Source: Candidatus Omnitrophota bacterium | Lineage (GTDB): Bacteria > Omnitrophota > Omnitrophia > Omnitrophales > Aquincolibacteriaceae | DNA length: 64,000 nt | Assembly (NCBI GenBank): GCA_903884815.1 | Contig: CAISGE010000015.1 | Coordinates: forward strand, 22,958 to 86,957 | Reading direction: 5' to 3' | Shown here: positions 1-64,000 of the stretch, in pieces | Layout: each line of letters opens with the position of its first letter | Position numbering within the stretch: the first letter of the stretch is position 1 | Program-made: the position numbers and the translations under genes | The notes under the pieces: generated by a model | What the model was told of the DNA's origin: nothing | Database searches by the model: none | What the model saw: the letters and a program-made list of their open reading frames with translations, nothing else

Positions 1-1042
1 TTCCGGTCTGTTCTCCCACGAATGTGACGACCGCGAAGGCACCGAGATTCGAGAAGAGATAAGCCAGCAGGTAGATCAAGACCGCGTCTCTTCCGAGAAC
101 CGAGAAGACGGCCAGGCCCATCAGGATATAGCCGGCCTGAGCGATGCTGGAATAAGCAAGGAAGCGCTTGATGTTGGTCTGGGAGACAGCGGTGATATTG
201 CCGATCGTCATGGTCAGGATGGAAAGAATCACAAGGACGGGACTCCAGACACCCTGAAAGTGCCAGAACGCCAGGTCCAGAACGCGTGTCAGGACCGCGA
301 AGCCGAGCGCCTTGGGCGCGACGGTGAGGAAAGCCGTGACGGGCGTGGGGGCGCCTTCATAAACATCCGGAGCCCACATATGGAACGGGGCCATGGAGAT
401 CTTGAAACCCAGACCGACAAAAAAGAAAAGAACGGCCGTAGCCGCAAGCGGCTTGAGTGACGCCGTAAAAAGGGCGTCTCCGATGACCTTGAGTTCCAGG
501 GATCCCGTCGCTCCGAAGAGTAGCGACATGCCGTAAAGCATGATGGCAGAGCAGACGCTCCCGAAAAGTAGATACTTGATCGCCGCTTCCTTGGACTTCG
601 GGTCATTCTTCAGGAAGCCCACAAGCAGATACGAAAGCAGGGAGACGAACTCCACGCCCAGAAAGATCATAAGGAGGTTGTTGGCGGCCGCGACGGTAAT
701 CAGCGCGAACGCCATAAAAAGGAACATGCCGTAGAATTCGCCTTCATAGCGGTTCCGGAGCGGGGTGTAACCCATCGCGAGGAGAAGCGTGATGCCCGTT
801 GCGGTTAGCGCGATGCACCGGAAAAAATAGGTGAAGGTGTCCAGTTCGAACATGCCAAAGAAAAGGGACATGGGTTTGGCCGGGATCTTGGCCAGACACA
901 GCGCGAGCACGAGGACCAGAAGGCAGAATTCACCGACCAGTTTCTTCTGTTTGACGAAGAAATCCAGAGTCAGCGCCGCGAACGCGCCGCCCAGCAAAAC
1001 CAGTTCGGGGATAAAATGTTTCAAGCTTTCGATAGCGTTCAT
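1..1042 (-). CDS. nuoN: NADH-quinone oxidoreductase subunit N (partial, C-terminus beyond window edge)
   Basis: Own minus-strand translation from ATG near 1042: MNAIESLKHFIPELVLLGGAF...FHMWAPDVYEGAPTPVTAFL, the antiporter-like NuoN signature. Absent from the ORF track because it runs off the window edge. Lies 5 nt after the nuoM stop. Confidence 0.85.
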   Translation of the reverse strand, partial: MNAIESLKHFIPELVLLGGAFAALTLDFFVKQKKLVGEFCLLVLVLALCLAKIPAKPMSLFFGMFELDTFTYFFRCIALTATGITLLLAMGYTPLRNRYEGEFYGMFLFMAFALITVAAANNLLMIFLGVEFVSLLSYLLVGFLKNDPKSKEAAIKYLLFGSVCSAIMLYGMSLLFGATGSLELKVIGDALFTASLKPLAATAVLFFFVGLGFKISMAPFHMWAPDVYEGAPTPVTAFLTVAPKALGFAVLTRVLDLAFWHFQGVWSPVLVILSILTMTIGNITAVSQTNIKRFLAYSSIAQAGYILMGLAVFSVLGRDAVLIYLLAYLFSNLGAFAVVTFVGEQTG

Positions 1043-1047
1043 TCGTT

Positions 1048-2511
1048 TTAAACTTTCAGGGTTTTAAGAAGCGCATCAAGCGTCGGGATCATGTAGTTCA
1101 GGATCATGCTCGGGTAAACGCCGATTACCACGATGAGCACCATCAGAGGCGCGAGCGTTAGGATTTCGACGAACTTGATATCGGTAAGCGAGGCCCATTT
1201 TGGGTTTAGTTTCCCGAGCAGGACGCGCTGGACCATGTAAAGAAGATAGGCCGCCGCGAGGATGATCCCCAGGGTTGAGAGACCGGTCGCCAGTTTTGAG
1301 TATTGGTAAGAGCCGAGCAGGACCAGAAATTCGCTCACGAATCCGCTTAACGCGGGAAGGCCTAGCGAAGCGAGTGCGAAAAAGGTCAGGATGCCCGCGT
1401 AACCCGGCATCTTGGCGCCGAGGCCGCCGAAGCCGTTCATGTCGCGGCTGTGAGAGCGGTCATAAAGGACGCCGACCAGCAAAAAGAGGCCTCCGGTGAT
1501 AGTGCCGTGCGTGAACATCTGGAGCATGGCGCCGCGAAAGCCATTCGCATTCAGGGCGGCGAGCCCCAGCAGGACAAATCCCATGTGGCTGACGCTGGAG
1601 TAGGCGACCATCTTTTTGAAATCTGTTTGGGCGAGAGCGACGAATCCGCCGTAGACGATGCCGATGATGGCCAGAGTTGCCATGGTCGGTTGGAACCAAT
1701 GCGTGGCTTCAGGGAACAACGGATAGCTGAACCGGAAGAACCCGTAGGTACCCATTTTAAGAAGGATGCCGGCCAGGATCACACTGATCGGGGTCGGGGC
1801 TTCGACGTGGGCGTCGGGAAGCCACGTGTGGAACGGGAAGATCGGGACTTTGACGGCGAAGCCAAGGAAAAACGCCATGAAAACGACCTGTTGGAAGATC
1901 AGGCTCCGGGGCATGCCCACGAGCTGGGTGATGTCGAAGGTGTGCGGGGTGGCGGCAAAATAAACGCTAAGGATGCCGAGCAGCATGAAAAGACCGCCCG
2001 CGAGCGTGAAAAGGAAGAACTTGATCGCGGCATATTCGCGTCTCGGGCCGCCCCAGATACCGATCAGAAAATACATGGGAACGAGCACCACTTCCCATAC
2101 CACGTAAAAGAGAAAGAGGTCGAGTGCCAGGAAGCTTGCCATCATGCCGGTCTCAAGCAAGAGGTAAAGGAAAAAATATTCCTTGTGGCGTTCCTTGATA
2201 CTGCCGGAAGCGAGGCACGCGAGGAGTGAAATGATCGCGGTGAGGCCGACCATGGGAAAACTGATCCCGTCCGTGCCGAGAAGGTACTGGACGTTGAATT
2301 GGGGGATCCAGGAGGTCCGTTCCATCATCTGGAATCCGGAGAGTCCCGGTTGGAAGAGCGTCAGGGCGTGACAAACGAGGCCCAGGACGACCGCGGTGGT
2401 CGCGAGGGCGATCCACTTAATGAGCGGAGCGGAGCTTTTCGGCACGAAAAGAATCGTGAACGCGCCGATGAGCGGCGTAAAGATGATCCAGGACAGGATA
2501 TGAGAAGTCAT
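1048..2511 (-). CDS. nuoM: NADH-quinone oxidoreductase subunit M
   Basis: 487 aa, polytopic. WLPDAHVEAPTP motif of complex I antiporter-like subunits. Operon context. Confidence 0.9.
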   Translation of the reverse strand: MTSHILSWIIFTPLIGAFTILFVPKSSAPLIKWIALATTAVVLGLVCHALTLFQPGLSGFQMMERTSWIPQFNVQYLLGTDGISFPMVGLTAIISLLACLASGSIKERHKEYFFLYLLLETGMMASFLALDLFLFYVVWEVVLVPMYFLIGIWGGPRREYAAIKFFLFTLAGGLFMLLGILSVYFAATPHTFDITQLVGMPRSLIFQQVVFMAFFLGFAVKVPIFPFHTWLPDAHVEAPTPISVILAGILLKMGTYGFFRFSYPLFPEATHWFQPTMATLAIIGIVYGGFVALAQTDFKKMVAYSSVSHMGFVLLGLAALNANGFRGAMLQMFTHGTITGGLFLLVGVLYDRSHSRDMNGFGGLGAKMPGYAGILTFFALASLGLPALSGFVSEFLVLLGSYQYSKLATGLSTLGIILAAAYLLYMVQRVLLGKLNPKWASLTDIKFVEILTLAPLMVLIVVIGVYPSMILNYMIPTLDALLKTLKV

Positions 2512-2651
2512 TTAATTCTCCTTTTGAGTGCCATGTGTCATTCTGAGGCCTGATTCTTGCTCTCGCAAGAAAGCATCAGGCCGAAGAATCTCATAGCGAG
2601 ATCCTTCGCCCTAAAGGGCTCAGGATGACCTGAAATAACAAACTCGCTATT
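2512..2651 (-). other. structured nuoL-nuoM intergenic spacer with two or more stable hairpins (one perfect 11-bp stem GACCTGAAATA...TATTTCAGGTC)
   Basis: Read directly. 140 nt inside the operon. Confidence 0.45.
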
Positions 2652-4598
2652 TCAGGTCAGTTTCAATTCCAAAATGATAAAAACAAGAAAACCCAGGAAC
2701 GCGAGCAGAAGATAATTCTGCACCACTCCTGTCTGGAAGCGCTTTGTGACCGAATTCAGGAAGTAGACCGCGGTCCCGAGAAAATTCATGAAGCCGTCCA
2801 CGATATAAGTGTCGATCCACTGTTTGACGCCGCTCAGGAACATCGTGACGCTGGCCGTGCCGTTCACGCCGCCGTCGACCACATTCGCGTCAAAGCCGAA
2901 GAGCAGGCGTCCGAGCGCGTGGAAAGGCTTGATGAGATACGTTACGTAGAACTCGTCAAAATAGAATTTGTTAAATGAAAGACGGTAAAAGGAGGGGAAT
3001 TTCTTCGCGACAGCCGGCGCCCAGGTCGTTTTTTTCAGATACATGACAAAGGCGAGCGTGATTCCGAGCACCGCGACGGCGATCGAGCAGGCCATGACCA
3101 CGGCGGAAGGTTCATATTCCGGATAATGGACCATCTCTGCCATGAATTTCTGGAACCAGTGATGCATGAAAGGAGAGCCGGGGATGCCGATCACCACCGA
3201 GCCGACGGCCAGGCACCAAAGGGGCAAGGTCATCAGGGCCGGAGATTCGTGGGCGTGGACGTCGTGATTGCGCGCCTGGCCGAAGAAGGTCAGGAAAATC
3301 AGACGGAACATATAGAACGCGGTCATGAAAGCGGTGAGAAGCAGGACCCCGAAGACCAGATAATTGCCGGAGCCGAACGCCGAGAGCAGGATCTCATCTT
3401 TGGACCAGAAGCCGGAAAGCGGCGGGATACCTGCCAGGGCGAGGCTCGCGATGATGAACGTGACGGCGGTGTGGGGCATCTTCTTGAAAAGGCCGCCCAT
3501 CTCGCGGATATCTTGAACGTGCGTGCCGTGGATCACGCTGCCCGCGCCAAGGAAGAGCAGGGCCTTAAAGAAAGCGTGCGTGATCAAATGGAAGGTGCCG
3601 GCGCCGAGGCCTGAAAGCCCCATGGCGGTCACCATGTAACCGAGTTGGGAGATCGTCGAGTAGGCGAGGACGCGCTTGATGTCGTTTTGGGTCAGCGCGA
3701 TAAAAGCCGCCATGAATGCCGTGATCGTGCCGATCGCGGTGACGATGGGCAGTACGTTCGGGACCAGCATAAAAAGAGAGAAGGAACGTGCCACGAGGAA
3801 AACGCCGGCCGCCACCATGGTCGCGGCATGGATGAGCGCACTGACAGGCGTCGGACCTTCCATGGCGTCGGGAAGCCACACGTGAAGCGGGAATTGCGCC
3901 GACTTGCCGATAGTGCCGCAGAAAATGAAAAGTGCCGCCATCGAGAGTAGCCCGGTGTTTAAGGCCGTATGGCCGACGTGTCCCGCGAGCAGCGTGTTCA
4001 TTTGAGCGAAGTCGAGCGTGCCGATCGCCGTGAAAAGGGTAAGGAAGCCGAGAAGAAAGCCGATGTCACCGACGCGCGTGGTGAGAAATGCTTTCTTGGA
4101 GGCGTTCGCGGCGGAATCCTTCTCGAAATAGAACCCGATCAAAAGATACGAGCAAAGCCCCATGATCTCCCACGCCATGAAAAAGAGCAGGTAGTTATTC
4201 GAGATCACAAGCGTGAGCATGGCGGACATGAAAAGCGAGACGTAAGCAAAGAACCGGCTGAAGCGCGGGTCGCCGTGCATATAGCCGGTGGCGTAAACCT
4301 GGATCAGGGTGCCGACGATCGTGACCATGAAAAGAAGCGTCGCGGACAGAGGATCCATCAGGTAACCGAACTTGAGAGGTGTGGTGCCGAGCATGAGCCA
4401 GGTAAAATCATTGGCGAAATGCGCGCCGCGGAACACCGCCCAACAGATGGGAAGCGCGATCACGCAGGCCACGGTACTCGTGGCCACCGAGAGCCACGCC
4501 GCGCGCTCTTTTAAGAAACGGGCGCCGAAGAAGATATTCACCACAAATGCGATGAAGGGAAGCACCGGAACCCAGATAAGATGATTGGCGGTTACCAT
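2652..4598 (-). CDS. nuoL: NADH-quinone oxidoreductase subunit L
   Basis: 648 aa. WLPDAMEGPTPVSALIHAATMV motif. Length typical of NuoL. Confidence 0.9.
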   Translation of the reverse strand: MVTANHLIWVPVLPFIAFVVNIFFGARFLKERAAWLSVATSTVACVIALPICWAVFRGAHFANDFTWLMLGTTPLKFGYLMDPLSATLLFMVTIVGTLIQVYATGYMHGDPRFSRFFAYVSLFMSAMLTLVISNNYLLFFMAWEIMGLCSYLLIGFYFEKDSAANASKKAFLTTRVGDIGFLLGFLTLFTAIGTLDFAQMNTLLAGHVGHTALNTGLLSMAALFIFCGTIGKSAQFPLHVWLPDAMEGPTPVSALIHAATMVAAGVFLVARSFSLFMLVPNVLPIVTAIGTITAFMAAFIALTQNDIKRVLAYSTISQLGYMVTAMGLSGLGAGTFHLITHAFFKALLFLGAGSVIHGTHVQDIREMGGLFKKMPHTAVTFIIASLALAGIPPLSGFWSKDEILLSAFGSGNYLVFGVLLLTAFMTAFYMFRLIFLTFFGQARNHDVHAHESPALMTLPLWCLAVGSVVIGIPGSPFMHHWFQKFMAEMVHYPEYEPSAVVMACSIAVAVLGITLAFVMYLKKTTWAPAVAKKFPSFYRLSFNKFYFDEFYVTYLIKPFHALGRLLFGFDANVVDGGVNGTASVTMFLSGVKQWIDTYIVDGFMNFLGTAVYFLNSVTKRFQTGVVQNYLLLAFLGFLVFIILELKLT

Positions 4599-4906
4599 TT
4601 CAGTAAATGAACCTCATCGGCTTGAACAGTTTTGCGGATCCGGTAAAGGGCCAGGACGATCGCGAGGCCCACGGCCGCCGCGGTCGCGGCAAGGGCGATC
4701 ACAAAAAGAGCGAAGATTTGCCCCGTTTCCGGCGAGAGAGACGTGTATTTGGAAAAGGCGATCAGGTTGATATTGGAGGCGTTCACCATGAGCTCGATCG
4801 AGATCAGAATGCCGATGATGTTGCGGCGCACGAGTGCCCCATAGAGACCGATCGCGAAAAGGAGCAAGGAAAAGATCAGAATGTGTTGCAAGGGGATCGC
4901 GATCAT
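4592..4906 (-). CDS. nuoK: NADH-quinone oxidoreductase subunit K
   Basis: 104 aa, 3-TM protein. LISIELMVNASNINLIAF matches NuoK. Overlaps the nuoL start by 7 nt. Confidence 0.85.
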   Translation of the reverse strand: MIAIPLQHILIFSLLLFAIGLYGALVRRNIIGILISIELMVNASNINLIAFSKYTSLSPETGQIFALFVIALAATAAAVGLAIVLALYRIRKTVQADEVHLLKW

Positions 4907-5427
4907 GGCCGTTCCTCCGGAGCATCTTTTTTCGCGATGACCACGGTGCCGATCAGCGCCGCGAGGAGAACAATCGAAATGACCTCAAACGGGAACACAT
5001 ATGTTCCCATCAAGGCTTCGCCGAGGCCCATTGCCGAAGTTTTGGCCTTGAGAGCTGCCTCGGTTACCGGCCAGGGCGTCTTCAGGATCAGGGCGATGAG
5101 TGCCGTCACAAATCCCGCGAGGCCCACGATCGCCGGAAGGCTTTGAGCATTGTTCTGGCGGACGGTCTTGCCCGCGAGATGTTCGGTGAGCATGATCGCG
5201 AAGACCACCAGAGTGATCACACCGCCGACATAGAGCAGGATCTGCACCCCGGCGAGGAATTCCGCCTGAAGTGCGATGTAAATGCCGGCCGTCCCGATCA
5301 GCGCCGCCGCGAGACAAAGCGCGCAGTGGAACAAGTTCCGGAACGTGACAACTCCCAGGGCGAAGACAAGGATTGCTGCCATCACGGCATAAATCCCGAA
5401 TTTTGCGCCAAGTTGTAATAGTTCCAT
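4903..5427 (-). CDS. nuoJ: NADH-quinone oxidoreductase subunit J
   Basis: 174 aa membrane protein between nuoK and nuoH. 4-nt overlap with nuoK. Confidence 0.8.
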   Translation of the reverse strand: MELLQLGAKFGIYAVMAAILVFALGVVTFRNLFHCALCLAAALIGTAGIYIALQAEFLAGVQILLYVGGVITLVVFAIMLTEHLAGKTVRQNNAQSLPAIVGLAGFVTALIALILKTPWPVTEAALKAKTSAMGLGEALMGTYVFPFEVISIVLLAALIGTVVIAKKDAPEERP

Positions 5428-5480
5428 AGCATTTCTTTCTGGAGTTATCCCCGTTTCAAGCGGCGGGGATGACGGTAATA

Positions 5481-6650
5481 CTAATCGGCTAATACGTAAT
5501 TACGTTTTTCTGGGACAAAGACACGATTGAGCTTGACCAGCATATAAAGCATCGCGGCCAGGATCATGATCGAAAAAAGCCATGCCGCGGAAGCCGAAGT
5601 GAACTGCCAGAGCGCTGTCAGCAGAATATTGACCAGCGTCAGCGGCAAAAGGAATTTCCAGGCGAAGGCCATCAAGTGGTCCACGCGAAAGCGGGGGAAC
5701 GTGCCCCGGAACCAGATCATGATACAGATGAGCGCAAGCGTCTTGCCGAAGAACCAGACCCATGACGGAAGGAAGGGACCTTGCCAGCCGCCTAGAAAAA
5801 GGGTCGCGGCGATCCCGCAAAGGGTGAACGCGTTCATGTATTCGGCCATATAAAAGAGCGCGAATTTCATGCCGCTGTATTCCGTGTGAAAACCCGCGAC
5901 GAGTTCGGATTCCGCTTCCGGGAGGTCGAAGGGCGGGCGATTGCACTCAGCGGTGGCGCAAAGGAAAAAGACAATGAATCCCACGATACCCCACGGCGTG
6001 AAGATAAACCAGTTGAGGCCGAAACTTCCGGCCTGGGTCAGGACGATCGTGTTGGTCGAAAGGCTCTGGCTCATCATGATCGCCGGAACGGCGGCCAGGG
6101 TCATGGGGACTTCGTAGGAGATCAACTGCGCGGCGGTGCGCATGCCGCCCAATAGGGAATACTTGTTTCGCGAGGACCAGCTGGCCATAAAGATAGGCAG
6201 AATGGTGATCGAAGAAACGGCAATAAAATAAAGAAAACCAATATTGAGATCGGCGGCCGTCATCTGGCGGCCGAAGGGGACGACGACAAAGATCATAAGG
6301 GCCGGGACCACGGTCATGATCGGGGCGAGGAGATGGATGAGCTTATCCGCGTTCGCGGGCACGATATCTTCTTTCGTGAACATCTTGATGCCGTCGGCGA
6401 TCGGCTGGAGAAGACCCCATATCCCGACGCGGTTCGGGCCGTAGCGGTTCTGGATGCGGCCGATCACTTTGCGTTCGAGAAGCGTCAGATACATCATGAT
6501 CACCGGACCGAGGCAGAGGATCGCGACGCCGCTGATCACGATAGACGCGAGCACGACGATCCAGACCGGCAGGAATTGCCCCAAAAGGGCAAGGATCCAG
6601 GCCTTCGCGGTCACGAAGATCATATCGATGAACGATCCGATGTTTTCCAT
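5481..6650 (-). CDS. nuoH: NADH-quinone oxidoreductase subunit H
   Basis: LLERKVIGRIQNRYGPNRVGIWGLLQPIADGIKMF signature of NuoH. The N-terminus is possibly over-extended; an alternative start is near M10. Confidence 0.9.
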   Translation of the reverse strand: MENIGSFIDMIFVTAKAWILALLGQFLPVWIVVLASIVISGVAILCLGPVIMMYLTLLERKVIGRIQNRYGPNRVGIWGLLQPIADGIKMFTKEDIVPANADKLIHLLAPIMTVVPALMIFVVVPFGRQMTAADLNIGFLYFIAVSSITILPIFMASWSSRNKYSLLGGMRTAAQLISYEVPMTLAAVPAIMMSQSLSTNTIVLTQAGSFGLNWFIFTPWGIVGFIVFFLCATAECNRPPFDLPEAESELVAGFHTEYSGMKFALFYMAEYMNAFTLCGIAATLFLGGWQGPFLPSWVWFFGKTLALICIMIWFRGTFPRFRVDHLMAFAWKFLLPLTLVNILLTALWQFTSASAAWLFSIMILAAMLYMLVKLNRVFVPEKRNYVLAD

Positions 6651-7210
6651 TATTTTATTTCCTGGGGCGGGGGCGGTGTGGCAGCTGCCTTTTTCTTGTC
6701 TTCCGCGGTTTTCCGTTTTTGATCCACGGCCGCGGCCATTGCCGGACGGATCTTTCTGAAATAATCGTTGGAGCGCGCCAGGGCCTCTTTGCCGCGGATC
6801 AGGCTCCGGGGTCCCGCCTGCGAAGTGATCTCAAAGGTATGGTCCATATAGATCGAATCGAAGGGACAGACCTCTTCGCAGATCCCGCAATTCATGCAGA
6901 GACTGTAATCGATGTCAAAGACGGCGGGCTTTCGCGCGGGCTTTCCGGCCGCGTCGGTGGCCATTTCAATATGAATGCACTTGGGCGGGCATTCCCGCTC
7001 ACAGATCCCGCAGGCCACACAGCGGATCTGGTCCGGCGCGCCGTCATAGACAAGAAAGGGGAGGTTGCGGTAATTCTCGGCTAGCTTTTCGCGCTCTTCG
7101 GGATACTGGACGGTGAAGATGCCGCCATTGTCCCGGTCGCGGTAATAAGAAGTCAGGAAATTCTTGAGCGTGACCATCATGCCTTTGAAAACGCCTGCGC
7201 CGAAAATCAT
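6650..7210 (-). CDS. nuoI: NADH-quinone oxidoreductase subunit I (2x[4Fe-4S] ferredoxin-type)
   Basis: Two CxxCxxCxxxCP motifs: [12 protein letters not shown] and [12 protein letters not shown]. Lys-rich C-terminal tail. Confidence 0.9.
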
Positions 7211-8355
7211 CGGTCCGTCTCCCCGAGCACAATGTCAATGCTCCCCAGGATGATGATGGCATCGGCGATCTTTTGGCCGAGGCACATCTCTTCCAAAACG
7301 GTCAGGTTGATGAGGGACGGGGCGCGCACGTGATAGCGCCAGGGTTGCGGCGTGCCGTCGCTGACGACATAAAACCCGAGCTCGCCTTTGGGGGATTCCA
7401 CGCGGCCATAGGCCTCGCCCACCGGCGGCTTGAAATTGCGCGGCATTTTGATGAAAGGGACTGTCTTTTTGTTCAGGATCTCGCCCTGAGGGATCTTGGC
7501 CAGGGCCTGTTCAAGGATCTTCAGACTTTCGCGAATCTCGAGGATGCGGACATAATACCGGTCGTAGACATCGCCCTTTTTCCCGAGCGGGATCTTGAAA
7601 TCAAAACGGTGGTAAATGCTGTAGCCGTCCACTTTGCGAATGTCGTAATTGACGCCGGAGGCGCGAAGCACCGGGCCCGTGATGCCGGCATTGGTCGCGG
7701 TTTCGGGGGAAAGCACGCCGACATTCTGGCAGCGCATGCAGAGGATCTCATTTTTCGAGAGTAGGGTCTCGAATTCTTCGAGGAAGGCCGGGAATTTCGC
7801 GACGATCTGATGGATCGTCGCGAGGTGGAGCGCCGTAAGATCGCGCTTCACGCCGCCGAAGCGGAAATAATTATTCATGAGGCGCGAGCCGGTGACCTCT
7901 TCAAAAAGGTCGAGGATCCTTTCCCGCTCGCGGAATGCATAAAGAAGCGGCGTGAAAAAAGCGCCGAGGTCATTCAACATAAACCCGATCACGGTGATGT
8001 GGTTCACGATACGGGCGAGTTCCGCCATGATGACGCGGAGATATTCCGCCCGTTCCGGGACTTCGAGGCTGGCGAGCTTTTCGACCGTGAGCGCGTAGCC
8101 AAAGTTATTGGCTAGGGCGTTCACGTAATCCAGCCGGTCCGTATAGGGCATGATCGCCGCATAGGGGAGATTCTCCGCGATCTGTTCGTGATTGCGGTGA
8201 AGGTACCCGAAGATCGGCCTCAGGCCCCGGATCTTTTCGCCCTCGGTCTGCACGATCATGCGGAACACGCCGTGGGTAGACGGATGCTGTGGCCCGAAAT
8301 TGATCTCGAGGATATCCGAGCCGTCTAATTTTTTTGTTTCGATGATATTTGGCAT
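7207..8355 (-). CDS. nuoD: NADH-quinone oxidoreductase subunit D (49 kDa)
   Basis: [18 protein letters not shown]-terminal signature, 382 aa. Directly adjacent to nuoI/nuoH with no nuoEFG in between. Confidence 0.9.
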
Positions 8356-8386
8356 AATTTATCTAAGAAATTAACGCTTCCTTGGG

Positions 8387-8462
8387 CACAACGCGCAACG
8401 GTCAACGTTCAACGTCAGGACTCAAATTAAGTACGTTGTGCGTTGCGCGTAGTGCGTTGTGC
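8387..8462. repeat. heptamer-periodic palindromic element (HPE) copy 1, intra-operon nuoC|nuoD
   Basis: Left arm CACAACG CGCAACG GTCAACG TTCAACG, a loop, then right arm CGTTGTG CGTTGCG CGTAGTG CGTTGTGC. Confidence 0.75.
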
Positions 8463-9049
8463 TAGTTTCTTGGTTTTTCCGGCTTTCCAACCAAAGCCCG
8501 TTTTCCTGCAGCGGCGAGTTCTGCCGCTTTTGCCTTCATGTCCTCCGGGATCGCGATCCCCCTGGAGGCTAGCCATGTGATGTCCGCAGCTTCCAGGACG
8601 TCCACATCCTCCTGCTGATAATCTTTGCGCAAAGGGTAGCCTTCGAATCCTTCCCACATGAACAGGCGGCGTGGGTCGGGATGACCTTTATAAATGATGC
8701 CGAAGGTGTCAAAGGCTTCGCGTTCCTGGAGGTTCGCGCTACGGTAAATTGGTACAAGCGACGGGATCTCCGGGTGATTCTTGGGAACGCGGACGCGCAG
8801 CGTGAGGGGCCCACGCTTCAGGGCCATTGAATAAAGGTGATAAACCGATTCCAGAGAGTCCAGATAATCCGCGCCGGTCACCGAGGAAAGATAGTCCAGC
8901 CGGAATTTCGGACTTTGCTTCAGGAAAAGGGCGACGCGCGGCAGATCCTTCGGGTTCTCGAGCAGAAGGGAATTCAGGACGCGGCGGAGTTTCACGTCCG
9001 GCAGTCCCGCATGGAGTTCTTTTTGAACTTCTTCCATAAAGAGAGGCAT
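8462..9049 (-). CDS. nuoC: NADH-quinone oxidoreductase subunit C (30 kDa)
   Basis: FDTFGIIYKGHPDPRRLFMWEGFEGYPLRKDY motif. Start trimmed to internal ATG (MPLFMEEV), 1 nt after the nuoB stop. The track start at 9097 would overlap nuoB by 46 nt. Confidence 0.85.
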   Translation of the reverse strand: MPLFMEEVQKELHAGLPDVKLRRVLNSLLLENPKDLPRVALFLKQSPKFRLDYLSSVTGADYLDSLESVYHLYSMALKRGPLTLRVRVPKNHPEIPSLVPIYRSANLQEREAFDTFGIIYKGHPDPRRLFMWEGFEGYPLRKDYQQEDVDVLEAADITWLASRGIAIPEDMKAKAAELAAAGKRALVGKPEKPRN

Positions 9050-9050
9050 G

Positions 9051-9779
9051 TTAGACGGCTCCCGGAGCGGCGGGCTTGACGGCGGCCGCATGTTCAAGGT
9101 CCGGGGCTTTCAGTTTCTTCCCGATGAGTATCGTGGCACCGTAATGCTCCCGGCGTGGGTCCTTCTTTGCAGGCTGCCACACCTCGGGATTGAATTTCGG
9201 AACGAGCCCATGAGGTCCAAGCTCAGGGATCGGAAATTCCCGCTTGAGGCCCTTTTGATACCATTCTGCTTTCAGAATCTCCTGGGATGCGATCTTTTTT
9301 TGAAGTTCCATGAGTCCGTGAAGCAGCGCCTCGGGCCGCGGGGGACACCCGGGCAAATGAACGTCGACGGGGATGTAGCGGTCGATCCCGCGAAGGACAT
9401 TGTAACCGTCAATAAAAGGACCGCCGGAAATCGCGCAGGCGCCCATGGTAAGAACATATTTTGGTTCGGGCATCTGATTGAAGAGGCGGACGACCTGAGG
9501 AGCCATCTTTTTGGTGACGGTTCCGGAAATGATCATGAGGTCGGCCTGGCGGGGTGAGGCACGGAAGAGCTCGGCGCCGAAGCGGGCAATATCGTAACGG
9601 GCGCAGGCCGCCGCGATCATCTCGAACGCACAGCAGGCCAGCCCGAACTGCATGGGCCATACGGACGATCGGCGTCCCCAATTGTAGAGGAAATCGAGCG
9701 ACGTCCAGATCACGCCTTTTGAGGCGAGTTCGGCGCGCAGCGTTTCATCGACTTCGGTCTTATTTTCTGTGAAGGCCAT
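9051..9779 (-). CDS. nuoB: NADH-quinone oxidoreductase subunit B (20 kDa, Fe-S) with ~70-aa C-terminal extension
   Basis: [12 protein letters not shown]...[10 protein letters not shown]...LPGCPPRPE cysteine motifs. 242 aa versus about 170 typical. Confidence 0.9.
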
Positions 9780-9796
9780 TTTTAGTAAGGAGTCTT

Positions 9797-9858
9797 GAGT
9801 ACGGAGTACGGCGTTTTTTCGTTGCGCGGACCGCCGGTCGCCTTACGCCGTACGAGGT
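9797..9858. repeat. HPE variant (GAGTACG GAGTACG GCG ... CGCCGTACGAG), intra-operon nuoB|nuoA
   Basis: Read directly. Confidence 0.65.
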
Positions 9859-9861
9859 TCA

Positions 9862-10233
9862 TTAATCCCACTCGAGCATTTTCTTTTTCCAGGCGTAGAT
9901 CAGGCCGAACGCGAGGATGGCTATAAAAAGGGCCATTTCCACGAAAGCAAAGAGCCCCAGGCGTTTGAAGGCCACGGCCCAGGGATAGATAAAGATTGTT
10001 TCAATGTCAAAAATGACGAAGATCAGGGCGTAAAGGTAATACTGGACGTGATACTGCATCCAGGGATCACCTTTGGAGGCCAGACCGCACTCATAAGTCG
10101 CCTGTTTGTCGGACGAGGGCTTCTTTGGGGCCATAAGCCAGGCCAATGCCAGAGGCGCAACGGCGAAGATCAGGGCAAAAATGAAAAAAAGGCCCACAAA
10201 TAGGTACTGATAGGAATAGGAGGCACTCGACAT
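9862..10233 (-). CDS. nuoA: NADH-quinone oxidoreductase subunit A
   Basis: 123 aa, 3-TM protein. YECGL...YLYALIFVIFDIE motif. First gene of the operon. Confidence 0.85.
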   Translation of the reverse strand: MSSASYSYQYLFVGLFFIFALIFAVAPLALAWLMAPKKPSSDKQATYECGLASKGDPWMQYHVQYYLYALIFVIFDIETIFIYPWAVAFKRLGLFAFVEMALFIAILAFGLIYAWKKKMLEWD

Positions 10234-10293
10234 AGGGCGGGATTATAGGCAAATCCAGGTCGGGTGTCCAGCAAAGAGGCGGTGCCTGGCCAA

Positions 10294-10404
10294 GCGGGAA
10301 ACGTGGAACCGGGAACGTTGAACGTTTAAAAGGACGGAAAAGGGGACTGTCCCCGTTTTACTTTGTTGATTTGTTTTCCGTTTGTCGTTACCCGTTCCCC
10401 GGTT
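10294..10404. repeat. HPE copy 3 with an embedded terminator-like central hairpin
   Basis: GCGGGAAACG TGGAACC GGGAACG TTGAACG, then AAAAGGGGAC-TGT-CCCCGTTTT, then CCGTTTGTCGTTACCCGTTCCCCGGTT. Confidence 0.7.
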
Positions 10405-10409
10405 TTAAT

Positions 10410-10919
10410 TTAAATTGTGCAGCCTTTCGAGGAGGTTATATCGCCAGGGTTGGCGGGTTCTATCGGTTTGAAGACCATTTGGCATTGCCAATTTATATCA
10501 ACGGAACCATCAAATCCGCCGGAATCATAGCTAACATAATCCCCGGTGTGATCGTTTCTTCCCTCGACCTGGAAGGTAGAGCCAGACACGCTCGCATAGT
10601 ACCGGTACTTCCAATTTTTTGATTTATCAATGCCCGTGAGCCCAAGATCCTGCCAACTCGACTCGTTTTTGTCAAAACCCTCGTCCCAAGGATCCGAACA
10701 AACCTCGAAGACATCTCCCGGGAGTATGTAAGTTCCTTGGAAGTCGTAGTATCTTTCTGCGGCGCGTTTAATGGCGCCGACCATTTGAAGGGCTTCGGCG
10801 GCTTTGGCTTTTTCAGTCTGCATGAGCATGCGGGGTACGATGAGTGACGCCAAAATGGCAATAATGACGACCACGATCAATACTTCAACGAGCGTAAAAC
10901 CTCTCTTCGGATTTTTCAC
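10410..10919 (-). CDS. type IV pilin-like protein (prepilin-type N-terminal cleavage/methylation domain), paralog 1
   Basis: Leader VKNPKRG then FTLVEVLIVVVIIAILASLIVPRM. GTG start with an AGGAG RBS 7 nt upstream. C-terminus ends KGCTI like paralog 6. Confidence 0.75.
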   Translation of the reverse strand: MKNPKRGFTLVEVLIVVVIIAILASLIVPRMLMQTEKAKAAEALQMVGAIKRAAERYYDFQGTYILPGDVFEVCSDPWDEGFDKNESSWQDLGLTGIDKSKNWKYRYYASVSGSTFQVEGRNDHTGDYVSYDSGGFDGSVDINWQCQMVFKPIEPANPGDITSSKGCTI

Positions 10920-11012
10920 AAGATTTCTCCTGAGGAATGACGCGAAACCCCTGTCTGGTGATTCGTCATCCACCTGCTAAAACTGTAGCACGAATTCAGA
11001 AAGGGGGGAGAC

Positions 11013-11091
11013 GGGCGGGAAACGTGGAAGGGTGAACGTTGAACGATTGAAAGAAGCGGGTGATGCCTCCGTTAACCGTTCCCCTTTTTTT
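11013..11091. repeat. HPE copy 4 in the divergent region between pilin paralog 1 and the GT-C-like gene
   Basis: GGGCGGGAAACG TGGAAGG GTGAACG TTGAACG ... CCGTTAACCGTTCCCC T7. Confidence 0.7.
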
Positions 11092-11169
11092 ATAAAAGTA
11101 TTCCCCCCGCGGAAGCTCTTGAGTACAATACCCGCGATTTTCTTTTTCTTAAGGTCACGAAAGGCTCTT

Positions 11170-12726
11170 GTGAAAACCCGACATTTGTTTTTATCTTTAA
11201 TGGCTGCTCTGGTTTACGCCTTCGGTCTCACCCCGACTCTCGACCCGGACATGGGGTGGCATTTGGGGACCGGGGAGTGGATTCTCCAACACGGGTTTCC
11301 GAGGACGGATCCTTTTTCCTTCACCGTGGCCGGCCATTTTTGGACTGCTCACGAATGGCTTTCCGAGGTGATCATGCGTCGCCTGTATGGTTTGGGGGGA
11401 TATCCGGCGATGATGATCTCTTTCGCTCTTGTGGGTGTGCTGGTCTTTGGCCTTGTCTACTGGACCTGTCCCCGGAGGCCGTACATTGCCGGGGCCCTTG
11501 CTTTTTTCGCCCTTCTGACGTCCCGTTTTCTCTGGGGTGCCCGCCCGCAGATCTTCAATGTCCTGATGATGGCCGCCTTTCTTCTGCTGATCCAGGGCGT
11601 GAGAATGCGTCGTTTCCACTGGAAGTTCCTCTACACGCTTCCTTTGCTCGTCATGATCTGGGTAAACCTTCACAGCGGGTACCTGCTTGGGCTTGTGGTG
11701 ATGGTCGCTTTTTTGACGGGAGACCTCTTCCAGATCTTTGTACTCCATTCAGAAGAAGGGACCTTGGGAGAAAAAGGTTTGGCGCATTTTTCGGGAATTT
11801 TAATTTTGTGTCTGGCCGCAGTGGGGATGAACCCTACGGGCTATAAGATCCTTCTCTATCCTTTCGAGACCCTTTCCAGCAAGATCATGCAAACGACCAT
11901 TTTGGAGTGGCAGTCGCCGATCTTTCAGCATTGGAACTACTGGCCTTTTCTCGGCGTGATGTCGCTTGGGGCAGCCGCATTTTTACTTTTTCCGCCCAAA
12001 CGCAATATCGCCAATTTTCTGATCTACGCGGGATCCATGGCTATGGGGCTTTTCGCCCGCAGGCACATCCCTTTTTTCGCGGTCGCTGCGATCCCGATGA
12101 TCGCGCTGGCCGTGAGCGAGGGGTTTCCCGTTCCTGCCTGGGTGAACCGGGGGAGTGATGTTGCTCTGACGCAGACCGCAAGAACGTTCCGCTATCTTTT
12201 GAACGTGTTTTTTGCGATGGTCATTTTGGTGGGTGTCTTTTCCTGGACGGGGTATCGCTTGAATCATAATCCATCCGCGATGGAAAAATCATTTCCGGTC
12301 AAGGCGTTCCAATTTATCAAGGGCAATGGGGCTATTGCCCGGCTCAGGATCTATAATGAGTACGTCTGGGGTGGGTACCTGATCTGGAACGGTTTCCCGG
12401 TTTTCATGGATGGGCGCGCGGACCTTTACGGGGGTAAATTCTTTTTCGATTACCTTTTCGCGCATGATCTGCGGGGAGGGGCGGTAGGCATTACGCGCTA
12501 TCTCGACAGCTATGGTGTCGACGGGATCCTCGTTCCTCCGGGAGGAATTTTGGGGAATGCTTTTCTCTCGAATCCGGAATGGCGGCTTGCCTACCGGGAT
12601 TCCACCGCCGTTTTATTTCTTCGCAAGGTGCCTTTTTCCGTACCTCCCGTGACCCAGAGTCCGGAGCGTTTCTATTCGCCGCTGAAAAGTAATAATCTTG
12701 AGGGGCCGAGGCGCCCTCATTCATGA
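11170..12726 (+). CDS. polytopic membrane protein, GT-C-like (unknown function), paralog A
   Basis: GTG start chosen to align with paralog B (24 aa before the DPDMGWHL loop). Many TM helices. C-terminal soluble domain with NEYVWGGYLIWNGFPVFMDGR. Confidence 0.55.
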   Translation: MKTRHLFLSLMAALVYAFGLTPTLDPDMGWHLGTGEWILQHGFPRTDPFSFTVAGHFWTAHEWLSEVIMRRLYGLGGYPAMMISFALVGVLVFGLVYWTCPRRPYIAGALAFFALLTSRFLWGARPQIFNVLMMAAFLLLIQGVRMRRFHWKFLYTLPLLVMIWVNLHSGYLLGLVVMVAFLTGDLFQIFVLHSEEGTLGEKGLAHFSGILILCLAAVGMNPTGYKILLYPFETLSSKIMQTTILEWQSPIFQHWNYWPFLGVMSLGAAAFLLFPPKRNIANFLIYAGSMAMGLFARRHIPFFAVAAIPMIALAVSEGFPVPAWVNRGSDVALTQTARTFRYLLNVFFAMVILVGVFSWTGYRLNHNPSAMEKSFPVKAFQFIKGNGAIARLRIYNEYVWGGYLIWNGFPVFMDGRADLYGGKFFFDYLFAHDLRGGAVGITRYLDSYGVDGILVPPGGILGNAFLSNPEWRLAYRDSTAVLFLRKVPFSVPPVTQSPERFYSPLKSNNLEGPRRPHS

Positions 12727-12741
12727 GATCCCATTAAATCT

Positions 12742-14241
12742 ATGACGAAGCGATCGATCTTATTCCTGTTTTTCGTGACGGTTCTCTTCTGCCTGGGGTT
12801 GGTGGAGACGGTGGATTCGGACCTTTGGTGGCATTTGAAGGTGGGTGAATCCGTTTTTACCCACGGGATCCCTCGCGTGGATATTTTTTCATTTACGGCG
12901 GTGGGGCAGCGTTTCATTGATCAGGAGTGGTTGTCTGAAGTGCTCCTTTATTTGATGAACGCCTGGGCCGGAATGCCGGGGCTGATGATCTCTTTCGCGT
13001 TTCTTTCGGTGATCACGTTTGGATGCGTCTATTTCACACGGGCCGGTCTCCCGCTAGTGGGGATCCCGATGACGATCCTCGCGTGTTATTCCTCCAAATT
13101 TCTATGGCAAGCCCGGCCGCAGATCTTCAATATTCTCATGCTCGCCGCGTTGCTCTGGCTCCTTCAAGGCGTTCGGGACCGGAAAAGATCCTGGAGATGG
13201 CTTTACGTGCTTCCGGTCTTGTCGCTTTTTTGGGTCAATATGCACAGCGGGAACTTGATGGGGATCGTGGTGATGGCTCTGGTGCTTGCCTGCGATGCTT
13301 TCCAGGGGGGAGTGCTTCATTCGCGGGCTGAAGGTATCCTCCGGGGCGTCGAAATCAAACATTTTGCCGTCGTTTTTTCTCTCTCCGTGCTGGCATCTCT
13401 TTGCAATCCGGTGGGGTATAAGATCTTCGTTTTTCCTCTTCAGACCCTAAGCACTAAAGAGATACAGTCTTTTATCATGGAATGGCAGTCCCATGATTTT
13501 CACAATCCGTTCGCGTGGGGATTCCTGGTGATGCTCGTGGCCGGTGCGATGAGCCTCATGTTATTTCCGAAGAGGTTGGACCTGGCCACCGCGTTTCTGT
13601 ATGCCGGCTCCATGGCCGGAGCGCTCATGTCGCGCCGTCATTCGCCTTTCTTTTCCGTGGTTGCGACTCCCGTGATGATCCAGATGATCTCAAGCGGGAT
13701 CACTTCCGCCCGGTGGCGGGCATTTCTCTCTCTTGAATTCAGTTGGAATTTCCCAAGAGGGGTGCGCTATGGGGTCTTTTCGCTTCTCGCGGGTTTGATC
13801 TTCGTCGGTTCCTTTGTCTGGAGCCAGCACAAGATCGCGGGATATCATCGCTCGATCTCGCAGTATTTTCCCGTGAAGGCGGTGGAGTTGCTCAAGGGGA
13901 GAGGGTACTCCCCAAAAAGGGTCCTCAACGAATATGCCTGGGGCGGGTATTTGATCTGGAACGGTTTTCCTGTTTTTATTGACGGGCGCACGGAGGTCTA
14001 TGGCGCGCAATTTTTCAAGGATTATTTGGACACGATGGGTTCAAGGGAGTTCTCACCCAAGGTTCGGGGACAGTTGGACCGTTGGGGGATTGAGTATTGC
14101 CTTCTCAATGCACGAAGCCCGCTGCGCAATGCCTTGAAAATGACCGGCGAGTGGCAGGAAGTGTATCAAGATGGCTTGTCCAGCATCGTGATCCGAAAAC
14201 CTCTTCCGCCGGGTTCTGCGGTCAAGCCGGAGGGAAAATGA
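12742..14241 (+). CDS. polytopic membrane protein, GT-C-like (unknown function), paralog B
   Basis: Clear paralog of the preceding gene. Shared blocks: DSDLWWHL, QEWLSEV, FLWQARPQIFN, HSGNLMG, NEYAWGGYLIWNGFPVFIDGR. Confidence 0.55.
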   Translation: MTKRSILFLFFVTVLFCLGLVETVDSDLWWHLKVGESVFTHGIPRVDIFSFTAVGQRFIDQEWLSEVLLYLMNAWAGMPGLMISFAFLSVITFGCVYFTRAGLPLVGIPMTILACYSSKFLWQARPQIFNILMLAALLWLLQGVRDRKRSWRWLYVLPVLSLFWVNMHSGNLMGIVVMALVLACDAFQGGVLHSRAEGILRGVEIKHFAVVFSLSVLASLCNPVGYKIFVFPLQTLSTKEIQSFIMEWQSHDFHNPFAWGFLVMLVAGAMSLMLFPKRLDLATAFLYAGSMAGALMSRRHSPFFSVVATPVMIQMISSGITSARWRAFLSLEFSWNFPRGVRYGVFSLLAGLIFVGSFVWSQHKIAGYHRSISQYFPVKAVELLKGRGYSPKRVLNEYAWGGYLIWNGFPVFIDGRTEVYGAQFFKDYLDTMGSREFSPKVRGQLDRWGIEYCLLNARSPLRNALKMTGEWQEVYQDGLSSIVIRKPLPPGSAVKPEGK

Positions 14242-14660
14242 GGGTGGTCGAAGTCGGTTGTGCGATCATTCACAAGAACGGACGGATTTTGATCGCGCAG
14301 AGACATTTACAGGATAGTTTCGGAGGCCTCTGGGAATTCCCGGGAGGCAAGCGGGAAGAGGGCGAAACGATCGAGGCGTGTTTGTCCCGTGAAGCCCAGG
14401 AGGAATTGGGCGTGGGAGTTTATCCCGAGCGCTTGCTGTGCCGGAGAGAGCATGGGAATGAGGACCGCAGGATCTCGCTCTTCTTTTTTTTCTGTAAATG
14501 GGAGAACGGGGCGCCACGGGCGATCGATTGCAAGGATTTCCGCTGGGTGGGTCCGGAGGAGATCCGAAGTTATACTTTCCTTCCCGGGGATCTGGAAGTC
14601 GTGGAGGATCTGATCCTTCACTGGGAAGAGTATTTCAAAACGGCGGAAATGGGCCGATAA
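14238..14660 (+). CDS. NUDIX hydrolase (MutT-like)
   Basis: Nudix box GGKREEGETIEACLSREAQEELGV. ATG overlaps the upstream stop (ATGA). Confidence 0.8.
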   Translation: MRVVEVGCAIIHKNGRILIAQRHLQDSFGGLWEFPGGKREEGETIEACLSREAQEELGVGVYPERLLCRREHGNEDRRISLFFFFCKWENGAPRAIDCKDFRWVGPEEIRSYTFLPGDLEVVEDLILHWEEYFKTAEMGR

Positions 14661-14743
14661 TAGGGAAGTCTCTTGCGCTGAGGGACTGGAGATCTGAAAA
14701 GAAACGCGTTCGATATCAAGTGAAAACTGAGTCCCGGAGAAAA

Positions 14744-16591
14744 ATGCCGCTAAGCAAAATGGTGAAAGATCCAAAAAGTTCAGGGGTGTCGCTCAGGAGG
14801 CACGCCTGGCGCCTGCCGCTTCGCTACAAACTAGCGCTTCCGACGCTTGTGCTGATGCTCGGGGTTGTTATCTTTGTTCTTTTTACCACCTTCTCTGTTT
14901 TTCATGAGATGACGGTGAAATACAAGGAGGCGCGTCTCCAGGCGGTCGCCGAGATCTTCGCGGAGACCCTCAAGATTCCGATGGCCGTGGAGGACCAGTC
15001 CTCTCTCCGGGCTTATATCCAGCTGTTGGCCGAGCAGACCGGGGCCGACGAGGTTTGCCTCCGGCGTGCGGACGGAGAGAAGATCAGCGCCGGCCGTTCC
15101 GGGACAACCCACTTCTCCGACATCTCTTACGCTCAGGATTTCTTCGGAGTCAAAAAAGTCGGAGAAGGCGTTTACGCATCGGTGGTCCCCATTCTGAGTG
15201 AGAAAGAGATCCTCGGGCAGCTCATCATTGTTTTTTCGCGAGGCGATTTCGAACGGGAGCTCCGGGAACTTTTTATCGAGAAATTCTTCATCTCTTTCCT
15301 TTTGGTGACGCTGGTGGCGTTCGCCATCGCTGGCTTTACCTGGCTGGCGATGAAACCGCTCACGGCCCTTCAAAAAACGGCACGTAATATTTTGGCCGGG
15401 GATCTTGAGGCGCGCGCCGATATCCATTCCGCGGATGAGATTCAGGAGCTCGGCGAGGCGTTCAATAAAGTGGTCAGCCGCCTTGTGCAAAGCTTTGAAC
15501 ATTTGCGGGCGCGCACGCAGGCCCTTGAGGAATCCGAGGAGAAATACCGTTCGATCGTCAATAACGTGAGCGATATCATTTTTTCGATCACTCCGGAAGG
15601 TGAGCTTTTGATCTTGAATCGCGGGTTCTCCGGGTATTCGCGCGAAGAGATCCTCGCAGAAGGCCTCCCCCTCTTTTTTTCCATGCATGCCCCTGGCGAG
15701 GCGCAGAAATTCCAGGACGCCCTCGAGACGATCATGCGGACCAAGAAACCCGTGGAGCATTTGAGCACCCAGCAGTTCCACCGACTTCACCACGCCGAGA
15801 TCTATTACCAGACCAATCTCACGCCGGTCGTGGATTATGAAGGGAGCCTGCGCTTGATCCAGGGCGTCATGCGCGACGTCACGGACCTGCGGCATGTGGA
15901 AATGATGAAAGAAACCCTGGTCCGCGATGTGGCCCATGAGCTCAAAACCCCCACCGCGAAATTTATCATGACGCTTCCGTGGCTTGAAAAGCAAATGGAA
16001 AACAATTCCGAAAAAGAGAAATTCATGCCGATCATCAAAATGCTCAGCGAGAACGCCGACCGTCTTATGAGGACCATTTCAAGCATCATGGACCTGTCCA
16101 AAGTCGAGTCCGGCATGTCGGATATCCGAAAGCAGGAGATCGATCTCAACGAAGTGTTACGGCTTGTGGTCGATGATATGAGGCCTTTGATCGAACAGCA
16201 TCATCTGAAGCTCGAGACCCGGTTGAGTTCCGGGCCGCTGAAGATGCTCGGTGATCCGGATATGCTTTACCGGGTTTTTGTCAATCTGATCACGAATGCC
16301 GCGAAGTTCACCCCGGACGGGAGCATCACCGTGACGTCCTCGCTCCGCGGAAATGATCTTTGCGCGGAAGTGACGGATACGGGGATCGGGATTGAACCGG
16401 AGAACCTGCAAAAGATCTTCGAAGCGTTTTTCCAAAAAACGCCTTCGACCCTGGGCATAGGGGTCGGGCTGACGATCTCCAAGGAGATCGTGGCGTTGCA
16501 TGAAGGGGAGATCTGGGCCGAAAGCGGCGGTGCGGGCCAGGGGAGTATTTTCAGGGTTATTTTTCCCTCGTATCCGATGTCCGGCAAATAA
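14744..16591 (+). CDS. sensor histidine kinase (TM, HAMP, PAS, HisKA, HATPase)
   Basis: H-box VAHELKTP. HATPase N/G boxes (ITNAAKFT, DTGIGIEPE, GLGVGL). N-terminal TM segment. Start trimmed to ATG after a GGAG RBS. Confidence 0.85.
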   Translation: MPLSKMVKDPKSSGVSLRRHAWRLPLRYKLALPTLVLMLGVVIFVLFTTFSVFHEMTVKYKEARLQAVAEIFAETLKIPMAVEDQSSLRAYIQLLAEQTGADEVCLRRADGEKISAGRSGTTHFSDISYAQDFFGVKKVGEGVYASVVPILSEKEILGQLIIVFSRGDFERELRELFIEKFFISFLLVTLVAFAIAGFTWLAMKPLTALQKTARNILAGDLEARADIHSADEIQELGEAFNKVVSRLVQSFEHLRARTQALEESEEKYRSIVNNVSDIIFSITPEGELLILNRGFSGYSREEILAEGLPLFFSMHAPGEAQKFQDALETIMRTKKPVEHLSTQQFHRLHHAEIYYQTNLTPVVDYEGSLRLIQGVMRDVTDLRHVEMMKETLVRDVAHELKTPTAKFIMTLPWLEKQMENNSEKEKFMPIIKMLSENADRLMRTISSIMDLSKVESGMSDIRKQEIDLNEVLRLVVDDMRPLIEQHHLKLETRLSSGPLKMLGDPDMLYRVFVNLITNAAKFTPDGSITVTSSLRGNDLCAEVTDTGIGIEPENLQKIFEAFFQKTPSTLGIGVGLTISKEIVALHEGEIWAESGGAGQGSIFRVIFPSYPMSGK

Positions 16592-16622
16592 CGAGGATTG
16601 TCTTTTTTATAGGGGAGGCAGC

Positions 16623-16988
16623 ATGAGCAAGAAAATTTTAATCGTCGAGGATGACAGTGATTTTCAGGATATCTATTCTCTCTTTCTCCGGGGGGAGTCC
16701 TATCAGGTGCTGACGGCAGGTAACGGTCAGGAGGGTCTGGAGGCCCTTGAAAAGGAAACGCCCGATCTGATCATCCTGGACCTTATTATGCCCGTGATGG
16801 ATGGAGAAACCTTTTATGTACGCCTCCGCGAACAGTCCAAGTGGAAATCCATCCCGGTTCTTATCGCCAGCGTGAATGACAAGATGCCTGCCCGCATTAC
16901 AGAACTTGGCGGCATTGCCGGCAATCTCAGGAAGCCTTTCCATATCGATACCCTGCTTGGCAAGATCCATGAGTGTTTGAAAGTGTAG
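16623..16988 (+). CDS. response regulator, stand-alone receiver domain
   Basis: MSKKILIVEDD...DLIILDLIMPVMDG receiver motifs. 121 aa with no output domain. Confidence 0.8.
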   Translation: MSKKILIVEDDSDFQDIYSLFLRGESYQVLTAGNGQEGLEALEKETPDLIILDLIMPVMDGETFYVRLREQSKWKSIPVLIASVNDKMPARITELGGIAGNLRKPFHIDTLLGKIHECLKV

Positions 16989-16995
16989 GGCGAGA

Positions 16996-17066
16996 GGCGT
17001 ACGGAGTACGGCACTACGGCTCACGGGATTTTCGCCGTACACCTTACACCGCACTCCTTACGCGGA
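16996..17066. repeat. HPE variant (GGCGTACG GAGTACG GCACTACG GCTCACG ... CGCCGTACACCTTACACCGCACTCCTTACGCG)
   Basis: Read directly after the response-regulator stop. Confidence 0.65.
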
Positions 17067-17164
17067 TAGACAAATCCCGCGCCCTCGGTTATCATGACTT
17101 CGTGTTTTAATTGTGCGCCTTCCGGAGAGTTCCTTGTCCTATCCCAACTTTGCATTTTAAAAGA

Positions 17165-17391
17165 TAAGGGGTAGTTGGGACGGTCCTGATTTATATTTTA
17201 TTTTTCATAATGGTAATCAGGACAGCCCCAATCACAGCTTCACCTTGATTGATTGGAATTGGGACTGCCCCAATTCCAATTTCGTTAAAATTGATAGGTA
17301 TTGGGACTATCCTTGTCTTTGATTTGTTTCTGGAGGGTGACAAGGATTGCCCCAATTTCCGCTTTGCGGAAATTAATAGGAATTGGGACTA
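17165..17391 (+). promoter_or_regulatory. array of at least 6 ATTGGGAC / GCCCCAAT half-sites forming 3-4 inverted-repeat operators plus other hairpins, upstream of the tandem AsnC-like gene
   Basis: Includes TTGGAATTGGGAC-T-GCCCCAATTCCAA, ATTGGGACTATCCTTGTC...GACAAGGATTGCCCCAAT, ATTTCCGC-TTT-GCGGAAAT, and GGAATTGGGACTATGG at the start codon. Confidence 0.5.
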
Positions 17392-18485
17392 TGGATGAGA
17401 AAGATCGTCTTTTATTGACCCATCTTCAGAGCGGGCTCCCGCTAACGCCCCGGCCTTTTGCCACTTGGGCGGCGAAGCTCGGGACAGACAGCGCCGACCT
17501 GCTGGTGCGCATTCAGCGCCTTAAAAAAGAAGGGACTTTGGGGGGGGTGAAGGCGGTTCTCGACGCGCGCATCTTCCATTACCAAAGCGCTTGGGTTGCG
17601 CTACGGTTTGGCACAGAAGATCTCGCGAGCCGCACAGAAGTCCTTTGGCAGCATCCGGGGGTGACCTACGGCTGCGAGAGGGAGCACGAGTTCAACGTCT
17701 GGCTCTTTATTTCGGCTCCCGAGAATCATGATCTTGAGCTTCATGTCCGTTGCCTTGCAAAGATCTCCGGTGCGGAGAAAGTTCTGTTCCTGCCCGTGCG
17801 GCGTGTGTACAAAGGAACGGATCTTCTCAGTTCTCTGGGCCCCGAAACATTTTCTGAGATGGACGAGCGCTTCGAAAAACGTCAGCCGGGTCATGGGGCG
17901 GAGTTGACGACCGAGGACATCGATATGATACGGCGGCTTCAAGAGCCGTTTCCGCTCACGGATGAACCTTATCAAAAGATCGCTGCGGATCTCGGGATCA
18001 CGGAGTTTCAGGCGATTGAGCAGATGAAGTCTCTTGTCGCGAAAAAATGTCTCAAGAGGATTGGAAGTTTCTTGAAACCTGTTGGGCGGATCGGACAGGA
18101 GCATCAAGCTCCTGCCGAAGCCGTGCTGAAGGATTGGCCTTCAGTGAAAGTCCCGGGAGCCGGGAACCTGGTGGTCTGGCAGATCCCCGAGGAAAAACTG
18201 GAGCGAAGCGGGCCCGAGATCGCCGCATTCCGCGAGGTGATTTACGCGGACCGTCGGCCGGCCTATCCGGAATTCCCGTACTCGCTTTATACGACGATCC
18301 GGGCTGAAACACCCGAGGCCCTTGAATTGATCACAAGACGCATGCAGGACCGGATCGGGAAATGGCCGCACCGGGTGATGGTGACGACCCGGGAGCTTAA
18401 GAAAACCGGGATGAAATACTTTCCGAAAGAATTGGACGCGTGGTGGCAGCAAAACCGGCATATAAATGAGACCGCATTTAACTGA
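17392..18485 (+). CDS. tandem AsnC/Lrp-type HTH domain protein (NirDL/AhbAB-like two-repeat architecture)
   Basis: Two repeats with the D..D..LL..LQ..PL...PF...A..LG pattern: DEKDRLLLTHLQSGLPLTPRPFATWAAKLG, then EDIDMIRRLQEPFPLTDEPYQKIAADLG. Confidence 0.55.
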
Positions 18486-18554
18486 GCGCAACGGTCAACG
18501 CTCAACGTGAAACATTTTTTTAATCGTTGTGCGTTGTGCGTCGTGCGTTGAGCC
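18485..18554. repeat. HPE copy between the AsnC-like gene and thiC
   Basis: GAGCGCAACG GTCAACG CTCAACG TG ... CGTTGTG CGTTGTG CGTCGTG CGTTGAGC. Confidence 0.75.
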
Positions 18555-18570
18555 TGCTTTAAGGAGTATC

Positions 18571-19932
18571 ATGGCTTTTCGAGACGAGTGGTTAGCAAAA
18601 CGAGAAAAAGACACGAACCGTTCGCAGATGCATTATGCCCGGCGGGGGATCGTGACGGAAGAGATGGCTTTTGTGGCGGCCGACGAGAAGCTCTCACCGG
18701 AATTTATCCGCTCCGAGGTTGCGGCGGGGAGGCTCGTGATTTGCGCGAACGTGAATCACCGTGATCTCCGGCCCATGGGGATCGGGATTGGCGTTCGCTG
18801 CAAGATCAACGCGAATCTTGGGAATTCGGCGCTGGGTTCGGACATTCAGGCGGAAGTCGAGAAGGTCGGGCTCGCGGTCCGGTTCGGTGCGGATACAGTC
18901 ATGGATCTTTCGACCGGGAAACAGCTGGATGAGACCCGCGAAGCGATCATTCGCGCGACCATTGTGCCGGTGGGGACGGTGCCGATCTATGAAGCGCTGG
19001 AGCGCGTGAACGGAAAGCCGGAGGCTTTGACCCCCGAGATCATGTTCGAAGTAATCGAGCATCAGGCAAAACAGGGTGTGGATTTCATGACAATCCACGC
19101 TGGGGTGCTCCTGGAACATTTGCCGATGATCGAAACCCGGGTGACGGGCGTCGTGAGCCGGGGCGGGGCAATCCTCGCGAGGTGGTGCAAATTCCATCAG
19201 AAGCAAAATTTTCTTTTCAGCCATTACGATCGTTTGCTTGAGATCTGCAAAAAATACGACGTTACGATCAGCCTCGGGGACGGGATGCGGCCGGGTTGCC
19301 TCGCGGACGCGAGCGACAAGGCTCAGTTCGCGGAGCTTGATGCGCTTGGGGTGCTGACGCTAAAGGCCTGGGAGCAGGACGTGCAGGTGATGGTGGAAGG
19401 TCCGGGGCATGTGCCGATGGACCAGATCCCGATGAATATAGAGCGCCAGATCAAGGTCTGCCACGGAGCGCCTTTTTATGTGCTCGGGCCTCTTGTGACT
19501 GATATTGGAGCCGGCTACGATCACATTACTTCCGCGATCGGTGCTGCGATCGCTGCTCAGGCCGGTGCGGCGATGCTGTGTTACGTGACGCCGTGCGAGC
19601 ATCTGTGTTTGCCGAATCTCGATGATGTGAAGCAAGGCGTGATTGCCTACAAGATCGCAGCGCACGCAGCGGATATTGCGCGGCACCGTCCCGGCGCGCG
19701 CGACCGGGATGACGAAATGGCCCGGGCTCGGTTCGCCTTTGATTGGGAAAAACAGTTTGCTTTGACGCTTGATCCGGAGAATGCGAAAAAAAGGCACGAC
19801 GAAGCGCTTCCCGAGGGCGAGGCAAGGAATGCCGAATACTGTTCTATGTGCGGTGAGGGCTTTTGCGCCATGAATCTTTCGCAATGCCTGACCGATGCCG
19901 GGAAAAAGAAACAGGCTCTGAAGAAAAAATAA
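18571..19932 (+). CDS. thiC: phosphomethylpyrimidine synthase
   Basis: [16 protein letters not shown] and C-terminal [11 protein letters not shown] motifs are diagnostic for ThiC. Confidence 0.9.
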
Positions 19933-19937
19933 CCCCG

Positions 19938-19959
19938 GACACACCGGGTGTGGACAAGG
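19938..19959. repeat. GGACACACCGGGTGTGGACAAGG palindromic motif (copy 1), thiC|ispG
   Basis: Also occurs at 24195 and twice at 33601..33648. Confidence 0.65.
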
Positions 19960-19971
19960 GATGATCGGAAA

Positions 19972-21045
19972 ATGAAAAAACAAAATACGATCCTCAGGAA
20001 AAAAACGCGGGCGGTCAAGGTCGGAAAATTGATCTTGGGGGAGGGTCACCCCATTCGTATCCAGTCCATGACCAAAGTCCACACCAAGGACATTCGCGCG
20101 GTTTTGGAGCAGATCGCGCGGCTGGAGCAAGCGGGTTGCGAGATCGTGCGCTGCGCGTGCCCCGGCGAAGAAGACGTCAAGGCGCTGGGGAAGATCAAGG
20201 CGAAAATCAAGATCCCTCTCGTGGCGGACATTCATTTCAATTACCGGTTCGCCCTGATGGCGATCGATGAAGGTGTGGATAAACTCCGCCTCAATCCCGG
20301 CAATATCGGCGACAAGGATCGCGTGGCCGAAGTCGTGGAAAAAGCAAAGCGTCACCACATCCCGATCCGGATCGGGGTCAATTCCGGCTCGCTTGAAAAA
20401 GATCTGATGGAAAAATACGGGCCCACGCCCGAAGCCTTAGTCGAGAGCGCGCGGCGGCATGTTGCGATCCTTGAGGCGCTGGATTTCCATGACACCGTGA
20501 TCTCGCTCAAGGCGACCGATGTTCCGACCATGATCGAGGCCTATCGTCTCGCGAGCCAAAAATTTGATTATCCTCTTCATCTTGGCGTCACCGAAGCCGG
20601 GACTCTGATGCGGGGCAGTATCTATAACGCGATCGGTGTGGGGACGCTTTTGCAAGAGGGGATCGGTGATACGATCCGCGTGTCACTCACGGCGGATCCG
20701 GTCGAAGAAGTGAGGGTTGCGCGGATGATTCTGGAGTCACTCGACCTTCGCGAAGGCGTGCGCGTCATCTCCTGTCCGACTTGTGGGCGCACCGAGATCG
20801 ATACCGCGAAGCTGGCTCAGGAAGTGGAGGCTCGCGCCATGCGGCTCAAAGGGCCGCTTACGATCGCCGTGATGGGATGCGCGGTCAATGGTCCCGGCGA
20901 AGCCCAGGGTGCGGATTTCGCGATCACCGGCGGCCAGAAAAAGGGCATGATCTACGTCGCCGGGAAACAAGAACGCGTGGTCGACGAAGCGCATCTTGTT
21001 GATGAATTGTTTAAAGAGATCGAGAAAAGACAGGGCAACGGGTAA
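19972..21045 (+). CDS. ispG: 4-hydroxy-3-methylbut-2-enyl diphosphate synthase
   Basis: ISCPTCGRTEID and MGCAVNGPGEA Fe-S motifs. About 357 aa. Confidence 0.9.
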   Translation: MKKQNTILRKKTRAVKVGKLILGEGHPIRIQSMTKVHTKDIRAVLEQIARLEQAGCEIVRCACPGEEDVKALGKIKAKIKIPLVADIHFNYRFALMAIDEGVDKLRLNPGNIGDKDRVAEVVEKAKRHHIPIRIGVNSGSLEKDLMEKYGPTPEALVESARRHVAILEALDFHDTVISLKATDVPTMIEAYRLASQKFDYPLHLGVTEAGTLMRGSIYNAIGVGTLLQEGIGDTIRVSLTADPVEEVRVARMILESLDLREGVRVISCPTCGRTEIDTAKLAQEVEARAMRLKGPLTIAVMGCAVNGPGEAQGADFAITGGQKKGMIYVAGKQERVVDEAHLVDELFKEIEKRQGNG

Positions 21046-21100
21046 CGGGGAATGCAAAACCCGGAATGGCCTTTCGTCCTTCCACGATAGGAATGCTCAA

Positions 21101-22171
21101 ATGGTTACCCTCCAGGATATCCAGCAAAAATTAAAAGCCGGAGAGCGTCTGTCTCTTGAGGACGGGCGCGCGCTTTTTGAAAGCACGGATATCCTCACGA
21201 TCGGCCGGATGGCGCAGGACGTACGGGAGCGTCTGCACGGACGTCGCGCGTTTTATGCTGTGAACCTTCATCTGAATCCCACGAACATTTGTTCCACCCG
21301 CTGCGAATTCTGCGCCTTTTCCCGCGATGCCGGTGCGCTGGATGCTTACGCCTTGACGCTGGACGAGATCGAAAAGAAAGTCCGGACGGCGGTCGAACAA
21401 TTCCAGATCAACGAGGTCCATATCGTCGGCGGTCACAACCCCGCGCTCGGGTTTGACTACTATCTGGAGATGTTGCGCCGGCTAAGGCGTATCGACTCAA
21501 AGATCTTCATCAAAGCCTTCAGCGCGCCGGAGATCGATGATATGGCAAAGCGCGCGGGAATTTCATGGGAGGAAGTTCTGACGCAACTTAAGGGCGCTGG
21601 ATTGAGCGGAATGCCGGGCGGTGGAGCGGAAATTTTTGATCCCGAAGTGCGCGCGAAGCTGTGCCCCGGGAAGATCTCCGGTGAAGAGTGGCTGGGCGTG
21701 CACCGGACCGCACACGGGTTGGGGATCAAAACCAACGCGACTCTGCTTTACGGGCATATCGAAACTGCCGTACATCGTGTGGCCCATCTTTTGAAGTTAC
21801 GGGATCTCCAGGACGAGACCGGTGGGTTTAGCGCCTTTGTGCCGCTTGCCTACCATCCTCAAAACAATGCGCTCAAAGGGGCCCGGGAGACAACCGGTTT
21901 TCTGGATCTAAAAATGATTTCCATTTCGAGGCTTCTTCTTGATAATATCCCTCATATCAAGGCCCACGGATCGGCGACCAATCTCAAATTTATCCAAGCC
22001 GCACTTTCGTTCGGCGCGGATGACATGGGAGGCACCAATCTTCAGGAGCGGGTGATGCATGAAGCGGGGAGCCGTTCGCCGGAGGGATTAGGCGCGGCGG
22101 ACCTTGTTCGGTGTATCCGTGACGCGGGGTACACGCCTTGCCGGGTCGATAGTTCTTATTCAATCGCATAA
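21101..22171 (+). CDS. radical SAM enzyme, MqnE/MqnC/CofH family (futalosine-pathway type)
   Basis: NLHLNPTNICSTRCEFCAFSR CxxxCxxC block typical of the MqnC/MqnE/CofH family. Confidence 0.7.
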   Translation: MVTLQDIQQKLKAGERLSLEDGRALFESTDILTIGRMAQDVRERLHGRRAFYAVNLHLNPTNICSTRCEFCAFSRDAGALDAYALTLDEIEKKVRTAVEQFQINEVHIVGGHNPALGFDYYLEMLRRLRRIDSKIFIKAFSAPEIDDMAKRAGISWEEVLTQLKGAGLSGMPGGGAEIFDPEVRAKLCPGKISGEEWLGVHRTAHGLGIKTNATLLYGHIETAVHRVAHLLKLRDLQDETGGFSAFVPLAYHPQNNALKGARETTGFLDLKMISISRLLLDNIPHIKAHGSATNLKFIQAALSFGADDMGGTNLQERVMHEAGSRSPEGLGAADLVRCIRDAGYTPCRVDSSYSIA

Positions 22172-22189
22172 ACAAAGGACCTTACAACC

Positions 22190-22666
22190 ATGTCCGACAA
22201 AGTGATCTTGACGCAAGAAGGCTACGACAAACTTTATGAGGATCTGATGTTCCTCAAGACGAAGAAGCGCCGCGAGGTCGCGGACCAGCTTGAGAAGGCG
22301 CGGGCTCACGGGGACCTCAGCGAAAACGCCGACTGGGAGACCGCCAAAGAGACGAAGCATCAACTGGAAATCCGTATCGGCCAGTTGGAGCATCGGCTCG
22401 CGAGCGCGCAGATCGTCGCAAAAGGGGATATCGCGCAGGACAAGGTTTATCTGACGGCGAAGGTCAAGGTGAAGAATCTGAAAAGCGGCGATACCTTTGA
22501 TTACATCCTTGTTTCTCAGGACGAGGCGAATTTTGACGAGGGCAAGATCTCGGTCACCTCACCCATTGGCCGTGGACTTCTTGGGAAGTCTCTGAACGAG
22601 GTTGCTGAGATTCAGGTTCCTGTCGGTAAAATCCAACTCAAAATCATGGAGATAAACTATGAATAA
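22190..22666 (+). CDS. greA: transcription elongation factor GreA
   Basis: LTQEGYDKL...DLSENADWETAKE coiled-coil N-terminal domain plus FKBP-like C-terminal domain. 158 aa. Confidence 0.9.
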   Translation: MSDKVILTQEGYDKLYEDLMFLKTKKRREVADQLEKARAHGDLSENADWETAKETKHQLEIRIGQLEHRLASAQIVAKGDIAQDKVYLTAKVKVKNLKSGDTFDYILVSQDEANFDEGKISVTSPIGRGLLGKSLNEVAEIQVPVGKIQLKIMEINYE

Positions 22667-23474
22667 AATGCTGACGTTCTTTACCGCGCCCATCACCGCT
22701 CTTTTTTCTCCGTCCGTTTACCGGGATGCCGCCAAGAGTTCTCCGGCGCGCGGCGTGCTTTATTCGCTTTATCTCGCAGGCCTTTCGTGTGTTCTCGTCA
22801 TGATGGTGGTTTCGGTGAAGATCATGCCCCAGGCGGACGCGTTCGCGGGTTGGATCAAAACAAGTATGCCGGCTCTTCTCTGGACACCTGCGGGACTCAG
22901 CCTCGAGAATGGTAAGACCACCGCCGAGCTCCAACACCCCAAGTACGGCATGATCGCACTTTTTGATATGACGAAGACCTCGGCGACGGAAGCGGACATG
23001 GGAAAAGCCTATCTCCTCGTGACGTCGCAAAAAGTTTATATCCGGAAGGCACCGGGGCAGGTCGAGGAGCGGGACATTACGGGCGCCGGTATGCGTTCAA
23101 ATCAGTCGCTTCCGCCCAAGGTTCGTATTGACGGAGGGATCGCGGAGAAGCTTTATCAGAATCTTAAGAAGGCGCTGGCGTTCGCGCTGCCGTTCATGAT
23201 CCTGATTTTGTCGCTCGTGTTTTTCCTCGTCATGAATCTCTTTTACTCCTTGGCGGGACTTCTTTTCAACAAGATGCGCAAGGACAAGCTTGGCTACGGG
23301 GCGATCTTTAATCTCACCTGCTTCGCGATGACGGCATCGTTCACGCTGACCTGGCTCAAAGTCCTGATCCCTGTGCCGGCTTTCCCCGGGACATTTGGCT
23401 TGAATGTTCTTGTGACGCTCCTCTATATGTACTTCGCCTTCAAGATCACGGATTCAAAGCCCGAAGTCATTTAA
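22659..23474 (+). CDS. hypothetical membrane protein
   Basis: 271 aa with several TM segments and no recognised motif. 8-nt overlap with greA. Confidence 0.5.
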   Translation: MNKMLTFFTAPITALFSPSVYRDAAKSSPARGVLYSLYLAGLSCVLVMMVVSVKIMPQADAFAGWIKTSMPALLWTPAGLSLENGKTTAELQHPKYGMIALFDMTKTSATEADMGKAYLLVTSQKVYIRKAPGQVEERDITGAGMRSNQSLPPKVRIDGGIAEKLYQNLKKALAFALPFMILILSLVFFLVMNLFYSLAGLLFNKMRKDKLGYGAIFNLTCFAMTASFTLTWLKVLIPVPAFPGTFGLNVLVTLLYMYFAFKITDSKPEVI

Positions 23475-23483
23475 ACAAAATAA

Positions 23484-23525
23484 AAGGGGACAGGCAGTTA
23501 TTTGATGCCTGTCCTCTTTTATTAT
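23484..23525 (+). terminator. rho-independent terminator (GGGGACAGGCA hairpin family)
   Basis: AAAAGGGGACAGGCAGTTATTTGATGCCTGTCCTCTTTTATT, 9 nt after the stop. Confidence 0.7.
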
Positions 23526-23725
23526 TTCAACAGACTACCTACCCCGTACTACCTACCGTTTTTCAAATCGTGCAACCTGTCGCAGATTTGTCTCCATCTA
23601 TAACAGGGGGTATGGGCTTAAATGTGTTCCAACATTGCCAAAGGTCATCCCCTGAGTAGTATTGCAGATAAGGATAAGGCGAGGGGTCTGTGTCGATTTT
23701 TGCGGTAACTTTGAACGTTTCGTCG

Positions 23726-24070
23726 TTAAAGGCCGCATACCGATACGTCCAAACTTATTGTCTTTTCTATGCCGGTAAGCCCAAGATCGGCCCAACTAGC
23801 CTCATTAGAGTCTTGAGAATCATCCGTGGGATGCGAAACAATTATTGTTGCTCCATCTTGAAGTATATTGGGAAGCAGATAGGTTCCATGGAAGTCGTAG
23901 TATCTTTCCGCTGCGCGCTTCATGGCGCCCACCATTTGAAATGCTTCGGCGGCTTTGGCTTTTTCGGTTTGCATCAGCATGCGCGGCACGATAAGCGATG
24001 CCAGGATAGCGATGATCACGACCACGATCAATACCTCGACAAGCGTGAATCCTCTTTGCCTGTTTTTCAT
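23726..24070 (-). CDS. type IV pilin-like protein, paralog 2 (C-terminally truncated, probably frameshifted)
   Basis: MKNRQRG then FTLVEVLIVVVIIAILASLIVPRM. Only 114 aa versus 166-187 for the paralogs. A +2-frame ORF (23598..23795) continues downstream. Confidence 0.6.
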   Translation of the reverse strand: MKNRQRGFTLVEVLIVVVIIAILASLIVPRMLMQTEKAKAAEAFQMVGAMKRAAERYYDFHGTYLLPNILQDGATIIVSHPTDDSQDSNEASWADLGLTGIEKTISLDVSVCGL

Positions 24071-24194
24071 AAGCTTCCTCCTTGGGAATGACGCAAAATT
24101 ACTATCTAGAGATTCGTCATTTACCCAAGAAAACTATAGCATATGTTCGGAGGGTGGGGGCCGGAAGGCGAGGACGCCAGGGACGTTCTCCCTA

Positions 24195-24210
24195 TACACA
24201 CCGGGTGTGG
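24195..24210. repeat. TACACACCGGGTGTGG palindromic motif (copy 2)
   Basis: Read directly. Confidence 0.6.
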
Positions 24211-24220
24211 CAATGCTGTA

Positions 24221-25114
24221 CTACAAGCTGGATTCGCTGGCAAGGGTGGCGGGGAGTTTTATTTCGCGCCGGGTTTCGAAGTAGGAAATGAGCGAGCCGC
24301 TTCCCACGATCAGGACAATGCCGGTCGCCGTGACCCAGGTGATGGCATCCCCCCAGAGCATCCATCCGTAAAAGAACGATAGCACCGGATGAAGATACGA
24401 GAACGGCGTGACGAGATAGGCGGGCGCCCGTCGCAGGGCCGTGGTCATCCAGATCTGTCCGAAAAAGGAAAAGATCACCACGCCTGCCACAAGCCCCCAG
24501 GTCCCAAGATCCGGCCACTTCCATCCTTGGAGAAAGAAAAGCGATCCCGCGGTCGAGATCAGCGTAAAATAAAAGATCACCGTGTAGGGCGATTCTCGGT
24601 GGCGGATGGTGCGGATCGAAAGGTACGCGAAGGCCGCGAAAATGGAGGAGAGGAGCGCCAGCCACATGGCGGGGCTCCACGCCACGTTGGAGTGCGCGTT
24701 TAGCAGCACCACTCCCGCGAAAGACAGCAGGATCAAAAAACAAAGCGAGAGGCTCGGACGTTCCTTCAGGATGAAGATCGAGAAGATCACGGTGAAGATC
24801 GGGGCTGTGTAGTTGAGCATGATCGCGAGGCCGAGGTCGAGTTTCGAGATCGTATAGAAATGCAGGATCAGGGCCGCGAAGCCGCAGAGGCCTCGCGCCG
24901 TCAGCTTGAAGCGCTCGGAGCCCCAAAGGGACACTTTTTTATTCCATATGACGGGAAGCACCATCAGAAGGCCGAAGAAGCTCCGGAAGAAAACGATCTG
25001 GAAAGGGGAGATGGACGCGCTGGCATATTTGACGCAAAGCGCCATCCCGGAAAAGCAGAGCGCGCTCTGGGTCATGAGCCGGATGCCGGAGAGATAAAGT
25101 TTAGAGCGTTTCAT
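24221..25114 (-). CDS. EamA/DMT-family transporter
   Basis: 10-TM protein with two EamA-like halves. Start trimmed to MKRSKLY. Confidence 0.7.
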   Translation of the reverse strand: MKRSKLYLSGIRLMTQSALCFSGMALCVKYASASISPFQIVFFRSFFGLLMVLPVIWNKKVSLWGSERFKLTARGLCGFAALILHFYTISKLDLGLAIMLNYTAPIFTVIFSIFILKERPSLSLCFLILLSFAGVVLLNAHSNVAWSPAMWLALLSSIFAAFAYLSIRTIRHRESPYTVIFYFTLISTAGSLFFLQGWKWPDLGTWGLVAGVVIFSFFGQIWMTTALRRAPAYLVTPFSYLHPVLSFFYGWMLWGDAITWVTATGIVLIVGSGSLISYFETRREIKLPATLASESSL

Positions 25115-25120
25115 TTTTTT

Positions 25121-25196
25121 CGTACAACGAGAAACGGGCAACGTGCAACGTTAAAGCCGAAGCTTTTTCGTTGTCCGTTGAACATCGTACGTTGAC
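25121..25196. repeat. HPE copy between the ADH stop and the EamA start
   Basis: CGTACAACG AGAAACG GGCAACG TGCAACG ... CGTTGTC CGTTGAA CATCGTA CGTTGAC. Confidence 0.75.
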
Positions 25197-26234
25197 CTAG
25201 GTTTTTAGAATGATTTTGCCGAAATTTTCGCGAGCGGCCATGCGGTTAAGGGCCTTGCGCGCTTCCCGGAGAGGGAACACTTGATCGAGCACGGGTTTCA
25301 GACGGCCGTCCTGGATGCGGCGGACAACCCGCTTGAGTTCGTCGATGCCGCCCATGTAGGAACCCGTGATCGAGATCTGATGGGTGTAAAGATAACGCAG
25401 GTCAAAGCTGACGGTACGCCCGGCGGTGGCGCCGCAGGTCACGATCCGTCCCCGTTTTTTAAGGCACAGAACGCTTTTGGTGAAGGTCTCCCCGCCGATA
25501 TGCTCAAAGAGGACGTCGACTCCCTGGCTTTTCGTGAAGCGCATGACCTCACTGTGGAAATCCTTCAGCCGATAGTTGATCACGTGATCCGCGCCGAGGG
25601 CTTTGGCGCGCTGGACTTTTTCCTCGCTTCCCACGGTGGTGATGACGTGGGCGCCGAGAAGCTTTGCGATCTGGATCGCCGCGCTTCCGATGCCACTTCC
25701 GGCGGCATGGATCAGGACGGTTTCCTTTTTCTGGAGCGCCGCGTGCGTGACGAGGATATGCCAGGCCGTGAGGAAGACAAGCGGTACCGCGGCCCAGGAT
25801 TCCATGCCGAGTTTTCCGGGGACGGGGATAATGTTCCGTGCCGGGACTTTGACGTATTCAGCGAAGCCGCCGTTATTCTGGAACCCGATGATCTCATACT
25901 TTGCGCAGAGGCTGTCCCATCCCGATTCGCAGTAGGCGCATGTCCCGCATGAAATACCGGGTGCAACGATGACAGGCTGGTGGAGCGGGATGCCGTGAGC
26001 TTTCTTGCCTTTTTCGACGACTTCGCCCGCGATATCACAGCCGAGTATATGGGGCATGCTGATCTTGATGCCGGGCATGCCCCCGAGTACCCAAAGGTCC
26101 AAATGATTCAGCGCGCAGGCCTTGACCTTGACCAGAACATCTTTTTTCCCAAGCTCCGGGATCGGGACATAAGCTTCTTCAAGCTCTGCCGTCGTGCCGT
26201 GTTTTTTAAAAATGACCGCTTTCATTTTTGCCAT
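25197..26234 (-). CDS. Zn-dependent alcohol dehydrogenase / MDR-family oxidoreductase
   Basis: GCDIAGEVV, CGTCAYCESG and GxGxxG (HAAGSGIGS) motifs. Confidence 0.85.
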   Translation of the reverse strand: MAKMKAVIFKKHGTTAELEEAYVPIPELGKKDVLVKVKACALNHLDLWVLGGMPGIKISMPHILGCDIAGEVVEKGKKAHGIPLHQPVIVAPGISCGTCAYCESGWDSLCAKYEIIGFQNNGGFAEYVKVPARNIIPVPGKLGMESWAAVPLVFLTAWHILVTHAALQKKETVLIHAAGSGIGSAAIQIAKLLGAHVITTVGSEEKVQRAKALGADHVINYRLKDFHSEVMRFTKSQGVDVLFEHIGGETFTKSVLCLKKRGRIVTCGATAGRTVSFDLRYLYTHQISITGSYMGGIDELKRVVRRIQDGRLKPVLDQVFPLREARKALNRMAARENFGKIILKT

Positions 26235-26379
26235 GAGAGGTCACCTGATTGGATCTGTAGGGCAGGTTTAAACCTTCCCTAGGGTTTTCAAAAAAATCAT
26301 AAATTACTTATTGGATCGGATTATAGCGGAAAGCGAGAAGGCTTACAATGTCGGGCGCGGGGCTGTTATAATCCACGCT

Positions 26380-27039
26380 ATGCGAGAGACATTACGTTCG
26401 AAAAAGAAACGCGTGCGCGCCATTTTTAGAATCCTGGGAAAGACCTATCCGGACTCTCAATGTGCCCTTTATTTTAAGACGCCGTGGGAACTCCTCGTCG
26501 CGACGATTCTTTCCGCCCAGTGTACGGACAAGCGAGTGAATCAGGTGACGCCGGCGCTTTTCAAGAGATATCCCGACATCCGTGCCTTCGTGGCCGCCGA
26601 TCTCTTCGGAGTCGAGGAGATCGTTCGCAGTACGGGTTTTTACAGGAACAAGACCAAGAACATCTTAGGAGCGGCACGGGCGGTGCTCGCGCGATTCGGT
26701 GGGGAAGTGCCGTCCCGCATGGAGGATCTGGTGACGATCCCGGGCGTCGGCCGGAAGACGGCCAATGTGATCTTGGGGAACGCGTATGGCATTCCCGGGA
26801 TCCCGGTGGACACACATATGATCCGTATCAACCGGCTCTTGGGCCTGACGCTTCACAAGGATCCCGTAAAGATCGAGCGGAATCTGATGGAGCTTGTGCC
26901 TCGCAAGGACTGGACCGTTTACTCGCATCGCATTATCCACCATGGCCGCGCCTGCTGTGTCGCCCGGCGCCCCGATTGTATAAAGTGCGAGATCCGGAAA
27001 TTGTGTCCTTCAGCAAAAAAAGTGGACGGAAAAACCTAA
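26380..27039 (+). CDS. nth: endonuclease III
   Basis: HhH-GPD motif (LVTIPGVGRKTANVIL) plus the C-terminal 4Cys cluster CxxxxxxCxxC..C. Confidence 0.9.
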   Translation: MRETLRSKKKRVRAIFRILGKTYPDSQCALYFKTPWELLVATILSAQCTDKRVNQVTPALFKRYPDIRAFVAADLFGVEEIVRSTGFYRNKTKNILGAARAVLARFGGEVPSRMEDLVTIPGVGRKTANVILGNAYGIPGIPVDTHMIRINRLLGLTLHKDPVKIERNLMELVPRKDWTVYSHRIIHHGRACCVARRPDCIKCEIRKLCPSAKKVDGKT

Positions 27040-27188
27040 AGGAAAGTGCTCGAGGTTCCGAAAATCTGTAGGAGACCACAAGAGAGGAGCGCTTCGGAAA
27101 AGAAAAGCGTGAGCTTCTATTGCGCTTTTCATTCCTGGCGACTTAGGCTATCATGACTGCACATTTTATTTTTGAGGGAGAAAAAAAT

Positions 27189-27560
27189 ATGGCCCAGAAA
27201 AAGATCCTGTTCATAGACGACGAGCCGGTGGTGCTGACGCTGATGAAGAACCGTCTCGTGTCGAGGGATTTTCTAGTCGAGACCGCGGCGGACGGCGCGA
27301 CTGGTTTGGCCAAGGCCAAAACGTGGCAACCCGACCTTATTTTATTGGATATTGCCATGCCGGGTTTGGATGGCTATGAGATCTGCCGCTCCCTCAAAGA
27401 AATGAACGCGACAGCAGACATCCCGGTGATCCTCTTTACCGCGATGCAGGACGCCCAGCTTGACGTTCTCGCCAAATCAGCCGGTGCCGCGCGAGTGATA
27501 CGCAAACCTTTCGTCGATCAGGTTTTTCAGGCTATCGACCAGATCCTTGGCCCTCAATAA
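27189..27560 (+). CDS. response regulator, stand-alone receiver domain
   Basis: KILFIDDEP...DLILLDIAMPGLDG receiver motifs. 123 aa. Confidence 0.8.
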   Translation: MAQKKILFIDDEPVVLTLMKNRLVSRDFLVETAADGATGLAKAKTWQPDLILLDIAMPGLDGYEICRSLKEMNATADIPVILFTAMQDAQLDVLAKSAGAARVIRKPFVDQVFQAIDQILGPQ

Positions 27561-27725
27561 CAAAAGGGCGACACCCTTTTTGTCCTTCGGCACACAGATT
27601 CTATTGATCGCCGATATCCCTCTTTTTTCCTTTCCCGGCCTTATGGACACAGGCCTGTGTTCAGTGTATATTACAGCTCCGTTGCGACACGATTTTCACC
27701 GCCATCTTCCAGAAGGAGCCATTTC

Positions 27726-28055
27726 ATGAGCAAAGAAAAAGTTCTGACCGACGCAAACTTCCAGAAAGAAGTACTTGAGTCCCCACTGCCCGTCCTTCTT
27801 GATTTCTGGGCGGAGTGGTGCGGTCCCTGCCGGATGCTCGGTCCCGTGATTGAAAAGATCGCCGCCGCGAACGCCGGGCGCATCGTTGTCGGAAAAATGA
27901 ACGTGGATGAGAATCCGGCCACGCCGCAGAAGTACGGGGTGCAGGGCATCCCCACGGTGATTTTCTTCAAAGGTGGGGAAGTCGCGAAGCAACTGGTAGG
28001 CTACCAGGCCCAAGACAAGATCCAGAAGGCCATCGACGAGCTTTTCCCGAAATAA
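27726..28055 (+). CDS. trxA: thioredoxin
   Basis: WAEWCGPCRM active site. 109 aa. Confidence 0.9.
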   Translation: MSKEKVLTDANFQKEVLESPLPVLLDFWAEWCGPCRMLGPVIEKIAAANAGRIVVGKMNVDENPATPQKYGVQGIPTVIFFKGGEVAKQLVGYQAQDKIQKAIDELFPK

Positions 28056-28068
28056 GGTGACGGTCACT

Positions 28069-28114
28069 AAAAGGGGGACAGGCAGTCACTTAATGCCTGT
28101 CCCCTTTTTTTTAT
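28069..28114 (+). terminator. rho-independent terminator (GGGGACAGGCA hairpin family)
   Basis: AAAAGGGGGACAGGCAGTCACTTAATGCCTGTCCCC followed by T10. Confidence 0.8.
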
Positions 28115-28150
28115 TTGAAAGTCATTTCAGATGAGAATCTCCTCCCCTTT

Positions 28151-29113
28151 ATGAAAGAACGCCGCATCGGAAAAACAAACCTGCGCGTTTCGGAGATTGG
28201 CTTTGGCGGCTGGCCCATCGGCGGCGGCAGTTACGGCCCGGTCGATGATGCCGCTTCCCTTGATGCCCTCGACGCGGCTTGGGATTCCGGGATTAATTTT
28301 TTCGATACGGCGGACGTGTACGGCGAAGGCCACAGCGAAGAACTTCTCGGGACGTTCCTCAAGACCAAACGCCGCGAACAGGCCGTGATCGCCACCAAGG
28401 GCGGCTGGGACTTTTACCACGGCGCCCACGTCAAGAATTTCACTCCGGAGCATCTCCGGAACGCTTGCGAAAATAGTCTGAAACGCCTCGGGGTCGAGAC
28501 GATCGATCTCTATCAGCTGCATAATCCCTCGCTGGAAATGATCCGCAAAAAAGAGATCGTGAACGTGCTTTCATTGCTGAAAAAAGAAGGCAAGATCCGC
28601 TATATCGGGATGTCGGTCCACACAGAAGTCGAGGCCTTTGCGGCGCTGCAAGACCCCCGGGTCTCCGCGATCCAGATCATTTTCAATCTTATGGACCAGC
28701 GCATGGTGGAGCGTGTTTTTCCAGAGGCCGACAAGCAGAATGCGGGGATCATCGTCCGTGAGCCGCTTGCTTCGGGGATGCTGAGCGGGGACTATTTGCC
28801 TTCCCATGAGTTTCCTAAAGATGATCATCGCCGTCGCTGGCTTCCAGCCAAGAGAGAAGCGGATTGGCAGAAGGTTAAGTGTCTTCAGAATGCTCTGAAA
28901 GACAAAAAGATCCCGCTCACGCAGGCGGCGCTGGAGTTTATTCTCTCATTCGATGTGGTCTCTTCGGCGATCCCCGGCGCGAAAACACGGACTCAGGTTC
29001 TTGCGAACGCCGCGGCTTCGCTCGCTCCGGAGCTTGAACGGGAGGATATCGACCGTTTGGAGACCCTTTACGCGCAGGAGCAGATCTTCCGGCAAGGTAT
29101 GAACCCGAAATGA
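28151..29113 (+). CDS. aldo/keto reductase
   Basis: IGFGGW...FFDTADVYGEG...LYQLHNP AKR motifs. Confidence 0.85.
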   Translation: MKERRIGKTNLRVSEIGFGGWPIGGGSYGPVDDAASLDALDAAWDSGINFFDTADVYGEGHSEELLGTFLKTKRREQAVIATKGGWDFYHGAHVKNFTPEHLRNACENSLKRLGVETIDLYQLHNPSLEMIRKKEIVNVLSLLKKEGKIRYIGMSVHTEVEAFAALQDPRVSAIQIIFNLMDQRMVERVFPEADKQNAGIIVREPLASGMLSGDYLPSHEFPKDDHRRRWLPAKREADWQKVKCLQNALKDKKIPLTQAALEFILSFDVVSSAIPGAKTRTQVLANAAASLAPELEREDIDRLETLYAQEQIFRQGMNPK

Positions 29114-30324
29114 AAAAATTTCGTATCCTTTTTATTTTCCTTATTTTTATCGGCGTCCTGGCCCTCACGTATGGCCGTCTTCTCGGAATGGCCGCGGAAC
29201 CTTTTCTGGAAAAGCTCATGACCGATGCTTTTGACATGCCGGTGGATGTCGATGGCATGCGGATCTATCCTTTGACCGGTATCGTGAAAATTTCGAAGAT
29301 CGAATTTTTGAATCCCGCGGGATTCCGTCGCAAGGATCAGTTCACTGCCAGAGGGATCACTCTTTTGTTGGATCTCTCGGTACTCAAGAACAAATTAATC
29401 CGGATCCGCAAGGCCCATTTCAAAGAAATCGTGTTCGCGATCGAAAGCTACATGACCCCGAAGGGCTCCCGGAACAATGTTTGGCTCTGGTATCATCACA
29501 TGGGTCTGGACAAGGACGATCCGCCGATCCCCCCACGCGCGATGCCGCATCCTGATAATGTGGGCGAGGATTCCTGGCGCGTTCAGATCAACCGTCTGGA
29601 TATGGATAACGGAACGGTCATTTTTGATGACCGACGCGAGCCTGAAGAGCAGCAATGGATCTTTGAGCATCTCCGCGGTTACTGGACCGGCTTTGATTTT
29701 CTTTCGGACTACACCAGTCCGACCTTCACTGAGACCATCCAGTTGGAAGGTACGTTCGGGTCCAATCCTCCGGCCCGTTTCACCGGAGGAGGTCCTTGTC
29801 AATTTGCGGACGGGGACAATTTTAATGTTGATGTCGCGATCACCGGCGGTTCCATCTCGGAATACGAGTTTCTGATGGCGGGGATCCCCGGCGAAGTGAC
29901 CCGCGGGACTTTTGATCTCAAATCGCATCTTCTTGTTGTGGAAAGCGATCTGAAGTCCGAGCATCGGCTGACGCTCAAGGATATGAAACTGGCGTCCCCG
30001 ACTACGACCCAGAAGCTCTTGAAGTATCCCTTTGGAGCACTGCAGCTTTTCTTGGAGGAGCAAAAGGCGGTGGAGCTGGATATTCGTGTCGATGGTTATA
30101 TCGGGGATCCCAAATTCCGCATGGGCCGCGCTTTCACAAAGGCATTCCAAAAGGCCCTGCTTGCCAAAGCCAAGGCGGGGGTTAAGGGCACGGTCAAGAT
30201 CGCCACAGACACGCCTTTCCAGGTCGCGAACGGTCTGACGAAGATCGGTTCGATCCTGGCGGAGCCGTTCACACGCAAAGATAAGGCGGCCGTTCCTGCC
30301 GCCGGAGGGAAATCCAATGGTTGA
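29110..30324 (+). CDS. hypothetical protein with N-terminal signal anchor (AsmA-like?)
   Basis: 404 aa. N-terminal TM segment then a mostly beta/soluble body. 4-nt overlap with the AKR gene. Confidence 0.4.
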   Translation: MKKFRILFIFLIFIGVLALTYGRLLGMAAEPFLEKLMTDAFDMPVDVDGMRIYPLTGIVKISKIEFLNPAGFRRKDQFTARGITLLLDLSVLKNKLIRIRKAHFKEIVFAIESYMTPKGSRNNVWLWYHHMGLDKDDPPIPPRAMPHPDNVGEDSWRVQINRLDMDNGTVIFDDRREPEEQQWIFEHLRGYWTGFDFLSDYTSPTFTETIQLEGTFGSNPPARFTGGGPCQFADGDNFNVDVAITGGSISEYEFLMAGIPGEVTRGTFDLKSHLLVVESDLKSEHRLTLKDMKLASPTTTQKLLKYPFGALQLFLEEQKAVELDIRVDGYIGDPKFRMGRAFTKAFQKALLAKAKAGVKGTVKIATDTPFQVANGLTKIGSILAEPFTRKDKAAVPAAGGKSNG

Positions 30325-31228
30325 AACTAAAGTGGGTCATGTTGCGATTATCGGAAGGCCCAATGTCGGGAAATCCACACTCTTGAATTATCTGGTGGGA
30401 GAGAAACTGGCCGGGACTTCCGCCAAGCCGCAGACCACACGCGACGTGATCCGCGGGATCCTCACTGTTCCCGACGGTAGCGCGTACCAAAGCCCTTACG
30501 CGGGGCAGATCATCTTTCTCGATACCCCCGGTGTTCACCGGCCGAAGGACGCTCTGGGCGAGGGGATGGTGCGCGAAGTCCATCAGTCGCTTTCCGACGC
30601 CGAGCTTCTTTACTGGATGGCGTACCCGAAGCCCCTGGGGGACGTGGAACGGGCGATCCTGGAATGGGTCAAGGATCTTTCCATCCCCGTCTTCTGTGTG
30701 ATCAATCAGATTGATCGTTTCCCCAAGGACGATCTTCTCCGGGCGCTGGATTCCTTCCAGCAAGCCTATGCCTTTAAGGAATATATCCCGATCAGCGCGA
30801 AGACCGGCGAGAATGTCAAGGTGTTGGTCCAGCAGACGCTTCAGTATCTTCCCGCGGGGGAGTTCATTTATCCGGAGGACCAGCTCTCCGACCAAAATAT
30901 CCGCTTTCATGTCCAGGAGTTGATCCGCGAAAAACTTTATCATTTCCTAGGCGAGGAATTGCCTTACGACGGAGCGGTGCGCATCGATGAATTCAACGAA
31001 GAGGCGAAGATCACCCGCATTCACGCGACGATCGTCGTTGAGCGCGATTCCCAGAAAGCGATCGTGATCGGCGCGGGCGGCGAGAAGATCAAGCAGATCG
31101 GCACGGCCGCGCGCATCGATATCGAGAGATTCCTGGGAAAAAAGGTTTTCCTCGAGCTTTGGTGCAAGCCGATCCCCGGGTGGAAAAGCAATATCCGCTT
31201 TCTCCGCGAGAATCAGCAGCGCTCCTAA
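30317..31228 (+). CDS. era: GTPase Era
   Basis: G1 GRPNVGKST, G3 DTPG, G4 NQID, plus C-terminal KH domain. 303 aa. Confidence 0.9.
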   Translation: MVETKVGHVAIIGRPNVGKSTLLNYLVGEKLAGTSAKPQTTRDVIRGILTVPDGSAYQSPYAGQIIFLDTPGVHRPKDALGEGMVREVHQSLSDAELLYWMAYPKPLGDVERAILEWVKDLSIPVFCVINQIDRFPKDDLLRALDSFQQAYAFKEYIPISAKTGENVKVLVQQTLQYLPAGEFIYPEDQLSDQNIRFHVQELIREKLYHFLGEELPYDGAVRIDEFNEEAKITRIHATIVVERDSQKAIVIGAGGEKIKQIGTAARIDIERFLGKKVFLELWCKPIPGWKSNIRFLRENQQRS

Positions 31229-31237
31229 CCCGCAACA

Positions 31238-31262
31238 ATTCCGGGAATTCAATTCCCGGAAT
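31238..31262. repeat. perfect palindrome ATTCCGGGAATT-C-AATTCCCGGAAT (copy 1 of 3), between convergent era and pfk
   Basis: Read directly. The same palindrome occurs at 51956 and 61508. Confidence 0.8.
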
Positions 31263-31274
31263 GAGTCGGGTGCT

Positions 31275-32468
31275 TTAAAGGGAAGCGAATTCCGGCAGGT
31301 TCTTTCCGAGAAGGGGAAGGGCGTATTCGGCGAAGGCGGGGCGGATCATGGTCTTGGCCGCGTCGAAATATTCTTCGGTGAGATAACGTTCCCGGTTGGG
31401 AATCTTTTCAAGCGGCACCGGTGCGTAGGTGATCGCGTACTTCTTTCCCGGTTTTCTTTTAAATCCCACCATGACTCGGGACATTCCCTCAAGCGCCCAC
31501 TTCACCGCGTAAGCTCCCGCCTGATAGGCTTCTTGCTGATCCGTTTTTGAAATATAGCCCATGGACATGCGCTGGATGGTGCCGGGTTTGTCAAAGCGGG
31601 CGCGAACGCCGAGATGTTTTTCCAGGATCGCGGCGAGGCGCGCGGCTGTCCCTTCCACGTATTTGTGGCCGAAGGGGTCGGTGGTGATGCCTCCGACTTT
31701 CCGTCCGATCCTGTTCCCGCCGTGGTCGCGTATGGTTTCCGAAATGACGATAATGCAGTAGCCGACGGATTGCAGGACAGCCTCGGTCCTTTTGAGGAAG
31801 GCGGTCTCGTTGAAAGGTACTTCCGGGATTAGCAGGATATGCGGCGCGTCCTCGGGGGATTTTTTAAGGAGCGCGGAGGCCGCGACGATCCATCCGGAGT
31901 TTCGGCCCATAAGCTCGATGATCTTGACGGGGTCCACGTTTTTCATGGCCTTGGTGTCCAGGGCCGCTTCCTGCGTGCTGATCGCCGCGAATCGAGCCAC
32001 CGAGCCGAAGCCGGGGCAGTGGTCGGTTTCCATTAAGTCATTGTCGATGGTCTTCGGGATATGGATCACGCGAAGCGGATAGTGGTCCTTTTCCGCTGCG
32101 TTCGCGATCTGGAGGCTGGTGTTGGCCGTGTCATTCCCGCCGATCAGAAACAGATAGCGGACATTGTTTTTTTTGAGCGCCAGGAGCACGCGCTTTTCAT
32201 CGCCCGGTTTCATTTTGTAGCGGGAGGAGCCGAGCGCGGCAGAGGGAGAATTCGCAACGGCCTTCATGAACTTTGAGGATTTGGCTTTGAGGTCAATGAA
32301 CGAGCCGCTCAGGATTCCTTCGATGCCGTTCCGGGAGCCGAGGATGCCCGTGATCTGGGGACAGGCACGGGCCGTTTCCACGACGCCGGCGAGGCTCTGA
32401 TTGATGACCGCCGTACATCCTCCCGATTGAGCAACGACCGCTTTTCCTTTAAGAGATGGATTTATCAT
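31275..32468 (-). CDS. pfk: 6-phosphofructokinase (PfkA family, likely PPi-dependent type)
   Basis: AVVAQSGGCTAVINQSL N-terminus, GGNDT, and PKTIDND catalytic motif. Confidence 0.85.
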   Translation of the reverse strand: MINPSLKGKAVVAQSGGCTAVINQSLAGVVETARACPQITGILGSRNGIEGILSGSFIDLKAKSSKFMKAVANSPSAALGSSRYKMKPGDEKRVLLALKKNNVRYLFLIGGNDTANTSLQIANAAEKDHYPLRVIHIPKTIDNDLMETDHCPGFGSVARFAAISTQEAALDTKAMKNVDPVKIIELMGRNSGWIVAASALLKKSPEDAPHILLIPEVPFNETAFLKRTEAVLQSVGYCIIVISETIRDHGGNRIGRKVGGITTDPFGHKYVEGTAARLAAILEKHLGVRARFDKPGTIQRMSMGYISKTDQQEAYQAGAYAVKWALEGMSRVMVGFKRKPGKKYAITYAPVPLEKIPNRERYLTEEYFDAAKTMIRPAFAEYALPLLGKNLPEFASL

Positions 32469-32528
32469 AAGATTTGGTTAGTATAACCCGAAGCAAAATC
32501 GAAGACTAGGATAAACCTTTGGGAGTAG

Positions 32529-33665
32529 ATGATGAAAACGAGCGTGATCCGAAAATCGGACGCGAAGATATGGCGGGCAAAGCTCACGGCGCCTTTCCGC
32601 ACGGCCAAGGGTCAGCATGACCTGCTTGAGAACGTCCTTTTCTCGATCGAACTTTCGGATGGCGTCCGGGGATACGGTGAGGCCGCGGTCGCGACGCATA
32701 TCACCGGGGAAACCGTTCCGGAAACGCTCCGGAATTTAAAGGAAGCTGCCCGTGCAATGCCGGGGCGGAGTCTCACGGGATTTCCGGAGATCGCTGAAGC
32801 GTTCCGGGAGAAGTTCGGGAAAAACAAATGCGCGCTAGCGGCGCTGGAGATGGCGCTTCTTGACGCGGCGGCTCGAGTCAAAAAGATGCCGCTTTGGCGG
32901 GTTTTCGGGAGTCGGCTCAGAACGCTTCGCACCGATATGACGGTGGTGCTCGGTTCTGTTCCGGAAGCGGAGGCAGCCGTTCAGGATATTTTGCGCCGGG
33001 GGATACGGTCGTTTAAAGTCAAGATCGGCCGGGATTTTGATTTGGACCTCAAGAGGGTTGTCGCGATCACGACGATCGCAAAACGCTTCCCGATTTATCT
33101 CGATGCGAATCAGGGGTTCACGGCGGTTCAGACGCTGAAATTCCTGAAAGAACTCACGAAGCTCAAGATCCAGCCGGCTTTGATTGAACAGCCGGTGCCG
33201 AAGGGCGATTGGGACGGTCTCAAGAAGGTGACGCGAGAAGGCGGAGTGCTGGTTTGCGCCGATGAAAGTGCGGGTTCCCTCGAGGATGCGAAGCGGATTA
33301 TCCTGGAGAAGGCTGCCGGAGCTATCAATATCAAATTTACGAAGACGGGCCTGCTTGAGGCCTATGAGATCGCGCATCTCGCGAAACGCCACGGGATCAA
33401 GTTGATGATCGGGACGATGATGGAAACGCCGCTCGCGGTCACGGCGGCGGCGCATCTGGCGGCGGGCCTCGGGGGTTTCGATTTTATCGATCTCGATGCG
33501 CCATTCTTTATGGCCGAGGCCGTGACACGTGGTCATTTCGTCACGCGCTCGGGCGTTTATGATCTTGGCAAGGTCAAAGCCGGGATCGGTGTTACTCCTC
33601 TGTACACACCGGGTGTGTGCATCGTGGGACACACCCGGTGTGTACAAGGGGCGAGCAAGACATGA
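32529..33665 (+). CDS. enolase-superfamily enzyme (MR/MLE; dipeptide epimerase / o-succinylbenzoate synthase-like)
   Basis: KVKIG...DANQG...EQP...ADES...MIGTMMET metal-ligand pattern. The 3' end reads through two tandem palindromes. Confidence 0.75.
   Translation: MMKTSVIRKSDAKIWRAKLTAPFRTAKGQHDLLENVLFSIELSDGVRGYGEAAVATHITGETVPETLRNLKEAARAMPGRSLTGFPEIAEAFREKFGKNKCALAALEMALLDAAARVKKMPLWRVFGSRLRTLRTDMTVVLGSVPEAEAAVQDILRRGIRSFKVKIGRDFDLDLKRVVAITTIAKRFPIYLDANQGFTAVQTLKFLKELTKLKIQPALIEQPVPKGDWDGLKKVTREGGVLVCADESAGSLEDAKRIILEKAAGAINIKFTKTGLLEAYEIAHLAKRHGIKLMIGTMMETPLAVTAAAHLAAGLGGFDFIDLDAPFFMAEAVTRGHFVTRSGVYDLGKVKAGIGVTPLYTPGVCIVGHTRCVQGASKT
33601..33648. repeat. two tandem ACACACCGGGTGTG-type palindromes forming a 17-bp-stem hairpin at the 3' end of the enolase-family gene
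   Basis: TGTACACACCGGGTGTGTGCATCGTGGGACACACCCGGTGTGTACAAGG. Confidence 0.65.
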
Positions 33666-34810
33666 TTCAGAATCCTTGGGCCATTCTCCTGGTTCTGATC
33701 CTGATCGAGGGGCTTATCCTTTTCCTTTCCGAGGGTACCCGGACGAAAAAGTTCTTCAAGTTCCCGCCGCCGCTTTTCTGGATCTATTTCCTGCCGATGA
33801 TTGTTTCGAGTCTTGGTCTTATCCCTCAGCAGCACGCCATTTATCCGAAGATCACCGCCGCCGTCCTTCCCGCGGGACTCATCCTACTTTTGATCGCGAC
33901 CGACTTTAAGGCGATTCTGAAGCTCGGGCGGCCGGCGCTTCTCATGATGTTCACGGGATCGGCGGGGATCATGATCGGCGCGCCGCTCGTGGTGGCGTTT
34001 TTCAAACCCTGGCTGCCCGCGGACGCGTGGTCGGGATTCGGGGCACTCTCGGCCTCCTGGATTGGCGGCAGCGCGAACATGGTGGCGGTGAGAGAAGCGA
34101 TCCACACGCCTGACGCCGTCTTTTTCCCGATGATCGTGGTGGATACCGTGGTGGCTTATTCGTGGATGGGCGTTTTGATCCTGCTGGAAGGTTTTCAGAA
34201 GAAATATGATACATGGAACCGTTCGGACTGCGGCATGGTGGAAGAACTTGCCCGGAAAACCGCGCTGGCGGAAGCGGGTTCCCAGAAATCTGACGCGCGA
34301 TACCTGCCGCTTATTGTGGCCGTGGCGTTCGGCGGAGCGTGGATCTCAAACGCTCTCGCGGGGATTCTCGGGGATGGGTCTTTTGCGTGGACGATCATTC
34401 TGGCCTCGACGATTGGAATCCTTCTTTCGTTCACACGCTTAAGGAAACTCGAACGCCACGGGGCTTCACGGATCGGTTATTTATTCCTTTTCCTGGTTCT
34501 GACCTCAATCGGTGCGCGGGCGAGTCTCTCGGGGATTTGGTCTGCTCCGGTACTGATCCTGGCTGGGGTGGTGCTGGTTCTCATTCACGCGTCATTCCTC
34601 TTTATCGTTTCTCGTGTCGCGCGTATCCCGCTTTGCCTCGCCGCGACCGCGAGCCAAGCGAATATCGGGGGCCCCGCCTCAGCGCCGATCGTCGCTGCGG
34701 CTTATGTGCCCGCGCTCGCGCCGGTCGGATTGCTTCTGGGGATACTCGGGAATGTGATGGGAACGTATCTGGGGCTTGTGACAAGTTGGCTTTGCAAGTG
34801 GGTTGGATGA
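33662..34810 (+). CDS. DUF819-like polytopic membrane protein
   Basis: 382 aa, ~10 TM segments. Start trimmed to MIQNPWAILL. Confidence 0.5.
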   Translation: MIQNPWAILLVLILIEGLILFLSEGTRTKKFFKFPPPLFWIYFLPMIVSSLGLIPQQHAIYPKITAAVLPAGLILLLIATDFKAILKLGRPALLMMFTGSAGIMIGAPLVVAFFKPWLPADAWSGFGALSASWIGGSANMVAVREAIHTPDAVFFPMIVVDTVVAYSWMGVLILLEGFQKKYDTWNRSDCGMVEELARKTALAEAGSQKSDARYLPLIVAVAFGGAWISNALAGILGDGSFAWTIILASTIGILLSFTRLRKLERHGASRIGYLFLFLVLTSIGARASLSGIWSAPVLILAGVVLVLIHASFLFIVSRVARIPLCLAATASQANIGGPASAPIVAAAYVPALAPVGLLLGILGNVMGTYLGLVTSWLCKWVG

Positions 34811-34813
34811 AAC

Positions 34814-34890
34814 CGCGGGCAAGGGGGAACGGGGAACGCCAAACGTTTTAGATATTGTTCACAGTTTGCCGTTGCCCTTCGTTTTTTATT
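34814..34890. repeat. HPE copy between convergent genes
   Basis: GCGGGCAAGG GGGAACG GGGAACG CCAAACG ... GTTTGCCGTTGCCCTTCG T6. Confidence 0.65.
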
Positions 34891-35659
34891 TCTTCTTCGA
34901 TTTCGTGTGAACCGCTTCCGCGATTATCTTGTGTATCGCCTGCCGGTTCCTTTGCTGGATTTCCCTCACGTTCTTCTGAGCTTTTTTGAGCGCGGCCTGT
35001 TTCTCTCTGCGCTCCTGAGGATCTTTGGCGGCTTTCAGATCTGTCTGAAGCTGGAGGATATCCCTTTTGAGGCTGCTTACGGTCATGGAGATCGTTCCGC
35101 CTTCCGTGATCACCGCGGTGGAGGCGGAAGTCATCGATGAGCCGACGCCTGCCGGAAGATCACCCGCTGTAAGATCTCCCAGAACCAGGGATACATTCTC
35201 GCTGATGTTGATCGTGACCCCTTCGGGGATGCGTAGGGTATCAGAAGCCAGGACGCCTTGTCCCTTGATCTCTAAAATGCCGTTCGCAGGGAGCTTGTCG
35301 AGAGCGCTCTGGATGTCGTCGTGGATATCGATGACAGTATGAGGAGAAAGGGTTTCAATTCCTTTTGGCCCGACCGTGGGGGTCGACTTTACGGCATATT
35401 CCATCCCAATGCTTGGGGTTTCAGCCTGCTCAGGTCTGACCATCTCCGTGCCTTCTATTGTGGAAGGTGAAAGAGGGGATTCCTGGGTATCATAATTGGA
35501 TGTAGACGGCCCCGCCTTCTTTTCCGCAGCCGGAACGGCTCGGAGCATTGAATCTCCCTTCGCGGGTGCGGGTGATGTATCCGCCGCCCAGCCGGTAAGG
35601 CTGAGGCTCGTCGAGAGCATTGCCGTCATTATCACAGCCAAAAAAACGATTTTTTTCAT
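34886..35659 (-). CDS. secreted hypothetical protein
   Basis: Signal peptide MKKIVFLAVIMTAMLSTSLSLTGWA. Lys-rich, coiled-coil-like C-terminus. Confidence 0.5.
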   Translation of the reverse strand: MKKIVFLAVIMTAMLSTSLSLTGWAADTSPAPAKGDSMLRAVPAAEKKAGPSTSNYDTQESPLSPSTIEGTEMVRPEQAETPSIGMEYAVKSTPTVGPKGIETLSPHTVIDIHDDIQSALDKLPANGILEIKGQGVLASDTLRIPEGVTINISENVSLVLGDLTAGDLPAGVGSSMTSASTAVITEGGTISMTVSSLKRDILQLQTDLKAAKDPQERREKQAALKKAQKNVREIQQRNRQAIHKIIAEAVHTKSKKK

Positions 35660-36094
35660 TCGAAACTCCTTTTACTTATATCTTATAAAGAATATCTTAA
35701 GTCAAGGCTAACCCATGGAACGGTTTATTGCAAGGCCTCGATGTGATTTTTTTGGGGGGGTATAGCTGAGATATACGCATTTTAAAGTGGTTTAAGGAGC
35801 GGGACTTTCGTGGATATGGGTCAGGTGCGTCATCTGGGCGCAACGGGGGGGCTGGCTTGAGATTCTTCCGCAAAATACGCTTCAAGATGACAACCGGTAC
35901 TTGGAAGGTTAAATTTTTGCAAGGCCACTGTCTGAACGAGAGGGAAGGAACGCGTGGCTGAATGAGAGGCCCCGGTATGAGACCTGGGAGCTATCGGGAT
36001 GCGGTCCTCTAAAACAACGCCCCGGAGTTTTCTTTAAAATCCGAAGGAAACGAAAACTCCACAAGAGTTCATAGAAATGTCGGCCGTCTGCTTA

Positions 36095-36592
36095 TTAATC
36101 AACCCGGCAGGGATTTGAAGCATTGTCGGTTGCAAGAAGCCCTAAACAAGAATAGGAGGGGGCATTAGAACCGACAACACTCAAAGACATGTAAGCATAC
36201 GTTAAAGGGTCGCTGCTCGGATATGACATGAATACGAGGGTATAGGCGGTCGACGTAGAAGTGAGAGAATAGTAAAAATCTCTCGATTGTTGCATGTCAC
36301 TGTTAGAGATTCCGGCGGGCTGGAAGTCACCGGAGATTTGACCAGCACTGTTCGAACTATAACTTATGAACGGCGGAAAATACCACGCGCTGGCGGTCGG
36401 AAACTGGCCTGTTCTGTCATATTTACCGTCCAGGGTTCGTCTCATGAGGCCGATCATTTGGAAGGCGGCCCCGATTTTGGCCCTTCCAATTTGGCTGGTC
36501 ATGCGCGGCACGATCACCACGGCGAGAGTGGTAATGATGACGAGCACGATCAATATCTCCACCAGAGTGAAACCCTTTTTCATGTCTCTCAT
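36095..36592 (-). CDS. type IV pilin-like protein, paralog 3
   Basis: MRDMKKG then FTLVEILIVLVIITTLAVVIVPRM. Track start 36610 is a TTG artefact; the ATG follows a GGGAGAG RBS. Confidence 0.75.
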   Translation of the reverse strand: MRDMKKGFTLVEILIVLVIITTLAVVIVPRMTSQIGRAKIGAAFQMIGLMRRTLDGKYDRTGQFPTASAWYFPPFISYSSNSAGQISGDFQPAGISNSDMQQSRDFYYSLTSTSTAYTLVFMSYPSSDPLTYAYMSLSVVGSNAPSYSCLGLLATDNASNPCRVD

Positions 36593-36761
36593 GTCTCTCT
36601 CCCTTTTCAAAAGAAGTCTCTCGGCCCGCTCAAATCATCGCCGTGGTCCCACTAGAACTGTAACACATATCCGCGGAATTGGGGGCGGCGACTGTCCTTA
36701 AATCAAGACGGGGAATCGGCGCTTTAATGTTCCAATACCCACGATTTGAAGCACGGCTTGA

Positions 36762-36989
36762 TCACCTCGCCAGGCGCTGTCTCTCTTTCAGGAGCATTTC
36801 CTTCATCTCCTGAGGCAATTTTTCAAAATCCGGAGGAAGGGGCGGCAGGCCTTTCGCGATCTCCTCGCGCGTTCTCGGGTCCCGGTGCTTCGCCGTGAAA
36901 TGCGGCATAAGCGCGAAGAGCAGCGCGCAAACGCAGACACCCAGGATCACCCATTTTTTTACGGAAACTCCCTCAAAGTTCTCAGTCAT
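36762..36989 (-). CDS. small single-TM membrane protein (75 aa) between pilin paralogs
   Basis: MTENFEGVSVKKWVILGVCVCALLFALMPHF. A degenerate copy lies after the next pilin. Confidence 0.4.
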   Translation of the reverse strand: MTENFEGVSVKKWVILGVCVCALLFALMPHFTAKHRDPRTREEIAKGLPPLPPDFEKLPQEMKEMLLKERQRLAR

Positions 36990-37005
36990 GACCGTCGTCT
37001 CCTGT

Positions 37006-37518
37006 TTAGCTGAGGTCGCATGGATTTGCAGAGCTCGAGTAAGTAACAAGCCCGCTACACATATAGGTGGTAACGATATTGCCGCTCGAAAAAACCGACC
37101 CGGCGCCCACGGAAGCATACGTTGAAGGGTCGTATGAGCCCGCGGTGGAGAAGGAGATCGAACTGCTTGAGGTGGTAGACGAAAAATTAAAGTTAAAATT
37201 TTTGATTTGCTGAACGTCGTAGTTCGACACCCCCAGGACTAGAAAGTTGCCCGAGCTGGAGCTGGCATGATCAATCCCGCCCGAATCCGTGTATGCCGGA
37301 AACCAAGTCGCGGCGCCGGAAGGTGGATAGTACCCATGCGTGCTGGCATAGTTTGCAAGGTTGCGTCTCATGATCCCGAATAGCTGCATGGGTTGCGCGA
37401 GTTTGGCCCTTGCGATTTGGCTGGTCATGTGCGGTACGATCATCGCTGCGAGAGTGGAAATGATGACGATCACGATCAATACCTCCACCAGAGTGAAACC
37501 CTTTTTCATGTCTCTCAT
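37006..37518 (-). CDS. type IV pilin-like protein, paralog 4
   Basis: MRDMKKG then FTLVEVLIVIVIISTLAAMIVPHM. Ser/Thr-rich C-terminal half. Confidence 0.75.
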   Translation of the reverse strand: MRDMKKGFTLVEVLIVIVIISTLAAMIVPHMTSQIARAKLAQPMQLFGIMRRNLANYASTHGYYPPSGAATWFPAYTDSGGIDHASSSSGNFLVLGVSNYDVQQIKNFNFNFSSTTSSSSISFSTAGSYDPSTYASVGAGSVFSSGNIVTTYMCSGLVTYSSSANPCDLS

Positions 37519-37689
37519 GTCTTTCTCCCTTTTCAAAAAAGGCTTTCCGCCTTCTCAAATCATCGTCGTGCTCCCATTAAAACTGTAACACATATCCGCG
37601 GAATTGGGGGCGTCGGCTCTCCTTAAATTAAGACGGAGGATCGGCGCTTTGATGCCCCCATTCCTATCAGCCGAAGCATTGCTTGATCG

Positions 37690-37800
37690 GTTTGCTACGT
37701 GGTGAACTGCGGCATAGGCGCGAAGACCAGCGTGCAAACGCAGACACCCAGGATTACCCATTTTTTCACGAAAACTCCCTCAAAGTTCTCAGGCTTGACC
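37690..37800 (-). pseudogene. decayed duplicate of the 75-aa small membrane protein gene (start ATG->AAG, premature stop)
   Basis: About 90% nucleotide identity with 36880..37000. Translates VKPENFEGVFVKKWVILGVCVCTLVFAPMPQFTT then stop. Confidence 0.45.
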
Positions 37801-37812
37801 GCCGTCTCCTGT

Positions 37813-38334
37813 TTAGATAATCTCGCAGCGAGAAGAATCATTTTTGGCGTAAGTAAAAAGCCCGCTACACATAGCGGAAGTGTTCATGCTACTGGTAATG
37901 GGGTTAAACCAAGTTGAGACGCCCATGTAAGCGTATGCTGGATCACCCCACGGGGCTACGGAATAGAAGGAGAGCCAGCTGGATGTGGAGGAACTGGAAA
38001 AAGAAAAGTTAAAATCGTTGATTTTCTGCATGTCGTTGTTGGAAACCCCCAGGACTAGAAAGTTGCCCGAGCTGGAGCTGCCATGATAAGTCCCGCCCGA
38101 ATCCGTGTACGCCGCAGAATAAGACGCGGAGCCGGAAGTCGGATAGTACCCATGCGCCGTGTAATAGGTTTCAAGGTTGCGTTTCATGATGCCGAATAGC
38201 TGTGTGGGTTCCGCGAGTTTGGCCTTTGCGATTTGGCCGGTCATGCGCGGCACGATCGCTGCGGCGAGAATGGCAATGATGACGAGCACGACCAATACCT
38301 CCACAAGCGTGAAACCCTTCTTCATGTTTTTCAT
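37813..38334 (-). CDS. type IV pilin-like protein, paralog 5
   Basis: MKNMKKG then FTLVEVLVVLVIIAILAAAIVPRM. Track start 38667 is an over-extension; ATG at 38334 follows a GGAG RBS. Confidence 0.75.
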   Translation of the reverse strand: MKNMKKGFTLVEVLVVLVIIAILAAAIVPRMTGQIAKAKLAEPTQLFGIMKRNLETYYTAHGYYPTSGSASYSAAYTDSGGTYHGSSSSGNFLVLGVSNNDMQKINDFNFSFSSSSTSSWLSFYSVAPWGDPAYAYMGVSTWFNPITSSMNTSAMCSGLFTYAKNDSSRCEII

Positions 38335-38617
38335 AGCACTTCTCCTTTCAAAAGAAGACCAGACTGCTCTTCCGATCATCATCGTCAACCACCCGCAATA
38401 ACTATAGCACATATCCGGAGAATGGGGGGGGAGGCGGGTAACGGAATCAAGGGGGTTATTCGGCTCCCCCGGGCCTCGATCCTTCCAGTACCGGACACTC
38501 TCCGGAGTCCCTGGCACTGGAACTTCTTCGGAAGACGGGGTATTGCGAAGGGGGTTATTCCGCATTTCCCGTTTCCCGTTCACCCTTCGTTTCGATTGTG
38601 CTACAATCCCGCTCCTT

Positions 38618-39238
38618 ATGAAGAAAAAACATCCCGCAATCAAAGCCGTGATTTTCGACCTCGGCAACGTGCTTGTGAATTACGACGTCGAAAAGGCGGC
38701 GAAGCGGTTTTCGGCCGCGTCCGGGCTTTCGACTCGTGAGATATGGAAGCGTTTCTTCCTTTCCCGGTTCGAGCAGGCCTTTACGCGTGGCGATATTTCG
38801 ACCCGCGAGTTCCATCGGAGCGCCTGCGAAACGCTCGGCGTTTCCATTCCGCTGAAGGTCTTCAGCCATTACTGGAACGATATCTTCTGGGAGAATCCGG
38901 GGATGGAGAGGCTGCTCGTCCGGATCAAGAAGCATTACCCGCTTTATCTGATCTCAAATACGAACGCTCTTCACTATAACCACATCAAGAAGCATTTTAA
39001 ACTGCTCCGCCATTTCGACCGGAAATTCCCATCGCATGAAGTCGGTGCGCGCAAGCCCGATCTTCGGATCTACCGACGTGTCCTCAAAAAAATCGGTCTC
39101 CGCCCCGAAGAAACCGTTTTTATCGACGACATGAAAAGCTTTATCCTCGGCGCCCGCAAGGTTGGCATGCACGCCATCCGCTTCAAGGGCCGTCTGGCCC
39201 TCCTCAAGTCCCTTCGCAAGCTCGGCATACGTTTTTAA
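38618..39238 (+). CDS. HAD-superfamily hydrolase (subfamily IA)
   Basis: Motif I VIFDLGNV. Motif II LISNT. C-terminal FIDD. Confidence 0.8.
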   Translation: MKKKHPAIKAVIFDLGNVLVNYDVEKAAKRFSAASGLSTREIWKRFFLSRFEQAFTRGDISTREFHRSACETLGVSIPLKVFSHYWNDIFWENPGMERLLVRIKKHYPLYLISNTNALHYNHIKKHFKLLRHFDRKFPSHEVGARKPDLRIYRRVLKKIGLRPEETVFIDDMKSFILGARKVGMHAIRFKGRLALLKSLRKLGIRF

Positions 39239-39334
39239 TCTCTCTCTTCTTTGATAGGGAAAGGTTTCGATCAGAATATAAAATATAATGATAATAATAT
39301 TGATTATAAATGAATTTTGTGGTATTCTTTCGAA

Positions 39335-39859
39335 ATGGAGAGACAGCCGCTGACAACCCAGAAAATAGCCGCCTCGATTTATCTGATCCGGGGATGCAAA
39401 GTTATGTTGGATTCCGACCTGGCGGTCCTCTACGGTGTAGAGACGAAATATCTTAAAAGGCAGGTGAAGCGGAATCTGGAGAGATTTCCTCCAGATTTTT
39501 TGTATCGCTTGACTAAAAAAGAAGTGGCGGCTCTAAGGTGCCAAATTGGCACCTTAGACAGTCCTGGGCGTGGTCAATACAGCAAGTATCTTCCTTATGC
39601 CTTCACGGAGCATGGGATTCTGATGCTCTCCAGCGTCTTGAGTAGCCAGAAGGCCATTCAGGTCAATATCGCGATCATGAGGGTGTTCGCGCGGATCCGG
39701 CAGGTGCTGATTGAAAATAAAGATCTGGCACTACACATGGAAAGGCTGGAGCGCCATGTCGAGCGGCACGGAAAAGATATCCGCTCTCTGTTTGATTTTG
39801 TGGAACGCATCCTCGCGATCGACGAGAAGCCCAAGGGGCCCATTGGTTTTCACCCTTAG
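39335..39859 (+). CDS. ORF6N-domain protein (KilA-N-related, phage/antirepressor-associated domain)
   Basis: IRGCKVMLDSDLAVLYGVETKYLKRQVKRNLERFPPDF matches the ORF6N domain. Preceded by an AT-rich ~80-nt stretch. Confidence 0.65.
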   Translation: MERQPLTTQKIAASIYLIRGCKVMLDSDLAVLYGVETKYLKRQVKRNLERFPPDFLYRLTKKEVAALRCQIGTLDSPGRGQYSKYLPYAFTEHGILMLSSVLSSQKAIQVNIAIMRVFARIRQVLIENKDLALHMERLERHVERHGKDIRSLFDFVERILAIDEKPKGPIGFHP

Positions 39860-39874
39860 CTGCAGGGAATCCAA

Positions 39875-40720
39875 ATGGCAAACCTGTTGAGGACCGCACT
39901 GCTTCTGACGATTCTGATCGTTCTTGTGGTGGTCATAGGCTACGCTTTAGGTGGAAACAGTGGGATCCTTGTGGGCCTTGGTCTGGCGTGTCTGATGAAT
40001 CTGAGCCTCTTCTGCGCGAGCGGCAGGATCGTGTTGGCGATGCACCGGGCGCTGCCCTTGACGGAGGATGAGGCACCGGAGGTTTTTGAGATCGTCAAAC
40101 AGCTTTCTGCGAAGGCGGGTATTCTGGGACCGCGCCTTTTTCTGTTGCCGTCCGCTTCCGCGAATGTTTTTGCGACAGGGCGCGATGCCAAGCATTCTGT
40201 CATCGCGGTGACGCACGGACTTGTGGGCCTCCTCAACAGGGAAGAATTGTCCGGTGTTCTGGGACATGAACTGTCCCATATTCTGAACCGGGACAGCCTG
40301 CTGGCTTCCGTTGTGGCGACTCTGGCCGGCGCGCTTAGTCTGATCGCCTCGATGTTTCGGGGTTCTTTTTCCTGGGGTGGGGAGAGGGACGAGAGAGACC
40401 ATGATAACCCGTTGCCGCTTCTTTTCTTCGCAGTTGTCATGCCTTTCGTCGCGATCTTGATCCGGCTTGCGATCTCGCGTGCGCGAGAATACCAAGCCGA
40501 CGAGTGCGGAGCGCGGCTCTGCGGAAATCCGCTTTATCTTGCGAGTGCGCTGAGAAAAATGGAAGCCTTCTCTTCTCGATTTCCTTTGCGCGATGTTTCG
40601 CCCGCCACGGCGCATCTTTTTATTCTGACTCCGCTTCCCCGTAAACGATGGGCCTCTCTTTTCAATACGCATCCTCCCTTGGAAGAGCGCATGGCCCGCC
40701 TTGAGGGACTGTCACTTTAA
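39875..40720 (+). CDS. htpX: HtpX-family M48 Zn metalloprotease
   Basis: HEXXH = HELSHI. TM segments. 281 aa. Confidence 0.85.
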   Translation: MANLLRTALLLTILIVLVVVIGYALGGNSGILVGLGLACLMNLSLFCASGRIVLAMHRALPLTEDEAPEVFEIVKQLSAKAGILGPRLFLLPSASANVFATGRDAKHSVIAVTHGLVGLLNREELSGVLGHELSHILNRDSLLASVVATLAGALSLIASMFRGSFSWGGERDERDHDNPLPLLFFAVVMPFVAILIRLAISRAREYQADECGARLCGNPLYLASALRKMEAFSSRFPLRDVSPATAHLFILTPLPRKRWASLFNTHPPLEERMARLEGLSL

Positions 40721-40851
40721 AATCTTCGGGGGTCACGTCTATACTTGACAGAAATAAAAGACCGTGGAGAATACCCGCTTCTCAGATCTCGTTTTTGGCG
40801 TCAAATGCACTCCTGTTCTTTTATGTTCCATTTTCTCAGAGGGAAAAATAA

Positions 40852-41397
40852 ATGATACCCACCAACAAGTTTTTGAAGCTTACGGGAATTTTGCTCCTTT
40901 TGGGGGGTGTGGTTCTGGCCAGCGGTTGCGGGCAGGTTGCTTCCGAGAAGGCCCTGGAGGATGGAGCGGTTCTTGAGAAAAATGGAAAGCTTGCCGCGGC
41001 CATGGCCGAATACAACCGAGCGGCCGAGTTGAGTCCCGACAACACGAACGCTTATTATTACCGGGCGATGCTCTATCAAAAGCAAGGGAATCTGGATGCC
41101 GCGCTCGCGGATTATAACAAGATCATTGAGCTTAAGCCCGATTACAGTGATCCTTATTACGGTCGCGGCACTATCTACGACAGTAAGGGACAAAGAGACA
41201 AGGCCATTGCTGAGTACACCAAGGCTCTGGAGAATAATGTCAATAACACCCTGGCTTATTTCAAGCGCGCGAAGGCCTATGAGGCTAAGGGGGAGTACCG
41301 GAAGGCGCTCGAGGACGCTCAAAAAGCCAAGGTGCTTGGAGCTGCTGTAAAGGACGACTTCCTAAGACAACTCGAAGCGGGTGCGGCAGGACGGTGA
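40852..41397 (+). CDS. TPR-repeat lipoprotein
   Basis: Lipobox LLLGGVVLASGC. Four or more TPR units (AYYYRAMLYQKQGNLDAALADYNKIIEL...). Confidence 0.7.
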   Translation: MIPTNKFLKLTGILLLLGGVVLASGCGQVASEKALEDGAVLEKNGKLAAAMAEYNRAAELSPDNTNAYYYRAMLYQKQGNLDAALADYNKIIELKPDYSDPYYGRGTIYDSKGQRDKAIAEYTKALENNVNNTLAYFKRAKAYEAKGEYRKALEDAQKAKVLGAAVKDDFLRQLEAGAAGR

Positions 41398-41454
41398 GCT
41401 AGGGTCCCACCTCATTGTAGAGCGCCCGAGTCTCTCAAGGGGGATGAAGGGCGC

Positions 41455-41526
41455 TGGGGAAGGGGAAACAGCCAACGTGGAACGCCGGGCGGGAAACAAA
41501 TTATTTATCGTCACCCGTTCTCCGAT
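41455..41526. repeat. HPE copy between the TPR gene and pilin paralog 6 (convergent)
   Basis: GGGGAAGG GGAAACA GCCAACG TGGAACG CCGGGCG GGAAAC ... CGTCACCCGTTCTCCG. Confidence 0.6.
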
Positions 41527-41533
41527 ATCAGTT

Positions 41534-42007
41534 TTAAATCGTGCAGCCTTTTGTGGACATGTTAGGATCGCTGTCGGGCTCAACGGCTTTGAATACTTCA
41601 AAGCAAATCCAGATCCCGGAGCCGTTGGCATCCACGTAAGCTAGCCAATTGGTAGCGGTCTCGTCGTACGCTTGGACTGAGAGGTAGCTATGAAAACCAT
41701 AGTACACATATTTCCACGCTTTTGATTTCTCAATACCCGTAAGCCCCAGATCCGCCCAATCGCCCAGAGGAGTCCCCCAAGGGTCCGACTGAATATAAGT
41801 TCCGCTGGGAGCGTCATAACTTCCGTGAAAGTCGTAGTATCTTTCCGCGGCGCGCTTGATGGCGCCGATCATCTGGATAGCCTCGGCGGCTTTTGCTTTT
41901 TCGGTCTGCATGAGCATGCGCGGGACGATAAGCGAGGCGAGGATGGCGATAATAACGACCACGATCAGAACCTCAACGAGGGTGAAGCCCTTTTTTTGAT
42001 TTTTCAC
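41534..42007 (-). CDS. type IV pilin-like protein, paralog 6
   Basis: VKNQKKG then FTLVEVLIVVVIIAILASLIVPRM. GTG start after an AGGAG RBS. Ends KGCTI. Confidence 0.75.
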   Translation of the reverse strand: MKNQKKGFTLVEVLIVVVIIAILASLIVPRMLMQTEKAKAAEAIQMIGAIKRAAERYYDFHGSYDAPSGTYIQSDPWGTPLGDWADLGLTGIEKSKAWKYVYYGFHSYLSVQAYDETATNWLAYVDANGSGIWICFEVFKAVEPDSDPNMSTKGCTI

Positions 42008-42064
42008 AGTTCCTCTCCTTATTCGGGATGATACAGTAACACCTGATATTGCTTCGTCATTCAC

Positions 42065-42105
42065 TTGAAAAAACTATAGCATATATTCGGAGAGTTGGGG
42101 GTGGC
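42065..42105 (-). promoter_or_regulatory. conserved pilin promoter/leader element with extended -10 (TGCTATAGT), copy at paralog 6
   Basis: Gene orientation: CCCCCAACTCTCCGAATATATGCTATAGTTTTTTCAA. Near-identical elements at ~10977, 24092, 36640, 37565 and 38385. Confidence 0.5.
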
Positions 42106-42198
42106 AGCGAAGCGGGAGCTGAAAGCATTGACGGTAAGGGGGGGAGCGGTTAAAATACGGCCGCTTTTAAAACCATCACCCATTAAGGAGAAATAAAA

Positions 42199-42510
42199 AT
42201 GGCTTATGTTATTACAGAGAAATGCCACGGCGAACGTTACGGTCTTTGCGCCGGGGTTTGCCCCGTCGAAGCGATCTTCCCGGGGACTTATCAGGGGAAA
42301 GATTTCATGGTGATCGATCCGGCGCTTTGTATTTCCTGCGGCGCGTGCGCGGCGGAATGTCCCGTGGGCTCGATCGTTGAGTCTGAAGATATGGATGCGG
42401 CCTACGCCAAGATCAACGCCGAACTTGCTGACAAGTTCCGGTCCAATCCCAAGGTGACGCCTCGCTCGAAGGATGAGGCCCCCAAGAAAGCCGGAAATAC
42501 GCTGAAATAA
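42199..42510 (+). CDS. 2x[4Fe-4S] ferredoxin
   Basis: CAGVCPVEA and CISCGACAAECP. 103 aa. Confidence 0.8.
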   Translation: MAYVITEKCHGERYGLCAGVCPVEAIFPGTYQGKDFMVIDPALCISCGACAAECPVGSIVESEDMDAAYAKINAELADKFRSNPKVTPRSKDEAPKKAGNTLK

Positions 42511-42609
42511 AAAAATACGTTGGAGTATTCCTTGCTTGCCTCCCCCGGGACCCGGGGGAGGCAAGCTTGTCTTTGAAGGTTCATCACCGTTATCGATAAG
42601 GAACTCGAG

Positions 42610-43197
42610 ATGTCCTCCGCTTCCGGCTGCAAAGATCCCACCATCCTGGAACAGGCTCTCAAGGAATATGCCGCAGATCTTGCCGCCGAGAACTCCGCCA
42701 TCCGGGTCGTGATGCGAGGCTTGTCTTTGGTCGGAATCGGCATTCGCCCTGTCTTGGACCACCTGATCTTCCGCACTGTTCACCTCAAGGAAAGAGCGCG
42801 TGAATTTATGGAGTTGGGGTATGAGAGGGATCTTACGGCCAAAGTTCTTGAGCATCGGGGACACGGCGTCGAGGTCCTTCGGCGAGGATGCGCGCCGGCG
42901 ATCCTGGTTGAACATCCCCGTGAAAAGGCTGGATTAGATTGGGTGTCCCATTTCGGGGATAAAACCCCCTATGTGATGGCCATTCGGGTGGACGATATCG
43001 AAGATGCGGCGTTCCATCTAGAGAAGCAGGCGGTGGCTTTTTTAAGGCCTCCGGCCGGGAAACACGGGGACATTCTTCGTGAGATCGCCACAGTTCCCAA
43101 TATGAAGGACGCCCGTCCCGCAAGTTATCTTGTTTTGGTCGAACGGCACGCCGGCGATTCGCGTTTTTACGCGCCGGATTTTTGGATCAACGCTTAA
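42610..43197 (+). CDS. hypothetical protein, VOC/glyoxalase-like fold suspected
   Basis: DHLIFRT...YVMAIRVDDIEDAAFHL resembles VOC beta-alpha-beta-beta-beta modules. Weak. Confidence 0.35.
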   Translation: MSSASGCKDPTILEQALKEYAADLAAENSAIRVVMRGLSLVGIGIRPVLDHLIFRTVHLKERAREFMELGYERDLTAKVLEHRGHGVEVLRRGCAPAILVEHPREKAGLDWVSHFGDKTPYVMAIRVDDIEDAAFHLEKQAVAFLRPPAGKHGDILREIATVPNMKDARPASYLVLVERHAGDSRFYAPDFWINA

Positions 43198-43215
43198 GGT
43201 TTCAAGGGGTACATC

Positions 43216-44217
43216 ATGATCATCGGACTGACAGGGAAGAATGGATCCGGAAAAGGGGAGGTCGCGGCTTTTCTGAAAGATCGCGGTTTTCACTATTACT
43301 CGCTCTCCGACGCGATACGAGATGAGGCCAAGAAACGCGGGCTGGAGATCACGCGCGATGTGCTCATCGCTCTGGGCAACGAGCTCCGTGAAAAAGAAGG
43401 ACCGGGCTCCCTGGCCGAGCGCATCTTCGCGAAATTGGATCCTGAAAAACACTATGTGATCGATTCCATCCGCCATCCTTCCGAGATCCAGGCTTTTCGT
43501 CGCCGTAATGATTTCACGCTCTTTCGCGTCTATGCTCCCGAAAGGTTGCGCTTTGAGCGTCTCAAGCAGCGCGGCCGCGAGAACGACCCCAAGGTGTGGG
43601 AAGATTTTCTGGCGCTTGAGGCCAAGGAAGCCAAAAGCGAAAGTAAAACCGACCAGCAACTCGATCAGGCGATCGCGCTCGCCGACATTCAGATCGATAA
43701 CAACGGTCCTCTGAAAGATATCCATGAGAAAGTAAAGAAGATCCTCCTGGAGCTTTCCCAAAAGGCGCCGCGGCCGGGTTGGGACGAATATTTCATGAAT
43801 ATCGCGAAGGTCGTGGCGATGCGCTCCAATTGCATGAAGCGGCGTATTGCGGCGGTGATCGTGAAGGACAAGCGCATCATCTCGACCGGCTACAACGGAA
43901 CGCCCCGCGGGATCAAGAACTGCAGCGACGGCGGCTGTCCGCGCTGCAACGCGATCGACGCGTCCGGCAAGGATCTCGGAGAATGCCTTTGCTCGCATGG
44001 GGAGGAGAACGCGATCGTGCAGGCGGCCTATCACGGTGTGAGTCTCAAGGGCGCCACGCTTTATACGACTTTTTCACCCTGTCTCATGTGCACCAAGATG
44101 ATCATCAATGCCGGGATTGCCGAATTGGTTTACCAGGGGAATTACCCCTTCCTGGAGCTTTCTCTCAAACTGCTTGAGCAGGCCAGTGTGACGGTCCGCA
44201 AGATCCCTTCCTCCTGA
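43216..44217 (+). CDS. fusion protein: N-terminal P-loop nucleotide kinase domain + C-terminal dCMP/cytidine deaminase domain
   Basis: Walker A GLTGKNGSGKGE. Deaminase zinc motifs CSHGEENAI (H/C-A-E) and PCLMC. Confidence 0.7.
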   Translation: MIIGLTGKNGSGKGEVAAFLKDRGFHYYSLSDAIRDEAKKRGLEITRDVLIALGNELREKEGPGSLAERIFAKLDPEKHYVIDSIRHPSEIQAFRRRNDFTLFRVYAPERLRFERLKQRGRENDPKVWEDFLALEAKEAKSESKTDQQLDQAIALADIQIDNNGPLKDIHEKVKKILLELSQKAPRPGWDEYFMNIAKVVAMRSNCMKRRIAAVIVKDKRIISTGYNGTPRGIKNCSDGGCPRCNAIDASGKDLGECLCSHGEENAIVQAAYHGVSLKGATLYTTFSPCLMCTKMIINAGIAELVYQGNYPFLELSLKLLEQASVTVRKIPSS

Positions 44218-44228
44218 CAGGAACCCCC

Positions 44229-45395
44229 ATGACCCTTCCCGAAAAGATCGTTCGCGCAAGTTTCGGGCTCAAGGGCATCGTTCAGCACCAACTCGATCAG
44301 AGCTATCACAGCCCTCTCATCGACAAGATCCGCGCTGAAGGATTTTCGATGAAGATGGGCCGCCTTGAGATCCATCTCGCGAAGGAATTCGGATTTTGTT
44401 ACGGCGTGGAACGCGCGGTGCAGTATGCCTACGAAACGCGGGCGCGTTTTCCTGATCGCCGTATCTTTCTCACCAATGAGATCATCCACAACCCCCGTGT
44501 GAACGCAGAGCTTCAGGGAATGGGCGTCCAGATCCTAAAGGATGACGCCTCCCATGCCGGGATCACGGAAAAGGATGTGGTGATCATGCCGGCCTTTGGC
44601 GTTACGGTCGAGGCGCTGCGGGAATTCCAGAAAAAGAACTGCGTCATCGTGGACACCACCTGCGGGTCGGTGATGAGCGTCTGGCGCCGGGTGGAGGCCT
44701 ACAGCGGTGACGGTTTCACCTCTGTCATTCACGGGAAATACGATCACGAGGAGACGCGGGCGACTTGTTCGCGGGCGGCGAAATATGTGGTGGTGAAGGA
44801 TAAAGCGCAGGCGGAGTTAGTTTGCCAAACGATCAAGGGGCTCGTCGCTCGGGGCTCATTCCTTGAAAGCTTCAAAGATGCCTGCTCGCCGGATTTTGAT
44901 CCGGACAAGGATCTCGGAAAGATCGGTTTCGCGAATCAGACGACGATGCTTTCGCGCGAATCGATCGAGATCTCGGATCTTCTTCGCGCCGCGCTCCGGG
45001 CCCGCTACGGCGAGACCGGGCTTGAGTCTCGTTTTCGCCATTTTGATACGATCTGCTCGGCAACGCAGGACCGGCAGGACGCCATTCGCGAACTCGGCGA
45101 GAAGCATATGGATGTGATCCTTGTGATCGGCGGTTACCGGTCGAGCAATACCGGGCATCTGGTCGAGCTTGCCTCCGAGTTCTGCCCTGCCTTTCATGTT
45201 GAAGACGCATCCTCGCTCATTTCAAGTGACAAGATCCGGCACAAGAAGACGGGGGCGCAGGATATTCTCGAGACCGTGAGTTGGCTTCAGAAAAAGGGGA
45301 TGGACCCACTCAGGGTCGGCGTCACCGCCGGGGCGTCCACGCCGAACCGGGTGGTTGAGGAAGTTATCCAGCGCCTGATCGACATTGCGAACTGA
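44229..45395 (+). CDS. ispH: 4-hydroxy-3-methylbut-2-enyl diphosphate reductase
   Basis: GFCYGVERAV, IIHN, DTTCGSV, NQTTM, ICSATQDRQ, SSNTGHL, GVTAGASTP blocks. Confidence 0.85.
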   Translation: MTLPEKIVRASFGLKGIVQHQLDQSYHSPLIDKIRAEGFSMKMGRLEIHLAKEFGFCYGVERAVQYAYETRARFPDRRIFLTNEIIHNPRVNAELQGMGVQILKDDASHAGITEKDVVIMPAFGVTVEALREFQKKNCVIVDTTCGSVMSVWRRVEAYSGDGFTSVIHGKYDHEETRATCSRAAKYVVVKDKAQAELVCQTIKGLVARGSFLESFKDACSPDFDPDKDLGKIGFANQTTMLSRESIEISDLLRAALRARYGETGLESRFRHFDTICSATQDRQDAIRELGEKHMDVILVIGGYRSSNTGHLVELASEFCPAFHVEDASSLISSDKIRHKKTGAQDILETVSWLQKKGMDPLRVGVTAGASTPNRVVEEVIQRLIDIAN

Positions 45396-45416
45396 ATAGA
45401 CCTCTCGGAGAACCCC

Positions 45417-45962
45417 ATGGCACTCATTGAACTTATGCAGAGAAGGCGGAGCGTTCGGAGATATTCGGCCCGGCCGGTATCGCGCGAAGATGTTCTGAAA
45501 TGCCTGGAAGCGGCGCGGCTTGCCCCGTCGGCGTGCAATTCCCAGCCGTGGCATTTTATCGTGATCGATGAACCGGCGCTTAAAGACCGTATCTCGGAAC
45601 GGATCTTTTCCGGTCTTTATTCGATGAATAAATTCGCTGGAGAAGCGCCGGTGCTCGTTGCGGTGGTCTCGGAAAAAGAGAATTTTCTTGCTTCGTTCGG
45701 AGGGCAGGTCCGGGACACGAGTTATTGCCTCGTGGATATCGGTATCGCCTGCGAGCATTTCATCCTGCAAGCTCAAGAGCTTGGAATCGGCAGCTGCTGG
45801 ATCGGCTGGTTTGATGAAGGGGCTTTAAAAAAGGAGCTCAAAATTCCCAAGAATAAAAAGATCGATATCGTAATCTCGCTGGGCTACCCCGCGGAGGATA
45901 AGATCGTGCCCAAACAGAGGCGATCCACAGAAGAGATGAGCTCTTTCAATAAGTATCGTTAG
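45417..45962 (+). CDS. nitroreductase-family protein
   Basis: RRSVRRY...APSACNSQPWHFIVI motif. Confidence 0.8.
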   Translation: MALIELMQRRRSVRRYSARPVSREDVLKCLEAARLAPSACNSQPWHFIVIDEPALKDRISERIFSGLYSMNKFAGEAPVLVAVVSEKENFLASFGGQVRDTSYCLVDIGIACEHFILQAQELGIGSCWIGWFDEGALKKELKIPKNKKIDIVISLGYPAEDKIVPKQRRSTEEMSSFNKYR

Positions 45963-45985
45963 TCATTTTTAAAAAGGAGAAATTT

Positions 45986-46198
45986 GTGAAAAAAAAGATG
46001 ATTTATTTTTTCTTGGTTCTTTTCGTTTTGGTTTTGGTCGGGACGCCGGTGCTTTTTGCCAAAGGAGATGATTCCTTGATCTCCGAAGAGGGATCGGGAC
46101 CTACGCTTGACCCAGGCACCGGTGGTTGGATCTTCAAGCCCTGCGGGAGTGGTGGTCGATCAGGACGATACGGGGGAAGCAGATCCTTCGGCTTTTGA
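45986..46198 (+). CDS. small secreted Gly-rich peptide (frame uncertain after residue ~50)
   Basis: Signal peptide MKKKMIYFFLVLFVLVLVGTPVLFA. An alternative acidic frame continues to 46289. Confidence 0.3.
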   Translation: MKKKMIYFFLVLFVLVLVGTPVLFAKGDDSLISEEGSGPTLDPGTGGWIFKPCGSGGRSGRYGGSRSFGF

Positions 46199-46308
46199 AG
46201 GCGATTCAGGAGCAACCCCTGGGGAACGGGCTCCGGAGGAGGTTCCGATGTCGGATTCGCCCGTCGATGCCGGAATGGCCGTTCGGTAGAATTTAATTAC
46301 AAGGGACA

Positions 46309-46354
46309 AAAAAAGGGGGACAGGCATTAAGTGACTGCTTGTCCCCTTTTTTTT
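46309..46354. terminator. bidirectional rho-independent terminator (GGGGACAGGCA family; inverted copy of the 28069 hairpin)
   Basis: A7 GGGGGACAGGCATTAAGTGACTGCTTGTCCCC T8. Its loop is the reverse complement of the 28069 loop. Abuts the efp stop. Confidence 0.75.
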
Positions 46355-46925
46355 AAGCGCGGCCGTCAACTTCTCCGGTTTCAGTGTTGACGCGCAGCAC
46401 TGTTCCGATGTCGGCATAAAGAGGTGCGTTGACTTCCATTCCGGTCTCGAGAGTTGCCTTTTTGGTCGAGCGGCCTGAGATCGAAGCTCCTTTGAGCGAA
46501 GGATCGGTTTCCGTGATGGCAAGCTCCACATAGACTGGAAGTTCCAGGGAAACGACGGTCCCGTTAAGTTTCAGCGCCAGCATTTCCTGATTTTCTTTCA
46601 GATAGAGCTTTTGTTCCCCGAGTTTCTCCGCCGTTAGCATGAACTCCTCGTAGGCGACGTTGTCCATGAAGTGATATTCATTCCCGGTGATGTATTGGAA
46701 TACGGCCGGGACTTTCTCCACGTCGGGCACATTGAATTTTTCGCTCGTCTTGAAGGTTTTGTCGAGCACTGCGCCATTCAGCAGATTCCGGACCTTGGCC
46801 TTGCACATGGTGGAGGCTCCCCGCGCCGAGGGTGTCGCGAAGGTGACATCGATGACGTAAAAAGGCTGTCCGTCGACTTCAATGTAAAGTTTCTTTTCCA
46901 GTTCGTTGGCCGAGATCTGCGCCAT
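46353..46925 (-). CDS. efp: elongation factor P
   Basis: About 190 aa, three beta-domains. KAKVRNLLNGAVLDKTF block. Start trimmed to MAQISANEL. Confidence 0.9.
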   Translation of the reverse strand: MAQISANELEKKLYIEVDGQPFYVIDVTFATPSARGASTMCKAKVRNLLNGAVLDKTFKTSEKFNVPDVEKVPAVFQYITGNEYHFMDNVAYEEFMLTAEKLGEQKLYLKENQEMLALKLNGTVVSLELPVYVELAITETDPSLKGASISGRSTKKATLETGMEVNAPLYADIGTVLRVNTETGEVDGRA

Positions 46926-47348
46926 AACCTTCCTTTCCGGATAGGGGTGCCATGGTTTGAATGAAGTGTGCGGCATTCTATACGATAACTTCCCTCCGTG
47001 AAAGTCCTTCTCTTGTGCGTTAACGACCGCTGAAAGCTAGAAATCTCGTCGGATCTTTTGCGGGATCGCACGCGTAAAGCAATGTTGGGCGCCAGTTTTC
47101 GCGCGCAAAAGGCGAAAGATTTTTTTAGTGATTTTCGGGCGCGCTCATAATTTGTATAGGGAGAAAAGTTTCTTCAGCTTTTTAGTATCTCAGAGGGGCA
47201 TAAAAGTTCATGGATGGGTACATGTGTTCAAAGAAGTTGACGGAAAATATAAATGACAAAGATTGCTATATTTTTTCTGGCCTAAGGCTCTTGTAAATGC
47301 TTGATAAGAATGTTAGGCGTTTTAGTGGACGGCAGAACGAAATTAATA

Positions 47349-47546
47349 ATGGAACAGAAAATTATGAAAAACAGAAAAACGCAGATCGAAGCAAGCAATG
47401 GAAGCTACAACCCGGAAATGTTTCCTTGCCGCTCAGGGGACGCCGCGAAAAAATATCTGACGAACTCATCTCTTAGCTGGAGCCCCGCAAACGCATCCGC
47501 CGTTTCGGGGCAATTCAAATTCTCAAAGGGGGCTCGAAAAAAATGA
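47349..47546 (+). CDS. small basic ORF (65 aa) translationally coupled (ATGA) to the giant gene; may not be real
   Basis: MEQKIMKNRKTQIEASNGSYNPEMF... Stop overlaps the start of the 1394-aa gene. AT-rich codon usage. Confidence 0.25.
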   Translation: MEQKIMKNRKTQIEASNGSYNPEMFPCRSGDAAKKYLTNSSLSWSPANASAVSGQFKFSKGARKK

Positions 47547-50500
47547 AGACCATCCAGGCAAATAAAGTCATCGCGATCACGGTCGCGCTCAGTCTGGCAT
47601 TTTTCCAGATCGTCCCTGCCGGACTTGCCGCGGGGAAGACTAATCCCAGCGATTTGACTGCCCAGACGGGTGTGTCCGGTTCCGTTGATCCACTGGCCAA
47701 AACACAGGTGACGACACCGGCCGTGATTCCCGCCAATTTTTTGATGCACACAGGAGGGATTACTAAGGCGACCCCAACGACGATCCCGACGGCTGCCACC
47801 GTTGCCACGAATCTGTCGAGCAGGATCCCGGCTACGATCCGGGATTATGTCACGAAAGTTCAGGCCTTAGGATTCAAGGTAGAGGTAAGCGCGATCGCTA
47901 AAACTCAACCTCCGCAATATATCGTCAAGATGACTGATACGAAAAACTATGCCGTCACGCCGGTGGGGAACGTGAAAAGCGCCAGCATCACTCTGTTTGC
48001 CGACAGCACAGGGACTCTGCAGGTCCTTACGGAAAAGATCACCGTGACTTGCTACAGCGCCAAAGGCGGAGACACCCAGGTGAATGGCGAGCTTCTCTAT
48101 GAGGGCCTCCGGCAAATATCGGCCCAGCCCGCGTTCACCATGCTTCAGGTCAAAGTATCCAATAGCACAACCTCGGGCATGATGGTGACTTACCAGGGCT
48201 ATCAATACACGATCCAGCAGAGCAAGGACAAAAAGGTCACGACGGTCACTCCGATGATGCCCCTCGCCGTGACGAATCATATTACCTCGCTTCAGAATGC
48301 TGCGACCGGTTATACCGTGACCGCGGCTTACATCCCGGGGACTCATCCGCCGCAGTACCAGGTCGATGTCTCGGATAACAAGGCGTACTATGTTGCCCCG
48401 GTAGGGCCACTTTATGCGATGAGCTATATCCTCAGAGGCGACGGAATCGTGGACTCGAAATCCGTTTCGGCTGCGTATTACGGAATCCAGGATGACGCGA
48501 AAGTCGTCGGCCCGCTGCTTTACGAGGCGATGGGCGTCTGCCCCGAGGGACAGATATGCAAGATGGTGGCGACGAGTCCGATCGACCTTCTGAAGACACT
48601 GACGACGATCAGCGTTACAAAGGTCGAGACAAGCCCGATCTACACGGTCCATTTCACAACCACAGACGGAAAGTATTACAAGACCTACCGCGACGCGGCC
48701 GGGAAAGTGATCGTGATTGATGAAGTGGAGGCTTTACGCGCCCAGATTATGGCAAGCACCACGGCGGAGATCGTAAAGGTCATGGCCGAGCTCGCGGATC
48801 ATGAGGCAAAGCTTGCGCTTCAGCTTGCGGAATGGGAAAAGAATGTCACCCAACTGAAAGCGGATCTTGCGGCGGGGCGGGGGAACGCGGACGCAATCAG
48901 CGGGGCGGTCACGAGCTATCTGGATCAGGCAGGCGTCAGCGATGCTCTGAAAAATGAGATTCAGGGATATCTGACAAGGAGCGGAAGCTTGCTTGACGGG
49001 CTTAATGCCGCTGAAGAACAGTACGCGGCCTTTTTGAAGACGGGGGCCCGGACGACCGGGCTCGCGATAGACAACGCGAAGGCCTATCTTGCGGCTCTCC
49101 AGAATCACGAGGGGAAGGTCTCGGCCGCAAAAACAACCGAGGAATTAGCGTTGCTGACAGACCTGCCCGCCCGGAGGGCGCGGATGCCCAAAACAGTGAT
49201 GCCTCCTCCGGTGGAGGACCCGCGACTTGCTCTGAATGCGCTCGTCGAGGAAGGGAAGCTGTTAAAAGAAAAGCTGGAGGCCCTTCCGCCTCTCGCGGTC
49301 CGGGTGTTTTCGGCCCAGCTGAATACACTGCTGAACCCGGCCGGTGCAAAGAGCTTCAATATCACGGAACCGGCATTGCAGGCTGACGGGACTTATCTCG
49401 TAACCGTCAGCGACGACATTTCTCACTTGATCACGCCAACAAGTGGTTTTGAGAAAATGAGTTTCAACGTTGACGTGACGGGCAAGCTCATCCCCGCTTC
49501 GCTCGATGCTTCCTATTACGGCATCAAGCAAGTGGTCGACGGACAGCTGCTTTATGAAGGGATGAAGCTTATGGAAGAAACAGGAACCCCGGAGGGTGCG
49601 GAGGTCCGTGTCCTGGCCCGGATGGCGGCAGTCAGTGTCATCGCGGTGGTTGGTGACGCGATCTCTTTTTCTCTGACTGGAAAATATTACAAAATTTTCC
49701 GAGATGCGAATGAGCAGGTGAAGCTTGAAGCGGTGCAGACTCCGGTTACCCCGAAAATCTCTGATCAGCCCACTGGAAATCCAGAGCCGCCTCCCGCTCC
49801 GCCCGAGAGTAGTGTGGATGTTGCCACGATGCCTTTTGGGGACGGGGCAGTGGCGATCGTCAAGATCACCGATTTCCCAAGCAACAATGTTTCTTATTTC
49901 GCGAAGATCAGGGACACGAATGGCGTGGTGATCAAACAATATCAGATCGATCGCGGGGACTATACGCCTTCCGTCAGTAATTCTTCTTACGGAACTTATT
50001 ACACCTTGGCATTCAAAACCGTGGATGGAACCAGGGTCACGGTCCAACAGCTCTCAACAAGCACACCGAGCAGCACCATCGATGAAATGACCGTCGTCAA
50101 TTTCACAGGGATCGGGGATGTGTACGTCACGCAAAGTTATTCGCTCTCCCCTCAAGGACAGTGGGTCGAAACCTCTTACTCCCCAAGTTATTTTAAGACA
50201 GAAAGTGTCTGGAGTTCCAGATATAGCAGTTTGGTAAGCGTGCAATCGACTTACGTCATGGGGCCCAACGGTCTCGTCGTGAGGAACAAGAGCATCTATC
50301 CTTATTCCTATCCGGGCGGTGTTTTCACGTATCCGTTTATTCAGGAGATTACCTATGTGAATGGAGTCGCAGCCCGCGCCTCTATTTACGGATCGAATGC
50401 AACTTCGCCGGCCAATTACCTTTATTTCGACGGGTCGAAGGTCTCCGTGACCCTGGCAAGCGGTGCGCGGCAAGACTATCTCCTGAGTTCGCCGTCCATA

Positions 50501-51727
50501 GTGGAGGATTCCGAAGGTTTTGTGACGATCTCCGCGGACACAACGGTGAACGGCAAGAATTACAAGATTCAATTTGATAATGCCGGCGAGATTACGCTTT
50601 ACGAATACCCGGTTTTCGGGATTTCGGCATCCACCAAGCTCGGAGGAGCGGCCAATCTTTGGGTGAATGTCGGCGGGGATGGGAACGCAACCGTAGTCCT
50701 GGACGGCAACACCTACGCAGGGATCTTTGATCCGGTCACTAGATCGGTCTTTCTCTCCATCCCCGTCACTGGTGATGTACCCGCGCGCGAAATTTTCTTT
50801 GATTTCGAGAATGTGGACGGCGTGTACAGTCTGGTTTCTCTCTGGGATGCGACACTTTATTCAGCTTCCCTTGAAAGTGATCATGTTTATATGTTTAGGA
50901 GGGGTGAGGTGGTCCAGACGGTAGAGACGGAGGAATATTATTGGTACTTGTACACAAACAGCGTCCTGGAAGGCCAAGTTCTCCCATTGGGCGCGTATAA
51001 GTATGTGGATTCGATCACAGGCCGGAATGTATCCGGATCCATATTGTTGGTAAGTTCCGGAGACATCGCGCTGCCCCCCCCGACACTTCCCGATCAGGAG
51101 AACCTCCAGATCGTTCCGGACCCCTCGGGAGAAGGCTACCAGATCGAAGGGTCGGGTGTCATGGCCGGAGAGTCTTACGAGATCACGGGCCACGCCAGCG
51201 GAACGGATCCGGAAATGATCGGTATCCTGCTGACTTTTCGAGATGCCCAGGGACGTGTTGATCGGGAGGTCATGGAAATGCGAAGGCGAAGTGATGCGTC
51301 ATCCGAAGTGAACTATAATGAGATAATTTACTCGTTACCTACGGATATGACTTTCGAAGCAAGGCCCGCGACTGTCCCTTCCCCTGGCACAATTTCCCAG
51401 GATTATTCCGGAAATGTGCCTGTGTCAACCTGCGCTATATGTACGATTTCCACCGAAATACACGTCGCGGGCGGCTTTTGGGATCCCGTGGATGACTCAG
51501 TGCCAAAACATTCGAGACTTCCGTTTGGGATGCGTAATCCTCTTACCCCGGAACAAAGGCGTGCGGGCCGGGAAGAGTTTTACAAACTGCCCCTCAGAGT
51601 AGTGGCCGGACCTGTCGTCACCGTTGTCGAAGCCTGTCAAGCCGTAAAATCCGGATATAAACAAGCTGCATCGTTTTTTATGAGTGTATTGAAAGAAGCT
51701 GTGCAGAGCCCCACGCTCATTCCCTAA
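47543..51727 (+). CDS. giant secreted protein (1394 aa) with a novel ~90-aa module repeated three times, a central coiled coil, and Ser/Thr/Tyr-rich beta C-terminal half
   Basis: Signal peptide MKTIQANKVIAITVALSLAFFQIVPAGLAA. Repeat signature PPQY...YYG...G.LLYEGM at aa ~101-190, 247-330 and ~585-671. AAGGGGG RBS. Confidence 0.7.
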   Translation: MKTIQANKVIAITVALSLAFFQIVPAGLAAGKTNPSDLTAQTGVSGSVDPLAKTQVTTPAVIPANFLMHTGGITKATPTTIPTAATVATNLSSRIPATIRDYVTKVQALGFKVEVSAIAKTQPPQYIVKMTDTKNYAVTPVGNVKSASITLFADSTGTLQVLTEKITVTCYSAKGGDTQVNGELLYEGLRQISAQPAFTMLQVKVSNSTTSGMMVTYQGYQYTIQQSKDKKVTTVTPMMPLAVTNHITSLQNAATGYTVTAAYIPGTHPPQYQVDVSDNKAYYVAPVGPLYAMSYILRGDGIVDSKSVSAAYYGIQDDAKVVGPLLYEAMGVCPEGQICKMVATSPIDLLKTLTTISVTKVETSPIYTVHFTTTDGKYYKTYRDAAGKVIVIDEVEALRAQIMASTTAEIVKVMAELADHEAKLALQLAEWEKNVTQLKADLAAGRGNADAISGAVTSYLDQAGVSDALKNEIQGYLTRSGSLLDGLNAAEEQYAAFLKTGARTTGLAIDNAKAYLAALQNHEGKVSAAKTTEELALLTDLPARRARMPKTVMPPPVEDPRLALNALVEEGKLLKEKLEALPPLAVRVFSAQLNTLLNPAGAKSFNITEPALQADGTYLVTVSDDISHLITPTSGFEKMSFNVDVTGKLIPASLDASYYGIKQVVDGQLLYEGMKLMEETGTPEGAEVRVLARMAAVSVIAVVGDAISFSLTGKYYKIFRDANEQVKLEAVQTPVTPKISDQPTGNPEPPPAPPESSVDVATMPFGDGAVAIVKITDFPSNNVSYFAKIRDTNGVVIKQYQIDRGDYTPSVSNSSYGTYYTLAFKTVDGTRVTVQQLSTSTPSSTIDEMTVVNFTGIGDVYVTQSYSLSPQGQWVETSYSPSYFKTESVWSSRYSSLVSVQSTYVMGPNGLVVRNKSIYPYSYPGGVFTYPFIQEITYVNGVAARASIYGSNATSPANYLYFDGSKVSVTLASGARQDYLLSSPSIVEDSEGFVTISADTTVNGKNYKIQFDNAGEITLYEYPVFGISASTKLGGAANLWVNVGGDGNATVVLDGNTYAGIFDPVTRSVFLSIPVTGDVPAREIFFDFENVDGVYSLVSLWDATLYSASLESDHVYMFRRGEVVQTVETEEYYWYLYTNSVLEGQVLPLGAYKYVDSITGRNVSGSILLVSSGDIALPPPTLPDQENLQIVPDPSGEGYQIEGSGVMAGESYEITGHASGTDPEMIGILLTFRDAQGRVDREVMEMRRRSDASSEVNYNEIIYSLPTDMTFEARPATVPSPGTISQDYSGNVPVSTCAICTISTEIHVAGGFWDPVDDSVPKHSRLPFGMRNPLTPEQRRAGREEFYKLPLRVVAGPVVTVVEACQAVKSGYKQAASFFMSVLKEAVQSPTLIP

Positions 51728-51955
51728 CAGCCGAGCGTGAATTAACAGAACTCCGTCGGGGAAGTTCTGCGCAGCGTCGCACAGAGTTGATTTATAAGCA
51801 CCCTCAAACGATGGTCCCAAACAGAGAGCGCCCAGAGCGGCTGCCAGCCCCATGGCAAGCGTCCCCCAGGACGTTACTCGCGCCCGGGGCTCTTGCCACC
51901 GGCGAACTCAAGGCCTTCCAATCCGAAATCCTCCGCTTCTCCGGTGCACCCCGCC

Positions 51956-51982
51956 AATTCCGGGAATTGAATTCCCGGAATT
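51956..51982. repeat. perfect palindrome AATTCCGGGAATTGAATTCCCGGAATT (copy 2 of 3)
   Basis: Read directly. Flanked by CCAAT/ATTGG. Confidence 0.8.
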
Positions 51983-52053
51983 GATTGGTGGAGGGGATGG
52001 GGTTATAATGCGCGCGGATTCAAAACCACATTCATCCACGAAAGGAAAATATC

Positions 52054-52323
52054 ATGCGTAAACTTGTGATCGCGTTTTTTTCTTTAACGCTTATGGCGGG
52101 CAGTACGATGGCCTATGCCGCCGTTGATTGTACGAAAGATAACCCGGTCGATCAGGCGGGGGATTGGTTCGCGACGCTCGGCAAGAAGGGGATCGAGAAG
52201 GATCAGGTCCTGTCCGCGCGCAAAGGCGATCGCGTCATCGCCTGTACCAAGCGGGAAGCGGATAAGGCCATGAAGGCCGCTGGAAAAGCCGGCAATGGCA
52301 TGAAAAAGAAGCTCGGGTTCTAA
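52054..52323 (+). CDS. small secreted protein (89 aa)
   Basis: Signal peptide MRKLVIAFFSLTLMAGSTMAYA. Two Cys. Lys-rich. Confidence 0.45.
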   Translation: MRKLVIAFFSLTLMAGSTMAYAAVDCTKDNPVDQAGDWFATLGKKGIEKDQVLSARKGDRVIACTKREADKAMKAAGKAGNGMKKKLGF

Positions 52324-52415
52324 AGCCGAGGATCTCGTCTCCGATAAGTCCTTAAAAATGGCCTGGTCCAAAAGACCGGGCCATTTTTGTGAGCGGCGCC
52401 TGTCAGGCGGAAGTG

Positions 52416-55145
52416 CTATTTGCAACTCGGATTTTTTCTCTCAGTCATCGGGTCGCCGGTTTTTTCAATGGGGCCCTTGAGATCCGTGACTTGCGCGGGC
52501 GCTAGAAGGAGCGACCCCAGCTCGAAGTCCGCGTAAGGGTCAGAGACAGCGATATAGTTGAAGGTGTAGCGGATATAGGGAGGGATGGGGATCTCGTAGA
52601 TATGCCACTCCCGGTCCGGGGGGATAACGAGCGGGATCTTTTCCCCGAGGAGTTGGTCGGATTCATGTTTTAGTTCGATATGGAAGCATTGGCAGGCATT
52701 GTCCGTGGCGTTGCGGACTTTGATATAGATATACCGGAATTTCGAAAGATTCGTGTAAGGAATATACCCGCCGCGCCATCCCGAGCCGCCCGAAAAGCGG
52801 TAGGTCCCACGCAGCGCGTCCCTCTGGAAGGGAAGGTCGCCGTGGCTTAAGCGCCAGTACCGGATCAATTCCAGTTCCGTGTCATCCTGGGGATTATTCT
52901 TGTAGGGCGGTTCCGGAACGTCCGTGAACGGGAATTTTTTATAGAGGGCGATCTCTTTGAGAACGATCGTCCCTTCGCGGCCGCCCCGGCTCATTTCACC
53001 CAACAGGTAGCGCGGATCATGGATCGCCACCGAAATATAGTTGAAAGGCTTGTCATCCGATTCCGGGATTGGCGTGATTCTCTCTACGAAAGTCTTCCAT
53101 TTTCCATCCTGAGAGATTCGTCCCGGTTTGGCGGTATTCACGACCACGGTGGCAAGGGTGATGTCGTCACTTTTGATCTCAAGCTCGTAGATGCCAGGGG
53201 GATTGAGAAGCGGCAGAGTGAGCATCACATAGCGCATGTCCGCGATGCGAACGGCCTTGTCCACATAGGTTCCCCGGAAAGCCCACTGGTCAAAGTAGGC
53301 GTAATAAGCCGGGATCTCGAATTCGAATTGAAAGGGTTGGCCCGGCTGGATATCCTGCTCGAGCGTTTTCTGGCCGACGGAGCGGACATTTTTTCCGTGC
53401 AAATGTCCCGGCTGAAGATGGGCGATCACATCATAGATCTCGCCAGCATCGGGTGGTTTCTGGAAATTGACCTGGATCACCTCTTCGGGAGGCGCGGGAA
53501 ATGGCTTGGAGGGGAAAAAAATCGGCCGATTATCGCGCGTCGCCATCATTTGCTTGTACTTCGCGTGCATGAGATCGATCAGCTTGACGTTCATGGGGAT
53601 CCCGGTTCCGGGAACGGTGCGTTCGCGGAGGTATTTATTGATCTCGTCGACCACGCCTCCGCTGGAGGCCAGGAGGGTCATGCCCTTGGCGTCGGCGGTG
53701 AAAATGTCCGCATAGCCGTCCCGGCCCACGGATTCATAACCGCCGTACGGCGTGAGGAAATTTTTAAAAGCGTAGAACTTGATCAGCCAGGACGCACCCA
53801 CGGAAGGGGAGATCAGCATTGCCATGGCGGTCGCGAAAAGCACGGCCACGTCGGTCCTGTCCACTTTTTCATACGCGATCGAGTCGATCCCCATCTGTCG
53901 ATAGATCCCTTTGGGGTCATAAGCCGTGCTGATGAAACCCGGGAGGTGGTTTCTGTGGGCGTGGTCCGCTTGGGCGTAGAGATAATTTTGATAAAGCGGT
54001 GCAAGGGCCGATTCCATGAAAGGAAGGTAAGCGAGGGCCCAGTGCTCATGGAAGGAGGCCCGGAATCCCGCGAGGGTCGTGATCTTTTCCCCCGATTCGG
54101 TGATGTATTCGATCGTGGGGATTTCCAAGTTGTCCCAGGCCTCTTCCGGGATTTGGCCGTGAAGCACACCCCACAGCACGGCGAGGGTTCCCTCGAACAT
54201 GTCGTTTAGGTAGTAAGTCTTATCCCCGCTCCATTCGCGCGCTTCGGTGTCATATTGAATGGTGCCGTGAAGTAGCTTGAGCTTTGGATCGTAGAATTTT
54301 TTGTAGCTTTGCCCGTGAAGGAACTTTTGGGCCATGCTCGCGATCTTGCGGAGCTCCGGGTCACTTGAGTCCTCAAAAGCGGCGACGACGGCGGCCAGCG
54401 CCCAGGTCATTTGGCCGTTATCAAGCGAAGGGACTTTGGTGGAGGCCGGCGCAATCGTTCCGTTCGGACGGATGTCGACCCAAGGGAGAAATCCGCCGTA
54501 GTCGGGATATTTTTCGGAATAGTTCAAAAGAGTTCTGAGGGTCTGTCTCAACTTGACGGTAGCTTCTTCGGGGGTGATCTTTACCTGGCGAAGATAGGGA
54601 TTTTTCTGAATGATCTTCATAAGAAAAGGGATCATGAGAGAAAGCTTTGAGGCAGCGGTATAATTGCCGACCTCGCTGAGCAGGTTCTCCTTAAGCCGTA
54701 TCCGGATATGGTCATAAGGCATCCCGGTATGAGAGTCCATGCCGATACCCGCCTGAAAGTAAGCGGCCTCGGAGGGGATCAGTGTTTCTTCCAGAAAAAG
54801 ACGCGCGACATCGGAAAGCGGCTGGGTCTGGCTAAGGGTGTAAAAGTCTGGCTCCGAGACAATATAATCGGGCTCTCCCGTCAAGACCTCTTGCGGGCCC
54901 CGGATCATATTGGGCGGTAAGGGGCCTCGCAGCACGAGGGAGCCGGGTTTGTAATAGAGGGGCGCTGGTTTTTTCTCAGATGGCGCTCCGGGGGCTTCCT
55001 GTGTTGAGGGCTTGGGCAAGGGGATCTCCGGAGGTACGTCCAGGGTTGTATCCTTGGAGGGGGCGGCCCATCCGGTGGGAACATTCAATAGGAGGCTTGC
55101 GACAATCCAAAGACAGATTATTTTTTTTGGGTGTTTTTGGGCCAT
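52416..55145 (-). CDS. large secreted protein (909 aa), possible (alpha/alpha)6 glycoside-hydrolase-like domain
   Basis: Signal peptide MAQKHPKKIICLWIVASLLLNVPTGWA. Central region rich in W/Y, reminiscent of six-hairpin glycosidases. Weak. Confidence 0.45.
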   Translation of the reverse strand: MAQKHPKKIICLWIVASLLLNVPTGWAAPSKDTTLDVPPEIPLPKPSTQEAPGAPSEKKPAPLYYKPGSLVLRGPLPPNMIRGPQEVLTGEPDYIVSEPDFYTLSQTQPLSDVARLFLEETLIPSEAAYFQAGIGMDSHTGMPYDHIRIRLKENLLSEVGNYTAASKLSLMIPFLMKIIQKNPYLRQVKITPEEATVKLRQTLRTLLNYSEKYPDYGGFLPWVDIRPNGTIAPASTKVPSLDNGQMTWALAAVVAAFEDSSDPELRKIASMAQKFLHGQSYKKFYDPKLKLLHGTIQYDTEAREWSGDKTYYLNDMFEGTLAVLWGVLHGQIPEEAWDNLEIPTIEYITESGEKITTLAGFRASFHEHWALAYLPFMESALAPLYQNYLYAQADHAHRNHLPGFISTAYDPKGIYRQMGIDSIAYEKVDRTDVAVLFATAMAMLISPSVGASWLIKFYAFKNFLTPYGGYESVGRDGYADIFTADAKGMTLLASSGGVVDEINKYLRERTVPGTGIPMNVKLIDLMHAKYKQMMATRDNRPIFFPSKPFPAPPEEVIQVNFQKPPDAGEIYDVIAHLQPGHLHGKNVRSVGQKTLEQDIQPGQPFQFEFEIPAYYAYFDQWAFRGTYVDKAVRIADMRYVMLTLPLLNPPGIYELEIKSDDITLATVVVNTAKPGRISQDGKWKTFVERITPIPESDDKPFNYISVAIHDPRYLLGEMSRGGREGTIVLKEIALYKKFPFTDVPEPPYKNNPQDDTELELIRYWRLSHGDLPFQRDALRGTYRFSGGSGWRGGYIPYTNLSKFRYIYIKVRNATDNACQCFHIELKHESDQLLGEKIPLVIPPDREWHIYEIPIPPYIRYTFNYIAVSDPYADFELGSLLLAPAQVTDLKGPIEKTGDPMTERKNPSCK

Positions 55146-55258
55146 GAAAGTCCGTTTCCCTATGTTGAGAGATTCGAATTTTATCATGAGGCAAAGATCC
55201 GCGGGGGAAAACAATTTTTTCAGAATAAACCTCTCGATGGGGTAGAATCCATGGGCGC

Positions 55259-55287
55259 GGAACTTTTTGAGAGATGTTGAGGTCTAA
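55259..55287 (+). promoter_or_regulatory. ECF-type promoter GGAACTT-N17-TCTAA upstream of the ECF sigma gene (autoregulatory)
   Basis: Read directly. ATG 25 nt downstream. Confidence 0.6.
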
Positions 55288-55311
55288 GTTTTCAAGATCG
55301 GGAGAATATCC

Positions 55312-55959
55312 ATGCAAGAGATCGAGCGGGAACTGATCGTCAGGGCGGGGGAGGGGGACGCGGGAGCATTCCGGGAGATTTACCGGCGGGCGGCTGGGTA
55401 TGTCTACACCTTGGCGTACCGGGTCGTGAATACCAAGCCTGACGCGGAGGAAGTGACGCAAGATGTGTTCCTGAAGATACACCGGAGTCTTGGTTCTTTC
55501 AAGTTTGAGGCAGCGTTCAAAACCTGGCTTTACCGGATTACGCTCAATACGGCGCTGAATCACGCGAAGAAAAGAAGTCGCGTGACGCAACGCGAAGTCG
55601 AAGAAGTGTTTGAGGATCCGGCTACCGTGACCCAAGCCGATGCCAGGAAAGGTCTCGAAGCGGATGATACGGGGGTGCAATTGAAGGCTCTGCTTGATCA
55701 GCTGAATCCCGACCAAAGGGCTTGCATTGTTTCGCGGGAGATCGAAGGGATGGATTATCAGGGGATTGCCCGAAGTCTTGGGATCAACATCAATACGGTC
55801 CGTTCGAGGCTCAAAAGAGCCCGCGAGACCTTGATGGCCCTCGGGCAGACCCAATTCTCCATCGAAAAAAATGAAGGTCAATTGGGTCAGCCCTGGCAAC
55901 CTTCAGTGAAAAGAAGAGAGAAGCCAGGACAAAAGGAGGTAGTGAGTCATGGACTGTAA
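55312..55959 (+). CDS. ECF (RpoE-like) sigma-70 family sigma factor
   Basis: Region 2 DVTQDVFLKIHRSLGSF...WLYRITLN. Region 4 HTH. 215 aa. Confidence 0.85.
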   Translation: MQEIERELIVRAGEGDAGAFREIYRRAAGYVYTLAYRVVNTKPDAEEVTQDVFLKIHRSLGSFKFEAAFKTWLYRITLNTALNHAKKRSRVTQREVEEVFEDPATVTQADARKGLEADDTGVQLKALLDQLNPDQRACIVSREIEGMDYQGIARSLGININTVRSRLKRARETLMALGQTQFSIEKNEGQLGQPWQPSVKRREKPGQKEVVSHGL

Positions 55960-56446
55960 AAAATTGAAGGACCGTCTTTTGACGGATTATCTCGACAAGG
56001 AGCTTGGAGCGATTGAGCGCGCGAGTGTGGACGGACACCTGGCCGGATGCTCGGCGTGCCGGGGGTTCTTTCGGAATCTTCAAGAGAGTGCTGTTGCGCC
56101 GTTTAAAGGGGTTCCAGAGATCCAACCGGATGAGATCGTTTGGCGCCGCATCCAAGAACAGATTGCGGCGGAAAGTGCGCATGCTTCGGGTGGATTTTGG
56201 GGACTTGTGGATCTTTTAGTATCCCGCTTTCCGTTACCCGTTCCCATGATGCGTGTGGCTTTCGTTACAGCGCTTGTTCTGGTGACTGTGGTGCTCGCGA
56301 GGTGGCCGTCCGGGTCTATACATCCGGCTTATGCCTACGTGGAAGAGCAGATGACGTTCATGAACGAATTGGGTGCCGGCAATACCGAGCTCATGAACGG
56401 AGAGCTGAAGGATTACGAGACTACTTATGAAGAAATAGGCCGTTAA
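55949..56446 (+). CDS. anti-sigma factor (ZAS-type, single TM)
   Basis: HLAGCSACRGFF zinc-binding anti-sigma motif. TM at ~aa 85-105. 11-nt overlap with the sigma gene. Confidence 0.7.
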   Translation: MDCKKLKDRLLTDYLDKELGAIERASVDGHLAGCSACRGFFRNLQESAVAPFKGVPEIQPDEIVWRRIQEQIAAESAHASGGFWGLVDLLVSRFPLPVPMMRVAFVTALVLVTVVLARWPSGSIHPAYAYVEEQMTFMNELGAGNTELMNGELKDYETTYEEIGR

Positions 56447-56447
56447 A

Positions 56448-56476
56448 GGAACTTTTGAATTTAATCTGGGGTCTAA
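56448..56476 (+). promoter_or_regulatory. second ECF-type promoter GGAACTT-N17-TCTAA upstream of the Spy/CpxP-like gene
   Basis: Identical -35/-10 and spacer length as at 55259. Confidence 0.6.
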
Positions 56477-56500
56477 CCAAGTAAAAGGGAGGGAATCAAA

Positions 56501-57016
56501 ATGGAAAACAAACTCACGAAGCTCATAGCGGTTTTAGCAGTTCTTGGGTTGATGGCGACGGGGCCTTTGGCCTATGCCGGATCCGAGGGAGAAGGTCAGA
56601 CGAGTGGAAAAAGCTGGGGACACGGTAAGGGGCAGAGCCCGGATTTTTTCAAGGAATTGAATCTGACCGCGGAGCAGAAGGAAAAGTTGAAGGCCCAGCG
56701 CGAAGGGAAAAAAGATGAGCGTAAGGCACTGCGCGAGCAGATGAAGACGAAAATGCAGGCGCTTCACGAAGCCATCTCCAAGCCGGCGACGAAACGCGCA
56801 GATGTGAACGGGCTTGTCGGCGAGGTGAACGCGATCAAGGGGCAGATGTTCGCCCAGAAGATCGACGGTATTTTCGCGATGAAAGAGGTTTTGACGCCCG
56901 AGCAGTTCGCGAAAATGCAGGCGCAGCACAAGGCTCGGATGGACAAGATGCAAGACGGGAAGGGCAGGCATCAAGGGGGATCTGAAGGCGAGGAACCCGA
57001 GATGGAGAAAAACTAG
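56501..57016 (+). CDS. periplasmic Spy/CpxP-family (LTXXQ motif) protein
   Basis: Signal peptide. Two LTxxQ motifs (LTAEQKEKL, LTPEQFAKM). Confidence 0.7.
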   Translation: MENKLTKLIAVLAVLGLMATGPLAYAGSEGEGQTSGKSWGHGKGQSPDFFKELNLTAEQKEKLKAQREGKKDERKALREQMKTKMQALHEAISKPATKRADVNGLVGEVNAIKGQMFAQKIDGIFAMKEVLTPEQFAKMQAQHKARMDKMQDGKGRHQGGSEGEEPEMEKN

Positions 57017-57030
57017 ATCCGGATCTTGCG

Positions 57031-57067
57031 TTTGACACCCGGCGGCGAGCATGGCCCCGGGTGTCAA
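57031..57067 (+). terminator. hairpin TTGACACCCGG-N14-CCGGGTGTCAA after the Spy-like gene
   Basis: Perfect 11-bp inverted repeat. Related to the ACACCGGGTGT palindromes. Confidence 0.5.
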
Positions 57068-57137
57068 CCCGTGTTTTAGGATGCTTTCTGAAGGGCTTTC
57101 CCGGTGAATTCCAAACAAATCTTTTTTGTCATGCCTC

Positions 57138-58829
57138 ATGGAGAAACCCGTGTTCAAACTTAAGCCTGTCCCTGAGGACCTGCTGTTTCTTTCGTTGATC
57201 TTGGGTGCCGCGGTCCTCATGGCGTGGCCGTTGTTTAGCAATAGCCTCCTCGATGCTCACGATTCGATCGCTTATTATTCAAAAGCTGTCGCCGTCCATC
57301 AGTCCTGGCGAGAGGGCGATTTCCTGGCACGCTGGTCCCCCCATATCAACCAGGGGTACGGCTACCCCAACCTCAATTTCTACTCGCCTCTTTTTTTCTA
57401 CATTGCGGCAAGCTGCATGTTCTTTTTTCCTTTGGTTCTGGGTTTCCACGTTGCGATCTTTGTCTGCCTTTTCCTTTCAGGCGTTTCGATGTATTTCTTT
57501 GCCCGGGAGCTATGGGGCAGACAGGGAGGGTTGTTGTCTTCGGTCGCGTATCTTTTTGCGCCCTATCATGCGTTAGATATTTATATGCGCGCTGCAGTGG
57601 GAGAGGCGACAGCCTTTATTTTTTTTCCGCTGATCTTGTTGGCTTTTTACCGTCTTTCCCGGGGCGTCGTGCTGCGCGATATCCTGATCGGGGTGTTCGG
57701 CGTTGCAGGGCTTTTTCTTTCTCATCCGCTGGCCACTTTCATTTTTCTCCCGTGGGCCGTCGGTTACGGCCTTTTCCTTTGGGCGGCGGCGGGGCGTTTT
57801 GAGGTACGGAAGCTGATGGCGATGGGTTTTGTTTTTGGAGGAGCTCTTTGGGTGACTGCCTATTTTGTACTTCCCTCCATGCTTGAGCAGCCATTCGTTC
57901 ATATTGAAAGATTTCTTAACATTGATTATCGGGAAAATTTTCTTCGTCTGGGGCATGTCTTCTATGCTCCGTGGAAGTTCCGGGGAGCAAGTGCTCGGGA
58001 AGCAATCGTTCCCGGCGAGGTCCATTTATTGGCGGTGTTGGTTCTTCTCCTGTTCTGGAGGAGGATCGTCCTGACAGTGAAAGGAGCCGGACGGCAGATG
58101 CTTTTTTTCCTTGCACTTTTTATCCTGGCGATCTTTTTTACCTTACCCGTGTCTGCCCCGTGCTGGAGGATCATCCCGAAGCTGGCTTATGTGCAATTCC
58201 CATGGCGATTTATGATGCTGGCGGCGCTCTCGCTCTCTTTTTTGTCAGGAGGTGTTATTTGCTTGTTCTCGCCTCGCTTGCGCAAGGTCGCCTTGTTTCT
58301 TGGCTGCATTCTGTTCATTTGTTTCAATCTTTCTTACTGCAGGGTTTTTTATTTGAAGATCCATGAAACGAGATCCACGGAGGCGTATGTCAGGACATTG
58401 AAATCTCATGAATCGGGTGGATTTGTACCGAAGTGGGTTGAAAATGGCAGGATCCTGTCTCCCGCTAAAAAAGTGCAGGTCACCCGCGGGGAGGCGCAGG
58501 TCGTGGAGGAGGGGGGCAGCCCTCTTGACAGACGCTTTCATGTGACCGCCGCGACGCTCGCAACCTTGTGTTTTTATTCCTATTATTTCCCGGGGTGGGA
58601 GGTTTTTGTGAATGGCAGGGCCACAGAGATCTATCCGTCGAATCCTTTTGGCTTGATCCTTTTCAAGGTGCCCCCTGGAGATTCCTCCGTGAGGGTGCAT
58701 TTTGGGACCACTCCTGTCAGGCAATGGGGCGAGATCCTCTCGCTATCTTCGGTGCTCTTCCTGGCGCTGATCATGATCTTCCGGAAAAGAGTCGATGCCT
58801 GGCTGGCCGGCGGCGCCCCTCCTATGTAA
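57138..58829 (+). CDS. polytopic membrane protein, GT-C-like (unknown function)
   Basis: About 13 TM segments, a C-terminal periplasmic beta-domain, then a final TM. Track start 57126 is TTG; ATG at 57138. Confidence 0.5.
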   Translation: MEKPVFKLKPVPEDLLFLSLILGAAVLMAWPLFSNSLLDAHDSIAYYSKAVAVHQSWREGDFLARWSPHINQGYGYPNLNFYSPLFFYIAASCMFFFPLVLGFHVAIFVCLFLSGVSMYFFARELWGRQGGLLSSVAYLFAPYHALDIYMRAAVGEATAFIFFPLILLAFYRLSRGVVLRDILIGVFGVAGLFLSHPLATFIFLPWAVGYGLFLWAAAGRFEVRKLMAMGFVFGGALWVTAYFVLPSMLEQPFVHIERFLNIDYRENFLRLGHVFYAPWKFRGASAREAIVPGEVHLLAVLVLLLFWRRIVLTVKGAGRQMLFFLALFILAIFFTLPVSAPCWRIIPKLAYVQFPWRFMMLAALSLSFLSGGVICLFSPRLRKVALFLGCILFICFNLSYCRVFYLKIHETRSTEAYVRTLKSHESGGFVPKWVENGRILSPAKKVQVTRGEAQVVEEGGSPLDRRFHVTAATLATLCFYSYYFPGWEVFVNGRATEIYPSNPFGLILFKVPPGDSSVRVHFGTTPVRQWGEILSLSSVLFLALIMIFRKRVDAWLAGGAPPM

Positions 58830-58842
58830 GCGCGTTCGTAAC

Positions 58843-58872
58843 GCCCGCTTCTCATTGTGGGCGTTTTTTGTT
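58843..58872 (+). terminator. rho-independent terminator AACGCCCGC-loop-GTGGGCGTT-T6
   Basis: Read directly, 14 nt after the stop. Confidence 0.7.
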
Positions 58873-58886
58873 ATGATACGCCCCCT

Positions 58887-59669
58887 ATGCAGACCTTATC
58901 CCTCAGACAGAACAATATTTTGCGTGGTGTCATCGAAACGCATATCGAAACGACCCAACCCGTGGGGTCCCGTTCGATCGCCGAGAAATATGCCACCTCC
59001 TTTTCTCCCGCGACCATCCGGAACGAAATGGGAGCCCTGGAAGAAATGGGTTATCTTTCACATCCCCACACTTCGTCCGGCCGCCTTCCCACAGACTGCG
59101 GCTATCGTTATTATCTGGATCATACGCCTTTCGAAGATCATTCCGAGGAGTCCCTCAGCCGTCTCAAAAAAGAGCTCGTCCCCGCGGCAAGCCCTCAAAT
59201 GTTGGAGGAGTTCCTCGACCATGTTTCTCTGCTTTTGTCCTCTTTATCCCAGGAAGTTGGATTGACCCTGATGCCCGGCGCGGAAGCGAAGACGTCTTCA
59301 AAGTCGGGCAGGACCCGGCTTGCTTTACAGGGACTCCCTTATATCCTTGAAAAGCCTGAATTCCAGGATGTTCGGAAAGTCCGGAATTTGCTGGGCGTGT
59401 TCGAGGAAAAAGTGACGCTTACCCAATGGGTGCTGACGCACGTTGATTCCGAGCATGTTTCGGTCTCGGTAGGCCACGAGCACTCGCAAGAGGCTTTGGA
59501 AGATTGCTCGATCGTGGCGGCGCGTTATGACGCCGGGGAAAACCGCCGCGGCGTGATCGCGATCCTGGGGCCCAAGCGCATGGCGTACCGGCAGATCATC
59601 CCGCTGGTTTCGCGCATGGCAGTTGTGGTAGGCCATATGTTTGAACGAATGGAGCCCGAAATCTTATGA
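58887..59669 (+). CDS. hrcA: heat-inducible transcription repressor HrcA (short form)
   Basis: N-terminal wHTH LRGVIETHIETTQPVGSRSI. Followed by grpE and dnaJ. Confidence 0.75.
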   Translation: MQTLSLRQNNILRGVIETHIETTQPVGSRSIAEKYATSFSPATIRNEMGALEEMGYLSHPHTSSGRLPTDCGYRYYLDHTPFEDHSEESLSRLKKELVPAASPQMLEEFLDHVSLLLSSLSQEVGLTLMPGAEAKTSSKSGRTRLALQGLPYILEKPEFQDVRKVRNLLGVFEEKVTLTQWVLTHVDSEHVSVSVGHEHSQEALEDCSIVAARYDAGENRRGVIAILGPKRMAYRQIIPLVSRMAVVVGHMFERMEPEIL

Positions 59670-60325
59670 GTCATCACCACAAGAAAAATCATCACGAAAA
59701 ACAGGACGAAGGGAAAAAGATGGCGGAGGACGGCAAGGTCGAGGATGCCGCGGCTTCGCAAAATGGCGGAAAAGTAGAAGTTCCGGCGCAGGAATACGAG
59801 GCGCTTAAGAAGAAGGTCGAAGAGCTTGAAGGCTTGCGAGAAAAATTCTTACTTGCGGCGGCGGATTTCGAGAACGCGAAGAAACGGAACGCGCGCGACA
59901 AAGAAGATTTTATCAAGTTCAGCCAGGAACGGATCCTGAGGGAACTGATCCCCGTTCTGGATAATTTTGAAAGGGCGGTCGGTCACGCGACGACGGCTTC
60001 CGCGAGCGCGACCTCGTATGAGGCGCTGCTGCAGAATTTGAAGACGCTGCTTTCGGGGGTAGAGAGAGTGCAGAAGCAGTTTACCGATGCTCTCAAGTTG
60101 CACGGTCTCAAAAGGGTCGAGACTGCCGGGCAGATGTTCAACCCGCATTTCCACGAAGTGGTTGCCCATGTGCCTGAGGAAGGACCGGAAGATCAGATCG
60201 TCGATGAACTTGAACCGGGCTACACCCTTCATGACCGTCTCCTCCGGGCCGCCAAGGTCCGCGTTCGTGTATCGCCCCAGCCTCAAACGCCCGCTTCCGA
60301 GGAGAAGCAGGAAGAAATCACTTAA
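59666..60325 (+). CDS. grpE: nucleotide exchange factor GrpE
   Basis: FENAKKRNARDKED...ILRELIPVLDNFERA...HEVVAHVP GrpE blocks. Confidence 0.85.
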   Translation: MSHHHKKNHHEKQDEGKKMAEDGKVEDAAASQNGGKVEVPAQEYEALKKKVEELEGLREKFLLAAADFENAKKRNARDKEDFIKFSQERILRELIPVLDNFERAVGHATTASASATSYEALLQNLKTLLSGVERVQKQFTDALKLHGLKRVETAGQMFNPHFHEVVAHVPEEGPEDQIVDELEPGYTLHDRLLRAAKVRVRVSPQPQTPASEEKQEEIT

Positions 60326-60328
60326 AAC

Positions 60329-60396
60329 GCGCTCAACGTGCAACGGGCAACGCACAAAAAAAGAATGTTGCGCGCAGATCGTTGAGCGTTGCGCGA
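60329..60396. repeat. HPE copy between grpE and dnaJ (where dnaK usually sits)
   Basis: GCGCTCAACG TGCAACG GGCAACG CAC ... GTTGCGCGCAGATCGTTGAGCGTTGCGCG. Confidence 0.75.
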
Positions 60397-60409
60397 TTCC
60401 GAAGGAATT

Positions 60410-61501
60410 ATGGCAAAACGCGATTACTATGAAGTGTTGGGTGTGACCAAGGCGTCGGACAGCGAGACGATCAAGAAAAGCTACCGCAAGCTTGCCTTGC
60501 AGCATCATCCTGACCGCAATCCCGGAAATCACGCCGCGGAAGAGAAATTTAAGGAAGCCGCGGAAGCCTACGCCGTCCTCAGCGATCCGGACAAGCGAGC
60601 CCGCTACGACCAGTACGGGCACAGCCTGGGAGGTCAGGGCTTCTCCGGTTTCGAAGGTTTCGAGGATGCCTTTGGCGGCTTCAGCGATATCTTCGGCGAT
60701 CTTTTTGAGGGTTTTTTCGGAGGCGATGGCGGAAGACGCCGCGGTCGCGGGCAGCGGGGTGCCGATCTGGAATACACGGTGGAGCTCGAGCTCGCCGAAG
60801 TTCTCACGGGAAAGACCTTTGATCTGGAAATTCCGCGCAAGGAAACCTGCATTGAATGCCAGGGCACGGGCGCGGAAAAAGGTTCTCGGAAAACGACATG
60901 CTCCGATTGCGGGGGGCGCGGCGAGGTTCGGGTTTCCCAAGGGTTTTTCACGATCCGCAGGACCTGCCCGAGATGCCACGGGGAGGGAGAGTCGATCGAG
61001 AAACCCTGCCAGACTTGTCGCGGAGAAGGTCGCGTCCGGAAAACACGCAAGCTTCAGGTGAAGATCCCAGCCGGGATCGAGCACGGTTCCAAACTTCGTG
61101 TGACGGGAGAGGGCGAGGCGGGACAGGGCGGCGGATCACGCGGCGATCTTTACATCCCGGTGTTGATCAAAAAGAATAAGACCTTCGAGCGGCAGGGGCA
61201 TGACATTTATTGTGAGGTGCTGATCCCGTACACGGTGGCGGTGTTGGGCGGCGAAGTGGAAGTTCCGACACTGACCGGGAAAACGCGGCTTGAGGTTTCA
61301 AGTGGAACTCCGGCCGGCAAGGTGCTTAAGATCAAGGGCGAGGGTGTTCCGGCCTTCGGCATGGAGGAGCGCCGCGGGGACCAATATGTGAAAGTGGATA
61401 TTGAGATCCCGACCAAACCCAGCAAGATCGAGCGCGAGCTCCTGGAGAAATTGGCAGCCGAGCGCAAAGAAAAGATCAGCGGCAAAAAAAGTTTCTTTTA
61501 A
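60410..61501 (+). CDS. dnaJ: chaperone DnaJ
   Basis: J-domain with HPD ([12 protein letters not shown]). G/F region. Four CxxCxGxG repeats. Confidence 0.9.
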
Positions 61502-61507
61502 CCCGAT

Positions 61508-61537
61508 CAATTCCGGGAATTGAATTCCCGGAATTAG
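61508..61537. repeat. perfect palindrome CAATTCCGGGAATTGAATTCCCGGAATTAG (copy 3 of 3) after the dnaJ stop
   Basis: Read directly. Confidence 0.8.
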
Positions 61538-61558
61538 TAGGGTGGGGGAGGATGTGCT

Positions 61559-61990
61559 ATGGAATATTTTGATTATAAATATCGGGTGATTTACGCGGAT
61601 ACGGACCAGATGGGGATCACCTATTACGCGAACTACCTCAAGTGGTTCGAGGCGGGTCGCAATGAATATTTCCGGACGCTGGGATTTCCCTACACGGAAT
61701 GCGAGAAAAAGGGGATCTACCTGCCGGTCGCGGAAGCGCATGTGAATTATCTTTCGCCGTCCACCTACGACGATGACATTATCGTGAGGACCAGTGTCGC
61801 GGAGATCGGGAACAGCACGCTGCGCTTTGAATACCAGGTGATGAACGCGAAGACCCATGTCGTGGTCGCGACGGGATCGACGCTCCATGTGTTCGTGAAC
61901 AAGGCGATGAAACCCTGCCGCGTTCCCGAGGAGATCAAGGCGGTCGTGAAAGAGCACGTGCTTCTCAAAAAGAGATGCCGGTGTAAATGA
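61559..61990 (+). CDS. acyl-CoA thioesterase, YbgC/4HBT family
   Basis: YRVIYADTDQMGITYYANYLKWFEAGRNEYF hotdog-fold thioesterase motif. Confidence 0.8.
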   Translation: MEYFDYKYRVIYADTDQMGITYYANYLKWFEAGRNEYFRTLGFPYTECEKKGIYLPVAEAHVNYLSPSTYDDDIIVRTSVAEIGNSTLRFEYQVMNAKTHVVVATGSTLHVFVNKAMKPCRVPEEIKAVVKEHVLLKKRCRCK

Positions 61991-62063
61991 GACGCGTTCA
62001 ACGCGCAACGCACAACGTGAAAGCTTGAAAAAGCCGTTGAGCGTTGACCGTTGCGCGTTGTGC
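61991..62063. repeat. HPE copy between the thioesterase and gpsA
   Basis: GACGCGTTCAACG CGCAACG CACAACG TG ... CGTTGAG CGTTGAC CGTTGCG CGTTGTGC. Confidence 0.75.
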
Positions 62064-62101
62064 CAGTGAATGTGAGAATGCCTCGAAAAGGAAAGACCAA
62101 G

Positions 62102-63139
62102 ATGCCTAAGAATATAAGAGTATCCGTGATCGGCGATGGCGGTTGGGGGACGGCGCTTGCGCTCGTGAATCTTCGACGCGGGAATGACGTCATGATCTGG
62201 TCTGCCTTCCCAGAATACGCCAAAGTTCTCATGAAAAAACGCGAGAACGTCAAATTTCTGCCCGGCGTGAAACTGCCGAAAGCCCTGTGCGTGACGTCCG
62301 ATCTTAAAGAAGCCGTGGTATTCGGCGATGTGCTGGTGCTGGCCGTGCCGTCGCAATTCCTCCGGCATGTCCTCCTGAAACTGAAAGGTCTTCCGTATCA
62401 GAAAAAGATCCTGGTCAGCACTGCCAAGGGGATCGAGAAAAAAACGTGCCTGCGGCCCTCCCAGATTATCCGTGAGGTGCTTGGGCAAAAGGTTCGGATC
62501 GTCGCGCTCTCCGGTCCTTCTCACGCCGAAGAAGTCGCGCGGAATATCCCGACGCTCGTGGTCGCGGCCTCAGACGATGCCGCCAGCGCAAAATGCGTTC
62601 AGGAATATTTCCGTGATCCGAAATTCCGTGTCTATGTCCAGAAGGATGTGACGGGCGTGGAGCTCGGAGGCGCGCTCAAGAACGTGATCGCGATCGCCGC
62701 GGGGGTCTGTGACGGCCTCCAGTTCGGGGACAACACCAAGTCAGGACTTCTCACGCGCGGCATTTATGAAATGGTGCGCCTCGGCGTTAAAATGGGCGCG
62801 AGCCCGGATACCTTCTTCGGGCTTTCCGGGATCGGCGATCTGATCACGACCTGTTTCTCCAAGCACGGCCGCAACCTTTTTGTCGGCCGCGAGCTCGGGA
62901 AAGGCCGCAAGATCAAAAAGATCCTGGGCGGGATGGAAATGGTCGCGGAAGGTGTCGATACGGCTTTAAGCGCGCATCAGCTCTGCGAACGTGTGGGGCT
63001 CGACCTGCCGATCCTGCGTGAAGTTCACAGTATGCTCTACAAGCACAAGACCCCGGCCGCAGCCGTTGCCTCGCTTCTTTCCCGAACGCCTTACGACGAG
63101 TGGAAGGCGTTCGACCTCACCTCTCCCAAGCGGAAATAA
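62102..63139 (+). CDS. gpsA: NAD(P)H-dependent glycerol-3-phosphate dehydrogenase
   Basis: VIGDGGWGTALA Rossmann fold. GLSGIGDLITTC and KNVIAIAAG blocks. Confidence 0.9.
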   Translation: MPKNIRVSVIGDGGWGTALALVNLRRGNDVMIWSAFPEYAKVLMKKRENVKFLPGVKLPKALCVTSDLKEAVVFGDVLVLAVPSQFLRHVLLKLKGLPYQKKILVSTAKGIEKKTCLRPSQIIREVLGQKVRIVALSGPSHAEEVARNIPTLVVAASDDAASAKCVQEYFRDPKFRVYVQKDVTGVELGGALKNVIAIAAGVCDGLQFGDNTKSGLLTRGIYEMVRLGVKMGASPDTFFGLSGIGDLITTCFSKHGRNLFVGRELGKGRKIKKILGGMEMVAEGVDTALSAHQLCERVGLDLPILREVHSMLYKHKTPAAAVASLLSRTPYDEWKAFDLTSPKRK

Positions 63140-63184
63140 AAAAGGCCGATTCCTTTTCACATCGAAGGAACGGCCTTTTTTTAT
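63140..63184 (+). terminator. rho-independent terminator AAGGCCGATTCCTT-loop-AAGGAACGGCC-T7
   Basis: Read directly after the gpsA stop. Confidence 0.75.
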
Positions 63185-63244
63185 GTTGCCTATCGCAAAG
63201 CTAGCTTTATCCACCTACCACATACTACCGACTGTGTGAGGCTT

Positions 63245-64000
63245 TTACGCCACCTTCGGCATCTCGATCGACGGTCCTTCGTCGACCTTGCCGCCCACGC
63301 GCGGGAACAGATCATCCCACTTGAGTGTTAAGCTGATCGTGAATCCCTGAGAGTACGTTGTGTACGTTCCGTCTACCGAAGAATTAGAGAGCGAAGGGTT
63401 CTCAGCGATGCTGTTATTGATGCGTCGTCTGAAATAGAACGAGTTGTAATAGCAGAGGTCCAGGACAAGATATTTGTTGATGTTGTAACCAGCTCCCATG
63501 GATAGAGCTAAATGGTTAGCGTCCGGGACTGCGGGAGTGAAATGGTCTTTCGGTATTGGCGTCCAATAGAACCAGCTTCCACCCCTCAGCGTTAAATTCT
63601 TTGTCAGCTTATGGCTTGCGCCCAATTGTAGGCCGTAGCCATCCCTCCAGTCTTTATCCGAGCCGGAGGAATTTCCAACACCATCCAGGATCGTATTGTT
63701 CCAGACTCCAGGCGCCGGATCAGCCGGAACTCTAAGGCGTTTGTGCACCGACCAGTGTGTCCAGGTGAAATCTGCCTCATAATGCGTTTTTTCTGTTGGC
63801 TGGAAGGCATAAGCCCAGGTCATATTCATGGGCAGATTGACTTTGGTGTGAACGCCTGTCTCGAAATCACTGGGTCCCCACAATGTGCTGGCCCCTTCGA
63901 CCTTTACCTGGCCTCTCGCCTTCACAACCACCGGGCCTCGGACGTAATAGCCGAGGCGATGTTTCGGAGTGAGCTTGAGCAGCGTGCCGAGTTGCCATCC
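63245..64000 (-). CDS. outer-membrane beta-barrel protein, FadL/OmpP1-like (5' partial, continues past window end)
   Basis: The frame stays open to 64000 upstream of the annotated M. Alternating aromatic beta-strand pattern. Ends with a C-terminal aromatic residue region. Confidence 0.5.
   Translation of the reverse strand, partial: GWQLGTLLKLTPKHRLGYYVRGPVVVKARGQVKVEGASTLWGPSDFETGVHTKVNLPMNMTWAYAFQPTEKTHYEADFTWTHWSVHKRLRVPADPAPGVWNNTILDGVGNSSGSDKDWRDGYGLQLGASHKLTKNLTLRGGSWFYWTPIPKDHFTPAVPDANHLALSMGAGYNINKYLVLDLCYYNSFYFRRRINNSIAENPSLSNSSVDGTYTTYSQGFTISLTLKWDDLFPRVGGKVDEGPSIEMPKVA

Follow-up and report, generated by a model that had tools for sequence, protein, structure and literature searches.

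The 333-amino-acid (aa) fusion protein described here joins an N-terminal P-loop kinase-like domain to a C-terminal zinc deaminase domain. It is most likely a housekeeping two-domain dCMP deaminase of the kind seen as Dcd1 in fungi. It appears to be the regular enzyme by which the organism produces dUMP, the thymidine precursor, and is related only remotely to the anti-phage dCTP deaminases that it resembles. The original prediction had left the choice between a housekeeping fusion and an embedded nucleotide-depletion defense gene; curated score thresholds, sequence motifs, domain trees, gene order, and phyletic distribution strongly favor the former and speak against the latter.

The gene and its genomic neighborhood

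The gene was analyzed within a 64-kb window, meaning the whole stretch of DNA under study. Its open reading frame (ORF), those of its neighbors, the spacers on either side (18 nt from the preceding 195-aa ORF and 11 nt to ispH), and the motifs GLTGKNGSGKGE, HGEENAI, and PCLMC were as originally reported when checked against the ORF list and translations, and the two proposed domains, kinase-like and zinc deaminase, were borne out by Pfam, AlphaFold2, and Foldseek (Table 1). The existence of more than 120 clusters of full-length homologues (66 to 100% identity) establishes the 333-aa gene as real, and its AlphaFold2 model has a pLDDT of 92. Two long antisense ORFs (43042-44034 and 42061-42915, both on the minus strand) were set aside as mechanical by-products.

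Table 1. Positions of the fusion gene, its domains and motifs, and the neighboring features in the window
Feature	Position	Strand	Evidence
2x[4Fe-4S] ferredoxin	42199..42510	+	Pfam; conserved upstream in Omnitrophota
Terminator-like hairpin, strong (15 bp, 12 G-C pairs, then T-rich tail)	42534..42566	+	Pattern match only
VOC-fold protein, 195 aa (glyoxalase/methylmalonyl-CoA epimerase/HPPD-like)	42610..43197	+	AlphaFold2, Foldseek
Two-domain protein, 333 aa (P-loop kinase-like + dCMP deaminase)	43216..44217	+	ORF, Pfam, AlphaFold2, Foldseek, homologues
N-terminal P-loop nucleotide-kinase-like domain, residues 1-170	43216..43725	+	Family alignment, profile matches, Foldseek
P-loop GLTGKNGSGKGE, residues 4-15	43225-43260	+	
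C-terminal zinc dCMP deaminase domain, residues 186-333	43771..44214	+	PF00383, PDB match, Foldseek, motif conservation
Allosteric-type motif GYNG (G225-Y226-N227-G228) of the deaminase domain	43888-43899	+	
Cys cluster C236/C241/C244/C257/C259 of the deaminase domain	43921-43992	+	
Catalytic H261-G-E263 of the deaminase domain (within HGEENAI, residues 261-267)	43996-44004	+	
Zinc-ligand motif P288-C289-L-M-C292 of the deaminase domain	44077-44091	+	
ispH (4-hydroxy-3-methylbut-2-enyl diphosphate reductase)	44229..45395	+	NF009911, 504.6 bits vs 440 cutoff
Nitroreductase-family gene, last of the tightly spaced run	45417..45962	+	Pfam

The 195-aa ORF preceding the fusion gene had been called VOC-like, and this holds at the level of the fold. 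Its AlphaFold2 model (pLDDT 88) has the paired beta-alpha-beta-beta-beta modules of the VOC superfamily and matches methylmalonyl-CoA epimerase, glyoxalase I, and HPPD in Foldseek (E = 2.5e-7 to 1e-5; TM 0.5 to 0.7). The ORF has no match in Pfam, NCBIfam, PADLOC, or PHROGs; its 123 homologues all come from Omnitrophota-type sources, and a few of them carry PF13669 or PF14696. The VOC-fold gene is mostly, but not always, found upstream of the fusion gene (it is absent from locus L005). Translational coupling of the two genes, which had also been proposed, finds no support: they do not overlap, and in orthologous loci they lie anywhere from about 12 nt to 1.6 kb apart, with gaps that can hold other genes or repeat arrays.

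The fusion gene is probably cotranscribed with the VOC-fold gene, ispH, and the nitroreductase gene, and the terminator-like hairpin is probably the upstream limit of this transcription unit. The ferredoxin gene, which the original prediction had placed in the tightly packed run, probably lies outside this unit, since the hairpin falls within the 99 nt between it and the 195-aa ORF. In Omnitrophota, the gene lies in a fixed block ordered HAD, M48 peptidase, ferredoxin, VOC, fusion, ispH. The only neighbor kept beside the fusion gene in all closely related Omnitrophota loci is ispH, a linkage for which we know of no functional reason; the nitroreductase gene is kept only in the closest relatives (L013 to L015). 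The window as a whole encodes core metabolism and has a uniform base composition. Neither mobile or defense genes nor thyA/thyX, dut, dcd, cmk, coaE, or a second dCMP deaminase gene were found within it.

The C-terminal half is a dCMP deaminase domain with an intact allosteric motif

Residues 189 to 306 matched dCMP_cyt_deam_1 (PF00383) with 90.7 bits (cutoff, 25). The C-terminal half is 33% identical to solved dCMP deaminases (PDB 2hvv, E = 3e-23) and 66 to 70% identical to true stand-alone dCMP deaminases of Victivallales, and its model superimposes on 2hvw, 4p9c, 1vq2, and 5c2o with TM values of 0.85 to 0.90 (Foldseek). The fusion has the classical features of a dCMP deaminase, namely, HxE, PCxxC, G(Y/W)N(A/G), the fold, and PF00383. 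The residues H261, E263, C289, and C292 are each at least 90% conserved in the family alignment; within GYNG, G225 never varies and the conservation of Y226 and G228 is 90% or more, and the catalytic and allosteric motifs are intact and kept across 42 full-length homologues. The score against the ComEB equivalog TIGR02571 was 118.7 bits, below the cutoff of 219.45, indicating that the fusion is a member of the dCMP deaminase family and not a strict ComEB orthologue. Two fungal dCMP deaminases (P0218 and P0228) are collinear with the fusion from residue 1 or 2 to residue 329 or 330, at 33 to 34% identity.

From these motifs, the substrate would be dCMP rather than dCTP. A zinc-bound water in the C-terminal domain, with H261, C289, and C292 as the zinc ligands and E263 as the proton shuttle, would convert dCMP by deamination into dUMP, from which thymidylate is made. 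G(Y/W)N(A/G) has been described as the allosteric site of DCTD (PMC12088426). [quoted passage not shown]

The fusion is vertically inherited and widespread

In Omnitrophota the fusion is vertically inherited. It diverges in step with IspH (r = 0.95), and across the Omnitrophota loci its conservation exceeds that of IspH by 10 identity points on average. Proteins of the ~330-aa form are found in at least 10 phyla, including Acidobacteriota (complete chromosomes), Myxococcota, Bacteroidales, and DPANN archaea. Outside Omnitrophota the gene adjoins those for PurE, acyl-CoA dehydrogenase, aIF5B, diphthamide synthase, and RlmN; in the loci sampled (the window and about 80 related loci), it was never found beside mobile or defense genes. 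Among 2.9 million viral contigs, the fusion was almost absent, and no full-length copy was found.

The N-terminal half resembles nucleoside monophosphate kinases

Residues 1 to 130 matched AAA_18/AAA_17 in Pfam. The profile of the fusion family matched UPF0200/SSO1041 with an E value of 1e-32, compared to 6e-10 for CoaE, 1e-8 for AK1, and 1e-6 for UMP kinase, and the model of the N-terminal half matched the Sulfolobus adenylate-kinase-related protein 3lw7 with a TM value of 0.86 (Foldseek). The PHROGs family phrog_139, "deoxynucleoside monophosphate kinase," also matched the domain (E = 4.6e-22); NCBIfam PRK08356 gave 71 bits (cutoff, 189). In one locus (L088), the kinase-like and deaminase halves are encoded by two genes lying side by side, an arrangement that speaks for a functional partnership between the modules. 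We propose that the most likely ligand of the P-loop domain is a (deoxy)pyrimidine nucleotide, which the domain may also phosphorylate, and that it would couple the supply or partitioning of dCMP to deamination.

A glycine follows the P-loop lysine (GKGE), which we first took for a degenerate Walker A motif. This idea was dropped, since adenylate-kinase-type P-loops (GxxGxGKGT) normally have a glycine after the lysine and the Gly-Lys pair of the family is invariant.

A plausible, though not favored, alternative is that the kinase-like domain has no catalytic activity and serves for regulation or oligomerization, binding dCTP or dTTP without phosphate transfer, so that the protein would be a monofunctional dCMP deaminase with a sensor domain. 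The residue after the P-loop lysine and the Walker B-like position D83 are indeed variable in the family, fungal members show deletion or divergence over much of the NMP-binding segment, and four annotated defensive relatives need the domain although their P-loops lack the canonical Gly-Lys. On the other hand, G12-K13 is invariant in the fusion family, prokaryotic members keep the NMP- and LID-type arginines R58, R112, and R115 with at least 90% conservation, a glycine after the lysine is normal for P-loops of this type, and the closest solved structure, 3lw7, binds AMP.

The fusion lies outside the anti-phage dCTP deaminases

The original prediction was correct that the kinase-deaminase architecture is common to defensive dCTP deaminases: both halves are homologous to those of the defensive enzymes and stand in the identical order, and residues 1 to 311 align to positions 155 to 490 of the PADLOC dCTPase profile (E = 5.9e-62, 208 bits). 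NF041025 is the top NCBIfam match by E value, and the anti-phage models are the best NCBIfam and PADLOC matches by this measure, which speaks against a housekeeping function; moreover, the defensive enzymes require both domains. One could thus suppose that the fusion serves as an embedded defense gene, an anti-phage enzyme of the AvcD/DcdV type or that of Tal et al. that deaminates dCTP and dCMP on infection and starves phage DNA synthesis.

Several lines of evidence make such a role improbable. With NF041025, the fusion scored 157.4 bits against a cutoff of 400 bits, compared to 421 to 504 bits for four annotated defensive proteins; with PADLOC dCTPase, the same four reached 527 to 604 bits against its 208. 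The housekeeping fungal Dcd1 also matches both models, at 93 to 121 bits (NF041025, 93 to 98). Identity between the fusion and the defensive proteins is just 24 to 28%, and its 333 aa fall under the inclusion rule of >350 aa of Tal et al. Neither the ~45-aa insertion that would follow the GYNG position nor the extensions at the N and C termini are present, and GYNG and HGEENA stand in place of the defensive G[RTA]N[DE] and HAEM[DE]. The allosteric motif that is kept in the fusion is lost in the defensive enzymes, and DcdV has been described as having no allosteric site.

The trees of both domains group the defensive sequences in a clade of their own (100% bootstrap support), which excludes the fusion. 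The deaminase domain of the fusion clusters with stand-alone and housekeeping dCMP deaminases and not with the defensive ones, one half of a pair of findings that the original prediction had named as evidence against a defensive role (the other being that this is the only dCMP deaminase of the genome). The distribution is conserved and vertical, not sparse, and there is no defense island or mobile-element context in the window or the about 80 related loci. No similarity was seen between the VOC-like ORF and the small genes beside the defensive deaminases of three plasmids (L009, L010, and L012). An AvcI-like RNA upstream of the fusion gene was also considered and rejected: the gap of 18 nt is too small for it, a conserved protein-coding gene precedes, and an Rfam search of 41300-46400 gave no match, although AvcI may be outside Rfam. 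On the strength of the curated score cutoffs, size, motifs, trees, and context, we rejected the defense-gene reading in favor of the housekeeping dCMP deaminase.

Tandem repeats upstream of some orthologues

Tandem repeat arrays were observed just upstream of the fusion orthologue in three independent lineages of about 80 (65 nt by 3 to 4.7 copies in L002-4/L095, 107 nt by 3.2 copies in L005, and 39 nt by 3 copies in L036). The repeat units of the three lineages are mutually unrelated and weakly structured (z = -2.1, -1.0, and 0.0), and L005 has arrays in two other intergenic gaps as well, between the fusion gene and ispH and at the ispH 3' end. Their 5' position recalls the antitoxin arrays of type III systems and would fit a defensive role. 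However, arrays are absent from most loci, the window included, and their restriction to three lineages, unrelated units, weak structure, and presence in other gaps of L005 led us to reject them as antitoxin arrays.

Other readings of the kinase-like domain

Very unlikely, in our view, is a broader proposal in which the short kinase-deaminase, fixed in the chromosome and passed on vertically, is an effector of nucleotide pools with a switch to depletion of dC nucleotides. It would then represent the housekeeping ancestor or a dual-use form of AvcD-type defense, with the kinase-like domain as the switch and the 5' repeat arrays as type III-like RNA regulators in some lineages. In a milder version, the N-domain could be an active dNMP kinase and the fusion a branch-point enzyme splitting dCMP between the dCTP and dTTP pools.

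That the N-terminal half is a dephospho-CoA kinase (CoaE) that became joined to a dCMP deaminase by chance, as stated in several annotations of metagenome-assembled genomes (MAGs) and as the NCBI name of some fusion orthologues ("dephospho-CoA kinase") would have it, is hardly credible: its P-loop GLTGxxGSGK resembles that of CoaE and there are weak matches to PF01121 (24.9 bits) and TIGR00152 (26.8 bits), but these scores stay below the cutoffs (27 and 65.55 bits, respectively), both models align just the first ~92 residues, UPF0200/SSO1041 matches far better in E value and in structure (TM 0.86, versus about 0.6), PHROGs assigns the domain to dNMP kinases, and the retention of the fusion in at least 10 phyla and in fungi, together with the adjacent pair in L088, argues for a functional link to the deaminase rather than chance. 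We therefore rejected a CoaE identity, which the original prediction had offered as a second way in which a defensive role might fail, and the MAG annotations are probably wrong.

Implications for annotation and comparison with known systems

The main value of these results is a caution for annotation. The ~330-aa fusions form a large, vertically inherited family in at least 10 bacterial and archaeal phyla, and with their very significant E values for PADLOC dCTPase and NF041025, they could be miscalled as anti-phage if score and architecture thresholds are ignored. A simple discriminator is the combination of GYNG, HAEEN, and the Cys cluster on the side of the short family and of G[RTA]N[DE], the insertion, HAEM[D/E], and the C-terminal extension on the defensive side. 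The defensive enzymes likely derive from housekeeping proteins of this short family, which also draws attention to a conserved P-loop domain that is common with yeast Dcd1.

The closest counterparts in architecture are fungal enzymes of the Dcd1 type (Scheffersomyces spartinae XP_043046972.1 and Didymella KAJ4367964.1; Saccharomyces cerevisiae DCD1 family). They share with the fusion the domain arrangement and the length class (~320 to 370 aa), an N-terminal module starting M-[IL]-I-G-x-x-G-x-x-x-x-G-K, and a C-terminal DCTD domain with GYNG, the C..GGCxRC..CxC cluster, HAEEN, and PCxxC. They differ in that the segment "SLSDxxRxE...GNELR," conserved in prokaryotic members, is lost or diverged in the fungal N-domains; they are eukaryotic genes and form their own clade in the domain trees.

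The stand-alone dCMP deaminases (ComEB, Streptococcus mutans 2HVW, T4 Cd 1VQ2, cyanophage S-TIM5 4P9C, and human DCTD 2W4L) have the fold of the C-terminal half (TM 0.72 to 0.90) and the same catalytic and allosteric motifs, but they lack the N-terminal kinase-like domain. For that domain, the best full-length matches in both sequence and structure are the archaeal UPF0200/SSO1041 (PDB 3H0K and 3LW7) and the phage dNMP kinases (phrog_139), which, unlike the fusion, are stand-alone proteins with a physiological substrate that is unknown or different.

The defensive enzymes of the AvcD/DcdV type have the zinc deaminase catalytic motifs, as does the fusion. They are proteins of 499 to 576 aa, extended at both termini, in which a degenerate G[RTA]N[DE] is followed by a ~45-aa insertion; they have HAEM[DE] for HAEEN, no Cys cluster, and, in the four examined, noncanonical P-loops. 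Their genes are sparsely distributed and adjoin relaxases, IS elements, and other defense genes, and AvcID is controlled by a 5' noncoding RNA (AvcI/DifV). The protein in the window shares neither their size, extensions, insertion, motifs, and P-loops nor their mobile context and noncoding RNA control.

RESULTS

The 333-amino-acid protein was predicted to join a P-loop kinase-like domain to a zinc deaminase domain, and the ORF map, Pfam, AlphaFold2, and Foldseek all bear this out, with ORF positions and spacers exactly as originally described. In Pfam, the generic P-loop kinase models AAA_18 and AAA_17 fall on residues 1 to 130 and dCMP_cyt_deam_1 falls on residues 189 to 306 (90.7 bits). The AlphaFold2 model, based on an alignment of 42 homologues, is confident (pLDDT 92.2, pTM 0.70); Foldseek matched its C-terminal half to solved dCMP deaminases (S. 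mutans, T4, cyanophage S-TIM5, and human; TM 0.72 to 0.90) and its N-terminal half to the Sulfolobus adenylate-kinase-related protein SSO1041/UPF0200 (TM 0.86), with dephospho-CoA kinases far below (TM about 0.6). Sequence and profile comparison with solved structures found no two-domain structure for the fusion.

Coordinates of the features discussed (positions in the window unless a fetched locus, L, from another genome or metagenome is named)
Feature	Location	Strand	Remarks
ORF6N-domain gene	39317-39859	+	
N_methyl gene	37813-38667	-	
N_methyl gene	41534-42064	-	
Further N_methyl genes	about 35.7 to 38.7 kb		several
Ferredoxin	42199-42510	+	
Terminator-like hairpin	42534-42566	+	GCTTGCCTCCCCCGGG-ACC-CGGGGGAGGCAAGC
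195-aa VOC-like ORF	42610-43197	+	
333-aa fusion	43216-44217	+	18-nt spacer after 195-aa ORF
ispH	44229-45395	+	11-nt spacer after fusion
Nitroreductase	45417-45962	+	
Antisense ORF	42061-42915	-	284 aa
Antisense ORF	43042-44034	-	330 aa
1394-aa ORF	47543-51727	+	
932-aa ORF	52416-55214	-	
Defensive dCTP deaminases	L009:2905-4404; L010:2890-4590; L011:2929-4446; L012:2704-4329		plasmids
Adjoining half-ORFs	L088:8001-8567; L088:8570-9040		kinase-like, 188 aa; deaminase, 156 aa
Array, 65 nt x 3-4.7	L002:9706-9946; L003:9641-9946; L004:1555-1801		5' of orthologue
Array, 65 nt x 3-4.7	L095:~10268-10435	-	5' of orthologue
Array, 107 nt x 3.2	L005:7593-7933		5' of orthologue
Array, 39 nt x 3	L036:3067-3186		5' of orthologue
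Array, 27 nt x 5.1	L005:9140-9277		between fusion and ispH
Array, 60 nt x 2	L005:10745-10867		3' end of ispH

Two identities had been offered for the N-terminal half, dephospho-CoA kinase and dNMP kinase-like. The latter is favored by PHROGs, which assigns this half to "deoxynucleoside monophosphate kinase" (E = 4.6e-22); CoaE is sub-threshold in Pfam (24.9 bits versus 27). With the family profile as query, UPF0200/SSO1041 comes first (E = 1e-32), followed by CoaE (6e-10), adenylate kinase 1 (1e-8), and UMP kinase (1e-6). Given these better matches, the CoaE identity found in some MAG annotations is unjustified. In family alignments, G12-K13 never varies, and conservation reaches at least 90% at R58, R112, and R115. 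A glycine following the P-loop lysine is normal in adenylate-kinase-type P-loops. Because of the intact Gly-Lys, the conserved arginines, and the kinase-family matches, the N-terminal half appears able to bind nucleotides and possibly to transfer phosphate.

The suggested likeness to defensive dCTP deaminases is real at the level of resemblance: the fusion matches the PADLOC dCTPase model (E = 5.9e-62, 208 bits), and its top NCBIfam match is NF041025, the "anti-phage dCTP deaminase" equivalog, although its 157 bits fall short of the curated cutoff (400). For calibration, four annotated defensive proteins of 499 to 566 amino acids were taken from plasmids (E. coli, Pseudosulfitobacter, Vibrio nigripulchritudo, and Rhizobium), where they adjoin relaxases, IS elements, and multiubiquitin-type genes. 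These score 527 to 604 bits with dCTPase and 421 to 504 bits with NF041025, whereas fungal housekeeping dCMP deaminases score 110 to 121 and 93 to 98 bits, respectively; the window protein is 24 to 28% identical to the defensive four. We therefore read its significant E-value as a mark of common ancestry of both domains, not of family membership. Tal et al. characterize the defensive family by kinase and deaminase domains, a length of >350 amino acids, a defence-island score of >0.33, and sparse distribution (10.1101/2021.04.26.441389); the window protein has one of these four features, the two domains.

Alignments cleanly divide the window protein, its prokaryotic ∼330-amino-acid relatives, fungal Dcd1, and stand-alone dCMP deaminases (housekeeping type) from the four defensive proteins. 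The former carry G-Y-N-G at the allosteric site, H-[AG]-E-E-N-A in the catalytic helix, a cysteine cluster (C236...C241xxC244...C257xC259), and no terminal extensions; the latter have G-[RTA]-N-[DE] followed by an ∼45-amino-acid insertion, H-A-E-M-[DE], no such cluster, and extensions of 20 to 35 (N-terminal) and 60 to 100 (C-terminal) amino acids. In the P-loop, where stand-alone deaminases have no kinase domain to compare, Gly-Lys is invariant among the fusions, whereas the P-loop-like segments of all four defensive proteins (GSGVKT, GAGSGT, GTELTA, and GAGGSR) lack a canonical Gly-Lys-[Ser/Thr]. A published account identifies G(Y/W)N(A/G) as the hallmark of the dCTP/dTTP allosteric site in classical dCMP deaminases (PMC12088426); according to its authors, DcdV has no such site and is regulated instead through a noncoding RNA, which is encoded 5' of its gene (10.1101/2021.03.31.437871). 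Neighbor-joining trees of each domain, small, midpoint rooted, and thus indicative only, set the defensive proteins apart as a clade with 100% bootstrap and grouped the window protein with short fusions, stand-alone dCMP deaminases, and the clade holding fungal Dcd1.

More than 120 homologue clusters were listed (331 to 368 amino acids, 66 to 100% identity), mostly labelled Omnitrophica/Omnitrophota. Loci with 66 to 89% identical orthologues share a block of HAD hydrolase, M48 peptidase, ferredoxin, VOC-like ORF, fusion, and ispH, of which the L005 lineage retains only fusion and ispH. Across ten orthologous Omnitrophota loci, fusion identity correlates with IspH identity (r = 0.95), and mean conservation of the fusion lies 10 points above that of IspH, an essential enzyme. 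The full block also occurs in L007/L008 (GCA_035495615.1, labelled "Verrucomicrobiae bacterium"), the taxonomic label of which may be wrong.

A scan of GTDB species representatives returned 594 relatives; full-length ∼330-amino-acid copies among the best 80 came from Acidobacteriota (two on complete chromosomes), Myxococcota, Gemmatimonadota, Planctomycetota, Spirochaetaceae, Sumerlaeota, Bacteroidales, Micrarchaeota, Woesearchaeota, and Pacearchaeota. Outside Omnitrophota, the neighbors are housekeeping genes that differ by lineage: Bacteroidales have PurE immediately upstream, Acidobacteriota have acyl-CoA dehydrogenase, Micrarchaeota have aIF5B and diphthamide synthase, and further sampled loci have RlmN and LOG. 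No mobile or defence genes stood beside these relatives in the loci sampled. Annotated fungal dCMP deaminases (Scheffersomyces and Didymella) are distant full-length relatives (33 to 34% identity over residues 1 to 330), so that in fungi the architecture is the ordinary housekeeping form; PLK+DCD homologues in archaea and Ascomycota were already known to the DcdV authors (10.1101/2021.03.31.437871). Stand-alone dCMP deaminases of ∼150 to 160 amino acids in Victivallales/rumen MAGs (L079, L080, L083, L089, L091, and L092) are 66 to 70% identical to the C-terminal half, closer than most full-length fusions of other phyla; one from Victivallales is a true stand-alone enzyme (159 amino acids, 69%). 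In L088, a MAG locus labelled Gemmatimonadota, the halves are separate ORFs 2 nt apart, the deaminase half being 71% identical to that of the window, and reflect either a true split gene or a frameshift/assembly error. Among 2.9 million viral contigs there were seven relatives and no full-length copy. The rest of the window encodes functions in core metabolism and information processing (including nuo genes, NUDIX, ThiC, ispG, GreA, Era, PFK, EF-P, HrcA-GrpE-DnaJ, and GpsA) with even base composition. Both its spread and its surroundings indicate that the fusion is a housekeeping gene passed down vertically.

The 195-amino-acid protein had no match in Pfam, NCBIfam, PADLOC, or PHROGs; its 123 homologues come solely from Omnitrophota-type sources, a few with weak Glyoxalase_4/5 labels. 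Since its AlphaFold2 model (pLDDT 88) resembles VOC proteins of the methylmalonyl-CoA epimerase, glyoxalase I, and HPPD types (E about 1e-7), the description "VOC-like" holds. The proposed translational coupling to the fusion does not: there is no overlap between stop and start codon, and in orthologous loci the spacing varies between about 12 nt and 1.6 kb, at times with intervening genes. The ORF is absent from L005 and unrelated to the small genes flanking plasmid defensive dCTP deaminases. Judging from spacing, VOC-like ORF, fusion, ispH, and nitroreductase likely form a transcription unit, which probably starts with the VOC-like ORF because a strong, 15-bp G+C-rich terminator-like hairpin lies 3' of ferredoxin. 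Two antisense ORFs overlapping the fusion and VOC-like gene show no sign of being genes; similar ones occur in related loci.

In three independent lineages, the space just 5' of the orthologue contains a tandem repeat array, within 55 to 190 nt upstream. Such arrays recall type III antitoxin arrays and are the main reason why a regulatory or defence-linked role, with the arrays as antitoxin-like regulators, is still given a low probability. Copy number differs among samples, arrays of this kind total just 18 in 1.14 Mb of fetched loci, and an exact search of the whole metagenome collection found the L002 unit at the orthologous site only. The arrays are, however, missing from the window and most loci examined, and their units are mutually unrelated and weakly structured. 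Also against that role, the 17-kb L005 locus has arrays in two other nearby intergenic gaps; all three of its arrays flank fusion and ispH. We consider the arrays probably incidental. The 107-nt L005 unit contains a hairpin (CCTCCCCCG...CGGGGGAGG) similar to that 3' of ferredoxin.

Elsewhere in the window, a lone gene with an ORF6N domain, common in phage/antirepressor-type proteins, is inserted between HAD hydrolase and M48 peptidase, two genes that directly adjoin in relatives (for example, L002, L007, and L015). Type IV pilin-like N-terminal methylation motifs (KKGFTLVEVL...; Pfam N_methyl) occur in many small genes amid housekeeping genes, one directly upstream of ferredoxin. The 1394-amino-acid ORF has a signal-like N-terminal segment and no Pfam family on record; the 932-amino-acid ORF has no Pfam-A match, and the collection lists SGL_GH162 for the corresponding gene call.

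DISCUSSION

Of the two options originally left standing, a housekeeping fusion or an embedded defence gene, scores, motifs, trees, and context favor the former and speak against the latter. By its sequence, the fusion is predicted to be a housekeeping Dcd1-type two-domain dCMP deaminase. It would add a prokaryotic member to an already known kind of enzyme. It is sister to the anti-phage dCTP deaminases and stands outside that family.

What the first reader, a model, noticed from the sequence alone, without database searches (positions are those of the whole stretch)
46977..51727. Giant secreted protein (1394 aa) with a new thrice-repeated ~90-aa module, behind a 565-nt AT-rich intergenic region and an ATGA-coupled small ORF
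After the signal peptide, the protein has three copies of a module with the signature [T/I]xPPQY...V.PVG...YYG......G.LLYEGM (aa ~101-190, 247-330, ~585-671). A coiled-coil segment and proline-rich linker follow. The C-terminal half (~600 aa) is rich in Tyr/Ser/Thr/Gly beta-strand-like segments, with no motif I recognise. The upstream region (46977-47542) is about 38% GC with no large ORF. A 65-aa basic ORF (47349-47546) ends in ATGA overlapping the giant gene's start. Candidates are a surface adhesin or S-layer-like protein, or a host-interaction factor, possibly horizontally acquired or H-NS-like silenced. The small ORF may be a leader or chaperone.
Basis: partly seen in the sequence, partly recalled or inferred. 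Interest (0 to 1): 0.6.

Follow-up and report, generated by a model that had tools for sequence, protein, structure and literature searches.

The report
Novel modular secreted Omnitrophota protein
This 1,394-residue gene encodes an exported protein built from repeated modules that match no described protein family or solved structure. It belongs to a small, undescribed family of mix-and-match extracellular proteins whose named relatives all come from uncultured, probably parasitic or predatory Omnitrophota bacteria.

Summary
The ORF 47543-51727 (+), the three internal repeats, the long AT-rich upstream region and the ATGA-overlapping small ORF are all real. The repeat unit is about 145-155 aa, not 90: aa 95-235, 239-392 and 582-729.

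Pfam, NCBIfam, PHROGs and PDB sequence searches find nothing. An exhaustive HMMER scan of 1.84 billion proteins finds 42 relatives. All are large unannotated proteins that shuffle five modules: a conserved leader N, module A, a helical module B, a beta-rich unit C, and module D. Ours reads N-A-A-B-A-(orphan)-C-(orphan).

My best reading is a Sec-exported, non-enzymatic extracellular scaffold or binding protein. This is inferred, not shown.

Horizontal transfer is not supported: the gene is 54.0% GC and the window 54.2%. The small ORF is not supported as a conserved protein. It lies in a long leader that shares nucleotide blocks with two relatives, including an extended -10-like box and the ribosome-binding region.

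Overall this is a new domain family of a familiar kind, of moderate interest.

The parts
46977..47542 (+). 566-nt AT-rich intergenic region between EF-P (minus strand) and the large gene. Probably holds the promoter and a long 5' leader.
   Evidence: GC is 43.5% overall and 36-37% in the core, which contains the lowest 300-nt window of the 64 kb. Relatives L004 and L006 have 504- and 457-nt upstream regions at 39% and 38% GC with shared blocks. There is no Rfam match. The leader RNA folds no better than shuffles (z = +0.89).
47249..47272 (+). Conserved upstream block ATAAATGACAAAGATTGCTATATT, containing TGCTATATT. Read here as an extended -10 promoter element (inference).
   Evidence: It aligns with L006 (..ATAAATGTTATAAATTGCTATAAA) and L004 (..GAAATGCTAGTTTTTGCTATGAA). 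It occurs once in the window against 0.01 expected by chance. The consensus promoter scan found no -35/-10 pair on the + strand here.
47349..47546 (+). 65-codon ORF whose TGA overlaps the ATG of the large gene (ATGA). Probably untranslated leader or a non-conserved upstream ORF, not a conserved protein.
   Evidence: The overlap is seen in the sequence. Its coding log-likelihood is 0.10 per codon, against 0.36 +/- 0.16 for real genes (5th percentile 0.12). It was not called in the ENA records and has no Pfam hit. The region is deleted in L004. Similarity to the L006 ORF is at nucleotide level.
47517..47546 (+). Conserved translation-initiation block AAATTCTCAAAGGGGGCTCGAAAAAAATGA. It holds a Shine-Dalgarno-like AAGGGGG (47526-47532), 10 nt before the ATG.
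   Evidence: It is nearly identical in L004 and very similar in L006, although the proteins are only 28-40% identical.
47543..51727 (+). Large gene: 1394 codons plus stop. Module order is N-A-A-B-A-(orphan)-C-(orphan).
47543..47734 (+). Module N (aa 1-64). It comprises a Sec-type signal peptide (aa 1-29, likely cleaved G-L-A|A) and a conserved stretch of the mature N-terminus (GVSGSVDPLA). A further motif, FLMHTGGI, follows at aa 66-73.
   Evidence: Hydropathy analysis. It is shared with 19 other family proteins, at 68 bits with an HMM built without this protein. Cleavage and export are inferred; no signal-peptide predictor was available.
47630..47824 (+). Thr/Ala/Pro-rich low-complexity linker (aa 30-94). 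It overlaps the conserved motifs of module N.
   Evidence: The first 100 residues are 17% Thr, 16% Ala and 8% Pro.
47825..48247 (+). Module A, copy 1 (aa 95-235).
   Evidence: 48 bits, E = 8e-17, with an HMM built from 83 copies in other proteins.
48257..48718 (+). Module A, copy 2 (aa 239-392). It contains the CPEGQIC loop.
   Evidence: 113 bits, E = 6e-37. AlphaFold2 gives pLDDT 96.0 and pTM 0.88. It has no PDB neighbour.
48725..49270 (+). Module B (aa 395-576). An Ala/Leu/Glu-rich helical or coiled-coil-like module ending in LPxR...PPPxxDP.
   Evidence: 150 bits with an HMM built from 38 copies in 15 other proteins. Its profile hits only generic coiled-coil and helical-bundle chains in the PDB.
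49286..49729 (+). Module A, copy 3 (aa 582-729).
   Evidence: 106 bits, E = 1e-34.
49730..49822 (+). Pro-rich linker (aa 730-760).
   Evidence: Read from the sequence.
49823..50617 (+). Beta-rich Tyr/Ser/Thr/Gly region (aa 761-1025) with no detectable homologue. It ends with the unit-C tail motif (aa 997-1020: ..VNGKNYKIQFDNAGEITLYE).
   Evidence: phmmer iteration finds no relative. The tail motif scores E = 2e-4 against the unit-C HMM. There are no significant internal repeats.
50627..51031 (+). N-terminal domain of unit C (aa 1029-1163), an all-beta meander.
51032..51724 (+). Orphan C-terminal region (aa 1164-1394).
   Evidence: No homologue was found among 1.84 billion representatives apart from fragments of the same population. 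AlphaFold2 pLDDT is below 50. There is no hydrophobic anchor and no sorting-signal model hit.

Best explanation
The gene encodes a Sec-exported extracellular protein of an uncultured bacterium, most likely of phylum Omnitrophota. It belongs to a previously undescribed combinatorial family built from five modules.

- N: a conserved signal peptide plus a short conserved mature N-terminus.
- A: a roughly 150-aa alpha/beta domain with no solved structural neighbour, present three times here.
- B: a roughly 185-aa helical, coiled-coil-like spacer.
- C: a beta-meander unit.
- D: a roughly 300-aa module that this protein lacks.

The protein carries no catalytic domain, and module A has no invariant polar residues. 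I therefore read it as a non-enzymatic scaffold or binding protein displayed outside the cell. Modules A and C would be binding or spacer units, and B a rigid helical spacer. Its role would be contact with other cells or extracellular polymers.

Shown: the gene, the modules and their statistics, the family, the confident fold of module A, and the absence of known-family matches.

Inferred: export and cleavage, crossing of the outer membrane, extracellular display, a binding rather than catalytic role, and the phylum of the window itself.
For: - Gene and signal-peptide-like N-terminus.
- Module N is shared by 20 family proteins. A similar '...VPTGWAA' leader sits on the neighbouring GH162-like ORF.
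- Modules scored with HMMs built without this protein: A at 48, 113 and 106 bits; B at 150; the C N-domain at 54.5; N at 68.
- Family: 42 representatives among 1.84 billion proteins. There are 86 A copies in 31 of the 42 family proteins (this one included), 39 B copies in 16, 28 C in 12 and 24 D in 14, in many different orders.
- The closest relative (L004, 39% identity over 791 aa) keeps the N-A-A-B-A order.
- No column is invariant across 47 A copies, and the only near-invariant residues are Pro, Leu and Leu. This argues against catalysis.
- Cysteines come in pairs: 65 of 75 copies have an even count. A C-x(3-8)-C loop is either complete (21 copies) or absent (52), and broken in only 2. This is typical of oxidising, extracytoplasmic domains.
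- Relatives fuse these modules to extracellular-type domains: RHS repeat, G8 plus CEMIP beta-helix, alginate lyase, and a weak esterase match.
- The two named genomes encoding relatives are Omnitrophica/Omnitrophota MAGs. That phylum is proposed to live as predators or parasites that use large surface proteins for attachment (PMC10066038; bioRxiv 10.1101/2023.11.21.568195).
- There are no phage matches.
Against: - There is no direct evidence of localisation or binding.
- No cell-surface anchoring motif or outer-membrane secretion signal was found.
- About 45% of the protein (aa 761-1025 and 1164-1394) has no homologue and no confident model. An unrecognised enzymatic or toxic domain could be hidden there.
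- Genomic context gives no functional clue. Family genes sit among housekeeping genes.
- The enzyme fusions in relatives involve mainly module B, not A.
- The phylum of the window is inferred only from relatives.
Confidence: 0.55

Rival explanations
1. It is a polymorphic-toxin or effector-type protein. The N-terminal modules would form a delivery or presentation stalk, unit C would be an Rhs/YD-like beta structure, and the orphan C-terminal ~230 aa would be a variable toxin. The downstream 89-aa gene would encode immunity.
For: - Single RHS_repeat matches occur in relatives P0010, P0011 and the L006 protein.
- The C-terminal region is unique to this protein, as toxin tips often are.
- A small gene follows at 52054-52323.
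Against: - This protein has no RHS_repeat or toxin-domain hit at E <= 1.
- There is no full Rhs shell; relatives carry only one repeat each.
- The downstream protein has its own signal peptide and a promoter-like site plus a palindrome in a 326-nt spacer. That does not look like a coupled immunity gene.
- The C-terminal model is unreliable.
Confidence: 0.12
2. It is a structural envelope protein, an S-layer or 'coat' component that self-assembles on the cell surface.
For: - It is large and exported, with a Thr/Ser/Tyr/Gly-rich beta-rich half.
- A surface coat has been proposed for a cultured relative in this phylum (PMC10066038).
Against: - There are no SLH or other S-layer family hits.
- The family is rare (42 representatives) and architecturally very variable, unlike a conserved lattice protein.
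- There is no anchoring motif.
- Abundance is unknown.
Confidence: 0.13
3. It is a carbohydrate-binding accessory protein. Modules A and C would act like carbohydrate-binding modules, working with secreted glycan-degrading enzymes such as the adjacent GH162-like protein.
For: - Relatives carry G8 plus CEMIP beta-helix, alginate lyase and an esterase-like domain.
- The neighbouring ORF 52416-55214 (-) is recorded as SGL_GH162 and has a similar leader.
Against: - The neighbour is convergently oriented, and the adjacency is not conserved in L004 or L006.
- Module A resembles no known carbohydrate-binding fold.
- The enzyme fusions are with module B-containing proteins.
- My own Pfam scan did not reproduce the GH162 hit.
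Confidence: 0.15
4. It is a spurious or decaying ORF, or an assembly artefact.
For: - Its codon-usage score (0.17 per codon) is lower than the gene average (0.36).
- One public copy (P0001/L001) is truncated.
Against: - The 4.2-kb frame is intact and found on 25 contigs from several sources.
- L001 is 100% identical DNA with a chimeric contig end.
- Frame discrimination is strong: 0.17 in frame against -0.51 and -0.48 out of frame.
- Its modules are conserved in 41 other proteins.
- Module A folds at pLDDT 96.
Confidence: 0.01

Closest known systems
Giant extracellular proteins of Omnitrophota: 'Archaeovorins' and dockerin-type giants (bioRxiv 10.1101/2023.11.21.568195; 10.64898/2026.06.07.730766; PMC10066038)
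   Same: - Same phylum, inferred from relatives.
- Exported and repeat-rich, largely without annotated domains.
- Proposed to mediate attachment to, or degradation of, host or prey cells.
- Two family members (P0041, P0042) carry dockerin/EF-hand-like Asp-rich repeats, seen by eye.
   Different: - Those proteins are 10,000-147,000 aa, multi-pass or membrane-anchored. They are defined by HEAT, TPR, glycosyltransferase, C39-peptidase, SecA-like, dockerin or TSP3 domains.
- This protein is 1,394 aa, has a single N-terminal signal peptide and none of those domains.
- In the parts of those papers I read, I found no description of modules N, A, B, C or D.
Large repetitive bacterial adhesins (Big/Ig-like, cadherin-like, RTX or Bap-type)
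   Same: An N-terminal export signal, low-complexity linkers, tandem non-catalytic modules of 100-200 aa, and variable module number between relatives.
   Different: - No Big, cadherin, FN3, RTX, autotransporter or LPXTG model matches.
- Module A is an alpha/beta two-layer domain, not an Ig-like beta-sandwich.
- The copies are old and divergent (20-31% identity) rather than near-identical.
Rhs/YD-repeat polymorphic toxins and teneurin-like shells
   Same: Unit C is an antiparallel beta-hairpin meander. Some relatives have one RHS repeat. The C-terminus is variable and an orphan.
   Different: This protein has no RHS_repeat hit, no Rhs core, and no recognisable toxin or immunity pair.
PepSY / BLIP-like 'helix + four-stranded sheet' domains
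   Same: - Each half of module A is a helix followed by a 4-5-stranded antiparallel sheet.
- The sequence pattern Y.V....DGK.Y..Y.D...G.V resembles PepSY hairpins. This is my own reading.
   Different: - There is no PepSY Pfam match at E <= 1.
- Module A is a fused double unit with two extra helices.
OspA-like single-layer beta-sheet proteins

Membership tests
Known adhesin or S-layer domain families (Big, cadherin, FN3, SLH, RTX, autotransporter) | A significant match to the family's Pfam or NCBIfam profile | tested here: not met
   hmmscan of the whole protein at E <= 1 gives only three sub-threshold chance hits in Pfam and one in NCBIfam.
Rhs/YD-repeat proteins | Multiple RHS/YD repeats forming a shell, with a conserved core ending in a cleavage motif before a C-terminal toxin | tested here: not met
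PepSY domain | A match to PF03413, or close structural similarity to PepSY structures | tested here: not met
Omnitrophota giant proteins (Archaeovorin or dockerin-type) | Length of at least 10,000-30,000 aa, with HEAT/TPR/glycosyltransferase or dockerin/TSP3 repeats and transmembrane anchoring | tested here: not met
   The protein is 1394 aa. The only strongly hydrophobic segments are the N-terminal signal and one stretch inside module A copy 3. None of those Pfam families match.
Sec-dependent exported protein (type I signal peptide) | A basic n-region, a 10-20-residue hydrophobic h-region, and small residues at -3 and -1 of the cleavage site | tested here: met
   The N-terminus reads MKTIQANK / VIAITVALSLAFFQIVPAG / LA|A, with a Kyte-Doolittle peak of 2.08. 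The pattern is conserved in 20 family proteins. No dedicated predictor was available, so cleavage is inferred.
New family defined here (modules N, A, B, C, D) | At least one module A (about 145 profile positions: PPAVQ..V..L...LG.GF.V ... LLFEAM ... GAI.F...GK.YK.YRD..G.V) | tested here: met
   Three copies score 48, 113 and 106 bits with an HMM built from other proteins only.
New family defined here (modules N, A, B, C, D) | The conserved leader N, and at least one further module (B, C or D) | tested here: met
   N scores 68 bits, B 150 bits and the C N-domain 54.5 bits. D is absent.
Coiled coil (module B) | Heptad periodicity, or similarity to coiled-coil or helical-bundle proteins | tested here: inconclusive
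   The profile hits only generic coiled-coil and helical-bundle PDB chains (best E = 3.6e-7). There is a weak 3.5-residue hydrophobic periodicity. No structure model was made.
Horizontally acquired island | Base composition that departs from the host genome, or flanking mobility genes or tRNA | tested here: not met
   The gene is 54.0% GC and the window 54.2%. The window has no tRNA. The neighbours are housekeeping genes.
Phage tail-fibre or receptor-binding proteins | A match to PHROGs families, or presence on viral contigs | tested here: not met
   PHROGs gives 0 hits. The IMG/VR scan finds no relative.

The most novel reading that the evidence does not exclude
Modules N, A, B, C and D would form an Omnitrophota-specific extracellular 'construction kit' with at least one new fold (module A). 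The proteins would be exported through a lineage-specific leader (...SLAFLQVVPTGFAA plus the FLMNTGGIS motif) and recombined freely. The result would be a diversified repertoire of host- or prey-attachment proteins. Small upstream ORFs that end at the start codon would be dedicated regulators or chaperones. These are a Zn-ribbon protein in L007 and L009, and a 60-65-codon ORF here and in L006.
Probability: 0.25. Interest if true: 0.65.

Novelty: new variant of a known kind. Interest (0 to 1): 0.45.

Why it matters
Omnitrophota are widespread ultra-small bacteria thought to live as predators or parasites. How they recognise and hold on to other cells is unknown, and attention so far has gone to their enormous genes.

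This finding points to a separate family of mid-sized exported proteins. They are built from at least four undescribed modules, and one of those modules has a confidently predicted fold with no solved neighbour. At 150-190 aa, the modules are small enough to express, crystallise and test for binding. That gives an experimental handle that proteins of 10,000 aa or more do not.

The result also supplies new domain definitions for a region of sequence space that current databases leave blank. If the proteins turn out to be ordinary structural fillers, the value is limited to annotation.

Tried and rejected
- Word-indexed homology search with the full protein found only a truncated copy from the same population.
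- The same tool given the 47-copy module A profile returned nothing at E <= 1e-5. I regard this as a limitation of the tool, because the exhaustive HMMER search found 42 relatives.
- The first GTDB genome scan with the whole protein found nothing. The 47-sequence alignment was too divergent to derive search patterns. A tighter 8-sequence alignment found 4 genomic and 3 metagenomic loci through one short pattern. The distribution is therefore certainly underestimated.
- A weak PDB hit of the 3-copy profile to designed 'Bagel' beta-propellers and YVTN-type cell-surface proteins (E = 0.0015) disappeared with the 47-copy profile. I reject it as chance.
- The PepSY idea was not borne out.
- There are no internal repeats in the C-terminal half.
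- The AFDB fold library was unavailable.
- A structured RNA in the leader is not supported: Rfam finds nothing and the fold z-score is +0.89. A possible pairing of GAGCCCC (47478-47484) with the Shine-Dalgarno region is not conserved in L006.
- A literature search for the sample identifiers found nothing relevant.
- I could not place the window taxonomically by a marker gene.
Full report
**1. The observation**

ORF 47543..51727 (+) is intact, starts with ATG and encodes 1394 aa. The identical protein is recorded on 25 public contigs from NCBI, JGI, ENA and Logan, the longest 184 kb. Gene callers report it in ENA metagenome assemblies named BUCK21-1. The only 'variant' (P0001, 1107 aa) is 100% identical DNA on a contig with a chimeric end.

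The N-terminus has the n/h/c layout of a Sec signal peptide: MKTIQANK, then VIAITVALSLAFFQIVPAG, then LA|A, with a hydropathy peak of 2.08.

The three repeats are statistically solid.
- Smith-Waterman z-scores against shuffles are 17.4, 13.7 and 7.8.
- An HMM built only from 83 copies in other proteins scores them at 48, 113 and 106 bits.
- The true unit is aa 95-235, 239-392 and 582-729, about 145-155 aa.
- There is no DNA tandem repeat, and the copies are 20-31% identical. The duplications are ancient.

The upstream gap 46977-47542 is 566 nt and 43.5% GC, with a core of 36-37%. That core contains the lowest 300-nt window in the 64 kb. The 65-codon ORF 47349-47546 and its ATGA overlap are present.

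**2. What the protein is made of**

Pfam, NCBIfam, PHROGs and PDB sequence searches give nothing significant.

An exhaustive HMMER search of aa 195-1394 against 1.84 billion cluster representatives found 42 proteins at E <= 1e-3, 30 of them at E <= 1e-10. They are 205-4434 aa long. Where a source names them at all, the name is 'hypothetical protein'.

Iterated HMMs within this set define the following modules (architectures).

| Module | Description | Profile length | Copies / proteins |
|---|---|---|---|
| N | conserved leader | 64 positions | in 20 proteins |
| A | alpha/beta domain | ~145 positions | 86 copies in 31 proteins |
| B | helical | 184 positions | 39 in 16 |
| C | beta-rich unit | 347 positions | 28 in 12 |
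| D | absent from our protein | 303 positions | 24 in 14 |

- Orders are highly variable, for example A-A-A-A-A, B-B-D-B-B-D-D-B-B and N-C-C-A-A-A-A-D-A.
- Our protein reads N (aa 1-64), A, A, B (aa 395-576), A, then a Pro-rich linker (aa 730-760).
- Next comes an orphan beta-rich stretch (aa 761-1025) that ends in the unit-C tail motif.
- Then follow the unit-C N-domain (aa 1029-1163) and an orphan C-terminus (aa 1164-1394).
- The closest relative is encoded on L004. It is 39% identical over 791 aa and keeps the N-A-A-B-A order.

**3. Structure**

AlphaFold2 on copy 2 of module A, using a 47-copy alignment, gives pLDDT 96.0 and pTM 0.88. The layout is helix, five strands, two helices, four strands.
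- Foldseek finds nothing at E <= 1e-3, and TM scores are 0.30 or less.
- The module A profile finds nothing in PDB sequences.

Across 47 copies no column is invariant, and only Pro, Leu and Leu are nearly so. This argues for a structural or binding domain rather than an enzyme.

Cysteines are paired. Counts per copy are 0, 2 or 4 in 65 of 75 copies. A C-x(3-8)-C loop after LLFEAM is complete in 21 copies, absent in 52 and broken in 2. This fits an oxidising, extracytoplasmic location.

Module B's profile hits only generic coiled-coil and helical-bundle chains.

**4. Who has it, and where**

A pattern-based scan of GTDB species representatives found four loci.
- Two titles name Omnitrophica or Omnitrophota MAGs; the other two read 'uncultured bacterium'.
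- Three more loci came from JGI metagenomes, and none from viral contigs.
- The window's own phylum is inferred from this, and from shared leader and upstream blocks. It was not shown with a marker gene.

Context is not conserved.
- Here the gene lies between EF-P and a small secreted protein plus a GH162-like ORF.
- In L004 and L006 it follows LptF/G and a ComF-like gene.
- L006 continues with HisRS, AspRS, PhoH and RecO.

These are stand-alone genes among housekeeping genes.

Relatives fuse the modules to an RHS repeat, G8 plus CEMIP beta-helix, alginate lyase and a weak esterase match. All of these are extracellular-type functions.

**5. The upstream region and the small ORF**

L004 and L006 also have long AT-rich upstream gaps: 504 nt at 39% GC and 457 nt at 38% GC. 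The alignment shows two shared blocks.
- ATAAATG..A...ATTGCTATAWW at 47249-47272. It is unique in the window against 0.01 expected by chance. It contains TGnTATAWT, which I read as an extended -10 promoter. That is an inference, and it would imply a leader of about 260 nt.
- The initiation block AAATTC..AAGGGGGC.CGAAAA..ATGA.

The leader shows no Rfam match and no excess folding energy (z = +0.89).

Evidence on the small ORF:
- Its coding score is 0.10 per codon. That is below the 5th percentile of real 65-codon windows (0.12) and well above the off-frame mean (-0.43).
- It is uncalled in public records.
- Its region is deleted in L004.
- L006 has a 60-codon ORF at the same position that also ends in ATGA. 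The similarity is no better in frame than out of frame (scores 36 vs 39). BLASTP gives E = 0.012, driven by the residues that overlap the ribosome-binding block.

I conclude it is not a conserved protein. A position-dependent upstream ORF cannot be excluded, and one observation keeps that possibility open. L007 and L009 carry a different, genuinely conserved Zn-ribbon-like small ORF that stops 1 nt before the family gene's ATG. The two are 34% identical, E = 2e-13, with CxxC...CPEC.

**6. Interpretation**

My best reading is an exported, non-catalytic scaffold or binding protein of an Omnitrophota bacterium, and a member of a new combinatorial family (confidence 0.55). Published proposals that Omnitrophota are predators or parasites using large extracellular proteins for contact with other cells give a plausible setting (PMC10066038; bioRxiv 10.1101/2023.11.21.568195 and 10.64898/2026.06.07.730766). 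Those papers describe different, far larger proteins with different domains.

Rivals that remain open, because 45% of the protein is uncharacterised:
- polymorphic toxin (0.12)
- S-layer or coat protein (0.13)
- carbohydrate-binding accessory to secreted glycanases (0.15)

An artefact is excluded. Horizontal acquisition is not supported: GC is 54.0 vs 54.2%, and there are no tRNA or mobility genes nearby.

**7. Verdict**

The object is a familiar kind, a modular exported repeat protein, and its function is still inferred. I rate novelty as a new variant of a known kind and interest as moderate (0.45).

Noticed in passing
window 52416-55214 (-): The neighbouring 909-932-aa ORF is recorded in the public gene calls as PF26157 SGL_GH162, a beta-1,2-glucanase family. 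My own Pfam scan found no family at E <= 1, perhaps because the local Pfam copy lacks that model. Its N-terminus (KKIICLWIVASLLLNVPTGWAAP) weakly matches the family leader HMM (E = 4e-4). This hints at a lineage-typical '...VPTG[FW]AA' signal peptide.
   Followed up: partly
window 51955-51983: A perfect palindrome, CAATTCCGGGAATT-g-AATTCCCGGAATTG, lies in the GC-rich 326-nt spacer after the large gene. It overlaps by 3 nt the start of a promoter-like site (TTGATT-17-TATAAT, 51981-52009), upstream of the 89-aa secreted-protein gene at 52054-52323. It looks like an operator.
   Followed up: no
L007 about 406-657; L009 about 756-1010 (also L010): A conserved ~83-aa Zn-ribbon-like small ORF (CxxC...CPEC) stops 1 nt before the ATG of the family gene in these loci. 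The two copies are 34% identical, pairwise E = 2e-13. It is not homologous to the window's small ORF.
   Followed up: partly
L009 114-533 and 925-6954 (same in L010): Two family genes lie in tandem. The end of one, with a module A, is followed about 480 nt later by an N-A-A-D-A...B gene. This suggests local paralogue expansion in some genomes.
   Followed up: no
window 45986-46198 (+): An uncalled 70-codon ORF with a signal-peptide-like start and a Gly/Ser/Arg-rich tail lies in the AT-rich gap between the nitroreductase gene and EF-P. Its coding score is marginal, 0.13 per codon.
   Followed up: no
Family proteins P0005, P0011, P0015, P0022, P0034, P0040 (C-termini): A subset ends in a shared C-terminal motif, [AI]F.FE[KR]G.LLF....TE[LV]T[KRE]. 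Another subset ends in Lys-rich tails. The window protein's end (..AASFFMSVLKEAVQSPTLIP) resembles the first motif only vaguely. This could be a sorting or secretion signal.
   Followed up: no
Family proteins P0011 and P0026: By eye, both contain an HExxH stretch (HELSHTMDY and HEMGHLIDY) in a shared unannotated region. It may be a metallopeptidase-like domain that Pfam did not detect.
   Followed up: no
window 40801-41322 (-) and about 41534-42064 (-): Two prepilin-type N_methyl proteins lie 5-7 kb upstream of the large gene (gene calls). This fits the type IV pilus or type II secretion-like machinery reported for Omnitrophota.
   Followed up: no

Follow-up and report, generated by a model that had tools for sequence, protein, structure and literature searches.

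A dnaK-less hrcA-grpE-dnaJ operon in Candidatus Omnitrophota, its short HrcA and a heptamer palindrome between grpE and dnaJ

The window analysed here, a 64,000-nucleotide stretch of DNA from a Candidatus Omnitrophota bacterium, contains an hrcA-grpE-dnaJ operon in which dnaK, the third gene of the canonical hrcA-grpE-dnaK-dnaJ order, is missing and a palindrome built of seven-nucleotide units lies in its place. A preliminary description of the sequence had raised two possibilities: that the operon was rearranged by the repeat family, or that its short HrcA uses an operator different from CIRCE. We asked which history and which mode of control fit this locus and its relatives best. The reading that we favour, and consider fairly probable, is a normal ancestral chaperone operon that would be transcribed into a leaderless mRNA without CIRCE autoregulation, with dnaK located elsewhere, a short HrcA that still reads CIRCE and a palindrome that is secondary. 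The operon comprises the following features:

58840-58869, forward strand: terminator-like hairpin with T-run, which ends the upstream membrane-protein gene (57126-58829)
58849-58877, forward strand: hrcA promoter called by a promoter scan, TTCTCA, 17 nt, TG-n-TATGAT (extended -10)
58887-59669, forward strand: hrcA, 260 aa, short HrcA with winged-helix and GAF-like domains, central insert cut to about 46 aa
59666-60325, forward strand: grpE, 219 aa, whose start overlaps the hrcA stop
60329-60395, no strand assigned: heptamer palindrome in the grpE-dnaJ gap, (NNCAACG)x3, A-rich loop, (CGTTGNN)x3-4
60396-60409, forward strand: dnaJ Shine-Dalgarno segment, ATTCCGAAGGAATT, with AAGGA inside a small hairpin of 5-6 bp
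60410-61501, forward strand: dnaJ, 363 aa, type I with J domain, zinc-finger domain and C-terminal domain
61559-61990, forward strand: 4HBT-family thioesterase, conserved neighbour downstream of dnaJ
61995-62064, no strand assigned: second CAACG-type palindrome, thioesterase-gpsA spacer
62102-63139, forward strand: gpsA (glycerol-3-phosphate dehydrogenase), last co-directional gene
63140-63185, no strand assigned: canonical bidirectional intrinsic terminator at the convergent gpsA/Toluene_X junction

In profile searches the identities of GrpE and of the type I DnaJ were unambiguous, and HrcA scored 222.8 bits against TIGR00331 (cut-off 197.2), the match falling into two stretches. The coordinates and identities first assigned to the three genes therefore stand, including the ATG chosen for hrcA. 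The hrcA and grpE genes overlap by 4 nt (ATGA), and grpE is separated from dnaJ by 84 nt with no dnaK in between, as had been described. An antisense open reading frame of 411 aa (59849-61084) was taken as spurious because it lies opposite the well-supported grpE and dnaJ.

Neither dnaK nor groEL was found in the window by motif search and tblastn, and tblastn together with gene tables revealed no dnaK in any locus of the clade. Contig extensions of 10 kb and loci retrieved by the repeat pattern likewise contained no dnaK, groEL or CIRCE; the 10 kb of contig beyond the 5' end of the window carry nuo, thiamine and other genes. The HrcA protein occurs on 31 contigs from metagenomes, the largest of which measures 184 kb. 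Most of its best 120 homologues are about 242-278 aa long, a few being truncated, and those with a name belong to Candidatus Omnitrophota.

The gene order hrcA-grpE-dnaJ-thioesterase-gpsA was shared by all twelve non-identical relatives (P0005's contig, L215, L183, L004, L006, L010, L210, L008, L211, L212, L213 and L011), whose HrcA proteins are 38-88% identical. It was unchanged at HrcA identities of 87, 79, 76, 65, 58, 55, 48, 44, 42 and 38%, with one extra small gene within the dnaJ-thioesterase-gpsA row of L211 and L213. Other Omnitrophota have the classical hrcA-grpE-dnaK-dnaJ operon (L012, L014, L019-L021 and L069; L023 is cut before dnaJ). The three-gene order is also found in L051, an Omnitrophota outgroup with a long HrcA, and in the Ignavibacteria L029, L068 and L078. 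The layout was thus overstated as unusual, since Ignavibacteria and Thermotoga maritima share it, while the absence of dnaK at this locus is real. An hrcA-grpE-dnaJ operon without CIRCE is an old layout common to the whole lineage and a lineage-typical reduced version of a known system.

That the palindrome lies at the dnaK position of four-gene operons could suggest that dnaK was cut out or moved by recombination between heptamer palindromes, one copy of which stayed behind as a scar. The grpE-dnaJ gaps of the deep clade members and of the outgroup contradict this idea. They measure 19 nt in L212, 9 nt in L213 and about 2 nt in L051, which has retained CIRCE, and none of them holds a repeat; the dnaK-less order is therefore older than the palindrome. 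In addition, five unrelated heptamer cores occur among the species that do carry a repeat, and hrcA-grpE-dnaJ exists in Ignavibacteria and T. maritima as well. With a clade-wide dnaK-less order and repeat-free gaps of 2-19 nt, the proposed rearrangement by the repeat is refuted, and we regard the scar as extremely improbable. The palindrome came later, into a gap where this lineage had never had dnaK. According to the reading that we favour it would have been inserted or expanded secondarily in this short gap, where it would form a stable RNA hairpin and have no part in the absence of dnaK.

The second peculiarity concerns the operator. CIRCE was searched for as TTAGCACTC-N9-GAGTGCTAA, and the window contained no match at up to 3 or at up to 4 mismatches, in agreement with the initial impression that none precedes hrcA. 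A relaxed search of the window (spacer of 7-11 nt, up to 6 mismatches) gave a best match of 13/18 and no hit at hrcA or in its vicinity. CIRCE is missing from the stretch between the promoter and hrcA, in which the -10 element is no more than 9 nt away from the ATG. The same holds at up to 4 mismatches for every hrcA locus of the clade. About 250 kb of clade sequence were scanned in total and contained no CIRCE, which says little as only 2-4 sites are expected per genome.

For comparison we used 78 hrcA loci from outside the clade, taken from a species-representative genome collection. In 49 of these 78 a CIRCE with at most 2 mismatches was located within 260 nt upstream of hrcA. Among the CIRCE-bearing loci were all short-HrcA Omnitrophota with four-gene operons, including L012, L014 and L019-L023, and also L051, where CIRCE is at -52 relative to hrcA. 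Several loci from outside the clade, among them the Ignavibacteria L068 and L078, are likewise without CIRCE at hrcA. As a side observation, the CIRCE spacers of CPR bacteria, Omnitrophota and Planctomycetia (L012-L089) often embed TTGACA, e.g. TTAGCACTCTTGACA....

Two candidates for a different operator were considered and rejected. An inverted repeat AACGCCC...GGGCGTT upstream of hrcA turned out to be the upstream terminator and is not conserved in the relatives. The heptamer palindromes are not the operator either, because their core differs between species while the winged helix of HrcA does not. In the aligned hrcA upstream regions of the clade no alternative conserved palindrome was found.

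The HrcA protein itself is short as described, with 260 aa compared to 338 aa for the TIGR00331 profile and for the HrcA of T. maritima. Both ends of the protein are recognisable: the N-terminal winged-helix domain matches PF03444 (23.1 vs 21) and the C-terminal GAF-like domain PF01628 (E = 1e-27). When aligned with the T. maritima structure 1STZ, residues 3-106 correspond to 14-119 and residues 153-231 to 239-311, such that about 46 residues (107-152) replace about 119 residues (120-238) of 1STZ. An alignment of long and short forms showed that none of the short HrcAs has the central block of about 95-100 aa, neither those of the clade of the window nor those of other Omnitrophota, of a Planctomycetia MAG and of CPR bacteria. 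We take this block to be the inserted dimerising domain of 1STZ; the authors of that structure reportedly proposed the central insert as the dimer interface. An AlphaFold model of HrcA based on 32 clade sequences reached a pLDDT of 85 and a pTM of 0.86, and it superimposed on 1STZ with TM scores of 0.77-0.81 (E = 1e-16 to 2e-17).

The alignment to orthologues further showed that the winged-helix signature matches the one found in the 49 HrcAs linked to CIRCE. Both its recognition helix (S40-x-A-T-I-R-N-E-M) and its wing (H-T-S-x-G-R-x-P-T-D-x-G-Y-R) are identical between the 32 clade proteins and the 49 CIRCE-linked ones, the only clade-specific change of the signature being H19 for Y in helix 1 of the winged helix. 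Of the CIRCE-linked HrcAs, 32 are themselves short (225-277 aa); shortness is therefore no sign of a new operator. More generally, insert-less HrcAs of 219-277 aa are common in Patescibacteria/CPR, Planctomycetia and Omnitrophota, where they occur beside a canonical CIRCE (L012-L089).

These data bear on the alternative that the clade HrcA switched its operator or that CIRCE was lost genome-wide, with a different site or new trans targets in its place. No CIRCE was seen in any clade sequence examined, the substitution H19 is specific to the clade, and the central insert, reportedly proposed as the dimer interface, is missing, all of which would fit such a switch. The residues that read DNA are nevertheless invariant and identical to those of CIRCE-linked HrcAs, a perfect CIRCE accompanies insert-less HrcAs in Omnitrophota outside the clade, in CPR bacteria and in Planctomycetia, and the upstream alignments offer only heptamer cores that vary and no conserved palindrome. 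We thus consider a switched operator, the second of the possibilities raised initially, unlikely. The comparison argues instead that the clade HrcA still reads CIRCE, from which we infer that CIRCE sites would be present elsewhere in these genomes. Most likely, the lineage lost the autoregulation of HrcA and kept CIRCE at groESL or dnaK elsewhere in the genome.

How hrcA would be transcribed can be seen from its promoter, which in the clade forms a module together with the start codon. In the window, TATGAT lies at 58872-58877, is preceded by TG and is followed by the hrcA ATG after 9 nt. The -10-like element noticed about 10 nt before the ATG was recovered by the promoter scan (TTCTCA-17-TATGAT). 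Across the clade, a weak -35 element (TTCTCA, TTGAG or TTGAC) and a T-run are followed by TGnTAT(C/G)AT, and then by 6-9 pyrimidine-rich nucleotides up to the ATG; there is no Shine-Dalgarno sequence. The module is kept in L004, L006, L008, L010, L011, L210-L213 and L215. The conservation of this arrangement down to 38% HrcA identity supports the near-leaderless transcript that had been suspected. With transcription expected to start about 7 nt past the -10 element, the hrcA mRNA probably lacks a leader or carries one of at most 3 nt, and this would leave no room for an operator in a 5' UTR. The upstream terminator could be leaky, in which case read-through transcripts of hrcA would carry a leader.

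A leaderless first gene may be a frequent feature in this organism. A Shine-Dalgarno sequence precedes 27 of the 37 called genes, hrcA being among the 10 without one. The first gene of the nuo operon of the same genome, nuoA, has the layout TGCCTATAAT-CCCGCCCT-ATG like hrcA and no Shine-Dalgarno sequence; this start with hrcA-like promoter-to-ATG geometry is located at:

about 10950-10975 in the window, reverse strand (2255-2281 in L214): nuoA start

The shared layout of nuoA and hrcA, together with the share of genes that have a Shine-Dalgarno sequence, makes leaderless first genes look like a habit of the organism.

In two relatives the start of hrcA is interrupted. In L183 an element of about 104 nt (2086-2195, reverse strand) is inserted in hrcA codon 2. 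It is bounded by 14-nt terminal inverted repeats that match perfectly (CCCCGTTAGATCTC ... GAGATCTAACGGGG), and 4 nt of the target (TGGA) are duplicated. The former leaderless ATG now starts a mini-ORF of 8 codons, and HrcA restarts at a GTG made of the element end and the target duplication. A related insertion of greater complexity is present at this point of hrcA in L210, and several homologues begin with V-E-T-L-S.

A promoter directly in front of hrcA also matters for a further alternative, in which hrcA shares a transcript with the ECF-sigma, anti-sigma, LTXXQ and membrane-protein genes that precede it and is controlled further upstream. These genes are indeed co-directional with hrcA, and the ECF sigma/anti-sigma/LTXXQ cluster is syntenic in several relatives. 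However, a hairpin followed by a T-run lies in between: the stem of this terminator (58840-58865) is followed by TTTTTT and overlaps the -35 region of the hrcA promoter. Moreover, the promoter-ATG module is kept in L008 and L211-L213 despite an FtsH-like upstream neighbour, and the 58 kb upstream contain no CIRCE. Co-transcription with control from upstream is accordingly very unlikely.

Several observations were made on these neighbouring regions. Directly upstream of hrcA, at 55312-57016 of the window, there is a cluster coding for an ECF sigma factor, a zf-HC2 anti-sigma factor and an LTXXQ/Spy-like protein. Envelope-stress-type clusters of this kind (ECF sigma, anti-sigma and 1-3 LTXXQ periplasmic proteins) are found upstream of hrcA in one sub-clade (L004, L006, L215); the deeper sub-clade (L008, L211-L213) has a gene for an FtsH-like protease and a gene of about 455 aa in its place. 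Further upstream, at 47543-51727, the window codes for a 1394-aa protein with no Pfam match, and an RHS-repeat protein of 3475 aa is encoded just beyond the window end (L001 16536 onward). At the positions of these two open reading frames the relatives have giant proteins of 4400-10500 aa.

In the reading that we favour, hrcA-grpE-dnaJ, probably on into the thioesterase gene and gpsA, would be transcribed from the sigma-70-type extended -10 promoter. The transcript would be leaderless and have no CIRCE operator, so HrcA would not repress its own operon, and dnaK would be located elsewhere in the genome. HrcA would belong to the widespread insert-less form with an unchanged CIRCE-reading winged helix and most likely represses a CIRCE-bearing groESL, and perhaps dnaK, at other loci, a reduced regulon as in Desulfovibrio.

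Known systems provide parallels for this arrangement. Compared to the canonical operon with CIRCE (Bacillus type; Geobacter; Omnitrophota L012, L014, L019-L023 and L069), the order of the orthologous hrcA, grpE and dnaJ and the DNA-binding signature of HrcA are shared, whereas dnaK and CIRCE are lacking here, as the 5' UTR would be. According to work cited in a review, T. maritima has hrcA-grpE-dnaJ, groESL and dnaK-sHSP as separate operons. The three-gene order with the three genes contiguous is the same as here and the HrcA fold matches 1STZ, but T. maritima has a long HrcA of 338 aa with the central insert, and the promoter without CIRCE, predicted to be leaderless, is a feature of the present locus. 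In Desulfovibrio vulgaris and D. desulfuricans CIRCE is found only at groESL, which is the HrcA regulon's sole constant member (Rodionov et al. 2004, PMC545781). Desulfovibrio thus shares an hrcA that is not itself preceded by CIRCE; the differences are that CIRCE at groESL is documented there and would only be expected here, and that sigma-32 is also used there.

Taken in this way, the locus documents, for a phylum that has been little studied, an HrcA system reduced in three respects: the repressor has no central insert, the operon has no dnaK, and autoregulation would have disappeared along with the entire 5' UTR. Such a case helps in annotating Omnitrophota genomes and in defining HrcA regulons by the presence of CIRCE. 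That insert-less HrcA is common and compatible with a canonical CIRCE also bears on HrcA dimerisation. The locus overturns nothing that is established. The behaviour of the heptamer palindromes is the more intriguing lead, and it leaves the verdict on dnaK unchanged.

The 84-nt spacer between grpE and dnaJ had been described as one copy of a heptamer palindrome. It consists of 3 nt, the palindrome and 14 nt that include the dnaJ Shine-Dalgarno sequence, and the palindrome is built as follows:

60329-60352: left arm, GCGCT-CAACG-TG-CAACG-GG-CAACG
60353-60366: loop, CACAAAAAAAGAAT
60367-60395: right arm, GTTGCGC-GCAGAT-CGTTGAG-CGTTGCG-CG

For the spacer as RNA, the computed folding energy is -31.6 to -34.4 kcal/mol, with z = -2.5. 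Across the window we counted the core pair CAACGNNCAACG 17 times, compared to 0.16 times expected. We found five CAACG-type elements with 3-4 units per arm, all in short gaps between co-directional genes:

about 8386-8450 (4051-4156 in L214): between nuoC and nuoD, complex I operon
about 18486-18545: heptamer element
about 25125-25190: heptamer element
60329-60395: grpE-dnaJ gap
61995-62064: thioesterase-gpsA gap

One of the elements lies between nuoC and nuoD, so the elements sit inside operons, and the family tolerates or prefers intra-operon gaps. None of the five is followed by a T-tract, and a terminator scan of 60326-60409 was negative; the palindrome at 60329-60395 is followed by ATTCCGAAGG with no T-run. 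The heptamer palindrome is thus not an intrinsic (Rho-independent) terminator, unlike the element at the gpsA/Toluene_X junction, which has an A-run, a GC hairpin and a T-run and a matching architecture in L004, L006, L008 and L210. In a search of 58600-62200 no Rfam family was found at E <=1.

In the grpE-dnaJ gap, heptamer palindromes were present in seven species with five different cores:

CAACG: window and L183 (550-625)
GGGAC: L004 (11472-11524)
GGATG/CATCC: L210 (11455-11510) and L215 (7446-7505)
GTACGG: L008 (11420-11484)
CGAAA: L011 (about 11439-11560)

The thioesterase-gpsA gap also carries heptamer palindromes in several species, again with differing cores. Further palindromes in orthologous gaps are located at 13105-13127 in L004 and at 9095-9120 in L215. 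The DNA of L183 is 80% identical to that of L004, yet it has another core, and in L215 two neighbouring gaps differ, with CATCC in the first and CGTTG in the second. The palindrome of L006 is a decayed copy, and L010, L211, L212 and L213 have none. One site is thus reused while the sequence turns over, which a simple passenger model does not explain.

This recurrence speaks for the alternative that the hairpin of the spacer is under selection as an intercistronic control element. It would make dnaJ independent of hrcA-grpE, for example because it shields the upstream mRNA segment against 3' exonucleases, attenuates transcription in part or covers the ribosome-binding site of dnaJ. The hairpin would have been kept at the site while its sequence was repeatedly replaced by the dominant heptamer family of the genome. 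The spacer is occupied in the window, L183, L004, L008, L011, L210 and L215 with five cores; the loci of the relatives (12-21 kb) have just 0-3 elements of this kind overall, and the spacer palindromes are mostly strong hairpins (z -2.5 to -6.2). A view of the palindrome as a pure passenger, which is part of the reading that we favour, fits poorly with a heptamer hairpin that recurs in one spacer of many species. On the other hand, the palindrome is missing in L010 and L211-L213 and decayed in L006, and the family also occurs between nuoC and nuoD, two genes for which expression at different levels would serve no evident purpose.

The small hairpin next to the palindrome also bears on this alternative. 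At 60396-60412 the sequence ATTCC-GAA-GGAAT places the dnaJ Shine-Dalgarno sequence in the 3' arm, and the counterpart in L183, ATCCCGAAGGGATT (ATCCC-GAA-GGGAT), has a compensatory change that keeps the pairing. Such a hairpin could hide the ribosome-binding site or act as a sensor of temperature. It is limited to the window and L183, which makes it weak evidence, and absent from L004, L008 and L215. Overall we consider a selected control element possible but doubtful.

A broader version, which we put forward with greater hesitation still, is that the grpE-dnaJ and thioesterase-gpsA gaps are a maintained slot for a heptad-periodic hairpin. If true, there would be selection for the periodic structure whatever its sequence or, alternatively, targeting or gene conversion would overwrite the slot with the current heptamer family of the genome. 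A maintained slot would imply a cellular machinery that makes or reads palindromes of 7-nt periodicity. Such a machinery might be widespread because CAACG elements are common in soil metagenomes and similar elements occur in Xanthomonas and cyanobacteria.

A metagenome scan with the palindrome pattern returned at least 120 loci (L090-L209), mostly from unrelated soil organisms, and one further hrcA locus (L183). Among the matches listed, the CAACG palindromes were mostly of the form (Y)CCAACG x3-5, loop, CGTTGG(R) x3-5, with a G+C content of 46-73%. The CAACG-type element class thus reaches far beyond Omnitrophota.

In Xanthomonas, GGGAATC-type heptameric repeats have been described at 186 sites, usually with four units and with 70 inverted pairs; they are mostly located between co-directional genes and are not linked to transposases, and heptamer repeats (STRR) of Nostoc and Calothrix are related to them (Rehm et al. 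2015, PMC4692102). Dispersed 7-nt units, convergent pairs able to form stem-loops and the intergenic location are shared with the present elements, and the L004 core GGGAC(T/C)N resembles GGGANTN and GGGGA(C/T)T. The Xanthomonas repeats differ by their G-tract units, for which G-quadruplexes were considered; since the CAACG core is without G3-4 runs, this idea of Rehm et al. is not applicable here. The Xanthomonas and cyanobacterial repeats also belong to other phyla, whereas the present lineage has several core types side by side, which take each other's place at orthologous spacers. The REP/BIME elements of enterobacteria are dispersed imperfect palindromes in operons that fold into hairpins as RNA and can make the mRNA segment upstream of them more stable; they are not known to show a 7-nt periodicity and are associated with RAYT transposases. 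Dispersed palindromes inside operons are common to both, and the elements of the window differ by their 7-nt periodicity.

In addition to the five palindromes, the window contains single-arm or variant heptamer runs at 9790-9812, 10305-10327, 11027-11048, 21032-21055, 34816-34846 and 38557-38589. Their types are GAGTACG x2 (the core type of L008), (G/T)GAACG, GGGAACG and TTCCCGT, and they may be decayed or nascent elements.
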